A stretch of 24,129 nucleotides of DNA. It comes from a virus. Taxonomy: Duplodnaviria; Heunggongvirae; Uroviricota; Caudoviricetes. A model generated the notes under the pieces. That model was not told where the DNA came from and ran no database searches. It was given only the letters and a program-made list of their open reading frames with translations. The position numbers and the translations under genes were made by a program. The stretch is from the IMG/VR virus record IMGVR_UViG_2623620491_000014, positions 1 through 24,129 of that record. One strand, written 5' to 3'. How positions within the stretch are numbered: position 1 is the stretch's first letter; each line of letters opens with the position of its first letter. Positions 1-24,129 of this stretch are shown piece after piece.

Positions 1-1158
1 ATGCTCACCGTTAAGCAGATTGAAGCAGCAAAGCCGAAAGAAAAACCATACCGCCTTCTCGATGGTAATGGCCTGTACCTTTATGTCCCTGTGTCAGGGA
101 AAAAGGTATGGCAGCTTCGCTACAAGATTGACGGTAAGGAGAAAATCCTGACCGTCGGAAAATATCCGCTTATGACTTTGCAAGAGGCAAGGGATAAAGC
201 ATGGACTGCGAGGAAAGACATCTCGGTTGGCATCGATCCGGTAAAGGCGAAAAAGGCTTCGTCTAACAACAATTCCTTTAGTGCGATTTACAAGGAATGG
301 TACGAGCACAAGAAGCAAGTATGGTCAGTAGGCTATGCAACTGAACTTGCCAAAATGTTTGATGACGACATTTTACCCATCATCGGCGGTCTCGAGATTC
401 TGGATATTGAGCCGATGCAACTGCTGGAAGTAATCCGCAGATTTGAAGATCGCGGTGCAATGGAGCGAGCCAACAAAGCCCGCAGAAGATGCGGCGAGGT
501 TTTTCGTTACGCTATTGTCACCGGAAGGGCTAAATATAACCCGGCACCTGACCTTGCAGACGCCATGAAAGGATACCGCAAGAAGAACTTCCCGTTCCTT
601 CCAGCAGACCAGATGCCTGCATTCAACAAAGCACTGGCAACATTTTCAGGAAGTATCGTATCGCTCATTGCGACAAAAGTTTTACGTTATACAGCCCTAA
701 GAACGAAAGAGCTTCGTTCCATGCTATGGAAGAACGTCGATTTTGAAAACAGGATTATCACCATCGACGCCAGTGTGATGAAGGGACGCAAAATTCATGT
801 GGTCCCGATGTCAGACCAGGTGGTTGAACTTCTCACTACGCTAAGCTCAATCACCAAACCAGTATCAGAGTTTGTTTTTGCCGGGCGCAACGATAAGAAG
901 AAGCCAATCTGCGAGAACGCGGTACTGCTTGTGATCAAACAAATCGGCTATGAGGGTCTGGAAAGCGGTCACGGATTCAGGCATGAATTCAGCACGATTA
1001 TGAACGAGCACGAATGGCCTGCTGATGCTATTGAAGTGCAACTGGCACATGCCAACGGCGGATCTGTGCGTGGGATTTACAACCATGCTCAGTATCTCGA
1101 TAAGCGCAGAGAAATGATGCAGTGGTGGGCGGACTGGCTTGATGAAAAGCCTGAGTGA
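1..1158 (+). CDS. int: Tyrosine integrase (P4-type, DUF4102-like N-terminal arm-binding domain)
   Basis: 385-aa ORF with ATG at pos 1. N-terminus MLTVKQIEAAKPKEKPYRLLDGNGLYLYV...GKEK fits the N-terminal domain of P4-family integrases. C-terminus has HGFRHEF and RGIYNHAQY, consistent with the catalytic His/Arg/Tyr region of tyrosine recombinases. Convergent with the tailspike, as in P22-like genomes. Confidence 0.9.
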   Translation: MLTVKQIEAAKPKEKPYRLLDGNGLYLYVPVSGKKVWQLRYKIDGKEKILTVGKYPLMTLQEARDKAWTARKDISVGIDPVKAKKASSNNNSFSAIYKEWYEHKKQVWSVGYATELAKMFDDDILPIIGGLEILDIEPMQLLEVIRRFEDRGAMERANKARRRCGEVFRYAIVTGRAKYNPAPDLADAMKGYRKKNFPFLPADQMPAFNKALATFSGSIVSLIATKVLRYTALRTKELRSMLWKNVDFENRIITIDASVMKGRKIHVVPMSDQVVELLTTLSSITKPVSEFVFAGRNDKKKPICENAVLLVIKQIGYEGLESGHGFRHEFSTIMNEHEWPADAIEVQLAHANGGSVRGIYNHAQYLDKRREMMQWWADWLDEKPE

Positions 1159-1329
1159 TCCACCTTAACAACTATCGAATAGCGAAGAGTCTTAAGTTTC
1201 TTATTTGATCGTAATATTAATATAATTATTCTTAGGAGGTTTTGTGATATACATCACATCAATGATTAATTATGAAAAAAAAACTTATTATGTGATAAAA
1301 TAAATTCTTTATCAAAATTAACAATATAA

Positions 1330-2394
1330 ATGAGTAAACTATATTCTATACAAATGCTTAGAGGTCTAGCAGCCGTTGCTGTTGTTATTGATCACGTCAC
1401 ACATTACATGCATCAATCATTTGATGGTGAATCGTGGTTGTATTCATCTAACATTTATAATGTAGGTGGTTTTGGTGTTGATCTATTCTTTTGTATTAGT
1501 GGATTCATCATGGTAATCACCACATACAACAGGCCAAGCGGGTTGTCACAATCGTTATCGTTCCTGAAAAAGAGATTTTTACGTATATACCCAACATATT
1601 GGTTTTATTGCATAATTACAATTACACTTCCATTAATTCTATATGGTAAAACGGATCTAATATCAAAATACGATTCACTGTTTTTATTACAAAGCTTTTT
1701 GCTTCTTCCAGCAAAAATTTCCGAAAAATCCTTTAGCCCATTTCTTGGGCAGGGTTGGACTTTGCAATATGAATTATATTTTTATATATTATTTGCGCTA
1801 ACAATTATCTTCTTCAAAGGATTCAAAGTTCCATTTTACTGCGCATTGTTAATGATATCGATGTTAATAATTTCACTCAACATAGATATTAATAGTTACG
1901 TAGATTATCTAGCGTCAAATACAATAATAATTGACTTTATTATGGGTATGCTTTCAGCATATTTTTATGTCAAGGTGAGCGCCAAGGGTATTTCAATAAA
2001 CATTAGAACTGGATTAGCATTGGTTGTTATTTTAATATCATTAATTTCATATATTATAATCAACAAATATCCAATTGATAGAATTATTGTTTTTGGGATT
2101 CCGTCTTTCTTCATCGTCACAATATTTTCGCTAATTAATGTTAACCCATGCAGCTTAACAAATAGAGTTATTATCCAGGCTGGAGAGGCATCATACACTA
2201 TTTATCTTGCGCATATGATTTTTATATGGACTGCAATAAAGTATTCTTATCTACTTAAATATCTTTATCCTGACGCAGCAATATTGCTTGTTTCTCTTGT
2301 TATATGCATTTTTTCATACTTGTTATATCTGTCTTTCGAAAAGCCGTTAACGAATAGACTGATGTCTATCCGAAAAAAACAAGCTCAACTCTAA
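1330..2394 (+). CDS. Acyltransferase family 3 integral membrane protein (O-antigen acetyltransferase-like serotype-conversion moron)
   Basis: 354-aa very hydrophobic ORF with N-terminal MLRGLAAVAVVIDHV and FFCISGF motifs typical of acyltransferase-3 (OafA/Oac-like) proteins. Very AT-rich codon usage unlike the rest of the window. Sits between int and tailspike, where P22-like phages carry O-antigen conversion genes. No obvious Shine-Dalgarno before the ATG at 1330; MLRGL at 1354 is an alternative start. Confidence 0.8.
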   Translation: MSKLYSIQMLRGLAAVAVVIDHVTHYMHQSFDGESWLYSSNIYNVGGFGVDLFFCISGFIMVITTYNRPSGLSQSLSFLKKRFLRIYPTYWFYCIITITLPLILYGKTDLISKYDSLFLLQSFLLLPAKISEKSFSPFLGQGWTLQYELYFYILFALTIIFFKGFKVPFYCALLMISMLIISLNIDINSYVDYLASNTIIIDFIMGMLSAYFYVKVSAKGISINIRTGLALVVILISLISYIIINKYPIDRIIVFGIPSFFIVTIFSLINVNPCSLTNRVIIQAGEASYTIYLAHMIFIWTAIKYSYLLKYLYPDAAILLVSLVICIFSYLLYLSFEKPLTNRLMSIRKKQAQL

Positions 2395-2402
2395 GCCATA
2401 AA

Positions 2403-2425
2403 AAGGAGCCTTTTCTTAAGGCTCC
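2403..2425. terminator. Hairpin between convergent acyltransferase and tailspike genes (possible bidirectional terminator)
   Basis: aggagcctt / ttctt / aaggctcct: 9-bp perfect inverted repeat with 5-nt loop, downstream of both stop codons (2392-2394 and 2435-2437). Flanking U-run is short (3 T on the minus-strand side). Confidence 0.4.
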
Positions 2426-2434
2426 TAAGATTAC

Positions 2435-4321
2435 TCAATTGACAATGACTTGACCTGAAGTGGTAATTTCAAACCAGAAATCCCCAGCCGTAGTAACTTT
2501 TGCTCCAGATGCAACCAGTTTGTCTGCTCCATTGATTGACCATGTAAAACTAGGAGATGAAGGATTTTCTCCTGATGTTTCTCCGGCCGATGAAACTAAA
2601 TTAACAATTGGAACTCCTGATATACTTTTATTAACTATCAAAATATATGTTGCAGTTCTTCTTGCTCCAGTGCTCGTTGCCAAGTTACCTACATGAACGA
2701 TAATCATCCCTCCATATGTTGTTTGATAGCCTTGAGTACTTCTTAGTGAACATATCTCTCTTGCTGCACCACCAGTGAAATTTATTGCTGGAAATAAGAT
2801 ATTATGATGCACCCAATCAACATAACCTCCATTAAATGTCTGTACACCTTTAGGAATGGTACAATTGTCTATGGTTGCAATCGCCCCAATACCATCAACT
2901 ATGATATCTGCTGAATTATTATCAGAAGAAGGGCTGGATTTACTATTTCTTATAGTTATATGGTTTTTAACTGAATTTAAACTTTGAACATGCAAAAGGT
3001 TCGCCCATCCGTCCTTTGACATATTATTTGCGTGAGCAAATGCACCTTCTATAACTACATTTTCATTATATCCTTCAGTATCGCTTGATCTCGCTGCAAA
3101 GCCAGCCCTACCATTACTTTCTGCTCCGCATGAAGTCATAACAAAACAATCACAGTTTCTTATGTAATGACCATGATTCACATTTGAATCAGAAGCTGTA
3201 GATATTGCTGAACAATAATTCATATAACCCCATTCCCAGCCATTATTTCCATTTGAGCTTGCATACCCTGAAGTTACTAAAGTGCTAGTATGTTGCTTGT
3301 ATATTGGATTATTGAGATAATCAAATTTAACTCCACTCGCCGAATTAGAACCAGCAATGATATTTCTAATATCAAGAATAAACGTATTACCAAAGTAAAA
3401 CCCATTCTGTGAGGCAGAAAATGCTTTTACTCTATCAATGGTTCCTCTACTTGCAAATTCATGGCTAATACCATGATACCCTCCGCGAGTAGCAAAATCA
3501 TTTAGTTTGAAATACTGTGTTGCTTTAGTGCTAGATGTGCTAGTTGTATTTTTTATTATAGACGCCCAACTTGGCAGATCTGGCCCTGCACGTAATTCTG
3601 ATGTTGAAATTCCTTTCCCTTTAATTTCTATACTATCAATCTGATCTGCCTCATTATTCCAATCATCATAATGGATTTCTGTTGATACTAACCTCACTCC
3701 CCTTGGAAGTTGCAATACACCGCCTTTTGTATTTGCATCAGGCAATGATGATTGTAACTGTGCAATCCCTTCGTTTATGCTTGCTCCTGTATCTACCAGC
3801 GGGTCCCCAAAGTCGTCTGAAGAAATTACCCTTTCAGCAAAAACCTCACGGGAATATTTATTTGTTCCCCCATTTGCTGCATATGGTCCAATTGATGCGC
3901 CAACTGTGCCTTTTCCATAATTAATACTTTCATCATAGCCAACAAGCCCAGCGCCTTCATTGCTATTCAATTCTCCGCGAAGTTGATCAGGGTCATACTT
4001 CAGCACATTAGGAAAATAAAACTGCTGCGCACCATATGCATCATAAACAGCCATAGAATGGCCTTGCACAGTTACGAACTTGGCAATCTGTCCGTTATAT
4101 ACCGGGTAACCAGCAGCGTTAATGATGATTGGTTGCGATACAGGAACGTGAGAGCCGTCTTCGTTCTCCACATAAACCTGAATCTGGTTTTCAGGATTTA
4201 CAGGGTCAGTGTCAATTTTACCGATATAAATTTTGCCATTGGCAACCGCTTTAAAAGAACGAGCCATAGTGAAGAGTTGCGAAGGCATGCTTACCACAAC
4301 ATTGGCTGTAATGTCTGTCAT
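2435..4321 (-). CDS. Tailspike protein: P22 gp9-type N-terminal head-binding domain fused to a distinct receptor-binding/enzymatic domain
   Basis: 628-aa ORF. N-terminal ~115 aa ([10 protein letters not shown]...[32 protein letters not shown]...[12 protein letters not shown]...NVLKYDPDQ) matches the conserved head-binding domain of P22/Sf6/HK620 tailspikes. The remainder is Ser/Thr/Asn/Gly-rich, consistent with a beta-helix. GGAG Shine-Dalgarno upstream of the ATG at 4321. Confidence 0.92.
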
Positions 4322-4380
4322 TTAATTTGCTCCAGATACAAGGAATCGCCGCAGCATGGCTACGGTGAATTTTGGGCATA

Positions 4381-4401
4381 AAAAACCCAGCCGAAGCTGG
4401 G
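4381..4401 (-). terminator. Rho-independent terminator downstream of ant
   Basis: On the minus strand: cccagc-ttcg-gctggg stem-loop followed by a T6 run, placed just 3' of the ant stop (4421-4423) and upstream of the tailspike start. Confidence 0.65.
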
Positions 4402-4420
4402 TCGTTGCGTTGGTTATCTG

Positions 4421-5323
4421 TCAGTAGTTATGTACTGAAGGAGGTAATTCTTTATTCTTAAGTCTCATCCATGCGGAAAGATTCGTTGGTCCGTCTGGCT
4501 CATTAATATCAACATCTCGTGTGTGGTTTATTAAAACGTCTCTCGCCATTCCGATAACATACGAGAATTCATGACCGTAGTCGTAGCATCTGCCGGAATA
4601 GTTCGATTGAATTTGTTTTAGCGCCGGATACAGTTCGCGGAATAATGCCTGTGAGCGGTTGGCATAATCCCATAACCATACAAGGCTGTTTGCTTCTTTT
4701 GCAGAAAGCTCGTTGGTTTTCTTCTCTTGTTTGCCGATAAATTCACCTTCAAGCACTACCCTGTGGATGTACTCTACGGCTTGCGGTATCTGAGATGCAT
4801 CAAGCTCTTCAATACTTTCCACATTGAAACGCTGATGAATCATTGCATAAGCTTCTGGGTACATTAGATGCTTTTTGCTGACTAGCATATTTACAGCATC
4901 ACGAAGCGGAGTCCTGTCATCAACAGATGTTTTCTTACGTGCATTTTCTGCCTTTCCCTTTGTCCAGTAGTCATGCAGTACAGTAAAGCATTCTTCCTGG
5001 TACTGAATCAGTTTATCACGGATGTCAGCACGAACTTTCTCAGGGTTGATGCTGAACAGCCATCCATTTAACTTCTTCAAAGGAAGGCAGAGTAGCTTAC
5101 GAAGCTTCCCATCAGCGGCAACCATGTTCATATGAACACAGTTGAATTTGCTAATCTGCTTCATGAGTTTTGTTTGCTGCGTTGACCAGCTCATTCCAAG
5201 GTTTTCAACGATTGGCTTCATCGCAACATATGCAACTCCGGCAGCCATGGCGGTGATAATTTGCTGACCGTTGAATGGTACGTAAGAGGTGTTCACTGCT
5301 TCTAAAATTGCTATACTATTCAT
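4421..5323 (-). CDS. ant: Antirepressor Ant (P22 immI)
   Basis: Protein from the internal ATG at 5323 ([47 protein letters not shown]...) matches P22 Ant (about 300 aa). GGAG Shine-Dalgarno precedes this ATG. The ORF-track extension to 5389 would run into arc and is not believed. Immediately downstream of arc as in P22. Confidence 0.88.
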
Positions 5324-5391
5324 GTTGGTTTTTCTCCACGGATTTACTGACAACCGAAGCCCTGACTGTTCCCGCAGTTGGGGCTTCAACT
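5315..5391 (+). ncRNA. sar: Putative sar-like antisense RNA, complementary to the ant translation-initiation region (boundaries approximate)
   Basis: In P22 a ~68-nt antisense RNA (sar) is transcribed across the arc-ant intergenic region, opposite to ant. Here that interval (5324-5391) is 68 bp and contains a composite stem-loop (gaagccc ... gggcttc, about 5356-5387). Placed by synteny only; promoter and exact ends not verified. Confidence 0.35.
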
Positions 5392-5553
5392 TTACGCGCC
5401 AATGCGCCCTTCCTTCTTAAAGCTTTCCATTACTCTATGATAAATCTCAGAGTTAACAGACCGACCATTCTCTTCCGCCACCTTGCGGACCAAATCCAAT
5501 ACTTCTTTAGGCCACCGCAAATTGAACTGCGGCATCTTGCTCATTCCTTTCAT
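5392..5553 (-). CDS. arc: Arc repressor (ribbon-helix-helix)
   Basis: 53-aa protein [53 protein letters not shown] is essentially the P22 Arc sequence. Start taken at the in-frame ATG at 5553; the ORF track's longer form starts inside the Arc operator. Confidence 0.93.
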
Positions 5554-5567
5554 ATTCACCTCACAAT

Positions 5568-5588
5568 ATAGGTCCACCGTGGACCTAT
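5568..5588. promoter_or_regulatory. Mnt operator (palindrome) in the Pant/Pmnt divergent promoter region
   Basis: ataggtccac-c-gtggacctat: perfect 10-bp arms around a central base, matching the P22 Mnt operator half-site (TAGGTCCAC). Confidence 0.8.
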
Positions 5589-5595
5589 TGAGAAT

Positions 5596-5616
5596 ATAGT
5601 AGAGTGCTTCTATCAT
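5596..5616. promoter_or_regulatory. Arc operator
   Basis: atagtagagtgcttctatcat: the 21-bp Arc operator sequence known from P22, between arc and mnt. Confidence 0.8.
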
Positions 5617-5643
5617 GTCAATACACTAACTTGGAGTGATGGC

Positions 5644-5895
5644 ATGGCTAGAGATGATCCGCACTTTAACTTCCGTATGCCTATGGAAGTAAGGGAGAAA
5701 TTAAAATTCAGGGCGGAGGCGAATGGGAGATCAATGAACTCCGAGTTGTTACAAATCGTCCAAGATGCTCTATCAAAACCATCGCCTGTGACTGGATATC
5801 GCGACGATGCAGAACGACTCGCTGATGAGCAGTCAGAGCTTGTTAAGAAGATGGTGTTTGATACGCTGAAGGATTTGTACAAAAAACCCACCTGA
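5644..5895 (+). CDS. mnt: Mnt repressor (maintenance of lysogeny; represses Pant)
   Basis: 83-aa ORF MARDDPHFNFRMPMEVREKLKFRAEANGRSMNSELLQIVQDALSKPSPVTGYRDDAERLADEQSELVKKMVFDTLKDLYKKPT, near-identical to P22 Mnt as I recall it. Divergent from arc-ant. Confidence 0.93.
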   Translation: MARDDPHFNFRMPMEVREKLKFRAEANGRSMNSELLQIVQDALSKPSPVTGYRDDAERLADEQSELVKKMVFDTLKDLYKKPT

Positions 5896-5904
5896 CGGTG
5901 GGTT
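5885..5904. terminator. Bidirectional rho-independent terminator shared by mnt (+) and the convergent cargo operon (-)
   Basis: aacccacc-tgac-ggtgggtt stem-loop flanked by A6 on the 5' side and TTTTATT on the 3' side, so it reads as hairpin plus U-run on both strands. The mnt stop codon lies in the loop. Confidence 0.65.
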
Positions 5905-5907
5905 TTA

Positions 5908-6327
5908 TTAGTGCTTGTATAGGTTGAACTCTCTATCAAGCCATATAACAAAAAATGTCGATCCAAGACGATAACCAACCATGGCTTTCAAATCATCAAA
6001 TCTAAAAGCCAAGAAATGATCTACGTCTTCCGTTATATGACTGGGGATACCTGCTTTAATTGCACCCCTTGCAATCTTCTCAAATCCAAGCTTATGCCTA
6101 CCTTGCTGCTTAATCTCTGCCCATGTTAGTTGACTTAATCTGTATAATTTATCAGCTAAGCCAGCTTTCTCATCTTTTTGGCATTTCGTTATGCAGTGAG
6201 AGCTTTGGATGTAACAGAATGAAAATTTCGGTTTCTTTTGATCTGAATTCCCCCCTGACTGCGGCCCTAACTTTAACTTACCTGTAGATTCAGCAGGGGG
6301 GATAATCCTTTTAGATTTTCTTGCCAT
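5908..6327 (-). CDS. Hypothetical 139-aa protein, candidate toxin/effector partner of the upstream DUF4065 gene (possible RelE/ParE-like C-terminal region)
   Basis: ATG at 6327 lies 4 nt after the upstream gene's TAA (TAA-CGAG-ATG), suggesting translational coupling. Basic N-terminus (MARKSKRIIPP...KKPKF), a C-x6-C-x3-C cysteine cluster, and a C-terminus ...KAMVGYRLGSTFFVIWLDREFNLYKH that resembles the GYRL/hydrophobic-strand/terminal aromatic-His pattern of RelE/ParE-fold toxins. The ORF-track start at 6402 is a TTG and overlaps the upstream gene; not believed. Confidence 0.6.
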   Translation of the reverse strand: MARKSKRIIPPAESTGKLKLGPQSGGNSDQKKPKFSFCYIQSSHCITKCQKDEKAGLADKLYRLSQLTWAEIKQQGRHKLGFEKIARGAIKAGIPSHITEDVDHFLAFRFDDLKAMVGYRLGSTFFVIWLDREFNLYKH

Positions 6328-6331
6328 CTCG

Positions 6332-6775
6332 TTAGTTAATCCGAGTTGCAAAGTACTCTGCCATCTCCTTAGAGCTAATTTCAGAACCACCAACACCCTC
6401 AATATAGTTTGATCTCCATGGTGACTCTTCGTGTGTCATGTTCCTCAGTTTCCAGGCAGAAAATTGCCCAAAAACATCCCAGACTTCTTCTAATAGCTCT
6501 AACTGTTCTTCGCTGAATTTTTCAGCATCAAAAGACTCTGGAGAAGGGATAGCGCCATTACCATATTGTTTATAACGGCGATAAAGCTCAGGGACAACAG
6601 GGCCATGCATCCAAGCTTCCATCTTATTCTGAAAAAGAGGCTCGCCAAGCAACGCCAATGAAAAACCCTGAGCATAGTAAACAAGCTTTTGTAATTTTAA
6701 ATTAGAGATTGTGTCACCGCTATCCTCGTCACACCGCGACAGGAAGTAGTCGGCGACATCAAAACAAGTAAGCAT
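6332..6775 (-). CDS. DUF4065 / Panacea-domain protein (SocA/GepA-like; candidate antitoxin or abortive-infection component)
   Basis: Protein MLTCFDVADYFL...ISNLKLQKLVYYAQGFSLALLGEPLF...EAWMHGPVVPELYRRYKQYG... carries the hallmark DUF4065 motifs (KLQKL.YYAQG, W..GPV.PE.Y). ATG at 6775 has a GGAGG Shine-Dalgarno 7 nt upstream; the ORF track's GTG at 6781 is less likely. Confidence 0.75.
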   Translation of the reverse strand: MLTCFDVADYFLSRCDEDSGDTISNLKLQKLVYYAQGFSLALLGEPLFQNKMEAWMHGPVVPELYRRYKQYGNGAIPSPESFDAEKFSEEQLELLEEVWDVFGQFSAWKLRNMTHEESPWRSNYIEGVGGSEISSKEMAEYFATRIN

Positions 6776-7149
6776 GAACACACCTCCATCTTGATAGCCA
6801 CAGCTAAGTATCCAACTATGTCAAATGTCATTTAATACTATAACAAAGCTATCAGCAATCCTTCGGAGGCTAACTTACAACCACTTTAGCGACATGTTTA
6901 AACCATTACGTTTCACATTTACTGCATTTTCGCCGAAGTTACCTATAAGGTAATGTCACATTTCCTGCAAGTTTCATGCAATGTTGAAAAGTGAGCTATT
7001 CACTTTTCTATGACACCAAACACCAAAAATAGCACTTTTTGCTAAATCATTCGTCCAAGTTGTGGATGGTTTGTCGTTGACACGTTTTCACACACCACTC
7101 CACCAATAAAGTATCATCTGGTATCCTGCTCAAAACTAAGGAGGTTGGC

Positions 7150-7539
7150 GTGAAGCAATTTCTTACTGCTATGTTCTTATTCATATCTTTTGGGGCTACA
7201 GCAGAGTGCTGGGTCGTTGGAGATATGCGCGGAATAAGCTATTCAGAACGAAATAATTTCCATCCGGAAGAAGATGGTTTTAGTGGAACATTCATCATTA
7301 AGACAAGCGGTGAAGATGCCAGCATCACATATTCTGGGACAGATGCGGGCGGCATGGCTTACAAAGCATTGTCTAAAAACTCCATCATAGGAATCGGCGC
7401 GAATGGCGAAACTCAACGCGTTATCGACTCATGGGTAATACATCCTACTGGAACAGTTTTAATGTCAAAAACCATTTCCGGTTATGGAAATATGGATTCA
7501 ACCAAAGCTTTTGTTGGAAAAGTAAAAAGAAAATGTTAG
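7150..7539 (+). CDS. Small secreted protein (moron) with N-terminal signal peptide; function unknown
   Basis: 129-aa ORF starting at GTG 7150 with a strong AAGGAGG Shine-Dalgarno 5 nt upstream. N-terminus MKQFLTAMFLFISFGATA-ECW looks like a Sec signal peptide; C-terminal Cys. Opposite orientation to the flanking late genes and preceded by a 368-bp AT-rich non-coding region. Confidence 0.7.
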   Translation: MKQFLTAMFLFISFGATAECWVVGDMRGISYSERNNFHPEEDGFSGTFIIKTSGEDASITYSGTDAGGMAYKALSKNSIIGIGANGETQRVIDSWVIHPTGTVLMSKTISGYGNMDSTKAFVGKVKRKC

Positions 7540-7563
7540 CGATTGAATCCAATTTCCCATACG

Positions 7564-9405
7564 TTACTGCTGTGTTGCCTCAGTAGCAAACAGCGGTCTG
7601 ATGGCATTCGCAGCGTTATTTATCGCTCTTTCATAGGCTGGTGTTCCTGCTTTGGTGTTTGCCAAACGAAGAAGCATATTCCTTGCTGCTTTGGACTCAT
7701 ACAAGCGCATCATTGCACCAAAACCAGCCTCAAGCCCCATTGATACGCCAAGAGTCGCAGTTGCGCCAATCGTCCTTATCCTGTTGGCTTGCGATTGCCC
7801 CGTCTGAGTTACTACATTTGCGGTGTCTGACCTTGCTGTTTGCTGTAGAACTTCATGAAGAGCATCAAGCTCTTTCATGTGCTTTCCAGAAAAAATAGTG
7901 TTGTAAATTTCACCGCCTGACTGAGATTTCAGCTTATTAACTTCCGTGATGAACTTGGCTGGAGAGTCACCGGCCTTTTCCGCTATTTTGCTGACGTAAG
8001 CTGCACGCATAGCATCTTTCCCCTTATCATCCAATGCGCTCCAGATTCGTTTCACGTCAGATGGTTTTCTGCTTAATACAACGGTATTTATAAGTTCAGG
8101 GCTGGATTCACTACTTGCCTTATTGAGCTTGTTAGCAATGTTTTTATTAAGCACCTTATTATAAACGTTTGCATAATCGGAATTTGCTTTAAGGTATTTT
8201 GCTGCGTCTGAAGCACCGAGGTTTTTAGCAACTGCGTTACGAAGGTCTTTTGACATTGCATTCTCTACCATATTGGTAGCTGCTTTTGCCTGGTTGGGGA
8301 AGACCATAGCATCTCCCTGAACATTAGATCTAAATGCCGTTCTGTGCTGACGCAGGAGATCAAACGTAACATCCAAATCAGTTGCAGGGTTTGCTAATTC
8401 TTCACGTAGGTTACGCAAGGATGTAAGCAGGCTTTGATTGGCAGACGTCCCAAGCCGTTCCTGTCTTGCGATCGCTGTATTCAGAGCATTCATGGTATTT
8501 GTGGTATCAACTGCGGCATTACCCATTTTATTGGTGACGTCATTGATAACAGCGCCAGCGGCATCCTTCCGTCCCCTTAACGTGGTGGTCAGAGATTTCA
8601 CCACATCATCAGGGTTGTACTCACCAAAACGGTCAAAATAATTACTTACCAGCTTACTACGCGTTGCATATTGCTCCGCTCGCTTTGAGCCTGTCCCGAG
8701 CAAAGCCCCCTCGGCATCCTGAGTAAGGCCGCGAGTGAAAGCATTTTTCGGCGTGATTACATCAGATGTCATTGGTGTCACGCCCATCGATTCTGATGTG
8801 GCAATTTTTTTCGCCACTTCTGGCGAAATATCGCCTTTTATAGCCGTCATTCCACGCCCTATTCCCTTTGCTGCTGCGGAAAGAACACCCTGAGCGGCAA
8901 GGTTGACTCCGGCATTTTTAGCTGCATTTTGTGCGAAATCGCCTTTCTGATTTGCGGCCTCTGCCAGTGATCCAATAGCCATGCTTCCTGCCGTTCCAAC
9001 TCCTGGAACTAAATACCCACCAATTGTTTCACCGGCTTGCGCGTAGGGGTCTGTCGGTCTGTCTACTGGACGATAAACATCATCCAAAACCTTGGGTCCA
9101 CCAAGCCCCTGACTGATTGCATTAATCAGACTTGCGCCGCCCTGCAATACGTCAAATGGTATGTTCACCAGACCACGACCAGCCTGTTCTGCAATTTGCC
9201 CTGCACTTTGACCACCAGTGAGCCAATCGCCAGCTTGTTGCATCAATGATGGTTCTTCCCGTGTTGGTGCATTATTGGCCTGATTAACTGTTTGTTGCTG
9301 AACAGCCTGACCAGCAAAATACTCATCAATGGCGATGCCAATATCTTCGGTGCTCGTACCATCAGGAAAGGTAAATGTCTTACCGTTTGCAGTTACTTTC
9401 ATCAT
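7564..9405 (-). CDS. Ejection (internal virion) protein, P22 gp16 homolog
   Basis: 613-aa ORF at the gp16 position and size (P22 gp16 about 609 aa), Ala/Gly/Gln-rich. Start overlaps the upstream gene's stop (ATGA). Confidence 0.85.
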
Positions 9406-10808
9406 TCCACCGTAAATTGAATGCCTGATTTTGAGGTATACGATCCAACCTGATTCCGTGGTTCTCCTGAAGGTGTCGAATCTTGTGCTGGCGCTGCGTC
9501 AGTATTCATTGACATATACCGCTTAACGGCACTCCCCAATGATTCACCTTTTTTAACATCCAACCCCAATATCTGACCGCCATTACGCGATTGTCCAGGG
9601 TTGCCATTCGCGCTCATCCACTCGGCTTTAAACTCATTAAACTGCGCGTTTCGTCGCTCAAGGTTTGCCATTGCATCAAGCCATCTTGCGACCGTCTCAG
9701 GGTTATCCATGTCAGTTGGTGCACCCTGCCGAACGATCTCAACGTCTTTATCCGTTGCGGGGCCGGGAGGTAGGAATTTAAGAACCTGACTGTTAACAAG
9801 GGCATTTTGGCGGATGCGCAAATCACGCAATGTTGTATCGCTTCCGGTAAGTTTTGCGAACATGTTCTGTGCGTTACCGAACAAACCTGTCGTTGGTTTT
9901 TCTGCTCTGAACTGTTGAGCAAGCGCACTCATAGAATTGGCTGAGTTTGATGATGCTGTGGCATTGTTTACAGCTGTCTCGATGCCTTTTTCCATGTTTA
10001 CTGACAGCTTAGGTGCTTCGCTAATCAACTGCTGAGCCTTTTCCTGCGCTTGCTGCATCTTAAACCCGAACTCTTGCTGATCCAGAGCCAAGCGTTGTGC
10101 TGCGATATTGTGCCCAGTCATTGCTGACTGATAGGAAAGGTTTTGGCCTCTCGCCTGAAGTGCCTCGCCAGCCTGATTGCTGCGGATTGTCTCTGCAAGT
10201 TTCCCGCGATCAATCTCACGACCAGCCATCTTGTCCTGAACATTGAAGTAATCAATTGGACCAAGAGCAGCCATTCCAAGGTGATCAACAAACTCACCAA
10301 ATCCTGAAGGATTCTGCTGATACATCTGAGCAACGCTGTTAGGGTCAACACCGACGCGAGTCAGTTCCTTGGCGTTGTTTTGCAGCCATGATTGCATTGC
10401 TTCTGGAGACGATGACGCAAGGCGTGCGCCAGCCGCTAAGGTGCCGATAGAATTACGCTGGTCTTCATCAATGAATCCCATGCCTTTACGAACTGATTCA
10501 ATCTGGTCTGGATATTGAGTAGCCAACTGACGCAAAGCACCGCGATCACCAGACGCATAAGCATTAGCGTATGCCTGCTGAAATTCTTTCTGCCGCTGAG
10601 CCTGCTTTTCCTGCTGAAACACCCCCGCAATACCTGAAAGGCCTTGCAAAGCAGTCAGCCCAACATTGTTAGCGCCTGAACGCTCAATATCATTGTTCTG
10701 CCTGATAAACTGAAGCGTATTGCCGATGTCATTTACGCTCGGAGCGTTTGAGTTTACGCCGCCGATACCAGCTAACAATCCGCCATTTGATCCTTGCCAA
10801 GTAGCCAT
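9402..10808 (-). CDS. Ejection protein, P22 gp20 homolog
   Basis: 468-aa ORF at the gp20 position and size (P22 gp20 about 471 aa); Gln/Ala/Asn-rich, low-complexity like ejection proteins. Confidence 0.85.
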
Positions 10809-10817
10809 GATTACCCC

Positions 10818-11510
10818 TTAAAACAACGAGCCAAGCAGACCAAGACCAGCACCGATACCAGCACCCCACGGAGTTGATAGCTCGAGAGCGCTGGCTATGC
10901 CACCACCCAAAAGCGCACCGGATGCAGCACCACTAACCCCCTGCTGCAATGCTGACGGTCGGTTGGCGTTTGCCGCAGCCAGCGCCGCGCTTTGCTGTGA
11001 AATCTGACTCATGTTGTTGGCATATGTTTGCCCGGCGTTTGCCTGCCCCTGAAGAGCGCCAAGACCGATATTTGCCAGATTCTGGTAGTTGTTCATCTGA
11101 CCAGATAGCCATTGCTGACCAAGCGTTGGTGCGATTGTTGCTAACTGATTACTGGTTGCGGTGGAACCCAATCCACCCGTTGCTTCCGCTGCCGCCAGAC
11201 TCTGATAGCGAGCCTGACTTGCAAGGTCTTTATACTGCTGAGAGTTGTAATACTGATTAAGTGCCTGCCCCTGACCTTCTAAACTGGAAAGATTCTGAAG
11301 CTGGTTAACATACTGCTCCGCAAGCGGCGTGAACGGAGCAAGGTTTTTCATGATCGTCTGCCACTGCTGATTTTGCAGGTCTGCGGCATACTTCTGAGCT
11401 TCTGCTGCATACTTTGCGCTTTTATCAGAGCTGCCACCTTTCCCGCCTTTTTCAGGGCAATAAGGTTCCTCGCCGCGCAGTTTTCTGCCCAGCTTAAATG
11501 CATATAACAT
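10818..11510 (-). CDS. Ejection protein, P22 gp7 homolog
   Basis: 230-aa ORF (P22 gp7 is 229 aa) with a Gly/Ala-rich hydrophobic C-terminus; GGGAG Shine-Dalgarno upstream. Confidence 0.85.
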   Translation of the reverse strand: MLYAFKLGRKLRGEEPYCPEKGGKGGSSDKSAKYAAEAQKYAADLQNQQWQTIMKNLAPFTPLAEQYVNQLQNLSSLEGQGQALNQYYNSQQYKDLASQARYQSLAAAEATGGLGSTATSNQLATIAPTLGQQWLSGQMNNYQNLANIGLGALQGQANAGQTYANNMSQISQQSAALAAANANRPSALQQGVSGAASGALLGGGIASALELSTPWGAGIGAGLGLLGSLF

Positions 11511-11512
11511 GG

Positions 11513-11968
11513 CTATCTCCCGTGATTCAGGAAGTCGATTAGTTCTTCGCGTGTAGCACTGTAAAATGTCACGTCATCCACGCCTTTGAAGTATTTCTTG
11601 ATGGTTCCTACACGCTTAAGGCCAATCATTGCGCAGTACATCTGCCCGTGGCGGAATTTGCGTGCAGCGAACGATGTGACGCACTGAACGGTGGTGTTAG
11701 TCAGAATGTATCGCCAGAACGCCAGCCCGATTTCCTTGCTGAAGCCGCGAATCTCTGGCAGGTACATGGCGTGGCAATCGAATGTCAGCGGCTGAATCTC
11801 CTGATAGTAAACAATGCCGCCGAACTGCCCGTGCACGTTCACCTCAAAGTAACGGCAATCAGGTTTGTAGTCGTATCCATCACCGTTGTTGCTCCCGGCG
11901 ATAATGTCAGGGTGATTTCCTACTGCTTCGATCAGGTCGATGTTTCGCGTTGGTTTGAACTGAATCAT
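11513..11968 (-). CDS. P22 gp14-like virion assembly/ejection-associated protein
   Basis: About 151-aa ORF in the gp14 slot between tail needle and gp7. ATG at 11968 overlaps the tail needle stop (ATGA). Identity by synteny and size. Confidence 0.7.
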   Translation of the reverse strand: MIQFKPTRNIDLIEAVGNHPDIIAGSNNGDGYDYKPDCRYFEVNVHGQFGGIVYYQEIQPLTFDCHAMYLPEIRGFSKEIGLAFWRYILTNTTVQCVTSFAARKFRHGQMYCAMIGLKRVGTIKKYFKGVDDVTFYSATREELIDFLNHGR

Positions 11969-12816
11969 CACTGCTCCGCAATGATTTTGATGGTTGTGGC
12001 AGTAAACGCCGCCCCATTTGACTGAATGGTTAACGTACTGCCATTTGTGGCAAGAAAGCCGTCTTTATCCACGCTGAAGAACGTAGCTAACAGGATGTTG
12101 TCGGTTGTTGTCGCCGAGTTGCGACTGCTTACCAGTGTGTCATGAACAGAACCGGAAAATGTTAGCTGCATTGACCTGTTGGCGGTTCCGCTGGGCCACG
12201 TCCCGACAATCGACAGCTTGAAGAACAAGGTTTTGTTCTCGTTGAACACAACCATCTTGTTGTTAACAGTGTCGAAGAATGGTGCCAACGTCCCGGATGA
12301 CGGCGTGAGCGTTTTCAGCAGGCTAACAAGGTTGGTCGGCGCTGTCGGGATGGTTACTGATACGCCAGAGTAAACAACCTCTGACTTCTTGCGTTTGGTT
12401 GCATACTCCAGAGCATCAATGCGCGTTTCATGGTCTGAAACCTGCGACTCCAGCGACTGAACTCTGGTATCAAGCGACGCAATATCGCTTTCATTCTGAG
12501 CGATTCGCGTTTCATGGTCCTGAAGAGTTGATTCTGCCTGGCTGATTCGCTCCTCATGATTAACAAGCGTTGCTTCCGCAGCAGAAATTCGCTGCTCATG
12601 GTCAGCGAGAATCACATCCTGCTCATCGTTCCTGACTTGTGCGTCATAAGCGCCCTGTCCGGCCTCGTTGGCCTTGTTAGCCACGTTACCAACATCAGTA
12701 CCCTGTGCGATAACGTAAAGCAGATACGACTGCGAGAAGATATTGCGTGGAAGGACTGATGTGTCGAGCCGTGTAGCCTGAATGATTACCGGAACATTGA
12801 GATTCGAATCCGCCAT
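11968..12816 (-). CDS. Tail needle (P22 gp26 homolog) with extended C-terminal knob domain
   Basis: 282-aa ORF. N-terminus [43 protein letters not shown]...[19 protein letters not shown] matches the gp26 N-terminal and coiled-coil region, with heptad-like HE.RI repeats. About 50 aa longer than P22 gp26, with a beta-rich C-terminus as in Sf6-type needles. Confidence 0.88.
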
Positions 12817-14234
12817 TACTCAATCCTTATCTGGCAGCCAGACAGAGTTACAGGTGACTTCGTGATAACGCGCAATTTGAAGCCAACATTTTTCCTGATG
12901 CGCCCTACTCGCTTCCACAAAACGCGTTTGTCGTAAACGAACGGTTCATTCTGCTCAATCATCTGCTCACGACCGTAATTTATGCCGTCAGTGGTTGCAG
13001 AGAGAAAAAGGCGGTCAGCGTACTGAGCTACGCCAGTTGAAGATTCAACCTCAAGGTCGAACACTCTTGCGTTATCCGCTTTGAACAGCGGAGTAAACAG
13101 CAGGTGTTCCTGTTGAAGGCTATACTGACTGCTGATATCGAACTGCAATTTCCCGGTCACGGACTCCAGCTTATCGCCGCACGTTATCTGATTGCCTTCG
13201 TAAATGAAGTCGATAGCGCGGTACACATCGTCATACAAGCCAGTTTTCAGCACACACCATTGCGGACCATTGGCGCTTGAAGATGCGTCGTACACAAGGA
13301 CGTGACGCGGAAGATGGATAATCAGCAACTCATGCGCATCAAATCGCAAAGACTCCATCACACCATCAGCCAGTTCATCAGCAGTGTAGGAGCGGAGTAT
13401 TTTCTCAATGCTCGCGCTGGCGATTGGTGACACCTGACCGGAGCCGATGATGTATACAGACGGCGCACCTGTTGCCGGATTGCTGATGAACGCATACGAG
13501 TCAGCAAACGGCGTTTTGCAGTAGGTTCCGGCAATGCCTTTCTGCACCATCAGCGATGGCTGTGCGACATACAAAGCAGCACCAACGGTGGTTGCACCAG
13601 TCAGGGAGAAATATTCAATCGTCGATGAACCAAAGCAGACGATGAAGTCTCGCCATGTGCCGATACCGATGATGCCGTCCGGCTGCGATTCTGCGCGATA
13701 TTGTGCGCTGTAACGGTCAGGATGCGATTCGTCTTCAAGGTCAGTGATAAACCATGAATCAGTGCCGTCTTTTGACCACGCATAACGACCACGTAAGCGC
13801 GTAATGTCACGAACCGAACCTAACTCATACTGCGTGAATCCGCTGTCTGTAGGCCAGTTTGAGACGGTTTTAACCGTGCCATCATAGCGATACTCGAAAA
13901 GTTGACCATTAACGCCTACCGCCTGCGATGTCCGACCATGCGCCATTGATACGCGACCACTTCCGGCAACATCACCGACTTCACTTTCTCCTTTGTACAG
14001 CTTGCCGCCACACACGCGATAAACAGCATTCTGCGCCATGTTGTACTCGACGCCGCGCGATACACCGTTCACATCAGAACGTTTGGCAATGCCCGGGAAT
14101 GAGCGAAGATATCCGCTGCTGTTGAGGATTTCTTTGGGTGTAGCCAACATATTCACTGGCAGATAGTCGATATAGTCGGCGTTTCTAAAGTCTTTGCCGA
14201 CACCTTTCATAAGCGGAAGTTGCTGAATAGGCAT
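12816..14234 (-). CDS. Tail hub protein, P22 gp10 homolog
   Basis: 472-aa [52 protein letters not shown]..., highly similar to P22 gp10 (472 aa) as recalled. GAGGTG Shine-Dalgarno upstream. Confidence 0.92.
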
Positions 14235-14243
14235 TTATTCACC

Positions 14244-14705
14244 TCACGTACTCGGATCATCTTTCTCGATGTAAAACCGATTCCACGTAAACGCGCTTTT
14301 TAACCCCGCCCCGCGAGGCATATCATTTCGCCGCTCAAGTGGTGGTATTTTGGTTAAAGCGATGCAGATTGTCTGATATGCACTGTCAGCAGCGGTAAGG
14401 AGAGCGTCTGACGGCTGAATGACGTTATCCATGCACACTTGCACAGCGAGTTTCAAAGCGACGCCATCATTTGCCCATGCAGGGATACCTGAATCATCGT
14501 CAGGTAACGGCATGATGCCGTTTTCTGTATCAGCAAACTGATATCCAAGCTCGATACCTTTAGCCTGCCATGCTGCCATCATGTCTTCGAGGTCATTAAT
14601 GGCATCTTCAATTGCCTGAGGGTCAGCATCTGTCAACGTGGCATTGGAATACAGCCCGGCTTTTCGTAAAGCCTTTAGAACGAGATCACCCTTCGTTTTC
14701 GCCAT
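14244..14705 (-). CDS. Tail accessory / head-completion protein, P22 gp4 homolog
   Basis: 153-aa ORF in the gp4 slot between coat and gp10; acidic protein. Identity by synteny and size. Confidence 0.8.
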   Translation of the reverse strand: MAKTKGDLVLKALRKAGLYSNATLTDADPQAIEDAINDLEDMMAAWQAKGIELGYQFADTENGIMPLPDDDSGIPAWANDGVALKLAVQVCMDNVIQPSDALLTAADSAYQTICIALTKIPPLERRNDMPRGAGLKSAFTWNRFYIEKDDPST

Positions 14706-14874
14706 CTTCTTCCGCCTTAGCCACTTTTTGCTTCGTTGCGGTTTCTTCAGGAGTTTTTACCCAACCTTTTTTCAGGTGAGATTTAACTTCTTCGTCATCA
14801 ACAATGATGTAATCGACAGCAAACTGACCACAGGTGATCATGTTGCCTGGCTTATAGAGCATTGTTCGTGCCAT
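14686..14874 (-). CDS. Small hypothetical protein (62 aa) between coat and gp4
   Basis: In-frame ATG at 14874 with a GGGAGAAG Shine-Dalgarno upstream. Overlaps the gp4 start by 20 nt. Acidic C-terminus (EEDGENEG). No family recognised. Confidence 0.5.
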   Translation of the reverse strand: MARTMLYKPGNMITCGQFAVDYIIVDDEEVKSHLKKGWVKTPEETATKQKVAKAEEDGENEG

Positions 14875-14915
14875 TGTCTTCTCCCAATAAAAATGGGGCC
14901 GAAGCCCCACCAAAA

Positions 14916-16169
14916 TTACTGCCCGGCAATAACGATGCCCGTATATTCAGGAACAAGTACAGAGCAACCGTACAGAGTGGTGAAACGAGCAGTGGTTACG
15001 CCTTTGATGTGGTCGAAGGCGTAAGACATGATCAGCGTAGCGCCCTGCTCGGTGGTTGCTGTCATTACCTGTGGCCCCTGACCAGTCGGGAATGCCAGTT
15101 TGCCGTACATCAGTTCAACAGAACCATCAGCCCAGAACAGGTTAGCCGGTGCTGCGTTCTTGTTGAGAATGGTGATTGCTGCTGATTCTGCCGGTTTGGC
15201 ATCGACGTTTGCATATGGACGACTCGCAACATCAGTATTTTCAACAGGGAGAATCTTTGGAGAAATTGTTACGGTAGTTCCGCTAACAGCCAGAACACGG
15301 AATACCTGCGGTTGCCCGGTGGTATCTTTTGTGATCTGGTGTACGGAATTCACACCGGCAATGGTGAACGCATCACCAACCTGCAAGCCAGATGCAGATA
15401 CCGTAATAGTCCCCTGTCGGTTATCAACTGGCATACCATTTGAATCTTTCGCTTCAACCTTGTGTTCAGGTTGGCCTGATACTGTCAAGGATTCAACGCT
15501 TCCTTTCGGTAATCGACCAGAAATATCGGTCTTGTAGCTATCAAAGGAAGCAACCTGAGGGATCTGCGCTTTTTCGTATGCTGTCAGGGTTGCGCCCTGA
15601 GCATAGGCACGGTGACCAAGCTCGCCAGCAAGGTCTTTGTAGTTGAAGGGGTTCCAGAAAGAGCGACGGTTGATACCCTGAGGTACACCAATCGCCGTCA
15701 TGGTGGCATCAATATCTGCCGCACCATTCCACAAGGCAAGGCCCCGTGAGCCATTTTCTGAGGCAGGAATTGCGACCACGTTAGTAGCACGCTGCGTGAC
15801 CATGGAAATCAGGTCAGAGTCAATCTGTGCAGCAAGGCGCATACCTGCGGCTCGACCAGCTTCAGTTTTATGTTCCGGGTCACGCATTTCACGCGCATCC
15901 AGAGTGTACAGAATGTTTTTCGGCTCCTTGAACACAGAAGGAACAAGGCGCTGAACCAGTGCTGTTGGCGTTTTGCCGCTGAGGTCTAGGCCTTCCTCAA
16001 TGTTCATGTGGTAATGCTGCGGACGATACAGAACATCACCTGCTCGCTGCATTGCTGTATCACCGGGACGGAATTTTTTAGCGTTACGGGAAACTACGCA
16101 GGCGGCCTCAAAGCCTTCAACGTAGTTTTCGAACATGATTTCAAGGTCTTTTGCTAATTGGTTAGGCAT
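14916..16169 (-). CDS. Major capsid (coat) protein, P22 gp5-type
   Basis: 417-aa ORF directly downstream of the scaffold gene; size and position match P22-like coat proteins (about 420-430 aa). GGAG Shine-Dalgarno upstream. Confidence 0.88.
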   Translation of the reverse strand: MPNQLAKDLEIMFENYVEGFEAACVVSRNAKKFRPGDTAMQRAGDVLYRPQHYHMNIEEGLDLSGKTPTALVQRLVPSVFKEPKNILYTLDAREMRDPEHKTEAGRAAGMRLAAQIDSDLISMVTQRATNVVAIPASENGSRGLALWNGAADIDATMTAIGVPQGINRRSFWNPFNYKDLAGELGHRAYAQGATLTAYEKAQIPQVASFDSYKTDISGRLPKGSVESLTVSGQPEHKVEAKDSNGMPVDNRQGTITVSASGLQVGDAFTIAGVNSVHQITKDTTGQPQVFRVLAVSGTTVTISPKILPVENTDVASRPYANVDAKPAESAAITILNKNAAPANLFWADGSVELMYGKLAFPTGQGPQVMTATTEQGATLIMSYAFDHIKGVTTARFTTLYGCSVLVPEYTGIVIAGQ

Positions 16170-16187
16170 GCTTAATGCTCCGATAGG

Positions 16188-17081
16188 TTATTTTTTTGCC
16201 TTTTTGGCGGCGAAATACGGCGTCCAGTCACCAGTTTCCAGCGCCTTGGCTTTCAGTTTGCCGAGGTTATTGATTACTGCGCCGTTGCCCCCCTTAACTG
16301 TCGGGGTTGTGGCTGCCGTGGTTTTTGCTTTTGGCATGATTCTGGCCTTCGATTCGATACGTTCCAGCAGACGACCAATTGCTACGGGGTTGGTAGCTTC
16401 TGCCAGTTGCTTGCGCAGTTCAGCGTTGCGACCGAGTGCCAGAACAACGATTTCCGGCTTCTCTGACTCAAACAGGATCGCGTTTTGTGTCTCGATGGGG
16501 ATTTCCTCGAGTACGGCCTGTTCTGCTTCCTGATAGCCAGGAACCTTGAGAGCCTTAACACGTTGCTGATATTTGGATAATCGCTCTTGATAGGCAGCCT
16601 GAAGCTCCTGCTCCTTCTGCTTGCGAGCCATCTCCTGTTGCTGGTACTTGCCGTTATCCTCTGCCCACTTAGCCATGCGTTGCTGGTAGATTTCTTCATC
16701 GAAACCGATGTCCTCATCATCCATTTTTGGCATTCGCGGTGGTTGAGTGATTACCGGCTGCTGCTCGACGGGTTTCTGAGACTGACGCATCAGCTCTTTC
16801 AGCTCGCGGTCTTTCTCTTTAATCGTCTTGCGCAGGTGTTTTACCAGTCCATGCTCTCCGCCATCTTCGCTGGTTGGCGAATCCAGCTTTTCGTCACCAA
16901 AGTAGAATTCCTGTTCTGATTCGTCGTCATCAGTGTCAGTAGCTTCCTCTGCATCATTTCCTGAGGACTCACTGCCATCTACTTTTTCGACTTCTTCAGC
17001 CAGTTCGACATCATCAGGAATCTGCTCTGACGCGTCGGGTTCGATTTCAACTTCTGGTGTGTTTTCTGCCATCTGGTCCAT
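16188..17081 (-). CDS. Scaffolding protein, P22 gp8-type
   Basis: 297-aa, highly acidic N-terminus, charged helical middle (KQKEQELQAAYQERLSKYQQRVK) and basic C-terminal tail (KKAKK), between portal and coat. AGGGG Shine-Dalgarno upstream. Confidence 0.85.
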   Translation of the reverse strand: MDQMAENTPEVEIEPDASEQIPDDVELAEEVEKVDGSESSGNDAEEATDTDDDESEQEFYFGDEKLDSPTSEDGGEHGLVKHLRKTIKEKDRELKELMRQSQKPVEQQPVITQPPRMPKMDDEDIGFDEEIYQQRMAKWAEDNGKYQQQEMARKQKEQELQAAYQERLSKYQQRVKALKVPGYQEAEQAVLEEIPIETQNAILFESEKPEIVVLALGRNAELRKQLAEATNPVAIGRLLERIESKARIMPKAKTTAATTPTVKGGNGAVINNLGKLKAKALETGDWTPYFAAKKAKK

Positions 17082-17171
17082 TTGTTACCCCTGTTTACTC
17101 GATGTTCAGCCCATCGGAAGGCAATAGGGTGCCAGGCCTCATAAAGACAGCCATTGCACGTTATGGGTTAA

Positions 17172-19376
17172 TTACTGCTGTGGTTGTTGCTGAGTTGATT
17201 TTTGCAGGATGCTGCTGATGTCCATGCGCTGCGCATGGCCCTGTGCCTGACTTTTCAGGACAAGCTCTGCATCAGCACGGGCATTGTCTCCTTGCTGTTG
17301 CTGGAACTGTCCGAGCAGTTTCAGAGCCTCGCGGATATCAGATTTCTGCTGGCTATCGGCAGATGCGAGGATTTTCACAACGTTTGCCGCTGCAACCTGA
17401 GCATCAGTCTGTGCCTGGAATGCTTTAACCTGAATGGCTGCCTGTTCGTTCTGCGCTTTCTGCAATTCAGCCTGACCTGCAAGAAGCTGACCTTGCGCTG
17501 CAACCATAGCCGGATCTGGCTGACTGGCCTGTTGTTGTTTCGCCTGCTCAACCATCTGCTGCTCTTCTGGCGTTCTCGGCTTGATAACTCCAGACAGAAG
17601 CAACTGATTGCGGTTGTATTCTTTAAGGTCATCCATCCCTTCGCCGTCCATATTGTCGAGAATCATCGACGATACAAGGTCGTGCTTCGGCGTTCCTGGT
17701 GGGATAAGTGCCAGCATGGAAAGTAACGACTTAACCGTTGCATCACGGCGAGTAGCGAACGACTGACCGACATCGACAGTCACTTCATAGTTGCCCTGCG
17801 AAAGGTCATTAAGCGCGATAACCCGCCCTGTCTGACGGTCAACCACTTCACCAGTCATCAGCGCCACGTCATCGCTGCCGTCCTCATTAACGATACGCAT
17901 CGGCGTATCACTGCCATAGACCTCACGCGCCATAGAAAGCCACACAACGCCAGCGCGACGCATGGATTTAGCCATGTTATCCATGTAGATATAGGACTGC
18001 GTATCCATCCGGTTAAAGATGCTATCAACGGTATCGGTGGCGACGTTGCTCGGCATGTTCTCAAGCTGCGACGCACCTGTAATTTGCTGAATAGCCGTTC
18101 CGGTGTACTGCAATAGCCCGGCAAGAGCTGGAGGCATTTGTGTCGGAGGCGTATAACTGCTGACCTGAGCCTGCGCAGTAATATCTCCGTTTTTGTTTTT
18201 CAGACTGACCATCGGCAGGAACGCCGGGCGCTTTTTGTTGCGCTCCGCCCAATGAGTGGCAAGAGGACCAGGAATCATGTCAACATCAACTACAGGAATG
18301 CCATCGCCGCCAGCCTGAGTAGCGTTATCTGCAATCATGGAAACCATCAGGTTCTCAAGACGCTGTGCATCCATCGCTTTTGCTGCGTGGCCTTCGATTC
18401 GTTCCTGATTATCAACAAATGAACGACGCCCATATACCGGGATGAGAGGAATATGTTCGCCCGGAATACGCTTCGGTTCTTCCAGCCATTCAGCGCCAGA
18501 CAGAAGACCGCAATAAACTCGGCGTTTCTTCACCGTTCGCTCGCCAATCAGTTCGAATGCACCATCGGTCAGCTCGTCGACAATATCTTTGATTTGCTCT
18601 TCATCATAGATTGCCGTTTCTCCGCTGACAGGGTTACGCCATGCTGTGAGCTTCACCTTCTCTATGCGGACTTCGTAGTAGCGTCCAACATAGATGGCAT
18701 CTGGCGTTGACCAGTCATATTGAGTGCCAGTGTCATCACGAGAAAGGCTTGCCGCGATGGAATCAGGGTATTCAGCCTCGAACGCTTTAGGCGTCATGGA
18801 GAACATTTCCATAGCCCACATGGCATCAGAGCGGTCATATTGCTTGCTGTCCTGATCGAAGAAGACGCATGTCGCTGGGTCGTAAACAGGAAGAAGGCTG
18901 ATGCGTCGCTGCTCGTTACTCGGATCCATTTCATCTTCGTAATCGGCACACATGCGGAAACAACCGAATCCGCCCGTTACAGCATCATCAAATGCGTTAT
19001 CACACGCTTCGCCACCGGATGTTTCCTGATAGTCAGCGCGGAATTTGCCGTTCATCTTTTCGGCTAACGCTTCCGATGCCTTGTCATCCTTCGGCCTGAA
19101 TTTAACGCTGATGCGATTCTGTCGATACTCGCCAATGATGCGATCACATTCACGGGCAATCTTATTCAGCTCAAAGCGCGGGTAATGCTCAAACCTGCCT
19201 TCATCAAATGAGTAACCAGCGTTTGTGCTGCCTTCCCACTGTGCGCCGGCCACCCGGACGAAACGTTGAGCCTCAATAATCTGCTCACGCATATCCTTCG
19301 TTGCTGACCAGGCATTATCAAAGTTGCACAGCACCTTGCGATGCCAGTCAGTCATCTTTCTATCATCAGCCATCAT
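17172..19376 (-). CDS. Portal protein, P22 gp1-type
   Basis: About 734 aa from the ATG at 19376, which overlaps the TerL stop (ATGA); the ORF-track start at 19388 is a TTG. C-terminal region (PRTPEEQQMVEQAKQQQASQPDPAMVAAQGQLLAGQAELQKAQNEQ...KQRMDI...ILQ) resembles the P22 portal C-terminal barrel. Confidence 0.9.
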   Translation of the reverse strand: MMADDRKMTDWHRKVLCNFDNAWSATKDMREQIIEAQRFVRVAGAQWEGSTNAGYSFDEGRFEHYPRFELNKIARECDRIIGEYRQNRISVKFRPKDDKASEALAEKMNGKFRADYQETSGGEACDNAFDDAVTGGFGCFRMCADYEDEMDPSNEQRRISLLPVYDPATCVFFDQDSKQYDRSDAMWAMEMFSMTPKAFEAEYPDSIAASLSRDDTGTQYDWSTPDAIYVGRYYEVRIEKVKLTAWRNPVSGETAIYDEEQIKDIVDELTDGAFELIGERTVKKRRVYCGLLSGAEWLEEPKRIPGEHIPLIPVYGRRSFVDNQERIEGHAAKAMDAQRLENLMVSMIADNATQAGGDGIPVVDVDMIPGPLATHWAERNKKRPAFLPMVSLKNKNGDITAQAQVSSYTPPTQMPPALAGLLQYTGTAIQQITGASQLENMPSNVATDTVDSIFNRMDTQSYIYMDNMAKSMRRAGVVWLSMAREVYGSDTPMRIVNEDGSDDVALMTGEVVDRQTGRVIALNDLSQGNYEVTVDVGQSFATRRDATVKSLLSMLALIPPGTPKHDLVSSMILDNMDGEGMDDLKEYNRNQLLLSGVIKPRTPEEQQMVEQAKQQQASQPDPAMVAAQGQLLAGQAELQKAQNEQAAIQVKAFQAQTDAQVAAANVVKILASADSQQKSDIREALKLLGQFQQQQGDNARADAELVLKSQAQGHAQRMDISSILQKSTQQQPQQ

Positions 19377-20869
19377 CCAACTCCGCAAGGTATGTTGTAG
19401 CTTGAGTAATCAATCTCTTTAGGATCTTTGATGTCTCGCATCTGTATTGCAAAACGCCTCATCATGTAGCCATAGCGAACAGCAGAAAGGATGTCGTCAT
19501 TTAGCTTGACGATCTTCCCGTTCTCATCGCGGTGATACAGACGAAACTCTTCAAAGAATGGCTCGCAGGTGTTAAATACCTTGAAACGACCGTCGAGCAT
19601 CATGTCGCGTATCTCTGCTATCCCGGGTTCGACCGCATTACCTCCATCAGGCCATGTTGCATGATCTGGCAACATGTCGAACCCAGCTTCGGCGTATTGT
19701 TCCTTGAGCTGAGCGCCGCCTCCCTTTTCGTGCTGATGCCCGTCATGAGGCCAAGCCGTAGGGGTGTTTTTGCTCCATGCTTTAACAGCACTCCATGCCT
19801 CTGTCGCCTTCTTCTGTTTGGCCTTCCAGACGCGAGAAAGATAAATCACGTCCTCGTCTTTATCCCACCAAAGCTGGATATGTGCCTGTGGGTGATCCCA
19901 TCCGAAGTCCATTGCATTGATGACGTAGAAGTGATCAGGACACTCGAACGGCTGACACTTAATCGTCTCTTCCGGTATCTGGAAGATTCGACCACTACCC
20001 ATCGTAGGAATACCGCGAGCACGCGCCTCTCTCTCATGCTCAGGATAAGATGCGATGATTTGCTCTTTCTGTTCGTCTGTGTAGTGCTCAGCGTCGTAGA
20101 TGGTCATGTTGACCACTTTCTGCGACTTGCTGGGATTCTTCAGGAACTTGGTAACAACGTCAGACATCCCCATCAGCGGGGTAAACGTCAGAATTGAGAA
20201 TTGCCCGTATTTGTTGGTACGGGTAAGGCCTTCACCATAAATGCTGTATGGTGGCTCTTCGTCAAACCACACGCCGTGGATTGTGTCACCCTGCCAGCGA
20301 GCGCGGCCTTGCGAGTATGGTTTGAAGTAGCAGATTGAAATGCCATCTTCAACGCCATCAGCCGTGTGATGCTTAACCAGAAGATGATCAACAAGGTTCG
20401 GAAAGAAAGGAGACTTCTTCCAGCTAATGATGTCCTCTTTCGGTATTGAACCGTAGCCCGGCTCATCATTCTCTTCAATACGACCGCACAGGATGCGTTG
20501 AGTCGTTTTGGTTACCGTCTCGTTTGTCTCGCCGCCAATCCAGAAGACAACAGGCTCATAGAAACGCTTACCTTTCCACTCACCGCCATATTTACCATCA
20601 GCAGGATAGCCTTTTGTGCCCGGATAACGCCCTGTAAGGTGAAACGCGACTTCAGCAGCACCAGTAAATGACTTACCAAGCTGGTTACCAGCCATAAAAC
20701 AGCGCTCTGGATAGTCATGCCCGGCGTCGATGAACTCACGCTGTTTGCTGTATGGCGTAAATTCATATAGCAGGTGTGTGTTCCTGTAGCTCTCTTCTTC
20801 TTCGAGTAGCTCGAGCAATTCGATTTGCTCTTCGTCGCTCAGGTTATCAAGAATCGCGTCCAGTTCCAC
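19373..20869 (-). CDS. Terminase large subunit, P22 gp2-type
   Basis: 498-aa [29 protein letters not shown]...[12 protein letters not shown] (Walker A-like) ..., closely matching P22 gp2 as recalled. Starts at GTG and overlaps the TerS 3' end by 23 nt. Confidence 0.92.
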
Positions 20870-21335
20870 GGTTGAATAGCTCCTTGATACGAGAGCGTCG
20901 CTTATCGCGATCTCCCTTATCAGGTGTCACGTCTTCAACTTGCGACTGCTCTTTGAGGCCCAAATCACGGGCGATGATATTAGCGTTGAGAAGGTCAGCG
21001 GCTGCGCCAGAGAATTTCTGGTCGTAGATGATGTCTTCCGCTCGTGATGTGACGTCAGAAAAACCTTCCATTGACCGGAAGGTTCCCCATGTTTGCCTGG
21101 TGATATCAAGGAAGGTACACAATCCTGAAATAGTCATGGCTCGCATCTTAGGGACATTAGCCTTAATTATTTCTCCCTGATATGAAAATACCTTACCCTC
21201 CCATAGCGGGTTATCATCAGCCCACTCGAAGTATTCACAACAAGCAGCCCACAGCGCCTCAGGCGATTCGAATTTAGGGTTTCGCCCATGACTACTGCGG
21301 GCCTCCCAAAATCGGTTGCCCTTTGGTGCTGCCAT
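20847..21335 (-). CDS. Terminase small subunit, P22 gp3-type
   Basis: 162-aa [41 protein letters not shown]..., same length as and recalled as similar to P22 gp3. Directly upstream of TerL. Confidence 0.9.
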
Positions 21336-21414
21336 ATTGATTATTTCCCTTCTGCTTGCTTATCCCATTCATCGCGGAATTTGGATGGGTTGTCGAAACC
21401 TTGAGTTGCCATGT

Positions 21415-21657
21415 TTATGCTCCGGTAGTGAACAGGTCTAACGCTTCCTTCGATTTACGCACCGCTTCGATAGTGCGGGTCGTGATATCTGAATTAGCGC
21501 CGCCTGACTGGAAGTGAATTTTGAATAGCTCAAGCTTCAACTCGTCAGTACCAATGAACTGAAATGCTTCTTCTGCGGCTGCGTTCTGGTTCATGACCAG
21601 CTTGTAAATCTCTAACTGGAATTTCTGTTCTTCAGTCATGGGAATAATCTCTGCCAT
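21415..21657 (-). CDS. Small hypothetical protein (80 aa), same slot and size as P22 orf80
   Basis: 80-aa ORF with ATG start, between the lysis cassette and terminase genes. No function recognised. Confidence 0.6.
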   Translation of the reverse strand: MAEIIPMTEEQKFQLEIYKLVMNQNAAAEEAFQFIGTDELKLELFKIHFQSGGANSDITTRTIEAVRKSKEALDLFTTGA

Positions 21658-21760
21658 TGTTGGCTCCGTTTATCCGTTAAAAGGGATATCAGTTAAGTTA
21701 TCCCGTGTAGGGTATAAGTCATTATCAAAGCCACTCTGTAGGGAATGGCTTTTGTAATAA

Positions 21761-22132
21761 CTACTGTTCGCTTAGCTTCTGCTTCAGCAAGTAACCTTCG
21801 AGCATCCAGATTTTGTTTACAGCATTTTGCCGGGCAATCTTCCGACCAATTTCTGCATCAAAGTTTTCCGGGCTTGCACAGGCACTCTCTCCGGTGACGG
21901 TGAAGCCGTTGCGCAGCACCAGGACGCAGAACGTCAGCAGAGAAAGTGATTCGTGCGGCTGGTAGTTTACCTCTCCGCCAGTATGTTTCGCTTTTATGGC
22001 TTTGCCAAAGGCACCATCCTCTGCTGTGAAATATGCCTCCTGAGCAATAATTCCTTCGATATGGTCTGGCGTAACGCGCGGTGCCGTTTTGCCTTTCTCA
22101 ACGATTTCTTTTTCGATTTGCTGGTCGTTCAT
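21761..22132 (-). CDS. Hypothetical phage protein (123 aa)
   Basis: ATG-initiated ORF with consistent codon usage, between Rha and the 80-aa gene. No confident family assignment from sequence alone. Confidence 0.6.
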   Translation of the reverse strand: MNDQQIEKEIVEKGKTAPRVTPDHIEGIIAQEAYFTAEDGAFGKAIKAKHTGGEVNYQPHESLSLLTFCVLVLRNGFTVTGESACASPENFDAEIGRKIARQNAVNKIWMLEGYLLKQKLSEQ

Positions 22133-22258
22133 AATTATGACCCTGTGGAGTGGTTGCTTGATTAGGATGTCTTTCCATCAGTCCGCCACCACAAAGAATC
22201 TTTTTTGCCATAAGGCTGGAGGTTCATCTTTCAGTGGCTGCCAGTGTTATTTCCCCAC

Positions 22259-22876
22259 TTACTGGCTTGGGTTGTTTCGCGGTACTGCCGTAACTGGTTG
22301 CCCAGAATAAATTCCGGTTTCATTATCAAGCCCACCCGTAGATGGGCTTTGGAATGGTCGCTTTGGCAGTCCGGGGATCGATATTTGCGCCTGCTGCTCA
22401 AGCCTTTCGATTCTTGCTATGAGTTGCGGTTTTTTGATCCTGCCCCAGCGGTTCAGCAAGCGTCCTGACATACTGGCAACATCCTTTTCCTTCATGAACT
22501 CCAGCATTAACTCGTTGTGCTCTCTTTGGTATGAGTGAGCCATCTCCATCAGCCTGTCACGCATCCAATTAAATGCTTTGATAAACGCCTCTTTGATGGC
22601 GGCAGCTTTTTTGCCGGTAAACGACATGATGATGTACATCGCGCCGTCTTTGGAAATTTCATATTCAACATACTGATTACCCTTGTGTTCATAGGTAACC
22701 CGCGAAAAGTTGCTGGTTAGAAATTCATCCGAACAGTCTAGCTTTTCGATTTTCTGAATGATGTGGTGATGCTGCTTGTCGAAGTAAGCTGCTACCTTGC
22801 GGGAGGTTGTGATCACGCGATCACCAGAAACAACCACCATGTCCCGGAAATCGAGATTAGCCAATTGATGATTCAT
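22259..22876 (-). CDS. rha: Rha-family phage regulatory protein (antirepressor-like)
   Basis: From the in-frame ATG at 22876: MNHQLANLDFRDMVVVSGDRVITTSRKVAAYFDKQHHHIIQKIEKL...YEISKDGAMYIIMSFTGKKAAAIKEAFIKAFNWM fits the Rha N-terminal domain pattern. The ORF-track extension to 23119 translates to implausible sequence. Confidence 0.8.
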   Translation of the reverse strand: MNHQLANLDFRDMVVVSGDRVITTSRKVAAYFDKQHHHIIQKIEKLDCSDEFLTSNFSRVTYEHKGNQYVEYEISKDGAMYIIMSFTGKKAAAIKEAFIKAFNWMRDRLMEMAHSYQREHNELMLEFMKEKDVASMSGRLLNRWGRIKKPQLIARIERLEQQAQISIPGLPKRPFQSPSTGGLDNETGIYSGQPVTAVPRNNPSQ

Positions 22877-23218
22877 AGCGTCTTTACCTTTTAGAAAGTG
22901 AGCCTGTCTCACAGAAAAGCCGCCCGAGAGAGGTCGCCACCTATAACGGCATTTCTCAGGCTCGCTTACTGAAAGGCTCTCGTTAATATGCGCGTGAGAT
23001 GCGCTGTGAAATTCAGATATAAAAAGCCCCGCGAATGCGAGGCTAAATCCTGGTATTTGTAATGAACTGGCTCTTATCTCAACGCAGCCCCTTACTGCGC
23101 GCAAGATGCTCAATATCAAGCATCAGCAATGAGATATTTAATCTGGATTCACTCCAGAAGTGATCACCACCCTGTCTACAGAGCCAGATGTGAAGGATGA
23201 TGAGTAAAATTATCGCTA

Positions 23219-23656
23219 TCATCGAAGGCATTGCGTCCTGATGTACTCCTGCAGGTAGTTAACCTGCGCGGTTATCTTGTCGATTCCACTTCGGAGACGG
23301 TAATAATTGAGTTCAGCATCTGCTGTAAGTCTTGGGCTTTCTCCATTGCCCATGCCGCTGGCTCCGGTCGTTGACTTTGCACAGGTGGCGGCGACTTGCA
23401 GGCGCTTACGACCAGCAGAAACATCAGCACGGAGACTTTCGATAGTCGCGTTAGCATCAGCAAGCTCCTTTGTATATCTGGCATCGAGTTCTGCTACATC
23501 ACGTTGACGTTTCTGCATGTCAGCGATAATGGATGCGGCCTTATCGCGCTGCTCTTTGTAGGTGATGGCGTTATCACGGTAATGATTGACCGCCCATGAC
23601 AGGCAGACGATGATGCAGATAACCAGAGCGGAGATAATCGCGGTGACTCTGCTCAT
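23219..23656 (-). CDS. Rz: Inner-membrane spanin Rz (i-spanin)
   Basis: 145-aa ORF; N-terminus [34 protein letters not shown] matches lambda Rz. Start overlaps the R stop (ATGA). Confidence 0.92.
23272..23457 (-). CDS. Rz1: Outer-membrane lipoprotein spanin Rz1 (o-spanin), embedded in the +1 frame of Rz
   Basis: Embedded ORF with signal peptide and lipobox ([20 protein letters not shown]) followed by a proline-rich segment ([13 protein letters not shown]), the characteristic Rz1 architecture. Start chosen at the Met preceding the signal peptide. Confidence 0.8.
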
Positions 23657-24129
23657 ACCTCAATCTCTCTGACCGTTCCGCCAGCCTCTTTGAATTTTGC
23701 AATCAGGCTGTCAGCCTTATGCTCGAACTGACCATAACCAGCGCCCGGCAGTGAAGCCCAGATATTGCTGCAACGGTCGATAGCCTGACGGATATCACCG
23801 CGATCAATCATCGGTAAAGCGCCACGCTCTTTAATCTGCTGTAGTGCAACAGCGTCCTGGCTTTTCGGAGAGAAGTCTTTCAGGCCAAGCTGCTTACGGT
23901 ATGCATCCCACCAACGGGAAAGAAGCTGGTAACGTCCGGCTGCTGTTGATTTGAGTTTTGGGTTTAGCGTGACAAGTTTGCGAGGGTGATCGGAGTAATC
24001 AGTAAATAGATCTCCGCCTACAATGACGTCATAACCATGATTTCTGGTTTTCTGCCGTCCGTTATCAGTTCCCTCTGACCACGCCAGCATATCGAGGAAC
24101 GCCTTACGTTGATTATTGATTTCCACCAT
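23653..24129 (-). CDS. R: Endolysin, lambda R-type lytic transglycosylase
   Basis: 158-aa [42 protein letters not shown]..., near-identical to lambda R as recalled. Its ATG is the last 3 bases of the window, so the holin gene lies just outside. Confidence 0.93.

Follow-up and report, generated by a model that had tools for sequence, protein, structure and literature searches.

What does it mean when, in the DNA of a P22-like phage, the integrase gene, a conversion gene and the tailspike gene lie side by side? The window, as the whole 24,129-nucleotide stretch of viral DNA analysed here is called, raises this question at its very beginning. A sequence-only reading had placed attP of P22-like phages between the tailspike/conversion genes and int, which would leave int and tailspike at opposite ends of an integrated prophage, and had taken their contiguity as a sign either of a virion or circular-form genome, or of an attachment site upstream of int, off-window. 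The adjacency itself is confirmed, as ORF coordinates and Pfam domains agree on int (1-1158, plus strand), the acyltransferase gene (1330-2394, plus strand) and the tailspike gene (2435-4321, minus strand). The features on which the argument turns are the following.

1-1158, plus strand: full-length IntS-type tyrosine integrase of 385 aa (Pfam Arm-DNA-bind_3, Phage_int_M and Phage_integrase).
371-379, plus strand: TTTTACCCA, an arm-type-like 9-mer inside int, of putative function (annotated as an "attP" repeat at the corresponding place in the HK620 record).
1159-1183, no strand: 3' limit of the conserved integration module and mosaic junction, beyond which the int regions of HK620, CUS-3 and HF4s are no longer homologous.
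1184-1329, plus strand: AT-rich spacer without an att core, containing promoter-like sites ahead of the acyltransferase gene (GC by segment, promoter scan).
1330-2394, plus strand: membrane acyltransferase of 354 aa (Pfam Acyl_transf_3, PF01757, E 1.6e-34).
2404-2426, minus strand: intrinsic terminator hairpin (AGGAGCC-loop-GGCTCCT) with its T-run on the minus strand (terminator scan).
2435-3976, minus strand: receptor-binding/enzymatic part of the tailspike, residues 116-628, 38% GC (GC content, weak relatives).
3977-4321, minus strand: N-terminal head-binding domain of the tailspike (Pfam Head_binding, residues 1-113, E 2.2e-67).

Gene boundaries delimit the window: position 1 is the first base of the int ATG, and the other end is set by the endolysin start codon. 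It contains neither an att core nor host DNA; the promoter of int and the attL/attP core are both off-window, 5' of position 1. Its virion module is that of a P22-like (Lederbergvirus-type) podophage, with the head-binding N-domain of the tailspike and gp7/gp20/gp16 ejection proteins (Phage_P22_gp16, Inj_translocase and P22_gp7 are encoded on contigs identical to the window), and the ant-arc-mnt immI region is present as well. P22 shares this type of virion module (head-binding domain, gp16/gp20/gp7, ant-arc-mnt), and like the window it has a conversion locus between tailspike and int, although the genes concerned are gtrABC in P22 and an acyltransferase gene here.

The resemblance to P22 does not extend to integration. 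In P22 the order is gene 9 - gtrCBA - attP - int - xis, with thrW as the integration site; the attP core lies 30 bp past the int 3' end, next to gtrA, and xis adjoins int. The Int protein of the window shows no significant similarity to P22 Int by BLASTP (best E-value 0.11), whereas it is 98% identical to HK620 Int across all 385 aa. At the DNA level, int is 95-97% identical to that of Sf6 and about 97% to that of Kapi1, and the copy in the complete genome of Escherichia coli EC05, 99.6% identical in nucleotides, is annotated as "prophage integrase IntS" (PGAP). Judged from these sequences, int is a member of the IntS/KplE1-HK620-Sf6-type module, in which integration and excision have been demonstrated by experiment for KplE1 and HK620 substrates only (PMC2951348). 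KplE1 is bordered by a duplicated core, CTGCAGGGGACACCAT, the intS promoter overlaps attL, and the recombination module is common to HK620, Sf6 and CUS-3 (PMC2951348). The integrase type decides where attP is to be sought: the position between tailspike/conversion genes and int holds for P22 itself but fails for the IntS-type phages Sf6, HK620, CUS-3 and Kapi1, whose attP is flanked by int and xis (PMC8787464; PMC2951348).

Two further observations delimit the module. The 9-mer at 371-379 has two exact copies in the window (0.19 expected), corresponds to a repeat_region of the HK620 record (L002, 3369-3379), and recurs in the P' arm immediately 5' of the int ATG in an alignment of EC05 and phage sequences. 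At the other end, megablast matches of int regions terminate at query positions 1149-1183; homology to HK620 stops about 25 nt past the int stop codon, and a terminator annotated in HK620 starts just past the point where homology ends.

Could an attachment site nevertheless be hidden between int and the tailspike? With attP upstream of int, no att core is expected there, and none was found. ARAGORN detected no tRNA or tmRNA in the whole window, and Rfam, scanned over 1-4500 at E<=10, gave no tRNA-like match. The argW/attP core CTGCAGGGGACACCA, searched with up to 3 mismatches, has a single match in the window, at 9717 and with 3 mismatches, no more than chance would give. Exact words in common with argW reach at most 9 nt in 1100-1400 and 8 nt in 2380-2450, the stretches that include the two gaps; these words fall in the anticodon arm, not at the 3' end, and we judge them to be chance matches. 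These four lines, all negative, bear out the earlier remark that neither 1159-1329 nor 2395-2434 holds a tRNA-like core; the tRNA-derived core between int and tailspike that was named as the result speaking against that reading was looked for and did not turn up. A P22-style attP in one of these gaps, too divergent or too unlike a tRNA to be recognized, would fit the P22 precedent of a core 30 bp past int and the non-coding nature of the first gap (1159-1329, 22% GC), and yet it has next to no probability: the integrase is not of the P22 type, the gaps carry neither tRNA-like sequence nor a copy of the core, and in chromosomes the first gap is prophage-internal, with phage genes on either side; the longest word that it has in common with the far end of the EC05 prophage is 9 nt, not above chance. 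An attP of P22 type downstream of int is rejected on account of the unrelated integrase and the internal position of the gap in chromosomal prophages.

The attachment site is instead read from what precedes int. Three contigs (L004, L005 and L007) are 100% identical to window positions 1-12394, a comparison that took in the first 12.4 kb, and upstream of int they carry the host genes fadL-yfdF-mlaA-yfdC. The order is yfdC, argW (tRNA-Arg CCT), 161 bp and the int ATG, with argW and int in the same orientation and the core CTGCAGGGGACACCAT forming the 3' end of argW, 5' of int. Among the ten contigs listed with the exact acyltransferase gene, all that reach far enough 5' of int have argW or host genes there. 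For the source of the window, the att site is predicted at the 3' end of argW, 161 bp 5' of position 1. Of the two alternatives in the sequence-only reading, the site upstream of int, off-window, is the one borne out, as the identical contigs have argW ending 161 bp short of the int ATG. Judging from their lengths, at least two of these contigs end inside the prophage, and the attR copy would lie beyond them.

A search for a complete E. coli genome matching the whole window gave best matches that cover only about 80% of window positions 4300-24129 at about 96% identity (the acyltransferase/tailspike cassette being outside this comparison), and both prophage ends were read from EC05 instead. 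In EC05 the int-acyltransferase-tailspike block is 99.6% identical to the window, and the two diverge beyond position 4336. Exact 16-nt copies of CTGCAGGGGACACCAT mark the two ends of the prophage, with a spacing of 40,710 bp: the first is at the argW 3' end, the second beside torI and dsdC (two copies found in EC05 for 0.01 expected). From the core through int the EC05 chromosome aligns as near-identical to phage sequence, and the alignment diverges immediately left of the core, inside argW. Joining the left flank of attL to the right flank of attR gives a reconstructed attB (yfdC-argW-dsdC), and 911 of 5,426 complete E. coli genomes have this empty site uninterrupted, with several matches at 100% over 800 bp. 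By analogy with EC05, we infer a matching attR copy in the window's own source.

Taken together, the window is very probably a slice of a P22-like (Lederbergvirus-type) prophage with an IntS/KplE1-HK620-Sf6 module and attP upstream of int. IntS-mediated recombination with argW would leave int, the acyltransferase gene and the tailspike gene side by side at the prophage end formed by argW, and integration would send xis/torI to the far end, beside dsdC; in the circular form, attP would be the junction between the torI side and the DNA upstream of int and read ...agatgtCTGCAGGGGACACCATttatcagttcgc... As integration at argW parts int from xis, contiguity of int and tailspike is expected in prophage and circular form alike, and it appeared puzzling because a map valid for P22 was used for a phage whose integration module is of another type. 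The claim that contiguity speaks against an integrated prophage does not survive, as many E. coli chromosomes have intS and a tailspike gene at most about 4 kb apart, and as this exact sequence occurs with host flanks. Could the window still represent a virion or circular, non-integrated genome, its gene order arising for that reason alone? Such an origin would account for the lack of host DNA in the window, and free relatives (N7, Kapi1, Sf6 and HK620) have the same local order; it is nevertheless quite improbable, because a prophage has this order too, so that contiguity does not discriminate, because argW or host genes precede int in the listed contigs wherever these reach, and because the cassette formed by the acyltransferase gene and the tailspike receptor domain occurs at the DNA level in none of 50,697 phage records. 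The identical contigs indicate that the window almost certainly comes from an integrated prophage.

Known phages of the IntS type share this arrangement to different extents. Sf6 has the same local architecture, with int and a conversion acyltransferase gene on the plus strand, a terminator and a converging tailspike gene on the minus strand, but only the N-terminal head-binding domain of its tailspike is in common with the window, and in the examined stretch of its record the ant-arc-mnt immI of the window is not beside the tailspike. The GenBank records of Sf6 and HK620 have the attP core CTGCAGGGGACACCAT annotated 161-176 bp 5' of int, which places attP between int and the excisionase side. 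The IntS-TorI module of HK620 and KplE1 (CPS-53) has the same 16-nt core as the relatives of the window, and there, as here, the tRNA gene is followed by the integrase gene in the same orientation, with the int promoter inside attL (PMC2951348); its TorI/xis side is outside the window. Kapi1, in which the DNA of the tailspike N-domain, like that of int, is about 97% identical to the window, likewise uses the argW 3' end, with int and xis reported at opposite prophage ends (PMC8787464), but it has a hypothetical gene (hyp24) between int and tailspike in place of the acyltransferase gene, and a different tailspike receptor domain.

The region that sets the window apart is the cassette at about 1184-3976 (acyltransferase gene and tailspike receptor domain), with 22-38% GC as against 48% in the rest of the window, and with closest phage relatives only 32% (acyltransferase) and 36% (tailspike receptor part) identical at the protein level. 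The acyltransferase matches PHROG 3333 "O-acetyltransferase" (E 5.9e-58) and is 26% identical to Sf6 Oac, whose gene takes the same place between int and tailspike; it is probably, from these similarities, an O-antigen O-acetylase, i.e., a lysogenic conversion gene product, which would acetylate the O antigen. NCBIfam and PADLOC gave nothing informative on either the acyltransferase or the tailspike. The head-binding domain of the tailspike is conserved with P22, Sf6 and HK620, DNA homology to relatives restarting at 3977, and PDB matches are limited to this N-terminal domain (Sf6 gp14 and P22 tailspike N-domains) and to residues 513-625.

How might the acyltransferase gene be expressed? Promoter-like sites occur on the plus strand at 1272-1301 and 1318-1345, their count across the scanned 1100-4450 being not above that of shuffles, and in Sf6 the place equivalent to the 1184-1329 spacer has a putative promoter of oac. 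The terminator scan found no plus-strand terminator in 1159-1329, so that transcription from the autoregulated intS promoter in attL might also extend through the acyltransferase gene. The hairpin at 2404-2426 sits in the gap 2395-2434, between the converging acyltransferase and tailspike genes, and a terminator is annotated at the corresponding place in Sf6. It is conceivable, if rather doubtful, that the cassette is a recently imported, matched pair able to modify and to recognize an O antigen that has no described converting phage.

The layout of int, acyltransferase gene and tailspike gene with an upstream argW att site is already published for Sf6/HK620-type prophages and brings no new biology; its main value is a correct annotation, in which the att site can be placed precisely. 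P22-like phages are mosaic, with at least two unrelated integration modules that have attP on opposite sides of int. The side depends on the module, so gene order around int is uninformative on prophage versus virion unless one first knows which type of integrase is encoded. One lead alone is potentially useful: the divergent acyltransferase/tailspike cassette, as a candidate for a new pair of serotype-conversion and host-range genes.

ORF and domain calls bore out the gene placement given by the sequence-only reading, in which an integrase, an acyltransferase and a tailspike are contiguous:

1-1158, plus strand: full-length tyrosine integrase (int), with Arm-DNA-bind_3, Phage_int_M and Phage_integrase domains
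1330-2394, plus strand: membrane acyltransferase (Acyl_transf_3)
2435-4321, minus strand: tailspike, with a P22 head-binding domain at residues 1-113

The integrase protein is 98% identical to Int of coliphage HK620 across all 385 residues, and its gene is 95-98% identical in DNA to int of Sf6, CUS-3, Kapi1, N7 and HF4s, and 99.6% identical to a gene named intS by PGAP in EC05, an E. coli strain with a complete genome whose prophage carries the same int-acyltransferase-tailspike block. BLASTP found no significant similarity between P22 Int and the window Int (best E-value 0.11). Judging from these matches, the virion genes are those of a P22-like phage, while the integration module is of a different, IntS/KplE1 type. 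KplE1, located at argW, is flanked by two copies of the core CTGCAGGGGACACCAT; its intS promoter overlaps attL, transcription of int is uncoupled from that of the recombination directionality factor (RDF), and HK620, Sf6 and CUS-3 share this conserved module (Panis et al., PMC2951348). Within int, TTTTACCCA at 371-379 is a putative arm-type-like word, which is repeated just 5' of the int ATG in relatives and occupies the same position as a repeat labelled 'attP' in the HK620 record; the window holds two copies (371-379 and 14755-14763) for 0.19 expected.

The position of attP differs between these groups. According to the GenBank annotation for HK620 and Sf6, the attP core is 161-176 bp upstream of int, within the small genes hkaB/17, with the int promoters in the intervening stretch. 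In the P22 record, by contrast, the core is located 30 bp past the int 3' end, adjoining gtrA, and xis is adjacent to int. The premise that attP lies between the tailspike/conversion genes and int thus holds for P22, but not for the subgroup of the window, where attP is upstream of int. When the yfdC-argW-intS region of the EC05 chromosome was aligned with the attP-int regions of HK620 and Sf6, the three were near-identical from CTGCAGGGGACACCA through int and diverged immediately left of CTGCAGGGGACACCA, where the EC05 chromosome carries the body of argW. That oac adjoins int in Sf6 was reportedly described by Clark et al. (1991; record X59553), and a layout of int, acyltransferase and tailspike with attP upstream of int is already known.

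The exact acyltransferase protein of the window is recorded on 24 contigs and, among the ten shown, all those reaching far enough upstream of int have host genes or argW there, the longest carrying fadJ-fadI-yfcZ-fadL-yfdF-mlaA-yfdC. Three of these ten (L004, L005 and L007) are 100% identical to window positions 1-12394, the full extent of the loci fetched, and ARAGORN places in them a tRNA-Arg(CCT) whose end lies 161 bp upstream of the int ATG; the argW-int junction reads ...ggttcgattcCTGCAGGGGACACCAtttatcagttcgc..., and its right flank closely matches that of the HK620/Sf6 attP. The sequence-only interpretation is therefore partly supported, as one of its two alternatives, an attachment site upstream of int and off-window, was right, and the observation behind it is confirmed. 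Position 1 of the window is the int ATG and position 24129 the ATG of an endolysin gene (23653-24129, minus strand), so that the window is a gene-bounded slice from which argW and attL were removed by construction.

Could an att site nevertheless sit between int and the tailspike? The gaps 1159-1329 and 2395-2434 had been said to contain no tRNA-like sequence, and this proved correct: ARAGORN detected no tRNA or tmRNA in the whole 24 kb, and Rfam returned only chance matches, none tRNA-like, in 1-4500 at a permissive E<=10. With up to 3 mismatches allowed, the core is absent from the window save for one chance-level match at 9717. The longest words shared with argW (9 and 8 nt) fall in its anticodon arm rather than its 3' end, and those shared with the 1.2 kb surrounding the EC05 attR are likewise of 9 and 8 nt. 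In chromosomes, both gaps are prophage-internal, flanked on each side by phage genes, and intS lies within about 4 kb of a tailspike gene in many E. coli chromosomes.

The argW attachment is seen in full in EC05, whose prophage spans from argW to torI (excisionase/RDF), beside dsdC. In the 49.4 kb retrieved there are exactly two copies of the core (0.01 expected), one at the argW 3' end and one between torI and dsdC, forming a 16-nt direct repeat, CTGCAGGGGACACCAT, with a copy spacing of 40,710 bp. On its phage side, attR is flanked by sequence matching the left arm of the HK620/Sf6 attP. An 800-bp attB reconstructed from the attL left flank and the attR right flank was present as one uninterrupted stretch in 911 of 5,426 complete E. 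coli genomes (top matches at 100% identity) and matched annotated yfdC, tRNA-Arg and dsdC. Repeats and empty site complete the attP x attB = attL + attR picture. In close relatives, experiments established that IntS, together with host factors, carries out recombination between attP and the 3' end of argW, which restores an intact tRNA, and that TorI directs excision. Observed directly here are what the parts are, where the core lies with respect to int, the pair of direct repeats and the unoccupied site; the element of the window would undergo the same IntS/argW reaction and would possess an intact attR.

The gap 2395-2434 holds a terminator hairpin (2404-2426), and 1159-1329 is a spacer of 22% GC with promoter-like hexamers, in which a terminator scan found no plus-strand intrinsic terminator from the end of int to the beginning of the acyltransferase gene; HK620, in contrast, has an annotated terminator starting just past the end of its homology to the window. 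The acyltransferase could thus be co-transcribed with intS. The enzyme is likely to O-acetylate the O-antigen, and lysogens would express it either from a promoter in 1184-1329 or, given the missing terminator, by read-through from PintS. Another clean terminator hairpin, GACCCAGC-TTCG-GCTGGGTT followed by a T-run, lies at 4384-4403 on the minus strand, between ant and the tailspike. Beyond it are a P22-like immI region and three further genes:

4421-5389, minus strand: ant (immI)
5392-5616, minus strand: arc (immI)
5644-5895, plus strand: mnt (immI)
5908-6402, minus strand: ORF overlapping the next gene, phrog_8366, with a weak PADLOC NsnC match (E 9.5e-6)
6332-6781, minus strand: antitoxin-like gene with a SocA/Panacea domain
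7150-7539, plus strand: divergent gene matching phrog_2651

EC05 lacks ant at the corresponding place. Between mnt and gene 16, P22 carries sieA, whereas the window has the three genes at 5908-7539, which together could form a toxin-antitoxin or defence islet.

DNA homology to relatives (Sf6, HK620, N7) ends at 1149-1183 and restarts at 3977, delimiting a low-GC mosaic cassette (1184-3976) made of the spacer (22% GC over 1159-1329), the acyltransferase (31.5%) and the receptor part of the tailspike (38%), versus 48% elsewhere in the window. Among phage proteins, the closest relatives share 32% identity with the acyltransferase (Sf6 Oac reaching 26%) and 36% with the receptor part (phage LHE287), and EC05 is the only one of the 5,426 complete E. 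coli genomes in which the cassette occurs. It represents a new allele of an exchangeable conversion/host-range cassette of known type, rather than a new type of system.

Follow-up and report, generated by a model that had tools for sequence, protein, structure and literature searches.

The DNA analysed here, referred to as the window, is a 24,129-nucleotide stretch of a P22-like Escherichia prophage integrated at the tRNA-Arg gene argW. It begins with the gene of an IntS-type tyrosine integrase (positions 1–1158, plus strand; Pfam domains Phage_integrase, Phage_int_M, and Arm-DNA-bind_3), which is 97–98% identical in DNA sequence to those of phages Sf6, N7, and Kapi1 up to positions 1144–1201, and forms the conserved left arm of a cassette slot. 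The integrase gene is followed by an AT-rich spacer with a GC content of 0.222 (1159–1329), which holds the left mosaic junction, and by the gene of a 354-residue integral-membrane acyltransferase of the AT3 (Acyl_transf_3) family (1330–2394, plus strand), a putative O-antigen O-acetyltransferase and candidate lysogenic conversion gene. The tailspike gene is located on the minus strand, and its stop codon is separated from that of the convergent acyltransferase gene by a 40-bp spacer with a single G+C-rich, terminator-like hairpin (2404–2426). Tailspike codons 114–628 and the stop codon (2435–3982) are predicted to specify a neck (approximately codons 114–140), a right-handed parallel beta-helix, and a C-terminal beta-sandwich. 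Codons 1–113 (3983–4321) encode a P22-type head-binding domain, which forms the conserved right arm of the slot and has a mosaic junction at its 3′ end.

Positions 1–4336, which include the integrase, acyltransferase, and tailspike genes, are 99.56% identical to a prophage of E. coli EC05. This block ends (4322–4336) in a second mosaic junction, of more recent date, which lies immediately before the start codon of the tailspike gene. Past position 4336, homology to EC05 is patchy at 71–95% or absent, and the rest of the EC05 prophage is divergent. The gene order argW-intS-acyltransferase-tailspike is also found in EC05 and in one further locus (L026), and in each of the five contigs with the identical acyltransferase, the tailspike is the same as well. 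The gene pair is rarely encountered: the island DNA is present in one of 5,426 complete E. coli genomes, searched in near and distant modes, and a blastn search of 50,697 phage records, with a word size as short as 11, yielded no match.

Composition and boundaries of the island

The region 1159–3980 has a GC content of 0.347, compared with 0.485 for positions 4322–24129. The lowest-GC 2,822-bp segment of the whole 24-kb sequence begins at position 1151 (GC content 0.346), whereas segments of the same length outside the island have a mean GC content of 0.487 ± 0.028 and a minimum of 0.421, and distinguishing the island from the rest yields a log-likelihood gain of 95 nats. The GC profile is not flat, and the low-GC island that an earlier note on this DNA had proposed at these positions is borne out. 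By likelihood segmentation, the composition changes on the left side at 1164/1165, six bases past the integrase stop codon at 1158, and DNA homology to Kapi1, Sf6, and N7 stops at positions 1144, 1149, and 1201, respectively.

The right boundary of the island is clearest at synonymous sites. The in-frame GC3 of the tailspike gene is 0.407 for codons 1–113 and 0.227 for codons 114–628; in forty-codon bins, it ranges from 0.38 to 0.45 up to codon 120 and from 0.15 to 0.32 thereafter, with the maximum-likelihood change point at codon 128. DNA homology to Sf6, N7, and Kapi1 restarts at positions 3984, 3984, and 3981, which correspond to tailspike codon 113/114 and the end of the Pfam head-binding domain, within two codons of the breakpoint that had been placed at approximately codon 115. 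The tailspike genes of these three phages have no comparable fall in GC3 from the N-part to the C-part.

The two island genes differ in total GC content (0.315 for the acyltransferase and 0.381 for the tailspike C-part) because of their amino-acid composition, and are similar in GC3 (0.291 and 0.227). The surrounding phage genes have GC contents of 0.47–0.52 and GC3 values of 0.40–0.64 (0.479 and 0.528 for the integrase gene), so that the acyltransferase gene stands out from its neighbours in composition, as is characteristic of a moron (in the sense of Hendrix and colleagues, an autonomous insert that the prophage expresses from a promoter and up to a terminator of its own). The flanks had been described as balanced in GC content, which holds for the structural genes beyond approximately 8.3 kb, where a GC content of about 0.50 is first reached, but not for positions 3561–8274, comprising the tailspike N-domain and the immI region, the GC content of which is an intermediate 0.427. 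The head-binding segment itself has a GC content of 0.431.

Acyltransferase, hairpin, and tailspike

The acyltransferase matches PF01757 with 119.9 bits (cutoff 31), its residues 5–328 covering profile positions 2–323 of 326, and PHROG 3333 'O-acetyltransferase' with an E-value of 6e-58. The protein is strongly hydrophobic and contains no second Pfam domain, and may therefore have the stand-alone architecture of Oac, with about ten transmembrane helices and no SGNH domain. AT3 proteins are defined by the motifs R/K-X10-H in the first transmembrane helix, V-X-X-F-F-X-(I/V/L)-S-G-(F/W/Y), and RXXR in the first cytoplasmic loop (PMC9558356), and all three are present, as R11-X10-H22, V50-D-L-F-F-C-I-S-G-F59, and R82-F-L-R85. 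Judged by its family (PHROG 3333) and its Sf6-like position, the enzyme would modify O-antigen and thereby convert the serotype of the lysogen. The nearest relatives, which are 59–67% identical, are encoded in Enterobacter and E. coli prophages. Together they form a star-like clade in which all pairs are 60–70% identical, the first 120 residues are conserved, and the C-terminal half is hypervariable. The acyltransferase is not an orthologue of Sf6 Oac, which is absent from its tblastn matches at E ≤ 1e-5 and scores 61 bits with a hidden Markov model built from the acyltransferase homologues, compared with 379–392 bits for members of the clade. Promoter-like hexamers are found upstream of the gene at 1272–1301 (with a TG element) and 1318–1345. 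Because such sites are no commoner than in shuffled sequence (17 found, 14.3 ± 3.6 expected), we only infer the acyltransferase promoter, which presumably lies within the AT-rich spacer.

The hairpin reads AGGAGCCTTAAGAAAAGGCTCCT and then TTTTATGG on the minus strand, and has nine base pairs, five of which are G-C. The T-run is located on the tailspike strand, and the site resembles an intrinsic terminator of the late, tailspike transcript; it probably also stops the acyltransferase transcript. The same stem, GGAGCCT/AGGCTCC, occurs in the corresponding spacer of prophage L005 of Enterobacter ludwigii. The spacers of Sf6 and of loci L006, L020, and L023 contain other hairpins.

The N-terminal part of the tailspike matches PF09008 (Head_binding) with 224.9 bits (cutoff 24), its residues 1–113 covering all 113 profile positions. 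The DNA encoding the domain is 88% identical to that of Sf6 (3984–4336), 95% to that of N7 (from 3984), and 91% to that of Kapi1 (from 3981). The C-part matches no Pfam, PHROG, or NCBIfam family, and NCBIfam likewise contains no match for the acyltransferase. The AlphaFold2 model of the C-part has a pLDDT of 87 and a pTM of 0.84, and Foldseek aligned it, with a probability of 1.00, to the tailspikes of Acinetobacter phage P1 (PDB: 6e1r), Sf6 (PDB: 4urr and 2vbk), HK620, and CBA120 (TSP2). The model thus has the fold of a right-handed parallel beta-helix tailspike domain. Sequence similarity to solved chains is limited to 6e1r and to the last ~110 residues, and most matches in a profile search of PDB sequences were to the N-terminal adaptors of homologues rather than to the C-part region of the island tailspike. 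Since the identity to solved tailspikes is only 8–17%, catalytic residues could not be transferred to the C-part, which would be the receptor-binding and presumably polysaccharide-cleaving part of the protein.

The C-part family comprises 45 matches in 5.8 billion proteins, and a search with the C-part alignment yielded one locus in 185,579 species genomes and six in viral contigs. Its members are attached to several different N-terminal adaptors (P22 Head_binding, Tail_spike_N (PF18668), the T7 tail-fibre N-domain, and a P2-like baseplate context), and the junction follows the adaptor. As the family has neither a Pfam, PHROG, or NCBIfam model nor a close solved relative, it would be a new specificity to characterise.

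Relatives of the gene pair in other prophages

The RSCU values of the two island genes correlate with each other with r = 0.78, compared with −0.00 to 0.13 for their correlation with the tailspike N-domain, integrase, and structural genes, although any two genes may come to resemble each other in this way if they derive from AT-rich sources. Providencia-type phages are not claimed as the donor: their codon usage is similar (r = 0.77–0.86), but this is expected from any AT-rich source, and the identity of the Providencia C-part is no higher than 38%. Both island proteins have their nearest non-self relatives in Enterobacter prophages, where the AT3 genes (GC content 0.34–0.35) and the tailspike C-parts (0.42–0.44) are low in GC relative to the backbones (0.53–0.57). 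The best matches of the two proteins therefore neither come from different lineages nor have host-like GC contents.

A related pair with the same convergent layout is present in the Enterobacter ludwigii prophage L005. The amino-acid identities to the island are 79% for the C-part and 60% for the acyltransferase, and the DNA identities are nearly equal (72.9% and 74.0%). The L005 tailspike has a T7-type N-terminus (T7 tail-fibre N-domain, PF03906), and the similarity begins at approximately codon 137–143 of the island tailspike. In the sister lineage of L020 and L023, an unbroken 3.1-kb block with 75.5% identity extends from inside the tailspike gene through the AT3 gene and an S24 gene. The block is common to a P22-like phage and a tape-measure-encoding phage, the loci of which have no other DNA similarity. 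Both cases place a contiguous related pair on an unrelated backbone, as is the mark of a co-transferred cassette. The pair from the island and L005 is the least similar within the AT3 clade, but its 60% identity does not contradict co-inheritance with the C-part, as every pair in the clade combines a conserved N-terminus with a variable C-terminal half. Because the AT3 tree is star-like, it is uninformative rather than incongruent, and neither confirms nor refutes co-inheritance.

The C-part family flanks the AT3 clade in three of five independent contexts. Members of the clade are also found beside a C-part of 39% identity (E. mori), beside an unrelated tailspike (E. coli L008), or without a tailspike (L028–L030), so that the C-part identities across the contexts of the clade are 79%, 39%, and unrelated. 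C-part relatives at 38–55% identity are, in turn, accompanied by a different acyltransferase (AT3-B, 28% identity), by gtrABC (L024), by an EpsG-family gene (L032), or by no modifier. Since the partners reassort at deeper divergence, the pair is a facultative module. With this qualification, the unbroken block of L020 and L023 supports the earlier proposal of one exchangeable module. The proposal that the acyltransferase and the tailspike C-part were acquired together from a lower-GC source is likewise strengthened by their common codon usage, by the L005 pair with its identical hairpin stem, and by the recurrence of the C-part beside the AT3 clade.

Reassortment of the partners would also be expected if the two genes had been acquired independently into neighbouring hot spots, by a swap of the receptor-binding domain at the head-binding junction and a separate insertion of a moron downstream of the integrase gene, each of them AT-rich. 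Their adjacency and composition would then reflect the slot and O-antigen-related genes in general. In agreement with this, the cargo of the slot is unrelated among relatives (oac in Sf6, a 108-residue ORF in N7, and a small ORF in Kapi1), the left junction is variable and the right one fixed, and independent movement of conversion cassettes has been described (PMC2629481). Nevertheless, we consider two acquisitions rather unlikely, because a related pair recurs in another genus, in L005, where it follows a T7-type tailspike N-terminus, has an identical hairpin stem, and has diverged to nearly the same extent in the DNA of its two genes. Furthermore, a C-part family as small as this one lies in three of five AT3-clade contexts, the codon usage of the island genes is correlated, and the sister lineage has an unbroken block from the C-part to AT3 across phage types.

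Known cassettes and the proposed function

The arrangement is of a well-known type, already seen as oac in Sf6, gtr in P22, and gtrC in BTP1. The prophage resembles Sf6 in its backbone type, integrase (97% DNA identity), argW site, and the order and orientation of the integrase gene, acyltransferase gene, terminator hairpin, and convergent tailspike gene; in Sf6, the terminator is annotated, and the oac promoter is located between int and oac. Both encode an AT3 acyltransferase, a stand-alone protein in Sf6 and apparently so here, and a tailspike with a parallel beta-helix C-part, and their head-binding domains are 88% identical in DNA. The two differ in that no DNA similarity is detectable between positions 1150 and 3983, that the matching tailspike folds have merely 11–13% sequence identity, and that the Sf6 island is weakly AT-shifted (GC contents of 0.418 for oac and 0.444 for the C-part, compared with 0.315 and 0.381 in this prophage).

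For Sf6 (Oac) and BTP1 (GtrC), in which the modifier and tailspike genes are convergent neighbours, experiments have shown that acetylation protects against the tailspike of the phage itself by blocking it (PMC9558356, PMC4413052). As in BTP1 and P22, a prophage-expressed O-antigen modifier would adjoin, in convergent orientation, the tailspike whose activity it blocks (PMC4413052), although for the present prophage we infer the blocking. Like these P22-like phages, it combines a conserved head-binding domain with an exchangeable C-part (PMC2629481). The modifier is a gtr-operon acetyltransferase, GtrC, in BTP1 and glucosylation by gtrABC in P22, whereas here it is an apparently stand-alone AT3 protein. 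Also unlike in this prophage, the P22 cassette is on the far side of attP from int, and hence at the other prophage end.

Tailspike receptor-binding domains are exchanged horizontally between phage genera, including Lederberg-, Uetake-, Kutter-, and Gamaleyaviruses (PMC10408124). The present C-part family, with its several N-terminal adaptors and a junction that follows the adaptor, conforms to this pattern. However, the domain was treated alone in that study, with the downstream modifier as a complication for serotype prediction, whereas here the modifier travels with the domain in two shallow lineages. The cassette of E. coli loci L008–L012 contains an acyltransferase of the same clade (64% amino-acid identity), convergent with a tailspike gene at the prophage end, next to holin and endolysin genes. 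Its tailspike differs, having no detectable similarity to the island tailspike at E ≤ 1e-5, and its layout resembles that of phiV10/epsilon15-type Uetakeviruses.

We therefore favour, with reasonable confidence, the explanation that a host-range and lysogenic-conversion cassette of the Sf6 type forms the island in this P22-like prophage, imported as foreign, lower-GC DNA. It would lie between two conserved arms of a Lederbergvirus-type argW prophage, the 3′ end of int and the head-binding-domain sequence. Residues 1–113 of the chimeric tailspike would dock to the P22-type tail, and the residues from approximately 114 onwards (neck, beta-helix, and beta-sandwich) would recognise a polysaccharide of the cell surface, most likely O-antigen, and probably also cleave it. 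The AT3 acyltransferase, expressed from the prophage, most likely O-acetylates the polysaccharide recognised by the neighbouring tailspike, which would alter the serotype and shield the lysogen from its own tailspike and from phages of the same specificity. Both genes and the intervening hairpin would stem from a gene pool of lower GC content and have most probably entered the backbone together, as a single piece. Among P22-like phages, the cassette would move by homologous recombination within the conserved arms, and recombination in the tailspike neck would put a related pair on phages with other tail adaptors.

The pair might instead act not on O-antigen but on another glycan, for example capsule, colanic acid, or enterobacterial common antigen. 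The lock-and-key logic would then be unchanged, but 'serotype conversion', as the term is used for O-antigens, would be a mislabel. The sole solved structure with sequence similarity, in the C-terminal ~110 residues, which is also the best fold match, is the tailspike of Acinetobacter phage vB_ApiP_P1 (PDB: 6e1r), and the tailspikes of Acinetobacter phages are mostly capsule depolymerases. AT3 proteins also act on many surface glycans, including capsule and peptidoglycan (PMC9558356). We judge this improbable, as every characterised P22-like tailspike among the fold matches or in the cited papers (P22, Sf6, HK620, epsilon34, and BTP1) uses O-antigen. Moreover, in other loci the C-part family is accompanied by well-established O-antigen modifiers, as with gtrABC in L024, or by probable ones, such as the EpsG-family gene of L032, which we assume to be Wzy-like.

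An origin of the low GC content in place, through membrane-protein composition, selection for AT-rich sequence (for example, to place a gene expressed from the prophage under H-NS-dependent control), or drift of a fast-evolving receptor-binding domain towards AT, agrees with the low GC1 (0.335) and GC2 (0.318) of the AT3 gene, as expected for a hydrophobic protein, and with the modifier being the lowest-GC gene of loci L005, L006, L008, L024, and L032, but is hardly credible, given that the shift affects synonymous sites, is abrupt within one gene, and coincides with the homology breakpoint and domain boundary (codons 113–128), that the Sf6, N7, and Kapi1 tailspikes have no such drop, that the island DNA is so rare among phage records and E. 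coli genomes, and that C-part homologues on GC-rich backbones have host-like GC3 values (0.51 in L022 and 0.55 in L017), and the fold therefore needs no AT-rich coding.

The imported host-range and conversion cassette might be an instance of a broader 'key plus lock-changer' unit, a proposal that we put forward only tentatively. Temperate phages that differ in tail architecture (P22-like, T7-adaptor, and tape-measure types) would exchange the receptor-binding domain, terminator, and surface-glycan modifier as a single piece, with recombination taking place in the neck of the tailspike and downstream of the modifier. In AT3, the hypervariable C-terminal half would track the glycan specificity of the partner tailspike, and the island pair would have reached Escherichia recently, from a low-GC pool that may be Morganellaceae-like.

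The principle is textbook knowledge from Sf6, P22, and BTP1, and the gain is therefore incremental. In general, tailspike C-parts set the O-serogroups open to a phage, and adjacent modifiers set the serotype of its lysogens. If the two are transferred together from one phage type to another, one recombination event would provide both a new phage host range and the matching protection of the lysogen. This is relevant for the prediction of host serotypes from prophage tailspikes, for which downstream modifiers were noted as a complication (PMC10408124), for the engineering of tailspikes and tailocins, and for the origin of rare O-antigen variants.

Layout of the prophage and boundaries of the low-GC island

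The window covers the left portion of a P22-like (Lederbergvirus-type) prophage. The genes of an IntS-type integrase (1–1158) and an Acyl_transf_3 (AT3) protein (1330–2394) on the plus strand are followed on the minus strand by those of a 628-residue tailspike (2435–4321) and the antirepressor Ant (4421–5389), beyond which lie the immI region and then the P22-type ejection, tail, head, and terminase genes. The layout is that of Sf6, in which int, a putative oac promoter, oac, and a terminator precede a convergent tailspike gene. Positions 1–9394 match a contig of GCA_001637795.1 with 100% identity; there the integrase gene is located just downstream of yfdC. In the prophage of Escherichia coli EC05 (NZ_CM169495), tRNA-Arg is followed by intS, the acyltransferase gene, and the tailspike gene.

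The immI ("ant moron") region encodes a 149-residue SocA/Panacea-domain protein (6332–6781, minus strand; Pfam PF13274, PHROG 1281) and, downstream of it with an overlap of about 70 bases, a 164-residue ORF of unknown function (5908–6402, minus strand; PHROG 8366). By its arrangement, the pair resembles a toxin gene and its Panacea-type antitoxin. A 129-residue ORF (7150–7539; GC 0.41), located between the genes of SocA and of the gp16-like ejection protein, is on the plus strand, opposite to the surrounding late genes; it belongs to PHROG 2651, of unknown function, and has no match in Pfam or NCBIfam.

The low-GC island described in the earlier note is confirmed, with a GC content of 0.347 at 1159–3980 and sharp edges. 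The rest of the window is at 0.485; the region 3561–8274, part of what had been called balanced, is intermediate at 0.427. By likelihood segmentation, the left change point falls at 1164/1165, and the 2,822-bp window with the lowest GC in the sequence begins at 1151. Windows outside the island have a mean GC of 0.487 ± 0.028, and none is under 0.421; the likelihood gain for the island versus the rest is 95 nats.

Inside the tailspike gene the signal sits at synonymous sites: GC3 is 0.407 in codons 1–113 and 0.227 in codons 114–628, and the maximum-likelihood estimate of the change is codon 128. Similarity to the related phages Sf6, N7, and Kapi1 ends on the left at 1149, 1201, and 1144, and restarts at 3984, 3984, and 3981, respectively. 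Position 3983 is the final base of codon 113, and the Pfam Head_binding domain covers residues 1–113; the homology breakpoints thus agree with the proposed mosaic junction between the head-binding N-part and the receptor-binding C-part (codons 114–628).

Homologues of the C-part on most temperate backbones have a GC3 of 0.29–0.36, compared to 0.40–0.54 in their own N-parts. Those of a P2-like phage and another viral contig have host-like values of 0.51 and 0.55, and the AT-richness therefore reflects history rather than a requirement of the fold. No comparable drop from N-part to C-part occurs in the Sf6, N7, and Kapi1 tailspikes. In codon usage the island is similar to a P22-like Providencia rettgeri prophage (r 0.77–0.86). 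Such similarity is expected of any AT-rich source, and the tailspike C-part there is only 38% identical, so no donor can be named.

The acyltransferase and the receptor-binding part of the tailspike

The sequence of the island acyltransferase identifies it as an AT3 protein, probably of the stand-alone type (PF01757, 119.9 bits; PHROG 3333, "O-acetyltransferase"). It contains the R-X10-H, RXXR, and VxxFFxISGF motifs, all of functional importance in AT3 proteins (PMC9558356), but it is not an orthologue of Sf6 Oac. The members of its clade, from Enterobacter and E. coli prophages, are 59–67% identical, and the next relatives 43% or less. In all clade pairs, which comprise the window protein and those of an Enterobacter ludwigii prophage (L005, GCA_043951995.1), locus L006, the E. 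coli prophage L008, and the metagenome contig L028, the N-terminal 120 or so residues are 88–98% identical, whereas alignment columns ~180–240 and the C-terminal end are 32–50% identical. Such a distribution could arise from intragenic recombination, or from a protein whose acyl-donor half is conserved while its acceptor-specific half diversifies. Because the tree is star-like and the conserved N-terminus is combined with variable C-terminal blocks, it provides no test of co-phylogeny. Promoter-like sites 5' of the gene are not more frequent than expected by chance. The 40-bp spacer between the convergent stop codons holds one hairpin, which is terminator-like on the tailspike strand.

The C-part has no family match in Pfam, PHROG, or NCBIfam, and only 45 homologues were found among 5.8 billion proteins. 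Its confident AlphaFold2 model (pLDDT 87) is composed of a right-handed parallel beta-helix and a C-terminal beta-sandwich, and matches the tailspikes of Acinetobacter phage P1, Sf6, HK620, and CBA120. The segment directly after the head-binding domain, which we call the neck (3844–3982, codons ~114–159), is similar, at 52–65% in amino acids and about 71% in DNA, to the tailspikes of a P22-like phage from a food metagenome (L020), a tape-measure-encoding phage (L023), Enterobacter hormaechei (L024), and L006, which bear P22-type and Tail_spike_N-type adaptors. It has no similarity to the T7-adaptor (L005) or P2-type (L022) versions compared. This implies two or more alternative sites of recombination, one at codon 113/114 and another around codon 137–143.

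Probable joint acquisition and exchange of the two genes

The acyltransferase gene and the C-part were probably acquired together, as the earlier note had suggested; shared codon usage, a related pair in E. ludwigii, and the recurrence of the rare C-part beside the acyltransferase clade all point to this. Relative synonymous codon usage of the two correlates with r = 0.78, whereas that of the island genes versus the tailspike N-domain, int, and structural genes gives r of −0.00 to 0.13. The gap in total GC between the acyltransferase gene (0.315) and the C-part (0.381) stems from the first and second codon positions.

Apart from self matches, the C-part has its closest relative (79% amino-acid identity) in L005, where the tailspike has a T7 tail-fibre domain as its N-terminus and the neighbouring genes encode terminase and lysis proteins. 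An acyltransferase of the same clade (60% amino-acid identity) directly adjoins this tailspike in convergent orientation. At the DNA level this pair matches the window with 72.9% identity in the C-part and 74.0% in the acyltransferase gene, as far as the latter can be aligned (its 5' part), and the hairpin stem GGAGCCT/AGGCTCC is common to both spacers, with other hairpins in four other cassettes. The L005 tailspike (7024–9176) is in two frames, a 270-residue ORF with the T7 tail-fibre N-domain overlapping an other-frame ORF with the C-part; either the prophage is decaying and the gene is a frameshifted pseudogene, or the split stems from an error in sequencing.

The C-part family adjoins the acyltransferase clade in three of five independent contexts (the window prophage, E. 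ludwigii, and E. mori), and the same tailspike is present on all contigs bearing the identical acyltransferase. Besides EC05 and GCA_001637795.1, the carriers include strains of E. marmotae. Positions 1–4336, with int, the acyltransferase gene, and the whole tailspike gene, are 99.56% identical to EC05, and the similarity ends 15 bases upstream of the tailspike start codon. Beyond this block EC05 is without ant, has a different immI region, and its structural genes are 71–95% identical or unmatched. The latest exchange therefore involved 4.3 kb, which is more than the low-GC island alone.

The further proposal of one exchangeable module is supported as far as exchange is concerned, which is directly visible in the sister lineage of L020 and L023. 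These loci share one continuous stretch of 3.1 kb (75.5% identity), from inside the tailspike gene through the genes of a 343-residue acyltransferase and a Peptidase_S24 protein, ending before int, and have no further DNA similarity outside it. The backbones of L023 and L024 are 82–84% identical in DNA; both C-part and modifier differ (acyltransferase versus gtrABC). The module is facultative rather than obligate, as its partners vary. In E. mori the clade acyltransferase adjoins a 39%-identical C-part, and an additional AT3-SGNH gene is present; in L008 its neighbour is an unrelated tailspike, and on metagenome contigs L028–L030 there is no tailspike. Relatives of the C-part (38–55% identity) are followed by another acyltransferase (28% identity), two AT3-SGNH genes, gtrABC, or an EpsG-family gene; those of a P2-like myovirus and of phages with another large ORF after the tailspike are without a modifier.

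On L028–L030 (for example L028 6001–9033) the clade acyltransferase (61%) adjoins an AT3-SGNH gene broken into two ORFs. A stretch of about 3 kb without long ORFs and another AT3 gene follow, the flanks encoding chemotaxis and EAL-domain proteins; the locus could be what is left of a decayed prophage end, with the modifiers alone retained. The gtrABC cassette of L024 (7950–10772), in the same slot, declines in GC along the operon (gtrA 0.48, gtrB 0.47, gtrC 0.36), and its AT-rich member is the serotype-specific gene adjoining the tailspike. In the P22-like prophage L032 of P. rettgeri (GCA_020681225.2; tailspike C-part 38%), and also in L031, an EpsG-family membrane protein (PF14897; L032 7885–8946) replaces the acyltransferase between tailspike and int. 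EpsG-family proteins are, we assume, Wzy-like polysaccharide polymerases, and on this assignment the slot would contain yet another, third type of putative O-antigen modifier.

Proposed function and relation to known cassettes

By analogy, the best-supported reading of the cassette is the logic of Sf6, P22, and BTP1. The C-part would bind and cleave a surface polysaccharide, and the adjoining enzyme, expressed from the prophage, would modify that polysaccharide, which would change the serotype and block the phage's own tailspike. Such a block was demonstrated for Sf6 Oac and BTP1 GtrC (PMC9558356, PMC4413052), and gtrC of BTP1 is likewise convergent with its tailspike gene (PMC4413052). Phage epsilon34 and its relatives combine a conserved head-binding domain (residues 1–115) with unrelated C-parts, and their conversion cassettes are mobile between phage types (PMC2629481). 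The papers found on such cassettes do not say in so many words that C-part and modifier are transferred as one piece, but this is a natural consequence of existing knowledge.

The interpretation in the earlier note is supported, for a module that is facultative and whose function we infer. This kind of cassette is already known, and the one described here is a new, rare example. What is notable beyond this is a tailspike C-part family without an existing family model, and the evidence of domain-plus-modifier units crossing tail architectures.

Follow-up and report, generated by a model that had tools for sequence, protein, structure and literature searches.

The locus and its prophage setting

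The DNA analysed here, a stretch of 24,129 nt that we call the window, is a P22/Sf6-like prophage at argW. It begins with intS, which is followed by an AT-rich acyltransferase-3 cassette (∼1192–2434) and a convergent tailspike gene (see Table 1 for the coordinates of all features). The same DNA is found in E. coli EC05 (assembly GCF_057125315.1), where the order is tRNA-Arg (argW), intS, acyltransferase gene and convergent tailspike gene. The similarity of the window to other intS prophages ends at ∼1183–1195, so the foreign cassette begins at ∼1192; for example, locus L156 diverges from the window after ...AGTCT, and its tailspike gene lies directly 3′ of int. The cassette is made up of a leader, the acyltransferase gene and a hairpin, with a GC content of 0.174 in the leader and 0.315 in the gene, as compared with 0.467 for the window. 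Among 5,426 complete E. coli genomes, EC05 is the only one that carries it.

Table 1. Features at the left end of the window (position 1 is the first nucleotide of the window)
Feature	Position	Strand	Details
intS-type tyrosine integrase, 385 aa	1–1158	+	Pfam Arm-DNA-bind_3, Phage_int_M, Phage_integrase
Spacer segment common to other intS prophages	1159–1191	+	cassette left border ∼1192
AT-rich leader/regulatory region, cassette-specific	1192–1329	+	17% GC
Candidate promoter P1 (TTCTTA, 17 nt, TATAAT)	1198–1226	+	relaxed consensus scan, 9/12, perfect -10; prediction
Shine–Dalgarno sequence AGGAGGT	1234–1240	+	sequence
Inverted repeat TGTGAT-ATAC-ATCACA	1243–1258	.	perfect CRP core TGTGA-N6-TCACA; overlaps the mini-ORF start codon
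Mini-ORF VIYITSMINYEKKTYYVIK, GTG start, 19 codons, TAA stop 1301–1303	1244–1303	+	open in 30/30 related loci
Candidate promoter P2 (ATGAAA, 18 nt, TG-n-TAAAAT, extended -10)	1272–1301	+	scan; prediction
A9 homopolymer, polymorphic hot spot	1275–1283	+	alleles A9, A8, GA8, GA9, GA7G
TAAATG junction, stop in the acyltransferase frame abutting the ATG	1327–1332	+	mini-ORF end in the 10-nt allele
AT3-only membrane acyltransferase, 354 aa	1330–2394	+	Pfam PF01757, E = 1.6e-34, residues 5–328
GC-rich hairpin between the convergent acyltransferase and tailspike genes	2404–2426	.	9-bp stem and T-run
P22-type tailspike, 628 aa	2435–4321	-	Pfam Head_binding, E = 2.2e-67

The hairpin (AGGAGCCTTAAGAAAAGGCTCCT) is terminator-like in our scan on the minus strand only, where it lies 3′ of the tailspike stop codon; from its position 10 nt past the acyltransferase stop codon, it may have a role on the plus strand too. 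The annotated oac terminator of phage Sf6 occupies the equivalent position. A small palindrome (CTATCGAATAG, 1172–1183) is found just past the int stop codon and adjoins the GATC at 1157; it belongs to the segment that is common to many intS prophages, and is kept whichever cassette follows. We also considered the int–acyltransferase spacer as an attP with integrase arm sites, and rejected this reading: the tRNA-Arg gene and the attP core are upstream of int, and the sequence past ∼1192 is missing from other intS prophages.

Two copies of the cassette are found ∼38 kb apart in the E. coli chromosome CP041520.1 (L154, 4290137–4294201, and L158, 4328227–4332246). Both have the GA7G allele of the A tract described below, one of them encodes a truncated acyltransferase (339 aa), and upstream of either copy only small ORFs are called, with no intact intS. 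These copies may be tandem or rearranged prophages.

The acyltransferase gene and its start

The acyltransferase is probably an O-antigen O-acetyltransferase. The ATG at 1330 is its true start, because the Pfam Acyl_transf_3 domain aligns from residue 5 and the N-terminus is conserved: the first eight codons (M[SN]KL[YN]SIQ) are retained in homologues of 59–67% identity, in which codon 9 is I or V, not M. A start at the second ATG (1354), which could be paired with a TTAACA-16-TATATT promoter, was rejected on account of these eight conserved upstream codons. Public annotations disagree on the start: they place the start of several RefSeq/GenBank proteins at the second ATG (346 aa) or even further into the gene (294–339 aa), and for related genes they use a TTG or an in-frame codon further upstream, with products of 352 aa and 385 aa.

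There is not a single G from 1296 to 1331. The acyltransferase ATG therefore has no Shine–Dalgarno sequence, and no ATG, GTG or TTG lies in between.

Closer homologues of the enzyme (59–67% identity) come from Enterobacter and E. coli; searches of a one-genome-per-species collection and of IMG/VR returned only relatives of at most 36% identity. The genes of the 59–67% homologues are also without a Shine–Dalgarno sequence, have a different upstream region and lack the mini-ORF. Such a leader is thus no requirement of the enzyme family, and the different upstream region means that the homologues provide no comparative test of the mini-ORF. What these homologues share upstream is an element of ∼110 nt (GGTTTGCTCTCAACAAGTTACCGACATTAAGCCCGG…CCGGGCTTTCTTGTGAC) that is absent from the window (L003:2300–2465, L125:2340–2500, L127:2340–2500, L128:2395–2590 and L129:2340–2500). 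It ends in a terminator-like hairpin with a few compensatory changes (the hairpin is duplicated in L128). The loci that have it are from Enterobacter mori, E. ludwigii, E. coli and metagenomes, and their genomic surroundings differ considerably. Rfam has no match for this element, which might be a so far uncharacterised leader, a small RNA or an antitermination element that moves together with that cassette.

A Shine–Dalgarno sequence and a mini-ORF in the leader

The only GG dinucleotides of the leader sit in AGGAGG (1234–1239), which together with the next T forms an AGGAGGT match to the anti-Shine–Dalgarno sequence. The spacing to the GTG (1244–1246) that opens the mini-ORF is short, at 4 nt (four T's). 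Among 200,000 first-order Markov versions of the 138-nt leader, a fraction of 4.4e-4 had AGGAGG with a start codon 3–9 nt downstream; AGGAGG plus GTG is very unlikely to occur by chance in a leader of 17% GC. None of the 30 related loci and none of the five tract alleles interrupts the mini-ORF. Features that are looked for in translational coupling are found here: the mini-ORF has its own Shine–Dalgarno sequence, and the start of the downstream gene has neither one of its own nor a competing start codon.

An earlier note on this DNA, made from the sequence alone, had described most of this anatomy, and its description holds: AGGAGG at 1234–1239, GTG at 1244, a 19-codon ORF running to the TAA at 1301–1303 and A9 at 1275–1283 are all where it placed them, the tgtgat inverted pair that it put at about 1243–1258 and the third copy at about 1291 lie at 1243–1248/1253–1258 and 1291–1296, and the acyltransferase ATG at 1330 indeed has no Shine–Dalgarno sequence (zero G in 1296–1331).

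No terminator-like site was found in the spacer (1159–1329) by the terminator scan, and no stable or alternative RNA structure at 1230–1350, where the minimum free energy equals that of shuffled sequences (z = -0.07). No Rfam family matched 1050–1500 at E up to 10, and a known RNA element in the leader was rejected on these two grounds, the empty Rfam search and the unremarkable fold. Scanning viral and metagenome contigs with exact or gapped patterns revealed no copies of the leader, a protein-guided metagenome scan found no further copies, and a sensitive blastn search against phages and plasmids returned chance AT-rich matches only (E ∼0.003–6).

Variation of the A tract among related loci

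The A9 tract is the sole homopolymer of at least 8 nt in the 24-kb window. For comparison we collected, by exact-protein look-ups, 30 related loci in which the leader is present; their sources are E. coli, E. marmotae and metagenomes. The 138-nt leader is constant in these 30 loci apart from the tract and one C/T difference at 1200. There are three haplotypes, with 13 differing sites within the gene (1.2% of sites), and the sample is too shallow for the invariance of the leader across them to be proof of constraint.

The tract itself varies. Its commonest allele is GA8 (9 nt; 16 out of 30 loci), followed by GA7G (9 nt; six loci), A9 (9 nt; four loci, the window being a fifth copy), A8 (8 nt; three loci) and GA9 (10 nt; one locus, L140). 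The earlier note had proposed that tract length be compared among related prophages, and the comparison does reveal a natural length polymorphism: 8 nt in three, 9 nt in 26 and 10 nt in one of the 30 loci. Counting the window, the 9-nt length is kept in 27 out of 31 copies. The pure run of A's is A9 in five copies (the window and four of the 30 loci), A8 in 19 and A7 in six, and in one copy A9 stands behind a G; in 22 of the 30 loci, G has replaced A at the ends, which leaves an uninterrupted A8 or A7.

All indels of the 1.28-kb cassette region (1159–2434) are in this tract. It has undergone four mutational events in 9 nt, as compared with 20 in 1276 nt overall (Poisson P = 1.5e-5), namely the only indels of the cassette and two of its 18 substitutions. 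The A7 and T6 runs inside the acyltransferase gene never vary. The two changes in length happened on separate haplotypes, one from A9 to A8 and the other from GA8 to GA9. Both tract substitutions are non-synonymous in the mini-ORF, and as they are the only two substitutions in the mini-ORF, they are too few for an informative comparison of synonymous and non-synonymous changes. The four loci whose tract is not 9 nt long were all obtained from metagenome or Logan assemblies and none from isolate genomes (runs SRR28288581 and SRR27390246, and the runs behind ERZ28597143 and ERZ27263296), so that assembly error is not fully excluded for them; the tract is 9 nt long in 11 out of 11 NCBI assemblies.

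Tract length determines where the mini-ORF ends. With a 9-nt tract it has 19 codons and stops at the TAA at 1301–1303, 26 nt before the acyltransferase ATG; with 8 nt it has 16 codons (…EKKLIM) and stops at a TGA 34 nt before the ATG; and with 10 nt (L140) it has 28 codons and stops at the TAA at 1327–1329, 0 nt from the ATG (TAAATG). Abutment of stop and start is thus absent from the window allele, with its 26-nt gap, and is seen solely in the 10-nt allele of L140. As the interval between stop and ATG has no G, the acyltransferase ATG would be the first start codon for a released ribosome in every allele. In the frame of the mini-ORF the A9 run reads GAA-AAA-AAA-A, which places an A_AAA_AAA heptamer in frame. 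At least seven A's are left in every allele, in frame as A_AAA_AAA (a -1 slippery heptamer), and the shifted frame ends at TAAATG. Runs of nine A's are of the length at which transcriptional slippage shows in many bacteria (PMC1088944).

Promoter candidates and a CRP-type palindrome

Two plus-strand promoter candidates were predicted in the leader. P1 would start transcription at ∼1233, which would put the Shine–Dalgarno sequence and the mini-ORF on the mRNA. P2 would start it at ∼1308; the A tract lies within its -35/spacer region, and the third TGTGAT overlaps its TG motif. Promoter-like matches are frequent in this AT-rich DNA, with 14 found as compared with 8.8 expected from shuffled sequences. 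The best promoter-like match of the spacer is on the minus strand (1315–1287; TTGATA-17-CATAAT, 10/12), with a candidate start at or inside the T9 run opposite the A9 tract. Transcription from there would yield an RNA antisense to the mini-ORF and the 3′ end of int, possibly with reiterative transcription.

The inverted repeat over the mini-ORF start codon is the one match to TGTGA-N6-TCACA in the 24-kb window (0.05 expected), and the T and A on its flanks are those preferred in CRP sites. Its two halves (TGTGAT at 1243–1248 and ATCACA at 1253–1258) and the third copy (TGTGAT at 1291–1296) make up three of the 14 copies in the window within 54 bp. As RNA, the palindrome has no significant added stability. 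Its centre would be at -57.5, -47.5 or +17.5 relative to the predicted starts, none of which is a canonical activating position; a placement at -62.5 would need a weak TAAATT -10. That the tgtgat inverted pair is a perfect CRP-type site, and that the tract also lies in the -35/spacer region of P2, had been missed in the earlier reading.

Comparison with known systems

The closest counterpart of the module is oac of phage Sf6, a gene for serotype conversion and superinfection exclusion. As in the window, Sf6 has an intS-type integrase at argW, a spacer of ∼155–170 nt, an AT3-only acyltransferase, a hairpin and a convergent tailspike gene; its record annotates a ‘putative oac promoter’ in the spacer and places attP upstream of int. 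By analogy, the cassette of the window is presumably expressed in the lysogen from a promoter of its own in the spacer. The Sf6 spacer sequence, however, is unrelated to that of the window and has no AGGAGG-led mini-ORF, A-run or TGTGA palindrome, and Sf6 Oac shares 26% identity with the window acyltransferase over 200 residues (E = 6e-7), which makes it a member of the same superfamily, not an orthologue. Judged by this arrangement, the module is an Sf6-oac-like serotype-conversion cassette with a different AT3 enzyme.

The leader can be compared with several mechanisms of expression control. The nearest case of a repeat placed in this way appears to be H. influenzae lex2A/lex2B, where a downstream glycosyltransferase is governed by a repeat within a short ORF ahead of it. 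Repeat-mediated phase variation of surface-glycan genes (tetranucleotide repeats in H. influenzae oafA and lex2A, homopolymers in Neisseria) likewise involves a slippage-prone repeat in a translated frame that varies among isolates (PMC6479036, PMC9558356), but here the repeat is in a separate upstream mini-ORF, is 7–9 nt long and has mostly one length. Translational coupling by termination–reinitiation also has an upstream ORF with a strong Shine–Dalgarno sequence and a downstream start that lacks one, with no competing start; here, however, the stop of the common alleles is 26 nt off the ATG and an abutting TAAATG is found in the rare 10-nt allele only. Slippage or -1 frameshifting on A-runs (e.g. 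T. thermophilus dnaX, IS elements and Shigella mxiE) is similar in having A9 or A_AAA_AAA in a translated frame and an alternative frame with a defined end, and differs in that no stimulatory element is evident in the window, the commonest alleles are A8 or A7, and the product of the shift would be a termination position rather than a new protein. Finally, Dam/OxyR control of gtr and oafB resembles the case studied here in that a prophage-borne O-antigen modification is involved and heterogeneous expression is the suspected outcome, but the defining GATC/OxyR array is absent, with two GATC sites only nearby. In its regulatory aspect, the leader resembles repeat-mediated phase variation, coupling and A-run recoding, but a defining feature of each is missing or not clearly present.

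Interpretation of the leader

Our tentative reading, which we favour without rating it as probable, is that an O-antigen acyltransferase cassette, acquired horizontally, sits at the position of Sf6 oac and is expressed through this leader, which contains a ribosome-loading ORF whose coupling to the acyltransferase would be reset by slippage on the A-run. Transcripts would come from a promoter just upstream (candidate P1, ∼1233) or from int read-through, and the strong AGGAGGT would put ribosomes on the 19-codon leader ORF. After termination, these ribosomes would be freed onto a G-free, unstructured, AU-rich spacer in which the first start is the AUG of the acyltransferase, so that translation of the leader may feed translation of the enzyme via termination–reinitiation or local unmasking. 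The A-run would act as a slippage hot spot, where a change of one base shifts the leader stop (34, 26 or 0 nt from the AUG) and would alter the tightness of coupling between leader and acyltransferase; events at the RNA level, either slippage of transcription on A9 or a -1 ribosomal frameshift on A_AAA_AAA, may in principle produce the same change of frame. The sequences establish the anatomy, the non-random Shine–Dalgarno sequence, the natural polymorphism of tract length and its effects on the reading frame. Translation of the leader ORF, its influence on the enzyme and an active use of the length changes, as opposed to their being tolerated, are inferred.

In favour of the leader-ORF reading, the scan found no terminator separating int from the acyltransferase gene, and other AT3 O-acetyltransferases are phase-variable by other routes (PMC9558356). 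Both promoter candidates argue against it in some measure: if P1 is the promoter, the Shine–Dalgarno sequence would be at the extreme 5′ end of the mRNA, and if P2 is, the mini-ORF would be off the main transcript. The homologues that manage without a mini-ORF also count against it. They speak for a neutral hot spot, in which the tract is just the fastest-mutating homopolymer, the 19-codon ORF is a by-product of AT-richness or the relic of an old gene start, and expression is independent of them; we consider this possible but somewhat doubtful. Homopolymers are intrinsically hypermutable, and the tract is the only run of its length in the window. Substitutions erode it from both ends and the 9-nt length predominates, an open frame of 19 codons is expected with a probability of ∼0.15 in this composition (our estimate), and neither folding nor Rfam pointed to an RNA structure or family. 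What neutrality accounts for poorly is the Shine–Dalgarno sequence with its start codon, so improbable by chance, together with the coherent arrangement of three possible stops and a G-free run to the ATG, and the constancy of the rest of the leader over three haplotypes (though sampling is shallow). A further alternative keeps a role for the tract and makes the mini-ORF irrelevant: if P2 is a real promoter, slippage would turn its 18-bp spacing into one of 17 or 19 bp and thereby serve as a volume control on transcription, much as homopolymer promoter switches of the classical type do. With its extended -10, P2 is among the two best plus-strand matches that precede the gene, and the polymorphic tract lies inside it, such that A8 would give the optimal 17-bp spacer. 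We nevertheless think this explanation unlikely, in view of the abundance of promoter-like matches in this DNA, the poor -35 match of P2 (which is worse in GA8, the commonest allele) and the highly non-random AGGAGG and GTG, which it leaves unexplained.

The palindrome may have a function of its own as a cAMP-CRP site, which would be compatible with the other models. It could activate a downstream promoter or, with P1, block transcription or occlude the mini-ORF start at ∼+17, and the third TGTGAT could then be an extra half-site. Its perfect core with preferred flanks, its single occurrence in the window, the clustering of the three TGTGAT copies and the insignificant RNA hairpin, which favours a role at the DNA level, all suggest such a site; the predicted centres are, however, non-canonical, the one better placement depends on a weak -10, and conservation of the site is uninformative as the whole leader is invariant. 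On balance, a CRP site seems to us a possibility of doubtful standing. Far less probable is control by classical leader-peptide attenuation or by a Dam/OxyR epigenetic switch as in the gtr/oafB operons, despite the presence of a leader ORF and of two GATC sites near the leader (1157 and 1207). The gtr signature, as reportedly defined by Broadbent et al. in 2010, consists of four GATC sites that lie in paired OxyR half-sites, but here there are just these two, one of them in the int stop region that is common to prophages without the cassette. For attenuation there is no terminator or alternative hairpin between leader and gene, and the mini-ORF peptide has no run of regulatory codons. Both are largely refuted because their defining structures are missing, even though Salmonella oafB and gtr are documented cases of epigenetic phase variation (PMC9558356).

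With respect to the two mechanisms proposed in the earlier note, leader-peptide control in the sense of attenuation is thus not supported, given the lack of a terminator, of RNA structure (z = -0.07) and of an Rfam match, and slippage-mediated phase variation is borne out in part: the length polymorphism and the orderly shifts of the stop agree with it, but the tract is short for a contingency locus and is eroded. With the possible stops at 34, 26 or 0 nt from an ATG devoid of a Shine–Dalgarno sequence, a slippage-sensitive leader is a reasonable reading, whereas a selected switch is unproven. The dominance of the 9-nt length and the erosion of the run by G are the opposite of what selection for mutability predicts, and by our estimates neither an open -1 frame of 15–17 codons (∼0.2) nor an ATG-adjacent stop (∼0.1) is improbable in AT-rich DNA. 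That the A-run is a used switch, in which a +1 change would bring termination of the leader to UAAAUG (via DNA slippage, RNA polymerase slippage or -1 frameshifting) and leave lysogens mixed in O-antigen acetylation, is in our view improbable.

Implications

The construct needed is compact (∼100 nt) and the 8-, 9- and 10-nt alleles are natural, which makes the leader directly testable. If the tract is neutral, it is a caution against taking every polymorphic homopolymer beside a surface gene for a contingency locus.

How prophages modify the O antigen determines the serotype, immune recognition and the susceptibility to other phages, and to our knowledge the expression of such cassettes is known in detail only for the gtr and oafB loci under Dam/OxyR control. 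If the tract were a used switch, lysogens would be heritably or stochastically mixed, and hence mixed in the exposure of the receptor of their own tailspike; this would be a ‘coupling-distance’ phase variation, which is not known to have been described for prophage O-antigen modification genes. If the mini-ORF sets translation of the AT3 enzyme, it would be a simple and portable way for an acquired AT-rich gene to gain ribosomes in a new host, and possibly a new route to population heterogeneity in surface acetylation.

Follow-up and report, generated by a model that had tools for sequence, protein, structure and literature searches.

The P22-like (Lederbergvirus) prophage analysed here carries a two-gene module that is, with near certainty, a Panacea antitoxin–toxin pair of cluster T1 (PanAT T1). 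The operon forms an exchangeable, self-terminated cargo cassette of this prophage, and it is an already known, predicted PanAT T1 module rather than a discovery. The window, the whole 24,129-nucleotide stretch of DNA that was analysed, presents the prophage in reverse. We hold it moderately probable that PanT of this cassette is an RNase that halts translation, that PanA silences it and that it is released on infection or prophage loss. Taken by itself, the toxic RNase mechanism of PanT has roughly even chances.

Both genes lie on the minus strand. The upstream gene, panA (6332–6775, 147 amino acids), starts with an ATG at 6775 and ends with TAA at 6334–6332, and the downstream gene, panT (5908–6327, 139 amino acids), starts with an ATG at 6327 and ends with a stop codon at 5910–5908, the stops being included in the coordinates. 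A GGAGG Shine–Dalgarno sequence, read from the sequence at 6783–6787 on the same strand, stands 7 nt 5′ of the panA ATG and is also kept in a second allele of the cassette. The panA stop and the panT start are separated by the 4-nt spacer CGAG (6328–6331, minus strand), and the gap is again 4 nt in the RefSeq annotation of an identical copy of the pair, a spacing that implies probable translational coupling. With this gap, a common strand and a terminator of its own, the pair falls within the operational definition of PanAT, which asks for a panA no more than 100 nt from its partner in an arrangement of two or three genes (Kurata 2022). PanA contains the motifs KLQKLVYYAQG and WMHGPVVPELY, and PanT has a basic N terminus and the C-terminal sequence GYRLGSTFFVIWLDREFNLYKH. 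A first-pass annotation had already given these coordinates, the 4-nt spacing, the Panacea motifs and a bidirectional terminator, all of which are correct on re-reading the sequence. Both genes are real, because the panT family is large and the allele is intact in E. coli genomes, 48 in number (see below).

The operon ends at a bidirectional intrinsic terminator hairpin (5883–5906, both strands) that is common to panAT on the minus strand and mnt on the plus strand. The hairpin has a 10-bp stem, a GUCA loop and U-runs on both strands, overlaps the stop codon of the convergent mnt gene (5644–5895, plus strand) and is annotated as a rho-independent terminator in the record of phage Emek. RNA folding gives free energies of −15.8 and −18.1 kcal/mol (z −4.2 and −4.6), with none of 200 shuffles folding equally well on either strand. 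A simple terminator scan missed this hairpin because the stem takes up part of the T-run. On the other side of the operon, a 374-bp intergenic region (6776–7149, both strands) travels with the cassette, and its portion from 6860 to 7149 is 97–100% identical between cassette alleles. The promoters of panAT and of the divergent plus-strand gene are presumably located in this region. A promoter search found no sigma-70 consensus 5′ of panA, weak candidates being seen only by manual inspection. Folds of 6776–7149 as a structured RNA are not significant (z −1.0 and −1.6), and Rfam has no match inside the cassette. One direct repeat, TCACATTT(A/C)CTGCA, occurs twice in the intergenic region.

The terminator and the intergenic region belong to a mosaic cassette (5878–7159, both strands) that is delimited by recurrent recombination breakpoints among P22-like phages and prophages. 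In blastn comparisons of about 30 loci the breakpoints cluster at 5878–5881, inside the terminator, and at 7152–7159, at the start codon of the divergent gene. In this slot a second allele is also found, and its DNA ceases to resemble that of the window exactly across PanT and the final ~20 codons of PanA, whose C-terminal tail is its most variable part. Among 5,426 complete E. coli genomes, 48 carry an intact copy of the allele of the window at 99% identity or more, and phages Emek and phiv205-1 have it too.

The variable interval that houses the cassette is bounded by gene 16, which encodes an ejection protein, and by the immI genes (mnt–arc–ant). Beyond a 129-amino-acid ORF (7150–7539, plus strand) that lies between it and panAT, the gene for the gene-16-type DNA-transfer protein occupies 7564–9405 on the minus strand; past panAT the order is mnt (plus strand), arc (minus strand), the sar RNA and ant (minus strand). 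P22 SieA comes from the same interval, which is home to exclusion and lysogenic-conversion cargo. In P22, sieA directly abuts gene 16 on the opposite strand, in convergent orientation, and is followed by the sieA promoter, non-coding DNA, the mnt terminator, orf59a and mnt. By position and orientation, it is the 129-amino-acid plus-strand ORF that corresponds to sieA in this prophage, and the panAT operon lies further towards mnt, where P22 has non-coding DNA and orf59a. The earlier placement of the operon in the ‘sieA slot’ is accordingly apt for the variable interval as a whole and does not hold gene for gene. The product of the 129-amino-acid ORF has no similarity to P22 SieA and is not a SieA homologue. 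PanA and PanT, for their part, are unrelated to SieA, differ from it in position and orientation, and belong to other families. Late transcripts of P22 read through immI to gene 9. The panAT operon points the same way as the late operon, so P22-like read-through, if it takes place in this prophage, would carry transcription through panAT late in the lytic cycle as well.

PanA matches the Pfam family PF13274 (SocA_Panacea) with 87.3 bits (E = 1.8e-24), where the gathering cut-off is 25.7, and the match spans residues 28–120 of PanA and positions 1–112 of the 113-position profile. This profile check confirms the first-pass assignment of the upstream gene to DUF4065/Panacea. PanA also matches phrog_1281 (E = 6e-60). 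Its score against the NCBIfam SocA equivalog model NF047745 is sub-threshold, at 71.4 bits for a cut-off of 190. These profile matches identify PanA as a stand-alone Panacea (DUF4065) protein and not a SocA orthologue, and as a predicted antitoxin or sensor.

The partner protein matches no Pfam family, and 40 relatives of PanT are also without a relevant Pfam match; PanT falls in phrog_8366, which is of unknown function. An initial search for the family returned 182 matches of ~135–145 amino acids, none with a Pfam domain, and a full HMM scan extended it to 1,524 representatives of 50%-identity clusters at E ≤ 1e-3, the top 150 of which are single-domain proteins that stop at the conserved C terminus. 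An AlphaFold2 model of PanT built on the 40 relatives is confident (pLDDT 88.4, pTM 0.75); behind ~30 N-terminal residues that are basic and disordered in the model, it shows the topology β–α–α–β–β–β–β, the first strand being short. In this predicted structure the core, two helices packed against an antiparallel β-sheet, has a RelE/ParE-type (BECR) fold, which bears out an earlier guess of such a fold from the C terminus of the protein.

The sequence of PanT gives no corresponding relationship. Searches of PDB sequences with phmmer and with a profile found no structure that is sequence-related to PanT, and the BFVD viral fold library has no significant match for it. An hhalign comparison with E. 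coli RelE and YafQ stayed under 1% probability and aligned only the tripeptide ‘GYR’, which we regard as a coincidence. PanT also lies outside the curated RelE, ParE, YoeB, YafQ and HigB sequence families. In addition to having no detectable membership of their sequence families, PanT differs from the ribosome-dependent mRNA endonucleases RelE, YoeB, YafQ and HigB of type II systems in its extra ~30-residue basic, disordered N terminus, in a ~17-residue insertion (residues 87–103) and in its partner, which is a Panacea protein and not RelB, YefM, DinJ or HigA. A tie of the PanT family to NetFlax node D3, represented by the AAA-ATPase-associated toxin AarT of Acinetobacter guerrae, which has an RNase fold and inhibits translation, is conjectural.

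Among the 40 PanT relatives, Arg109 is invariant and His78, Arg120, Tyr137 and His139 are each conserved in 39, and Glu83, Asp131, Trp69 and Trp129 are likewise present in 39 or 40. We infer that His78, Arg109, Arg120, Tyr137 and the C-terminal His139 are candidate active-site residues. The C-x6-C-x3-C cluster of PanT, which had been singled out as a feature, is not conserved in the family: Cys38 is found in only 4 of the 40 relatives, Cys45 in 36 and Cys49 in 28, so that Cys45 alone is conserved and a zinc site is rejected. Because no classical toxin sequence model matches, fold and conserved residues are what lead us to predict that PanT is an RNase effector.

A profile-level relationship does connect PanT to a defence system. 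The C-terminal ~100 positions of the PADLOC model for NsnC (178–279 of 284) match all 40 PanT relatives, with a best E-value of 1.7e-10, which points to a sequence relationship between T1 PanT and the C-terminal domain of that model; the NCBIfam family MAG6450 matches 38 of the 40. In the archetypal Menshen NsnC, the C-terminal domain is PB-BECR1, a predicted RNase of BECR fold with an H-R-H triad, the closest structure to which is YafQ (PMC12065111). PB-BECR1 thus resembles PanT in being a predicted BECR RNase with conserved His, Arg and His, a likeness that is drawn through the PADLOC NsnC model, whose C-terminal domain is taken to be of PB-BECR1 type. The likeness is confined to the effector domain. 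In Menshen, this domain of NsnC is fused to an inactive PIN domain and acts with NsnA (ParB–DUF262) and NsnB (an ATPase), whereas PanT stands alone with PanA, has no N-terminal inPIN and is not part of a three-gene operon. There is no NsnA or NsnB nearby, the neighbours being PanA, mnt and the 129-amino-acid ORF, and PADLOC reports no complete defence system here and no match besides NsnC.

The pairing of the two genes is conserved far outside this phage, in keeping with the first description of the operon as a tightly coupled two-gene cassette. A Panacea gene encoding 142–146 amino acids stands directly 5′ of the PanT homologue in four distant relatives with unrelated contexts: next to a type I restriction gene in a cyanobacterium, in a Solidesulfovibrio prophage, in an array of small integron-like cassettes in Vibrio cholerae and next to an integrase in a fourth lineage. 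When these four loci are combined with those on 80 viral contigs to give a set of 88 PanT loci, PanA is directly upstream and on the same strand in 85, Pseudomonas-type phages included. One of the three exceptions retains only a C-terminal remnant of PanA; in the other two, which are related, PanA is lost and PanT is truncated at its N terminus, and one of them carries R109C. These three loci look like decayed copies. Furthermore, the identities of PanA and PanT to their counterparts in the window co-vary (r = 0.93, n = 42). Separation of the two genes is thus very rare.

Kurata et al. 2022, PNAS (PMC8832971), defined PanA as the Panacea antitoxins and PanT as the toxins paired with them, and the downstream protein, which had seemed an unrecognised effector, is already listed in their study as cluster T1 with a predicted ‘mRNase’ activity. 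T1 accounts for at least 217 rows of the 1,268 predicted PanAT pairs (PMC8832971). Dataset S1 of that study includes the pair YP_006560565.1/YP_006560566.1 of Salmonella phage vB_SemP_Emek (T1, A|T, −62, not Toxic, Phage) and the pair WP_089622957.1/WP_077635758.1 of Escherichia_coli_MOD1_EC5558 (T1, −20, not Toxic) (PMC8832971). The window PanT is identical to the core of the Emek toxin YP_006560566.1 at 138 of 139 positions and the window PanA to YP_006560565.1 at 145 of 147. PanA is identical to the MOD1 protein WP_089622957.1 at 146 of 147 positions, and PanT at all 139 to the RefSeq protein WP_024173453.1, which adjoins WP_089622957.1 in the chromosome of another E. coli strain; the MOD1 pair appears to be the same allele as that of the window. 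The Emek and MOD1 pairs also have the same A-then-T order, slot and terminator as the window, so the module studied here had already been predicted as a toxin–antitoxin system, cloned and tested. Both toxins are entered in Table S1 as predicted ‘mRNase’ and, when induced with arabinose in E. coli BW25113, as ‘not toxic’, and rescue by PanA is scored n/a for this allele (PMC8832971). A third T1 toxin expressed in E. coli, that of Clostridium cadaveris (overlap −1), did prove toxic, and its own PanA gave no rescue (PMC8832971). We found no later characterisation of the T1 PanT family in the literature, and the pair is not known to confer abortive infection or exclusion.

The published records of the Emek and MOD1 toxins differ from the gene described here in length. 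They give ORFs of 161 and 147 amino acids, against 139, and panT is present in databases in 139-, 147- and 160/161-amino-acid versions. The overlaps of −62 and −20 nt in Dataset S1 fit exactly the 161- and 147-residue annotations, in which translation starts at upstream TTG codons inside panA. Three observations support the 139-residue start as the probable true one: it is the consensus start of the family, PanT homologues of other alleles have in-frame stops just 5′ of the consensus Met, and the current RefSeq call for panT is 139 amino acids. From the longer annotations it follows that the tested Emek and MOD1 toxins bore 22 and 8 extra N-terminal residues, respectively. The authors point out that a toxin harmless to E. 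coli may still be toxic in its host of origin (PMC8832971), a caveat of little weight here, E. coli being a natural host. Dependence on a cue would likewise make an effector look non-toxic. The published negative is therefore not final, and means either that the effector is conditionally active or that it was tested in a compromised form. The earlier suggestion that the partner may be a toxin runs against both published constructs, whose harmlessness counts against it by one of the criteria first set for its refutation, with the caveats that these carried N-terminal extensions and that another T1 member is toxic.

In the mechanism that we propose, PanT would be a latent RNase able to block translation, and PanA would keep it inactive through direct binding, as stand-alone Panacea antitoxins do in neutralising their toxins (PMC10440598). 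Loss or displacement of PanA would free the RNase. Invasion by a second phage, or prophage loss, could act as the trigger, and the outcome would be abortive infection or prophage addiction. In a more specific form of this mechanism, T1 PanT would be a trigger-dependent BECR RNase, in effect a free-standing Menshen effector domain, that provides abortive-infection defence in P22-like prophages with PanA as the sensor; its ‘non-toxic’ score would then be an artefact of the extended constructs or of a missing cue. We put this specific form forward tentatively, as a possibility well short of even chances.

Alternatively, the pair may not act as a toxin–antitoxin system in Enterobacteria at all: PanT would bind or process RNA as a non-toxic factor, or be a relative with tuned-down catalysis, and PanA would be its partner or chaperone, the two serving phage or host regulation. 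The two independent ‘not toxic’ results for this allele favour this alternative, as do the lack of a recognisable defence-system call by PADLOC and the co-orientation of the operon with the late operon, which would bring transcription in lytic growth if read-through is P22-like. However, neither construct tested had a native N terminus (8 and 22 added residues), the C. cadaveris T1 member is toxic and the His/Arg/Tyr set of PanT is near-invariant. The Menshen defence system, moreover, has the homologous domain as its predicted effector, and PanT decays where PanA is lost. On balance we consider a role outside toxin–antitoxin biology rather unlikely.

Latent toxicity restrained by direct binding also has to be weighed against control by proteolysis, as in the type VI SocA–SocB system of Caulobacter. 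PanA would then be a proteolytic adaptor that feeds PanT to ClpXP or Lon for constant degradation. PanA and SocA have the Panacea domain in common, which is reflected in the sub-threshold match of PanA to the SocA model (71 bits), and rapid degradation of PanT could also account for its apparent non-toxicity. This score is nevertheless far under the equivalog cut-off of 190, and the pair has no SocB-like partner: SocB is unrelated to PanT, which has the predicted RelE fold and not that of SocB. Unlike the PanAs that have been studied, which bind their toxins directly, SocA serves ClpXP as an adaptor. A SocAB-like arrangement is improbable, and by its PanA score and its partner the pair falls outside the SocAB type VI family.

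Very improbable, too, is a counter-defence role in which PanA is a decoy antitoxin against Panacea-controlled toxins of the host and PanT an accessory or remnant. Phage antitoxin mimics such as T4 Dmd are known (cited in PMC8832971), and Panacea can be evolved to neutralise other toxins. Against this, all 48 E. coli copies of PanT are intact, with at least 99% conservation, and the pair is co-inherited across phyla, in non-phage contexts as well. Least credible of all is that PanT is a ParE-like poison that inhibits DNA gyrase without cleaving RNA.

[quoted passage not shown] It also identifies a start-codon problem in the tested constructs, correcting the gene start for the only experiments so far, and this correction gives a concrete reason to repeat the toxicity experiments. 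If the latent PanT RNase restrained by PanA proves active, a function would be provided for the commonest family of Panacea partners and the T1 family would be tied to an effector of the Menshen defence system. The cargo known from P22-like prophages in E. coli and Salmonella would also come to include an RNase-based exclusion system.

In the viral contigs L032-L048, and likewise in phages EC.P3 and E212, the same slot is taken by a second allele of the panAT cassette (window counterpart 5983-6393). DNA similarity to the window disappears precisely across panT and the final ~20 codons of panA. This pattern suggests that the C-terminal tail of PanA co-varies with the cognate toxin.

The intergenic region at 6860-7159 is 97-100% identical between cassette alleles, whereas their PanT proteins share only ~58% identity. 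In neighbouring prophages the plus-strand gene is exchanged exactly at its start codon, and the AAGGAGG ribosome-binding site is unchanged. Searches of 6860-7159 for an RNA fold and for a consensus promoter returned, respectively, nothing significant and no match. The region may be a common regulatory element or a recombination linker. It contains two copies of a direct repeat, TCACATTT(A/C)CTGCA (6913-6926 and 6956-6969, spacing 43 nt), that could be an operator or could have arisen by chance.

The position and orientation of P22 sieA are matched exactly by a plus-strand ORF of 129 aa (7150-7539), labelled 'Sf6 gp38-like' in the record of phage Emek. Its product has a signal-peptide-like N-terminus, belongs to phrog_2651 (function unknown) and shows no similarity to SieA. 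It is a candidate exclusion or lysogenic-conversion protein other than SieA. On the other flank, the junction between mnt and panT (near window position 5900) is a second cargo site. In E. coli EPSSH018 (L090, 1799-2598) an insertion there comprises a 61-aa ORF together with a gene that is co-oriented with mnt and encodes a ClpP-family protease (Pfam E=4e-12), and in Emek the junction holds a different set of three small ORFs. Elsewhere in the immI region, the sar antisense RNA lies between arc and ant (5324-5391, plus strand; Rfam RF00262, 95.6 bits, full length).

The PanA-PanT(T1) pair is also present in a Vibrio cholerae contig (L005, 2568-3420), amid small cassette genes encoding DUF645, acetyltransferase and glyoxalase proteins. 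Such genes are typical V. cholerae superintegron content.

PanT is 139, 147, 160 or 161 aa long in public records (P0001, P0003 and P0128; window 5908-6402, minus strand), because start calls differ, with some placed at upstream TTG codons within panA. The constructs synthesised for the published toxicity tests were the longer forms (PMC8832971). AarT of Acinetobacter guerrae (NetFlax node D3) is an AAA-ATPase-associated toxin that inhibits translation and has an mRNA-interferase fold, yet no HHpred match (PMC10440598). In view of the link between PanT and NsnC of the Menshen system, AarT and the window PanT may belong to one family.

In two viral contigs (L049 and L055, about 2470-2800), panT occurs without panA and is N-terminally truncated, and one of these copies carries R109C at an arginine that is invariant elsewhere. 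Seen at two related loci only, such decay would be expected of a toxin that is unable to stay intact without its partner.

What the first reader, a model, noticed from the sequence alone, without database searches (positions are those of the whole stretch)
6782..7539. Divergently transcribed secreted-protein moron with its own regulatory region and perfect inverted repeats
A 129-aa ORF (7150-7539, +) with a near-consensus AAGGAGG Shine-Dalgarno and a Sec-type signal peptide (MKQFLTAMFLFISFGATA) sits opposite in orientation to the surrounding late operon. It is preceded by a 368-bp AT-rich gap with two perfect inverted repeats: ttacct-ata-aggtaa (about 6939-6953) and gaaaagtg-agctatt-cacttttc (about 6986-7008). 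A possible sigma70 promoter for the divergent DUF4065 operon is TTGCTG-N17-TTAAAT on the minus strand, about 6830-6858. A periplasmic protein in the superinfection-exclusion slot could act on incoming phage DNA entry or on the cell envelope.
Basis: partly seen in the sequence, partly recalled or inferred. Interest (0 to 1): 0.58.

Follow-up and report, generated by a model that had tools for sequence, protein, structure and literature searches.

The report
Secreted Hex-family exclusion gene in P22 sieA slot
The 129-codon gene is real and encodes an exported small beta-barrel protein related to phage 434 Hex, a protein needed to exclude phage P22, and it sits in the exchangeable slot where P22 itself keeps its DNA-entry blocker sieA; the inverted repeats upstream belong to the neighbouring toxin-antitoxin module, not to this gene.

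Summary
The window is a P22-like (Lederbergvirus) prophage with its late operon on the minus strand. ORF 7150-7539 (+) is a real gene under purifying selection (mature-part dN/dS 0.06-0.13). It has a GTG start, an AAGGAGG ribosome site and a Sec/SPase I signal peptide (ATA|EC). The predicted fold is an 8-stranded soluble beta-barrel (pLDDT 87) with conserved Cys near both ends of the mature chain.

It is not an orphan. It belongs to phrog_2651 together with phage 434 Hex ("heterologous exclusion") and Sf6 gp38 (hhalign 98.3%, E 1e-14).

It lies between genes 16 and 9, where P22 has sieA, and carries the same ~40-bp leader as P22 sieA. In about 190 loci that leader precedes at least 12 unrelated cargo families, and 11 of them are membrane or exported proteins.

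The 368-bp gap is not the gene's own regulatory region. Its conserved block 6896-7111, which holds both inverted repeats, travels with the DUF4065/Panacea operon. ORF129 occurs behind at least 15 unrelated upstream contexts.

The 6-nt repeat is at chance level; the 9-nt repeat is not (0.8% of shuffles).

The best reading is a prophage-expressed periplasmic exclusion factor. Its function is inferred, not shown. It is a new member of a known but poorly understood family.

The parts
7150..7539 (+). ORF129: Hex-family (phrog_2651) precursor, 129 aa, GTG start
   Evidence: ORF and translation. phrog_2651 E 9.2e-61. Homology to 434 Hex. Mature-part dN/dS 0.06-0.13. Homologue N-termini (MK...) support the GTG start over RefSeq's Met8 start.
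7150..7203 (+). Signal peptide, codons 1-18 (MKQFLTAMFLFISFGATA); predicted SPase I cut A18|E19
   Evidence: It is the only hydrophobic segment of the protein, residues 4-18. Across the family -1 is Ala in 77/101 and -3 is small or aliphatic. The equivalent site in 434 Hex coincides with the reported N-terminus of the stable fragment sHex (PMC3564112).
7112..7152 (+). Conserved portable leader shared with P22 sieA and at least 11 other cargo genes (CATCTGGTATCCTGCTCAAAACTAAGGAGGTTGGCGTG)
7138..7144 (+). Shine-Dalgarno AAGGAGG, 5 nt before GTG
   Evidence: Read. Invariant in the leaders, although it was part of the search pattern.
7119..7127 (+). Candidate extended -10 promoter TGGTATCCT (predicted start site about 7133-7135)
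   Evidence: Conservation of the leader begins exactly at this TG. 114 of 118 P22-like leaders found with the SD core alone keep TGnTATCCT, and 2 of them read TGCTATCCT. This is an inference; no start site has been mapped.
7087..7117 (+). Alternative promoter TTCACA-N19-TATCAT; its -10 aligns with the -10 (TTTCAT) of the PsieA promoter annotated in P22
6896..7111 (.). Conserved non-coding block ('gapR') holding both inverted repeats and a direct repeat; linked to the Panacea operon, not to ORF129
   Evidence: At least 98% identical in loci where panA is only about 71.5% identical and gapL about 88%. At least 96% identical in all 85 E. coli genomes that have it, with no annotated feature. No Rfam family.
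6986..7008 (.). Perfect inverted repeat GAAAAGTGA-gctat-TCACTTTTC
   Evidence: Arms of at least 9 nt occur in 0.8% of shuffles. The repeat is degenerate in the one locus where the block is truncated and panA is absent (L100).
6939..6953 (.). Perfect inverted repeat TTACCT-ata-AGGTAA (chance-level on its own)
6913..6969 (.). Direct repeat TCACATTT[A/C]CTGCA x2, 43 bp apart, flanking the 6-nt palindrome
6830..6858 (-).
   Evidence: Read. Neither reaches the threshold of the consensus scan.
6332..6775 (-). panA: SocA/Panacea (DUF4065) antitoxin-like gene; likely ATG at 6775 after GGAGG
   Evidence: PF13274 E 1.9e-24. NF047745. RefSeq homologues are 147-148 aa.
5908..6327 (-). Putative toxin partner of panA, 139 aa
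   Evidence: phrog_8366. Weak PADLOC NsnC hit, 9.5e-6. No Pfam family. Replaced by an unrelated gene in the loci with the divergent panA.
7564..9405 (-). gp16-type ejection (DNA transfer) protein, convergent with ORF129; 24 nt between the two stop codons
   Evidence: phrog_770 E 4e-278.

Best explanation
**Proposed function and mechanism**
- ORF129 is a prophage-expressed lysogenic-conversion gene of the Hex family (phage 434 Hex, Sf6 gp38, phrog_2651).
- It is translated from GTG 7150 behind a strong ribosome site.
- It is exported by Sec and cut by signal peptidase I after Ala18.
- It folds in the periplasm into a soluble 8-stranded up-and-down beta-barrel of about 111 residues. Its first and last strands are probably tied together by a Cys20-Cys129 disulfide.
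- It occupies the exchangeable cargo position between genes 16 and 9 of P22-like phages, the sieA slot.
- It is driven by the same short leader as sieA. That leader probably carries its own weak promoter, either an extended -10 (TGGTATCCT) or the adjacent PsieA-type -10.
- The most likely function is superinfection exclusion of P22-like phages from the periplasmic side. It would interfere with an envelope-crossing step, such as assembly of the gp7/gp20/gp16 ejection conduit or virion-borne cell-wall hydrolysis.
- In this reading it is an alternative to the inner-membrane protein SieA.

**Status of each step**
- Shown here: gene reality, family membership, the slot, the shared leader, and the export signals.
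- Inferred: periplasmic location, the disulfide, the promoter, and the exclusion function and its target.
For: **Homology to Hex**
- ORF129 and 434 Hex both hit phrog_2651 (9.2e-61; 1.4e-58).
- Pairwise BLASTP aligns them end to end at 26% identity, E 2e-11.
- hhalign gives probability 98.3%, E 1.2e-14.

**What is known of Hex**
- It is co-transcribed with cI in lysogens.
- hex- lambda-imm434 lysogens of Salmonella no longer exclude P22 (PMC3564112, introduction).

**A second prophage-expressed position**
- A 29%-identical relative sits directly after a cI-type repressor and before N in a lambdoid prophage, which is the rex position.
- The same arrangement is seen in 434, HK446, HK633, Sf6 and Sf101.

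**The sieA slot**
- The gene lies between gp16 and the immI/tailspike region, antisense to the late operon, exactly as sieA does in P22.
- P22 sieA carries the same leader.
- SieA blocks DNA injection through the ejection proteins (PMC10883804).
- 11 of the 12 cargo families behind this leader have an N-terminal transmembrane segment or signal peptide.

**Export**
- The presequence and the A-x-A|x-C-W motif are kept in 101 of 108 family representatives.
- The mature protein has 2 or 4 Cys in 94 of 101.
- The last Cys lies within 3 residues of the C-terminus in 87 of 101.
- The reported N-terminus of the stable Hex fragment (E43 of the 158-aa ORF) is exactly the predicted cleavage site ANS|E (PMC3564112).

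**Fold**
- AF2 gives pLDDT 87 and nine predicted strands.

**Selection**
- Mature-part dN/dS is 0.06-0.13.
Against: - No experiment exists on ORF129 or on any sieA-slot Hex homologue.
- The only biochemical study of Hex assigns it a cytoplasmic role: it blocks RecA-stimulated cleavage of the 434 and P22 repressors and stabilises lysogens (PMC3564112).
- Identity to Hex is only 26%, so the function may have diverged.
- The step at which Hex excludes P22 is not known to me from the sources I could read.
- No consensus sigma-70 promoter is found upstream, and no start site has been mapped.
- No intrinsic terminator follows the gene.
- The fold matches are generic: Foldseek against the PDB gives E above 0.01 and TM below 0.5, so the fold gives no mechanistic clue.
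- I could not inspect the model coordinates to confirm that the two Cys are close.
Confidence: 0.55

Rival explanations
1. ORF129 works like the published model of 434 Hex: a cytoplasmic protein or fragment that protects the prophage repressor from RecA-stimulated autocleavage and so lowers spontaneous induction.
For: - hex deletion raises spontaneous induction about 30-fold in recA+ hosts but not in recA- hosts.
- A 61-residue fragment (sHex) inhibits cleavage of the 434 and P22 repressors in vitro and partly complements the deletion (PMC3564112).
- ORF129 is a Hex homologue in a P22-like phage.
Against: - The whole family carries a cleavable signal peptide and paired Cys.
- sHex starts exactly at the predicted signal-peptidase site and is only strands 1-5 of the barrel, purified with GuHCl (PMC3564112).
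- The study used a 158-aa ORF with 24 extra N-terminal residues and a cytoplasmic MBP fusion. The full-length protein was toxic, as expected for a jammed export substrate.
- Here the gene is unlinked from the repressor and sits in a slot filled almost only with envelope proteins.
Confidence: 0.1
2. ORF129 is a periplasmic host-fitness factor unrelated to phage exclusion. It could be a small-ligand or lipid-binding calycin-like barrel, or an inhibitor of a lysozyme or protease that protects the lysogen in its animal host.
For: - Many phage morons are host-fitness genes.
- Relatives occur in Serratia, Pantoea and Trabulsiella genomes as hypothetical proteins.
- One relative has no obvious phage genes nearby.
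Against: - There is no Pfam, NCBIfam or PDB sequence match to MliC/PliC, Inh, lipocalin or avidin families.
- The two genomic positions recovered are both classic exclusion slots: after cI, and the sieA slot.
- The one genetic phenotype known for the family is phage exclusion (PMC3564112).
Confidence: 0.22
3. ORF129 is a miniature outer-membrane beta-barrel (OmpX/Ail/Lom/PagP-like) that changes the cell surface.
For: - One deposited phage record labels a Hex homologue 'PagP'.
Against: - The mature chain is only about 111 residues, and three predicted strands are only 6 residues long and one only 4, too short to span a membrane.
- There is no C-terminal aromatic insertion signal: only 3 of 101 family members end in F, W or Y, and most end at or just after a Cys.
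- The Cys pairs are conserved.
- There is no Pfam outer-membrane-protein hit.
Confidence: 0.06
4. One reading: the 368-bp gap with its inverted repeats is the dedicated regulatory region (operators and promoter) of ORF129.
For: - The 9-nt inverted repeat is unlikely by chance.
- The block 6896-7111 is unusually conserved.
- The block lies directly upstream of the leader, and a perfect TTGACA lies at 7077-7082 (read).
Against: - ORF129 occurs with at least 15 unrelated upstream sequences and shares only about 35-42 bp with them.
- The block occurs only next to Panacea operons, and there it precedes several different cargo genes: YobH-like, a 62-aa, a 75-aa and a 109-aa protein, and others.
- No -10 element lies at a proper distance from TTGACA.
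Confidence: 0.1

Closest known systems
Phage 434 Hex ('heterologous exclusion'; also annotated 'repressor protection protein') and Shigella phage Sf6 gp38 (PHROG 2651)
   Same: - Same protein family, aligned over the full length.
- Same size.
- Same signal peptide followed by x-C-W, and same C-terminal Cys.
- Prophage-borne accessory gene in a position typical of lysogen-expressed genes.
- Hex is genetically required for exclusion of P22, the type phage of the group to which this window belongs (PMC3564112).
   Different: - Only 26% identity.
- Hex lies downstream of cI in the PRM operon of lambdoid immunity regions. ORF129 lies in the gene 16-gene 9 'ant moron' behind the sieA leader.
- The published Hex mechanism is cytoplasmic (RecA/repressor), which fits poorly with the export signals seen here.
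P22 SieA (superinfection exclusion A; types A-C)
   Same: - Same genomic slot and orientation.
- Same ~40-bp leader with GTG start.
- Both are envelope-located products expressed from the prophage.
- SieA blocks DNA injection by P22-like phages via gp16/gp20 (PMC10883804).
   Different: - No sequence or fold relation.
- SieA is a 162/164-aa inner-membrane protein with three predicted transmembrane helices and a cytoplasmic FxRYPxEAxxFNK motif.
- ORF129 has no transmembrane segment beyond its signal peptide and is predicted to be a soluble beta-barrel.
T4 Sp (spackle) and other periplasmic or envelope superinfection-exclusion proteins (T4 Imm, T5 Llp, HK022/phi80 Cor). This comparison is from my own knowledge.
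   Same: A small secreted or envelope-anchored phage protein made by the resident phage that stops an incoming phage at the envelope. Sp is periplasmic and inhibits the incoming tail lysozyme.
   Different: - No detectable homology.
- Sp is helical, and Llp and Cor are lipoproteins.
- ORF129 has no lipobox (T-A-E-C, with Glu at -1).
- The target of ORF129 is unknown.
Calycin-like soluble 8-stranded beta-barrels (Cap15 receptor domain, NHBA/HpuA C-terminal barrels, lipocalin/FABP/avidin; MliC/PliC-type inhibitors such as PhiA)
   Different: - Sequence identity is 4-13%.
- No family-level sequence match.
- Foldseek TM-scores are below 0.5.
- The resemblance does not go beyond the generic barrel.

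Membership tests
Hex family (phrog_2651; 434 Hex, Sf6 gp38) | Significant full-length sequence similarity to Hex or to the family profile | tested here: met
   phrog_2651 E 9.2e-61 over 116/117 profile positions. Hex hits the same PHROG at 1.4e-58. BLASTP E 2e-11. hhalign 98.3%.
Hex family (phrog_2651; 434 Hex, Sf6 gp38) | About 125-135 aa precursor: signal peptide, x-C-[WYF] at the mature N-terminus, Cys at or near the C-terminus, conserved W (W95) and G-x-x-x-C tail | tested here: met
   Alignments A1-A3; family statistics.
Hex family (phrog_2651; 434 Hex, Sf6 gp38) | Located just downstream of the cI repressor and co-transcribed from PRM | tested here: not met
   ORF129 lies between gene 16 and the immI region. 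Hex-type relatives in 434, Sf6, HK446 and L210 do lie after cI. This is a feature of context, not of the protein family.
Hex family (phrog_2651; 434 Hex, Sf6 gp38) | Confers exclusion of P22 and/or RecA-dependent stabilisation of lysogeny | not testable with these tools
   Phenotypes are reported only for 434 Hex (PMC3564112).
SieA | Position between homologues of P22 genes 16 and 9, antisense to the late operon | tested here: met
   PMC10883804, section 'Diversity of sieA genes'.
SieA | Inner-membrane protein with three transmembrane helices and the motif FxRYPxEAxxFNK; sequence similarity to types A-C | tested here: not met
   The only hydrophobic segment is 4-18. The motif is absent from the translation. 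ORF129 and SieA fall into separate BLASTP clusters at E 1e-5.
Moron (independently expressed insert in a phage operon, in the sense used in PMC2629481) | Absent from related phages at the same position; flanked by its own promoter and terminator | tested here: inconclusive
   Presence/absence and replacement by other genes are shown. The promoter is only predicted. No intrinsic terminator lies between the gene and gp16.
8-stranded outer-membrane beta-barrels (OmpX/Ail/Lom, PagP) | Membrane-spanning strands of about 10 or more residues; C-terminal aromatic insertion signal; Pfam OMP family match | tested here: not met
MliC/PliC periplasmic lysozyme inhibitors | Pfam MliC family match with its conserved motifs | tested here: not met
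Bacterial lipoproteins (Llp/Cor/Bor-type exclusion lipoproteins) | Lipobox [LVI][ASTVI][GAS]C with Cys at +1 | tested here: not met
   The sequence is T-A-E-C. The residue before Cys is mostly E, S, Q, D or N across the family.

The most novel reading that the evidence does not exclude
- The Hex family is a class of exported, disulfide-bonded periplasmic beta-barrel proteins that block P22-type phages during envelope crossing. In this reading they are a periplasmic counterpart of inner-membrane SieA, swapped into the same socket.
- The published cytoplasmic RecA/repressor mechanism for 434 Hex would then be a secondary or artefactual effect of a mis-started, unexported fragment.
- The gene 16-gene 9 junction of P22-like phages would be a fixed 'expression socket': a ~40-bp promoter/RBS leader that accepts interchangeable envelope-acting defence genes. 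At least 12 cargo families use it.
Probability: 0.35. Interest if true: 0.65.

Novelty: new member of a known kind. Interest (0 to 1): 0.48.

Why it matters
- SieA was the first envelope-level injection block worked out for a short-tailed phage, and only about a third of P22-like phages carry it (PMC10883804). This analysis shows what fills the same slot in many of the others: a dozen unrelated small envelope proteins behind one shared leader. One of them is a homologue of Hex, the only one besides SieA with a reported exclusion phenotype against P22.
- If ORF129 and Hex act in the periplasm, they give a second, soluble and easily purified handle on the P22 ejection conduit.
- That result would also call for a re-examination of the published Hex mechanism.
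- Practically, the family-wide start-codon and signal-peptide evidence corrects RefSeq models that begin at Met8 and so remove the start of the signal peptide.

Tried and rejected
- **Sequence family searches.** Pfam, NCBIfam and PADLOC gave nothing for ORF129. Pfam on 61 relatives gave nothing consistent. A profile search of PDB sequences gave nothing.
- **RNA.** Rfam gave no family in the gap. Only the sar RNA of immI was found elsewhere in the window. Folding the gap as RNA gave z -1.3 on the plus strand and z -2.7 on the minus strand. I did not build on this, because the sequences are too similar for covariation analysis.
- **Small ORFs in the gap.** The 42-aa and 45-aa ORFs have no support and were not pursued.
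- **CRP sites.** The TCACATTT direct repeats look like CRP half-sites, but the partner half-sites are absent. I rejected this on reading.
- **Linkage to gp16.** I tested whether ORF129 is tied to one gp16 type. It is mostly with one type (83 of 92) but occurs with seven, and that type also accompanies other cargoes. This is no evidence of functional coupling.
- **Locus retrieval.** The search for related loci with the wide alignment failed because no conserved block was found. The genome-contig scan returned only one locus, from Symbiopectobacterium, and I did not analyse it further.
- **Literature.** Hofer et al. 1995, the source of the PsieA annotation, is not held in the library.
Full report
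**1. Context**

The window is a P22-like (Lederbergvirus) prophage or phage. Its gene map is as follows:

| Feature | Coordinates | Strand |
|---|---|---|
| Integrase | 1-1158 | + |
| O-antigen-type acyltransferase | 1330-2394 | + |
| Tailspike | 2435-4321 | - |
| ant | 4421-5389 | - |
| sar RNA | 5324-5391 | + |
| arc | within 5392-5616 | - |
| mnt (Arc + Repressor_Mnt domains) | 5644-5895 | + |
| 139-aa gene | 5908-6327 | - |
| SocA/Panacea (DUF4065) gene | 6332-6775 | - |
| Gap | 6782-7149 | |
| ORF129 | 7150-7539 | + |
| gp16, gp20, gp7 and the rest of the virion genes | from 7564 | - |

The nearest sequenced phage is Salmonella phage Emek, 99.1% identical over 6300-7600. It annotates the gene as 'orf129, similar to Sf6 gene 38'.

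**2. The observation**

In dinucleotide-preserving shuffles of the gap:
- A perfect repeat with arms of at least 6 nt and a 3-8-nt loop appears in 43% of shuffles, so TTACCT/AGGTAA alone means nothing.
- Arms of at least 9 nt appear in 0.8%, so GAAAAGTGA/TCACTTTTC is beyond chance.

The suggested minus-strand promoter TTGCTG-N17-TTAAAT is present but matches only 7 of 12 positions. The consensus scan reports no promoter-like site in 6600-7700.

**3. The gene is real and its product is exported**

- Against diverged alleles, the mature part has dN/dS of 0.06-0.13.
- RefSeq starts the protein at Met8 (122 aa). Relatives have MK...
- An exhaustive profile search finds 126 representative clusters, nearly all 120-140 aa and matched end to end.
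- Of 108 full-length representatives, 101 have C[WYF] near residue 20, preceded by a basic, hydrophobic presequence of about 18 residues.
- Position -1 is Ala in 77 of these 101, and -3 is A, S, V or T in 83.
- The mature chains have 2 Cys (39 cases) or 4 Cys (55 cases).
- The last Cys lies within three residues of the C-terminus in 87.
- Only 3 end in an aromatic residue.
- There is no lipobox and no twin-arginine motif.
- AlphaFold2 gives a confident model (pLDDT 87, pTM 0.76) with nine predicted beta-strands: three of 6 residues, one of 4, and five of 8-14.
- Foldseek finds nothing significant in the PDB or the viral set.
- Short strands, a Cys-terminated C-terminus and the lack of an aromatic end signal argue for a soluble periplasmic barrel rather than an outer-membrane one.
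- The Cys20-Cys129 disulfide is an inference from barrel topology, in which the first and last strands are neighbours. I could not read the model coordinates.

**4. What it is: a Hex-family protein**

A 29%-identical relative (P0149) lies immediately after a cI-type repressor and before N in a lambdoid prophage. Used as a query, it matches at 60% identity the gene after cI in phages 434, lambda-imm434, HK446, HK633, Sf6 (gene 38) and Sf101. In phage 434 that gene is annotated 'repressor protection protein'. This is Hex.

The evidence for homology:
- ORF129 and Hex both hit phrog_2651.
- They align end to end (BLASTP E 2e-11).
- hhalign gives 98.3% probability.

According to Shkilnyj et al. (PMC3564112):
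- Hex is co-transcribed with cI from PRM.
- It was named for 'heterologous exclusion', because lambda-imm434 lysogens of Salmonella exclude P22 and hex- lysogens do not (they cite Susskind & Botstein).
- They propose that Hex protects the 434 and P22 repressors from RecA-stimulated cleavage.

Their work used a 158-aa ORF starting at the first AUG. Translating that ORF shows 24 extra residues ahead of the signal peptide. It also shows that their unexplained stable fragment 'sHex' (E43-N103) begins exactly at the predicted signal-peptidase site ...TSANS|ECW.... It covers only the first half of the barrel. They also found the full-length protein toxic on over-expression. These details fit an exported protein better than a cytoplasmic one, but I have no direct evidence of localisation.

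**5. The slot and the leader**

In P22 the gene after gene 16, in the same antisense orientation, is sieA. Its upstream sequence reads ...TTTTTTCATGGTATCCTGCACAAAACTAAGGAGGTTGGTGTG, which is the same leader as at window 7112-7152.

Upstream side:
- In 84 loci retrieved by protein similarity, ORF129 follows at least 15 unrelated upstream sequences, and most keep only this 34-42-bp leader.
- In E. coli genomes the homology breaks at window 7112/7119 and at about 7152-7156.
- The same leader precedes other genes: epsilon34 gene 14 (hkcB-like), a YobH-family gene and others.
- Scans of viral contigs show at least 12 unrelated cargo families behind it, SieA included.
- 11 of the 12 have an N-terminal transmembrane segment or signal peptide.
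- Three loci carry ORF129 followed by a second cargo gene, the 149-aa or the 140-aa family, behind a second copy of the leader core.

Downstream side:
- ORF129 is joined to seven different gp16 3' ends, so the cassette recombines on both sides.
- One allele group has swapped both the leader and the signal-peptide codons, with a breakpoint near codon 18.

The variability of this 'ant moron' region is known (PMC2629481). I did not find the shared leader described in the papers I read.

**6. Where the promoter may be**

- Conservation across distinct leaders begins exactly at TG of TGGTATCCT (7119-7127), drops at the three positions after it, most sharply at one that is only 37% conserved, and resumes through AAAACTAAGGAGGTTGG.
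- In a scan that required only the SD core, 114 of 118 P22-like leaders keep TGnTATCCT, and two of them vary only the 'n'.
- This is the pattern expected of an extended -10 promoter followed by a 15-17-nt 5' UTR.
- The sequences are related by descent, and the block may also be kept as a recombination junction.
- The PsieA promoter annotated in P22 ends just upstream, with its -10 at TTTCAT. The window has TATCAT at the aligned place, with TTCACA 19 nt upstream.
- Either way, the expression signals that travel with the cargo lie within about 60 bp of the start codon. No start site has been mapped.

**7. The gap and its repeats**

- The right part of the gap (6896-7111) holds both inverted repeats and a 14-nt direct repeat 43 bp apart.
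- It is 98-100% identical wherever a Panacea-type operon is the upstream neighbour. This holds even where panA is about 71.5% identical, the toxin gene is replaced and the left part of the gap is about 88% identical.
- It is at least 96% identical in all 85 E. coli genomes that have it and is unannotated there.
- It occurs with several different cargo genes, and it is absent from the other ORF129 contexts.
- In the one locus where it is truncated and panA is missing, the 9-nt repeat carries two non-compensating changes.
- So the repeats belong to the Panacea module, or to the junction between it and the leader, and not to ORF129.
- What they do is unresolved. They could be an operator or upstream region for the toxin-antitoxin operon, whose best promoter candidate is the extended -10 TGTTATAGT at 6845-6837. 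They could be a structured leader, since the minus-strand fold has z -2.7. Or the block may simply be homogenised by frequent crossovers.

**8. Verdict**

I file ORF129 as a new member of the Hex family, placed in the sieA socket of a P22-like phage. Most likely it acts as a periplasmic superinfection-exclusion factor.
- Family membership: about 0.95.
- Export: about 0.85.
- Exclusion function: about 0.5.

The more novel possibility is that the whole Hex family works in the periplasm and that the published cytoplasmic mechanism needs revisiting. This is open and directly testable.

Noticed in passing
window 7112-7152; L207 (P22) 1832-1870 minus strand; L003 4000-4034; L005 3838-3871: A ~40-bp leader (TGGTATCCTG-nnn-AAAACTAAGGAGGTTGG-n-GTG) is shared by P22 sieA, ORF129 and at least 10 other unrelated small genes at the gene 16-gene 9 junction of P22-like phages. 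11 of the 12 cargo families are membrane or exported proteins. It looks like a fixed expression socket for exchangeable cargo.
   Followed up: yes
window 6896-7111: A non-coding block is 98-100% conserved next to Panacea (DUF4065) operons whose coding sequence has diverged to about 71% identity. It contains a 9-nt perfect inverted repeat, a 6-nt palindrome and two 14-nt direct repeats 43 bp apart. It has no Rfam match and no annotation in 85 E. coli genomes. Its function is unknown.
   Followed up: partly
window 5908-6775 (minus strand): A Panacea/SocA-like antitoxin gene (PF13274) is followed 4 nt later by a 139-aa gene (phrog_8366; weak PADLOC NsnC match, 9.5e-6). This is probably a PanA-toxin pair or defence module inserted between mnt and the sieA slot. 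The partner gene is replaced by an unrelated one in the loci with the divergent panA.
   Followed up: partly
L212 (phage 434) 2429-2905; PMC3564112: The 'sHex' fragment reported in 2013 (E43-N103 of a 158-aa ORF) starts exactly at the predicted signal-peptidase site of the 134-aa Hex precursor and spans only the first half of the predicted barrel. The published full-length ORF carries 24 residues upstream of the likely true start.
   Followed up: yes
L004 3553-3921 and L006 8390-8758 (RefSeq WP_001334102.1): RefSeq/PGAP starts this protein at Met8 (122 aa), which removes the start of the signal peptide. The GTG start seven codons upstream, with AAGGAGG in front, is supported by homologue N-termini.
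   Followed up: yes
window 5613-5978 (minus) versus 5644-5895 (plus): The 121-aa minus-strand ORF is probably spurious. The plus-strand 83-aa ORF is mnt (Arc + Repressor_Mnt domains). The 74-aa 'Arc' ORF probably starts later, since arc is 50-53 aa in related phages and the Arc domain match covers residues 25-74. With sar RNA (5324-5391) and ant, the immI region is complete.
   Followed up: partly
L075-L087 alleles (for example L075 4944-5330): One allele group of ORF129 (88% identity overall) has a different leader and a different signal peptide (MKLIIAMAFFVFSFSVSA) but a 96%-identical mature part. The mosaic breakpoint falls at the signal-peptide/mature junction.
   Followed up: partly
L025 5926 and 7691; L173 2352 and 4117; L065 4125 and 4989: Three loci carry two copies of the leader core on the same strand: ORF129 followed by a 149-aa membrane-anchored protein (L025, L173) or by a 140-aa apparently cytoplasmic protein (L065). 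In L065 the second copy lacks the TGGTATCCT element.
   Followed up: no
window 1330-2394 (plus strand): An Acyl_transf_3 gene lies between the integrase and the tailspike. It is probably an O-antigen acetyltransferase (serotype conversion), as with oac in Sf6. The Sf6 comparison is from my own knowledge.
   Followed up: no
L211 2252-2632: A 31%-identical family member lies among SRAP, UmuC/UmuD-like and secretion-ATPase genes with no obvious phage genes. The family is therefore not confined to the two prophage slots.
   Followed up: no

What the first reader, a model, noticed from the sequence alone, without database searches (positions are those of the whole stretch)
21415..22876. Accessory cluster between lysis and packaging modules: Rha-family regulator plus two small unknown proteins
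Three genes (Rha-like 205 aa, unknown 123 aa, unknown 80 aa) sit between Rz and the small terminase, each separated by about 100-bp spacers (21336-21414, 21658-21760, 22133-22258) rather than overlapping like the structural genes. Rha-family proteins have been linked to antirepressor or regulatory roles, and this inter-module position often holds host-takeover or anti-defence genes. The 123-aa and 80-aa proteins have no function I can assign.
Basis: partly seen in the sequence, partly recalled or inferred. Interest (0 to 1): 0.4.

Follow-up and report, generated by a model that had tools for sequence, protein, structure and literature searches.

The report
P22-type accessory slot with anti-CBASS sponge
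The three genes are real and form the known variable accessory region of P22-like phages; the 123-aa "unknown" belongs to the published Acb4 family of sponge proteins that soak up bacterial immune signals, and the 80-aa one is phage P22's non-essential Orf80, whose function is still unknown.

Summary
ORFs of 205, 123 and 80 aa lie on the minus strand at exactly the stated coordinates, with spacers of 126, 103 and 79 bp.

The window is the late region of a P22-like (Lederbergvirus) E. coli prophage, and the layout is the classic P22 one (Rz, rha, orf80, gene 3).
- The 205-aa protein is a Rha-family regulator (Phage_pRha + ORF11CD3), 45% identical to P22 Rha.
- The 123-aa protein is a strong member of Pfam PF13876 (homologue of Sf6 gp66). 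Chang et al. (2024) define this family as Acb4, a tetrameric sponge that sequesters CBASS cyclic dinucleotides. A profile of its homologues hits the solved SPO1 Acb4 structure (E 2.5e-6), and the predicted fold's best PDB match is Acb4.
- The 80-aa protein is DUF2560, which is P22 Orf80 (98.8% identical) and Sf6 gp67 (100%). It is reported non-essential and unstudied, and I found no informative fold or profile match.

The "spacers" are a conserved leader carrying two covarying hairpins. The acb4-like gene is a ~405-bp cassette inserted in that leader. P22 carries the pid moron at the same locus, and sister phages carry Tad2-like sponges in the same slot.

Verdict: essentially already known, with low-to-moderate interest.

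The parts
23079..23231 (-). 50-aa ORF like Sf6 gene 65, with a hydrophobic N-terminus.
   Evidence: ORF; Sf6 gp65 translation, 49/50 identical; phrog_11822, E 1.4e-37, function unknown. Present in 34 of 69 surveyed loci.
23025..23044 (-). Terminator-like hairpin (8-bp stem with 6 GC pairs, then a T-run) downstream of the lysis cassette and upstream of rha.
   Evidence: scan hit; the hairpin GCCTCGC..GCGGGGC + T-run is conserved upstream of rha in P22 and APC_JM3.2.
22259..22876 (-). rha: 205-aa Rha-family regulator, with Phage_pRha at residues 23-106 and ORF11CD3 at 115-168. Residues 174-205 are a read-through into the conserved leader.
   Evidence: family hits; 45% identity to P22 Rha, 99% to APC_JM3.2 Rha over residues 1-190; the last ~32 codons align to sequence that is non-coding in Sf6 and Huey.
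22133..22357 (-). Conserved ~225-nt leader upstream of the acb4-like gene.
   Evidence: near-identical in Sf6 and Huey, which have no rha upstream; also present downstream of P22 rha; in loci without acb4, its 5' part joins directly to hairpin B.
22319..22354 (-). Hairpin A (TTCCAAAGCCCATCTACGGGTGGGCTTGATAATGAA), the 5' copy of a repeated stem-loop motif.
   Evidence: covariance model R1, 50.5 bits; this copy was in the training alignment; covariation of the stem; forms in the minimum-free-energy fold.
21761..22132 (-). acb4-like gene: 123-aa PF13876 (N4 Gp49 / Sf6 gp66) protein, a predicted cyclic-dinucleotide sponge. The cassette with its 33-nt 5' UTR spans about 21761-22165.
   Evidence: PF13876, 119.5 bits against a cutoff of 27; PDB 9e4w Acb4, E 0.0062 with the single sequence and 2.5e-6 with a profile; AF2 pLDDT 83.6; the top 12 Foldseek PDB hits are all 9e4w; the paper equates Acb4 with PF13876 and lists Sf6 gp66; cassette junctions.
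21718..21757 (-). Hairpin B (TTACAAAAGCCATTCCCTACAGAGTGGCTTTGATAATGAC), starting 3 nt after the acb4-like stop codon. It is the 3' copy of the motif.
   Evidence: 53.7 bits; 97.5% of cells paired, 4 pairs with changes on both sides, 0 of 500 shuffles reach the covariation score; present ~60 nt upstream of DUF2560 in nearly all related loci, always on the late-gene strand.
21415..21657 (-). 80-aa DUF2560 gene (P22 orf80 / Sf6 gene 67 / HK620 hkbM). Predicted small four-helix protein of unknown function, conserved just upstream of the small terminase.
   Evidence: [quoted passage not shown]
20847..21335 (-). Small terminase (P22 gp3 type). Context only: it marks the start of the packaging module.
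   Evidence: PF16677, 106.7 bits; phrog_606.
23219..23656 (-). Rz i-spanin, with Rz1 embedded at 23272-23484. Context only: it marks the end of the lysis module.
   Evidence: PF03245, 125.4 bits; PF06085, 72.4 bits.

Best explanation
This is the variable accessory region that P22-like phages carry in their late operon, between the lysis cassette and the terminase genes. It holds one gene of known anti-defence type and two long-known, poorly understood genes.

1. The 123-aa protein is an Acb4-family sponge. By analogy with SPO1 Acb4, it should form a homotetramer whose inter-subunit pockets bind cyclic dinucleotides made by CBASS cyclases (3'3'-cGAMP and relatives; for homologues from phages of Gram-negative hosts, also 3'3'-c-di-AMP). 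The CBASS effector then never receives its signal and the infected cell is not killed early.

2. The 205-aa protein is a Rha-type two-domain regulator, sitting in the same position as P22 rha. P22 rha is a late-operon gene whose product harms phage growth when the host lacks IHF. Its molecular target is unknown.

3. The 80-aa protein is P22 Orf80 (DUF2560), a small helical protein dispensable for lytic growth and lysogeny in the laboratory. My low-confidence guess is a host-interaction or counter-defence accessory acting around the onset of DNA packaging, rather than a packaging component.

All three genes are co-oriented with the late operon and have no promoter-like sites of their own. They are most likely made from the antiterminated late transcript.

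Shown here: gene calls, family membership, homology to the solved Acb4, cassette structure and mosaicism.
Shown in the literature: Acb4 biochemistry, and the non-essentiality of P22 orf80.
Inferred: tetramer formation, ligand binding and anti-CBASS activity of this particular protein; expression timing; any role for Rha or DUF2560.
For: Genome identity: megablast places the region in Lederbergvirus phages (Sf6, HK620, CUS-3, APC_JM3.2) and E. coli prophages. P22 has the same order: Rz, rha, orf25, orf80, orf59c, gene 3.

acb4-like gene:
- PF13876 at 119.5 bits, E 8.6e-35.
- phmmer hit to PDB 9e4w 'anti-CBASS 4 (Acb4)', E 0.0062. A profile of 56 homologues gives E 2.5e-6.
- AF2 model pLDDT 83.6. 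The 12 best Foldseek PDB hits are all 9e4w chains, probability up to 0.87.
- Chang et al. (bioRxiv 10.1101/2024.12.30.630793) state that Acb4 belongs to PF13876, that all 8 tested homologues bound 3'3'-cGAMP, and that homologues from phages of Gram-negative hosts also bound c-di-AMP. Their Table S3 lists Sf6 gp66, which is 74% identical to the window protein.
- The stacking and hydrophobic pocket residues are kept: F48->F77, F62->F91, I66->I95, L89->L120, and N63->D92, where the contact is through the backbone.

Slot biology: in 69 related loci the Rz-to-DUF2560 interval varies from 307 to 1916 bp, and acb4 is present in 16 of them. Other occupants include Tad2-like PF11195 proteins, and pid in P22.

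Rha; P22 and phi80 Rha phenotype as summarised in PMC4936722.

DUF2560. Synteny upstream of three different small-terminase types holds even at ~39% identity.

No sigma-70-like promoter lies in any spacer on the minus strand.
Against: - Five of the 11 ligand-contacting residues of SPO1 Acb4 are not conserved: K36->L65, E49->T78, Y57->A86, T70->I99, K81->M110. Ligand specificity therefore cannot be transferred.
- The structural match is weak for a monomer model: Foldseek E about 0.06, TM 0.35-0.5.
- The protein has a ~27-residue hypervariable insertion that SPO1 Acb4 lacks.
- I could not run a multimer prediction. I could not establish whether any of the eight tested homologues belongs to this Sf6 gp66 clade.
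- Late-operon expression is inferred, not shown, and might be late for intercepting a signal.
- For Rha, no IHF-consensus site was found upstream at up to 1 mismatch. The phage also has a canonical Ant (4421-5389), so an antirepressor role is not needed.
Confidence: 0.75

Rival explanations
1. The 123-aa protein has the Acb4 fold but has diverged to bind a different signal, such as cyclic trinucleotides, Thoeris ADPR-derived signals or type III CRISPR cyclic oligoadenylates. Alternatively it has a non-sponge role, such as RNA binding through its dsRBD-like core.
For: The base-specific and phosphate contacts of SPO1 Acb4 (K36, E49, Y57, T70, K81) are replaced. Members of other sponge families (Tad1, Tad2) bind signals of more than one defence system. 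The Acb4 monomer resembles dsRNA-binding domains. There is a hypervariable insertion at residues ~38-62.
Against: All eight diverse PF13876 homologues tested by Chang et al. bound 3'3'-cGAMP. The aromatic and hydrophobic pocket residues are conserved. The family consensus at the changed positions (C, V or A, D) is shared by other sequences from that paper's Table S3 list, including ones from phages of Gram-negative hosts, that I aligned. I could not tell which listed homologues were actually tested.
Confidence: 0.15
2. The cluster is mainly a lysis-lysogeny regulatory unit. Rha acts as an antirepressor, and the two small proteins are its partners or modulators.
For: PHROG and NCBI labels for Rha relatives include 'anti-repressor'. 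The three genes are adjacent.
Against: The three genes assort independently across 69 loci: same Rha 11, acb4 16, both only 4, with DUF2560 constant in the sampled set. The phage has a canonical immI Ant. The 123-aa protein belongs to a family with a demonstrated, unrelated biochemical function. The genes sit in the late operon, downstream of lysis genes.
Confidence: 0.05
3. DUF2560 is a packaging accessory factor that works with the small terminase, for example in pac recognition or terminase assembly.
For: It sits immediately upstream of the small terminase in P22-like phages, and does so even in ~39%-identical relatives that have other TerS families. It is very strongly conserved: the 80 loci the scan retained as best matches, out of 478, are identical or nearly identical at protein level.
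Against: P22 orf80 can be replaced by a resistance cassette without loss of lytic growth or lysogeny. It accompanies at least three unrelated TerS types, which argues against a specific partnership. Other genes are often inserted between it and TerS, with spacings from 35 to 800 bp. No similarity to any packaging family was found.
Confidence: 0.15

Closest known systems
Acb4 (anti-CBASS 4) of Bacillus phage SPO1, PDB 9E4W; family PF13876 (N4 Gp49 / Sf6 gp66)
   Same: Same Pfam family, well above threshold. Significant profile homology over the beta2-beta3-alpha4 core. The predicted fold's best PDB match is Acb4. The aromatic and hydrophobic pocket residues are conserved. It is a small phage protein. 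Sf6 gp66, 74% identical, is listed in the Acb4 family table.
   Different: 123 aa against 96 aa, with a hypervariable ~27-residue insertion after the first strand. Five ligand-contact residues differ. Only ~20% identity to SPO1 Acb4. It is a temperate enterobacterial podovirus gene embedded in the late operon. No biochemistry exists for this protein.
Phage P22 late-region accessory locus: rha (orf201), orf25, pid, orf80, orf59c
   Same: Same position (Rz to gene 3). A Rha-family gene comes first and orf80/DUF2560 comes last (98.8% identical). The same conserved leader and hairpin are present. The locus is known as a moron locus whose genes are non-essential.
   Different: P22 Rha is only 45% identical. 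P22 has pid, on the opposite strand with its own promoter and terminator, inserted 3' of hairpin B. The window has the co-oriented acb4 cassette inserted 5' of hairpin B. The window lacks orf59c.
Shigella phage Sf6 genes 65-66-67(-68)
   Same: Homologues of genes 65, 66 and 67 appear in the same order with the same leader. gp65 is 49/50 identical and gp67 is 100% identical.
   Different: Sf6 has no rha, while the window has rha inserted between gene 65 and the leader. gp66 differs in its central segment. The window lacks gene 68.
Tad2 (PF11195) and Sequestin (PF21825) viral sponges
   Same: They are small oligomeric phage sponges. Tad2-like genes occupy this same slot in sister phages such as Huey. 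Acb4 is often fused to Tad2 or Sequestin in other phages.
   Different: No window protein matches PF11195. DUF2560, although small, helical and adjacent to acb4, shows no relationship to Sequestin (hhalign probability 0.2%).

Membership tests
Acb4 / PF13876 (123-aa protein) | Match to the family HMM above Pfam's gathering score | tested here: met
   119.5 bits against a cutoff of 27, E 8.6e-35, full-length profile match 1-82/82. All 120 listed homologues carry PF13876.
Acb4 / PF13876 (123-aa protein) | Sequence homology to the experimentally characterised founder (SPO1 Acb4, PDB 9e4w) | tested here: met
   phmmer E 0.0062. A profile of 56 homologues gives E 2.5e-6 over residues 66-107 against chain residues 38-79.
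Acb4 / PF13876 (123-aa protein) | Fold: three-stranded antiparallel sheet flanked by N-terminal helices and a long C-terminal helical arm | tested here: inconclusive
   The AF2 model (pLDDT 83.6) has strands at 29-36, 67-73 and 78-81 and a long helix at 93-122. The top 12 Foldseek PDB hits are all 9e4w, but with E about 0.06 and TM 0.35-0.5. A monomer model of a protein whose chains interlock in a tetramer is expected to superpose poorly.
Acb4 / PF13876 (123-aa protein) | Homotetrameric pinwheel assembly with pockets at the interfaces | not testable with these tools
   No multimer prediction is available here. Chang et al. report confident AF3 tetramers for all eight homologues they modelled.
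Acb4 / PF13876 (123-aa protein) | Conservation of the cGAMP-contacting residues of SPO1 Acb4 (K36, F48, E49, V56, Y57, F62, N63, I66, T70, K81, L89) | tested here: inconclusive
   Kept or conservatively replaced: F77, C85, F91, D92, I95, L120. Changed: L65, T78, A86, I99, M110. The pocket framework is kept, but the specificity contacts are not.
Acb4 / PF13876 (123-aa protein) | Binds CBASS cyclic dinucleotides and rescues phage from CBASS | not testable with these tools
   Requires EMSA or ITC and plaque assays.
Rha family (PF09669 / TIGR02681) (205-aa protein) | N-terminal Phage_pRha domain above the curated cutoffs | tested here: met
   PF09669 at 83.5 bits (cutoff 29.9) and TIGR02681 at 75.6 bits (cutoff 45.95). 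phrog_518 'Rha-like transcriptional regulator', E 1.8e-80.
Rha family (PF09669 / TIGR02681) (205-aa protein) | Positional and sequence equivalence to P22 rha (late operon, directly after the lysis genes) | tested here: met
   Same position. 45% identity over 170 residues to P22 Rha.
Rha family (PF09669 / TIGR02681) (205-aa protein) | Rha phenotype: product inhibits phage growth in IHF-deficient hosts, and the gene is regulated by IHF | tested here: inconclusive
   No WATCAANNNNTTR match at up to 1 mismatch in the 200 bp upstream of rha. That is only a crude test of the regulatory part. The phenotype itself needs genetics.
DUF2560 / P22 Orf80 (80-aa protein) | Match to PF10834 and near-identity to P22 Orf80 and Sf6 gp67 | tested here: met
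   147.7 bits against a cutoff of 25. 98.8% to P22 Orf80 and 100% to Sf6 gp67.
Sequestin / PF21825 (considered for the 80-aa protein) | Profile similarity to Sequestin family members | tested here: not met
   hhalign of the DUF2560 alignment against seven Sequestin sequences gives probability 0.2%, E 0.35. No PF21825 hit even at E up to 10.
Classical moron (autonomous promoter + gene + terminator), such as P22 pid | Own promoter upstream and intrinsic terminator downstream of the inserted gene | tested here: not met
   No sigma-70-like site in any spacer on the minus strand, and no hairpin with a T-run after the acb4-like or DUF2560 genes. Hairpin B lacks a T-run. The scan is a simple consensus scan, so weak promoters could be missed.

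The most novel reading that the evidence does not exclude
The conserved ~225-nt leader with its two covarying stem-loops may be a dedicated cassette-insertion and RNA-processing platform in the late operon of P22-like phages. Counter-defence or host-manipulation cassettes (acb4, and pid in P22) are swapped in on either side of hairpin B. The hairpins would act at the RNA level, as processing or stabilising signals, to set the expression of the inserted genes. DUF2560, the strongly conserved gene it leads into, would itself be an uncharacterised counter-defence factor, perhaps shielding the onset of packaging from terminase-sensing immunity.
Probability: 0.15. Interest if true: 0.5.

Novelty: already known. 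Interest (0 to 1): 0.22.

Why it matters
The main value is practical. RefSeq still names this gene product 'Gp49 family protein'. It occurs full-length in 320 of 5,426 complete E. coli genomes, while DUF2560 occurs in 899. So a sizeable fraction of E. coli prophages probably carry an unannotated anti-CBASS sponge.

The survey also shows that this late-operon interval in P22-like phages holds at least two published sponge families (Acb4 and Tad2-like) as well as the pid moron. It is therefore a sensible place to look for further counter-defence genes, including the other small unknown ORFs found there and DUF2560 itself.

None of this overturns current understanding.

Tried and rejected
- DUF2560 as a Sequestin-type sponge. 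It is small, helical and adjacent to acb4, and Sequestin is often fused to Acb4. Rejected: hhalign probability 0.2% and no PF21825 hit.
- PDB sequence and profile searches found nothing, using both the narrow and the broadened DUF2560 alignments.
- An exhaustive HMM search found only 72 representative clusters, almost all small stand-alone proteins. The two apparent fusions look like read-through or miscalled ORFs.
- Rfam found no known RNA family in 20800-24129, even at E up to 1.
- PADLOC found no meaningful defence-system hit for any of the four proteins.
- IHF consensus upstream of rha: no match.
- Independent promoters in the spacers: none in the consensus scan.
- PDB homologue for Rha: none.
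- The 'anti-CRISPR protein' labels in phage Huey come from an automated annotation. My reading is that the label on the Tad2-like gene reflects DUF2829/AcrIIA7 homology (from memory, not tested here). I could not find a basis for the same label on the gp66 homologue, and I do not rely on it.
Full report
**Observation**

The ORF list shows minus-strand ORFs at 21415-21657 (80 aa) and 21761-22132 (123 aa). That start is the one annotated for the 99%-identical gene in phage APC_JM3.2.

The neighbours are Rz/Rz1 (23219-23656 and 23272-23484) and a P22 gp3-type small terminase (20847-21335), followed by the large terminase.

Two things were missed.
- The 342 bp between Rz and rha hold a 50-aa ORF (23079-23231). 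It overlaps the Rz stop codon and is 49/50 identical to Sf6 gp65.
- That ORF is followed by a terminator-like hairpin at 23025-23044. The hairpin is conserved upstream of rha in P22.

**What the window is**

Megablast places the region in Lederbergvirus (P22-like) phages and in E. coli prophages. The rest of the window fits a P22-like prophage: integrase, a low-GC O-acetyltransferase, tailspike, a canonical Ant antirepressor and a DNA-transfer protein.

P22 itself has the order Rz, Rz1, rha, orf25, orf80, orf59c, gene 3. Sf6 has genes 63/64 (Rz/Rz1), 65, 66, 67 and 68. The cluster is thus the well-known accessory interval of this phage group.

**The three proteins**

*Rha (205 aa).*
- It has a Phage_pRha domain (residues 23-106) and an ORF11CD3 domain (115-168), and it passes TIGR02681.
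- It is 45% identical to P22 Rha.
- P22 and phi80 Rha are late-operon products that are harmful to phage growth in IHF-deficient hosts (Henthorn & Friedman 1995, as summarised in PMC4936722).

*The 123-aa protein.*
- It matches PF13876 (N4 Gp49 / Sf6 gp66) at 119.5 bits and is 74% identical to Sf6 gp66.
- A plain phmmer search of the PDB hit 9e4w, 'anti-CBASS 4 (Acb4)', at E 0.0062. A profile of 56 homologues raised this to 2.5e-6.
- The AF2 model (pLDDT 83.6) has Acb4 chains as its 12 best Foldseek PDB matches. The scores are modest, though: E about 0.06, TM 0.35-0.5.
- Chang et al. (bioRxiv 10.1101/2024.12.30.630793) state that SPO1 Acb4 belongs to PF13876. They describe it as a tetramer that binds four 3'3'-cGAMP molecules (KD about 157 nM) and blocks CBASS.
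- In the same paper, all eight tested family members bound 3'3'-cGAMP. Those from phages of Gram-negative hosts also bound c-di-AMP, and none bound c-di-GMP. Their Table S3 lists Sf6 gp66.

*The 80-aa protein.*
- It matches DUF2560 at 147.7 bits. It is 98.8% identical to P22 Orf80 and 100% identical to Sf6 gp67.

**How far the Acb4 assignment goes**

I mapped the SPO1 ligand contacts onto the window protein.
- The stacking and hydrophobic framework is kept: F48->F77, F62->F91, I66->I95, L89->L120. N63, which contacts the ligand through its backbone, becomes D92, and V56 becomes C85.
- The base-specific and phosphate contacts are changed: K36->L65, E49->T78, Y57->A86, T70->I99, K81->M110.
- There is also a ~27-residue segment (about residues 38-62) that SPO1 Acb4 lacks. 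It is hypervariable even among homologues more than 70% identical.

Family membership is therefore solid and a sponge mechanism is likely, but the ligand spectrum of this protein is an inference. I could not test tetramer formation.

**DUF2560**

The family is small: 72 representative clusters among 1.84 billion proteins. The idea that it might be a Sequestin-type sponge was tested and rejected.

Its one robust property is synteny. It lies upstream of the small terminase in P22-like phages, and this holds even in ~39%-identical relatives that use other TerS families. It is dispensable in P22 and accompanies unrelated terminases. For those reasons I favour an accessory or host-interaction role over a packaging role, with low confidence.

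**Anatomy of the slot**

I surveyed 69 IMG/VR loci that contain both Rz and a DUF2560 gene identical or nearly identical to the window's. This sample is biased, because it consists of the best 80 tblastn matches.
- The Rz-to-DUF2560 interval ranges from 307 to 1916 bp.
- acb4 is present in 16 of the 69 loci, the same rha allele in 11, and both in 4.
- Other occupants are divergent Rha proteins, KilA-N+ORF11CD3 proteins, Tad2-like PF11195 proteins (also in phage Huey), DUF551, a T5orf172 nuclease-like protein and several unknowns.

- The ~225 nt upstream of the acb4 start (22133-22357) are nearly identical in Sf6 and Huey, where they are non-coding. They are also present downstream of P22 rha.
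- As a result, residues 174-205 of the window's Rha are a read-through into this leader. Other ORF11CD3 proteins from this slot end soon after an 'IPGL' motif, which lies at about residues 170-173 in the window's Rha.

Comparing loci with and without acb4 shows that the acb4 gene plus a 33-nt 5' UTR, about 405 bp in all, is inserted at a precise junction ('...GGAAAGACATC|'). In P22 the pid moron is inserted on the other side of the adjacent hairpin. pid lies on the opposite strand and has its own promoter and terminator (PMC8835761).

**The hairpins**

A 36-40 nt stem-loop (TTACAAAGCC...GGCTTGATAATG) occurs twice in the window, at 22319-22354 and 21718-21757.
- Across 16 distinct variants, the 10-bp stem is paired in 97.5% of cells.
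- Four pairs show changes on both sides, and there are G-U intermediates. None of 500 shuffles reaches the observed covariation score, and slid controls pair in only 33-49% of cells.
- A covariance model finds only these two copies in the 24-kb window. Both were in the training alignment.
- The same model finds 106 copies in 67 related loci, all on the late-gene strand and usually two per locus.

There is no T-run after either hairpin, and Rfam has no match. I read these hairpins as RNA-level elements, for processing or stability, or as recombination boundary sequences. Their function is not established. Boundary sequences at module junctions have been described for HK620 and Sf6 (from my own knowledge: Clark et al. 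2001; Casjens et al. 2004).

**Expression**

All genes are co-oriented with the late operon. The consensus scan finds no sigma-70-like promoter in any spacer on the minus strand. Late co-transcription is therefore the default inference. It is not shown.

**Comparison and novelty**

Each element is already described.
- The rha/orf80 layout is known from P22, and genes 65-67 from Sf6.
- PF13876 is identified as the Acb4 family in the 2024 preprint.
- The locus is a known moron site (pid).

Three things seem not to be spelled out in the papers I read: that the acb4 gene is a precisely bounded cassette, that covarying hairpins flank it, and that Tad2-like sponges occupy the same slot. These are incremental points.

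The annotation lag is real. RefSeq calls the product 'Gp49 family protein'. The gene is present full-length in 320 of 5,426 complete E. coli genomes, and DUF2560 in 899.

**Verdict**

- Observation: confirmed.
The anti-defence guess holds for the 123-aa gene.
- Novelty: already known.
- Interest: low to moderate (0.22).

Noticed in passing
window 21718-21757 and 22319-22354 (- strand); also L001-L091: A repeated 36-40 nt stem-loop motif (TTACAAAGCC..GGCTTGATAATG) with compensatory base changes across variants. It flanks the leader and the acb4 cassette. There are 106 copies in 67 related loci, all on the late-gene strand. It has no T-run and no Rfam match, and its function is unknown.
   Followed up: yes
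window 22259-22357 (- strand): The last ~32 codons of the rha ORF (residues 174-205) are a read-through into a leader that is non-coding in Sf6, Huey and P22. The natural Rha C-terminus is probably right after the 'IPGL' motif. In APC_JM3.2 the 99%-identical gene is annotated as ending at codon 172.
   Followed up: yes
window 23079-23231 and 23025-23044 (- strand): A 50-aa ORF 49/50 identical to Sf6 gp65 (hydrophobic N-terminus) overlaps the Rz stop codon. It is followed by a terminator-like hairpin that is conserved in P22.
   Followed up: partly
L002 997-1497 (phage Huey); IMG/VR loci such as L026: Sister P22-like phages carry a Tad2-like (PF11195, Thoeris anti-defence 2) protein of 166-173 aa in the position held here by rha. 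Huey has Tad2-like and Acb4-like genes side by side, both auto-annotated 'anti-CRISPR protein'.
   Followed up: partly
window 21761-22132, protein residues ~38-62: The segment between the first and second strands of the Acb4-like protein is hypervariable, with indels, among homologues that are otherwise more than 70% identical. The N- and C-terminal parts are nearly invariant. This could reflect diversifying selection or mosaic recombination inside the gene.
   Followed up: no
window 21341-21412 (- strand): A 23-codon ORF ([23 protein letters not shown]) fills the 79-bp spacer between DUF2560 and the small terminase. In other loci this interval is 35-800 bp and can hold extra genes (Sf6 gene 68, P22 orf59c). 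I did not test whether the short ORF is conserved.
   Followed up: no
window 22098-22211 (- strand): A 37-aa ORF (MAKKILCGGGLMERH...) starts in the conserved leader and overlaps the acb4 start. The same N-terminal codons occur in loci without acb4 and in P22. It has no obvious ribosome-binding site and is probably not a gene.
   Followed up: partly
window 1-5389: The left end holds an integrase (1-1158), a low-GC (31-37%) O-acetyltransferase gene (1330-2394) that is probably a serotype-conversion moron, a tailspike (2435-4321) and a canonical Ant antirepressor (4421-5389).
   Followed up: partly
L088 2954-3753; L091 3010-4415: Distant DUF2560 relatives (~39% identical) still sit between the lysis genes and the terminase. 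In L088 the gene is 13 bp upstream of a TerS of a different type. In L091 a 202-aa Ala/Thr-rich ORF lies between it and a gp3-type TerS, with a copy of the hairpin motif just before the TerS.
   Followed up: partly
E. coli complete genomes: The acb4-like gene is annotated only as 'Gp49 family protein' in RefSeq. It is present full-length in 320 of 5,426 genomes, and DUF2560 in 899 of 5,426.
   Followed up: yes

Follow-up and report, generated by a model that had tools for sequence, protein, structure and literature searches.

What is contained in the long non-coding gap that separates the lysis gene Rz from rha in the late operon of a P22-like phage, and what might it do for the gene behind it? 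The gap was studied in a window of 24,129 nucleotides, which comprises positions 1 to 24,129 of IMG/VR record IMGVR_UViG_2623620491_000014; sequence comparison indicates that the source phage is P22-like, with Escherichia phage Gally as the best match (98.8%). The gap is bordered by the Rz stop codon, which ends at 23219, and by the rha ATG at 22876 (minus strand), and it covers positions 22877-23218, that is, 342 nt, exactly as the first-pass annotation had it. It is also unusually long, as was stated there: no larger inter-gene distance exists among the minus-strand late genes, where the others do not exceed 126 nt and are mostly below 20 nt. The sequence of the gap is far from random, and the gap is not empty; it is conserved at 82-100% in 163 phage records found by BLAST, and the region is present in 727 of 5426 complete E. 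coli genomes. On the gene strand, it consists of three parts, namely a small ORF (A), an intrinsic terminator (B) and a 140-nt leader (C) that extends from 23005 to the rha ATG (Table 1). The first two, including an ORF annotated in related phages, had been overlooked at first pass, and the genome papers on phages epsilon34 and Sf101 are silent on the Rz-rha gap.

Table 1. Coordinates of the genes and predicted elements at the Rz-rha locus, in the numbering of the window.
Feature	Coordinates	Strand	Evidence and remarks
Lysozyme R	23653-24129	minus	
Rz (i-spanin)	23219-23656	minus	phrog_13, E 3e-73; Pfam Phage_lysis; upstream border of the gap
Rz1, nested in Rz	23272-23484	minus	PF06085
Small ORF, 50 aa (doubtful gene)	23079-23231	minus	phrog_11822, E 1.4e-37, residues 1-50 of 50; hydrophobic N-terminus
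Intrinsic (Rho-independent) terminator, predicted	23015-23044	minus	terminator scan
H1, 4-bp hairpin GCGC/GCGC, loop AUCUCAC (23000-22994)	22990-23004	minus	MFE folds
Pseudoknot 5' strand, UCUCAC in H1 loop	22999-22994	minus	
A/C-rich linker H1-H2	22978-22989	minus	alignments A3 and A5
H2, long imperfect hairpin, about 90 nt, three parts	22886-22977	minus	MFE and covariance-model alignment
Pseudoknot 3' strand, GUGAGA in H2 3'-side bulge	22907-22912	minus	loop/bulge covariation
Ribosome-binding region	22874-22890	minus	AAGG (22890-22887), spacer UAAAGACGCU, rha ATG (22876-22874)
rha, 205 aa, Phage_pRha + ORF11CD3	22259-22876	minus	Pfam and PHROG matches end at residue 168-173
gp49/66-family gene	21761-22132	minus	
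DUF2560 gene	21415-21657	minus	
Small terminase gp3	20847-21335	minus	

Comparative analysis strongly supports the reading of part C as a structured RNA with two hairpins (H1 and H2) and a pseudoknot. The 231-nt stretch 22860-23090, which includes both the terminator and the leader, has a folding z-score of -2.5, and the predicted stability of the leader fold is -45 kcal/mol. H2 is predicted to be composed of a lower stem of about 20 bp (CCUUUCAGUAAGCGAGCCUG / CAGGCUCACUUUCUAAAAGG), a middle stem (AGAAAUGCCG / CGGCUUUUCU) and an apical stem-loop, AGGU-GGCG-ACCU (22942-22931), and the linker that precedes it is 12-25 nt long in the homologues, with a variable length and a conserved GA at its end. 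The AAGG is the only Shine-Dalgarno-like motif, located 10 nt before the rha ATG; it forms the last base pairs of H2, where the base helix is CCUUU/AAAGG.

A core-motif scan of IMG/VR gave 90 distinct homologues with identity down to about 75%, and individual MFE predictions for 20 divergent homologues returned the same fold, often paired better than the window copy. A covariance model, R1, was built, and the base pairs were counted on its alignment: 95.1% of cells were paired, and both sides had changed in 20 of the 37 pairs, compared to a mean of 4.4 after column shuffling and to 4-9 with a slid partner, the slid controls carrying the weight because the R1 alignment is fitted to the structure. 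The covariation score was 0.116 versus 0.06 and 0.02 in the controls, and covariation was seen in all five helices. The H1 stem was paired in 100% of cells, with both sides changed in three of its four pairs, and the base helix covaried together with the Shine-Dalgarno motif (CCUUU/AAAGG, CCUUA/UAAGG, CCUA/UAGG and CACAUAG/CUAUGUG). The fold can be assigned to the sense strand, since G-U cells are in excess over A-C cells (228 and 15, respectively; 95.1% paired in sense versus 87.5% in antisense). The features conserved across subtypes include the junction pairs UG/CA and AG/CU, a tandem U-G pair and a UCU..GGG internal loop; the apical part of H2 is replaced in some copies (type V). RNAalifold, applied to a MAFFT alignment, proposed a distal GAGCC/GGCUC pairing, which was ruled out, as the 3' arm was out of register in that alignment owing to a 1-nt indel; the long-hairpin model is preferred on account of the per-sequence folds and the covariance-model alignment.

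The pseudoknot is predicted to comprise 5-7 bp and to join the H1 loop to a bulge of 6-7 nt, located between the middle and lower stems of H2. The loop and the bulge change together between subtypes: the window copy pairs UCUCAC with GUGAGA, the epsilon34 type UCGCA with UGCGA and the P22 type CCGCA with UGCGG, and the corresponding pairs are UCACAC and GUGUGA in locus L116, UAGCAC and GUGCUA in L165, CUGACAU and AUGUCAG in L010, UUCUCG and CGAGAA in L044, and UUCGCGU and ACGCGAA in L035 and L110b. Among 15 distinct loop/bulge combinations, 97.8% of cells were paired, a value reached by none of 5000 shuffles. In the extract registered by hand, with the loop as aligned by the model and the bulge left-justified, both sides had changed in six of seven pairs, and 98.3% of cells were paired versus 11-68% after sliding. 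Compensatory changes were found in H1, in H2 and in the pseudoknot alike.

The distribution of the leader was assessed by a comparison of 80 IMG/VR loci with near-identical Rz genes, about 56 of which carry a copy after Rz according to R1. The window copy scored 157 bits, and the model also matched diverged copies (45-73 bits, E 1e-8 to 1e-16) at post-Rz loci lacking BLAST similarity. Some phages carry two or three copies; in L085 and L110, a second copy precedes the next gene, about 1 kb further downstream. Other copies are located just after PR' or tR', before HNH endonuclease genes (L010 and L006). The start codon adjoins the 3' end of the leader in all 101 distinct copies, and the proteins encoded downstream comprise Rha, KilA-N (with ORF11CD3 or P63C), ANT/KilAC, P22_AR_N, T5orf172/MUG113 and HNH_3+AP2; the genes behind the leader thus encode DNA-binding proteins of the antirepressor-like kind and nuclease-like proteins that are free-standing. 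The minus-strand frame that stays open upstream of the rha ATG, mentioned at first pass, does exist (from a TTG at 23119) and is non-coding, since the same leader precedes non-homologous genes and carries indels of 1, 2 and 4 nt. The hosts of the 163 phage records with the window subtype include Escherichia, Salmonella, Klebsiella, Enterobacter, Citrobacter, Hafnia and Edwardsiella, and 77 of the records are Stx-converting phages (73 Stx2a and 4 Stx1a). In the 727 E. coli genomes with this subtype (13%), only the downstream CDS is annotated at the leader.

Several copies show individual features. Diverged leaders were found right after PR' in L010 (400-650) and L006 (640-870; in L006, right after the tR' terminator); in both, the leader precedes an HNH/AP2 gene resembling those of homing endonucleases and is located before the lysis cassette. 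In the prophage-like contigs L010 and L035, two tRNA genes are located at 1323-1475, between the HNH gene and the holin gene (Rfam, 55 and 61 bits). The Stx-type phage Lys12581Vzw (L205) has leaders at 1159-1301 and 2525-2668, one before an ant gene inserted between lysozyme R and Rz and the other before rha after Rz.

The Rfam search suggested at first pass yielded no Rfam 15 family that matches the gap: for window positions 22000-24129, the best gap matches were to unrelated models (15-20 bits, E 0.9-4), and those to mir-627, Phe_leader and AbsR28 were dismissed as chance matches to a hairpin or terminator. The gathering thresholds of IsrK (RF01394), isrJ (RF01393), C4 (RF01695), the pistol, twister and hatchet ribozymes and known riboswitches were not reached, and in seven related loci tRNAs alone passed. 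isrJ is a small RNA encoded downstream of an antirepressor gene in Gifsy-1; its model scored 27-28 bits in related loci (threshold 37), over the terminator region and not over the leader. These sub-threshold matches lie at 7238-7305 in L085, between the Rz stop codon and the leader, and at 1359-1429 in L044. The papers on AgvB/AsxR and on the Pas small RNAs concern other loci, and a genome-language-model preprint does not cover the leader. The leader represents a new RNA structure family, which is well supported, within a general kind that is already known, the cis-acting mRNA leader.

Phage P22 itself carries a copy of the leader (nt 21258-21405; 72.8 bits, E 1.4e-16 with R1), which follows gene 15 (Rz) and a terminator and adjoins the rha ATG. 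This copy belongs to a different sequence subtype and has no BLAST similarity to the window leader, but is homologous to it, with the same position and the same architecture of H1, pseudoknot and H2. A small-RNA-seq study of P22 infection published in 2026 reported ten phage RNAs (PMC13397905). One of them, P22F (nt 21301-21389, 89 nt, 2054 RPM in infected cells), ends 6 nt from the rha ATG and is abundant both in infected cells and in vesicles; the paper assigned no function to it and noted only identical copies in other phages, without a family, structure, covariation or pseudoknot (PMC13397905). P22F lies within the P22 leader match and corresponds to its H2 part, starting inside the 5' arm of the lower stem. 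Its accumulation (PMC13397905) argues that the P22 hairpin is transcribed and is unusually stable in vivo, and the hairpin was probably cut out of the late transcript. The structured RNA that the first-pass annotation had considered among its options is, thus, strongly supported, both by the covarying two-hairpin leader with its pseudoknot and by the P22 homologue, which accumulates as a discrete RNA.

Upstream of the leader, part B contains a predicted terminator stem of 8 bp (AGCCUCGC/GCGGGGCU, six G-C pairs, 23044-23025) with the loop AUUC, followed by UUUUUAUAUC, where the U-tract extends to about 23015. A G+C-rich hairpin directly before a U-tract is, therefore, present on the transcribed strand. 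A terminator is annotated at the homologous site in epsilon34, phi80, HK106 and HK639 (as putative in epsilon34, phi80 and HK106), with a predicted stem energy in homologues of about -14 kcal/mol, and this position is occupied by differing stem sequences. A hairpin with a T-run is found at most 70 nt upstream of the leader in 88 of 102 distinct copies.

Another possibility raised at first pass, an internal promoter, finds no support. No sigma-70 promoter (-35/-10 hexamers with 16-18 nt spacing) was detected on the gene strand in 22200-24129, and the sole candidate picked by eye, TTCACA-16-TATTAA, lies where homologues have other sequence or a deletion. Likewise, the IHF consensus WATCAANNNNTTR has no match with up to one mismatch inside 22877-23218, and its count over the window is at chance level. 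Henthorn and Friedman are said to have found in 1995 that rha is harmful to the growth of phi80 and P22 in IHF-deficient hosts, which would fit a need for tight control of rha.

Part A is an annotated, but apparently doubtful, gene. The first-pass annotation had seen no credible ORF in the gap; this cannot be maintained literally, as the 50-aa ORF matches phrog_11822 over its full length and is annotated in relatives, but the doubt about coding holds. When read from the ATG at 23222, the ORF encodes 47 aa (23079-23222) and overlaps the Rz stop codon as ATGA. The family corresponds to Sf6 gene 65 and epsilon34 gp67, is also annotated in Gally and other phages, and is narrow, every member being at least 78% identical. 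The alignment to relatives, proposed at first pass as a way to see whether a gene sits here elsewhere, does reveal an annotated gene in Sf6, epsilon34 and Gally, with doubtful coding status. The pairwise pN/pS in frame is 0.84 versus 0.26-0.38 for Rz. A count of distinct mutations over 35 different DNA versions gave 12 synonymous and 22 non-synonymous ones (omega about 0.7); neutrality is not rejected (P 0.34), an omega of 0.3 is rejected (P 0.0125), and the value is no better than in frame +1, so that a constraint like that on Rz is incompatible with the data, and a weakly constrained peptide is compatible with the test, given the low divergence. Neither purifying selection in frame nor a frame kept intact in relatives was found, with a nonsense variant in L012 and frameshifts in L062, P0029 and P0002. 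The ORF is treated as a doubtful gene because of the missing coding signature, of these variants and of the conservation past the stop codon in a Klebsiella remnant; the segment may be no more than the untranslated 3' end of the lysis mRNA. The remnant, in Klebsiella phage ST13-OXA48phi12.5 (L207, 1085-1280), is a decayed copy of the Rz 3' end and the small-ORF segment with 71% identity; its ORF is disrupted, but conservation is highest in the DNA immediately on either side of the stop codon. The minus strand of window positions 23012-23235, containing the small-ORF segment and the terminator, folds better than shuffled sequences (z = -2.6); the relatives of this segment are at least 92% identical, too similar for a covariation test.

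The three parts are combined differently among the 80 loci: A alone, A with the terminator, the terminator and leader without A (phi80 type) and all three. The terminator and leader block is conserved up to the ATGAA of the downstream gene, where identity ends abruptly, and this mosaic boundary at the start codon occurs before at least ten unrelated genes. Sf6-like loci join window position 23056 directly to 22356, so that 22357-23055, which comprises the terminator, the leader and the first 173 rha codons, constitutes an insertion of about 700 bp relative to these phages. An imperfect direct repeat of 9 nt, CATT(A/C)CAAA (CATTACAAA / CATTCCAAA), borders it on both sides, with junctions at 23056-23064 and 22348-22356. 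As the insertion covers rha codons 1-173 alone, the C-terminal 32 residues of Rha are read from backbone DNA, in agreement with the ends of the Rha profiles (Table 1). The first-pass suggestion of a remnant of a replaced gene is unsupported for the gap itself; the region is nevertheless a mosaic joint.

Late transcription in lambdoid phages depends on Q, which renders the polymerase resistant to terminators. The same logic of the Q-dependent late operon is stated in the epsilon34 paper. Against this background, it seems to us somewhat better than an even bet that the gap is the 5' end of an inserted accessory cassette, the leader being most likely a cis-acting lock on a toxic accessory gene. 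The cassette would be ordered as terminator, structured leader and rha, preceded after Rz by a short, recently spread segment with the dubious 47-aa ORF. The intrinsic terminator would halt any polymerase not modified by Q, and a Q-modified polymerase would pass it and transcribe the leader. This RNA would fold compactly, with the H1 loop pairing with the H2 bulge, and the last helix of H2 would pair the upstream CCUUU with the AAGG Shine-Dalgarno motif, providing a second lock, in cis, that could keep translation of the antirepressor-like or nuclease gene low or let it occur only after RNA processing or with the help of a factor opening or cutting H2. Terminator and leader together would form a double lock on a gene that is harmful when mis-expressed. 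We infer both the Q read-through and the lock on translation or processing, including its direction. Occlusion of the ribosome-binding site is predicted to be partial: the mean unpaired probability at positions -15 to -6 is 0.39 in the full leader and 0.49 without the 5' arm, and in P22-type copies the Shine-Dalgarno motif lies just outside the main helix and is paired only via a 3-bp CCU/AGG extension in the MFE structure. H1 and the pseudoknot exceed the needs of a hairpin that masks a ribosome-binding site, which suggests an additional role, for example, in binding a partner, in signalling RNA processing or in switching. P22F, which is without H1 and ends before the ATG, could equally be a trans-acting RNA or a decay intermediate.

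Of the other explanations, a signal for RNA processing or stability is unlikely, if well worth consideration. Here, RNase III (or RNase E) would cut the near-perfect lower stem of H2 (18-22 bp), separating the lysis mRNA from the accessory-gene mRNA and leaving the stable P22F hairpin; the cut would either free the Shine-Dalgarno motif, as in the E. coli adhE and lambda N leaders, or inactivate the message. The length of the lower stem (18 bp, perfect, in P22; 22 bp, perfect, in L126; about 20 bp in the window), the position of the P22F 5' end and the lack of other obvious punctuation here in a long late transcript are consistent with such a signal, but the P22F 3' end lies about 15 nt past the staggered RNase III cut to be expected, the consensus ends from small-RNA-seq being imprecise, and H1 and the pseudoknot would be left unexplained.

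Slightly less probable again is a sensor or binding site, that is, an aptamer of the riboswitch type or an operator bound by a phage or host protein, where binding would stabilise or open the Shine-Dalgarno helix. Many riboswitches and autoregulatory operators have a compact, pseudoknot-closed fold directly on the ribosome-binding site, as here; the conserved junction pairs, tandem U-G pair and internal loop point in the same direction, as does the partial occlusion by the hairpin alone. However, few of the unpaired nucleotides stay the same in all subtypes, type V copies have another apical part, no ligand or protein candidate emerges, and the gap has no IHF consensus. Autoregulation by the product is unlikely, as the downstream proteins are unrelated to one another. 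A broader proposal, that the H1/H2/pseudoknot RNA is a new signal-sensing regulatory class, responding to a small molecule, protein or processing enzyme and timing the antirepressor-like and nuclease genes, is a long shot that we would not discard; if true, it would imply that more than one-tenth of E. coli genomes carry a switch relevant to the cross-induction of prophages and to conflict between phages.

The view of the P22F paper, that the released hairpin is a trans-acting small RNA, which might act on host or phage mRNAs or on sister leader copies, appears improbable. It would account for the abundance of P22F in cells and vesicles and for the two or three copies in some phages, and it has a precedent in IsrK of Gifsy-1 (PMC4825925), but almost every base of H2 is paired, with no obvious free seed, and conservation concerns the structure and its placement against a start codon rather than a single-stranded sequence, the subtypes diverging greatly in sequence with the fold kept. 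An IsrK-like trans mechanism was rejected, since a check by eye revealed no complementarity between the pre-terminator RNA and H2 and the modules assort independently. A self-cleaving ribozyme was also rejected: P22F begins within a regular helix, there is no conserved core, and no ribozyme model matches.

Modification of the polymerase, as by the put RNAs of HK022, or an effect on termination at or after the adjacent terminator is very improbable: a two-hairpin RNA in a lambdoid operon, placed right after a terminator in 86% of copies and in one type after tR', would suit it, but the leader is transcribed after the adjoining terminator and so has no effect on it, 14 copies have no terminator, no gene-strand terminator follows in the window, and late operons already use Q. 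Hardly any credence can be given to the notion that nothing beyond the terminator has a function and that the conservation stems merely from a mosaic joint that has recently spread horizontally or from an attC-like folded-DNA recombination site, as, despite the identity above 90% of module A and much of type I and the independently assorting modules with sharp boundaries, diverged subtypes without BLAST similarity keep every helix, including the pseudoknot, by compensatory changes, the G-U asymmetry indicates a one-strand RNA, the RNA is seen in vivo in P22 and no recombinase is associated; the covariation largely refutes it.

The preferred reading, a cis-acting lock on the accessory gene, has its closest functional precedent in the IsrK/orf45/anrP locus of Gifsy-1, where a terminator is followed, on read-through, by the stably folded and translationally silent leader of an antirepressor-like gene (PMC4825925). 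Both loci are situated in the Q-dependent late region of a lambdoid prophage. IsrK (RF01394) is, however, non-homologous to the leader, with no Rfam match at E up to 10, and acts via an upstream 45-codon ORF and a terminated short RNA in trans, whereas the window leader directly adjoins its gene. Control of ant-type genes at the RNA level is also exerted in temperate phages by c4 of P1 and P7 (RF01695) and by sar of P22. Those are antisense or trans-pairing RNAs of immunity regions, whereas the window leader is a sense-strand element of a late operon. In T-even phages, a hairpin containing the Shine-Dalgarno motif limits the translation of inserted, potentially harmful genes (I-TevI, seg and mob). 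HNH and T5orf172/GIY-YIG-like genes are found behind the window-type leader as well, but the T-even hairpins are short, gene-specific and opened by internal late promoters, in contrast to the 140-nt homologous module before unrelated genes. In lambda sib/tI, the N-leader RNase III sites and the E. coli adhE leader, cleavage of long imperfect hairpins changes the expression of the adjacent gene; the sib, N and adhE leaders have no sequence relation to the window leader, where cleavage is suggested by the P22F 5' end. The rha cassette can also be compared to the lambdoid moron, an extra unit between conserved late genes, as the term of Juhala et al. (2000) is cited in PMC2629481. It shares the insertion with sharp boundaries; a moron, however, has its own promoter upstream and a terminator downstream, whereas the rha cassette has a terminator upstream, no detectable promoter and no terminator found after rha.

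The late operons of lambda- and P22-like phages are among the best-studied transcription units, yet the leader is absent from Rfam 15 and unannotated in the phage and E. coli records examined. Stx2a-converting phages of pathogenic E. coli carry it as well. The leader marks the 5' boundary of an exchange hot spot for antirepressor-like (Rha, KilA-N and Ant) and nuclease genes, and may bear on how temperate phages silence dangerous cargo in lysogens and dose it in lytic growth. P22F gains a structure, a family and a testable role.

The comparison also bears on existing annotation, including the questionable 'gene 65' peptide. In the P22 record (AF217253; L206, 2027-2632), the GenBank start of ORF201 (rha), nt 21326, lies inside H2; this start looks mis-called, as the family alignment and the P22F paper place it at about nt 21396. 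Another small RNA from P22 infection, the 204-nt P22G (PMC13397905), has a counterpart downstream of the cassette: the minus strand of window positions 22166-22291, which takes in the last part of the rha ORF and the 126 nt that separate it from the next gene, is 96% identical to P22G positions 59-186. This stretch is backbone sequence, present in Sf6-like phages without rha, and contains a weak Rfam match to Proteo-phage-1 (22236-22271, 16.8 bits, E 7).
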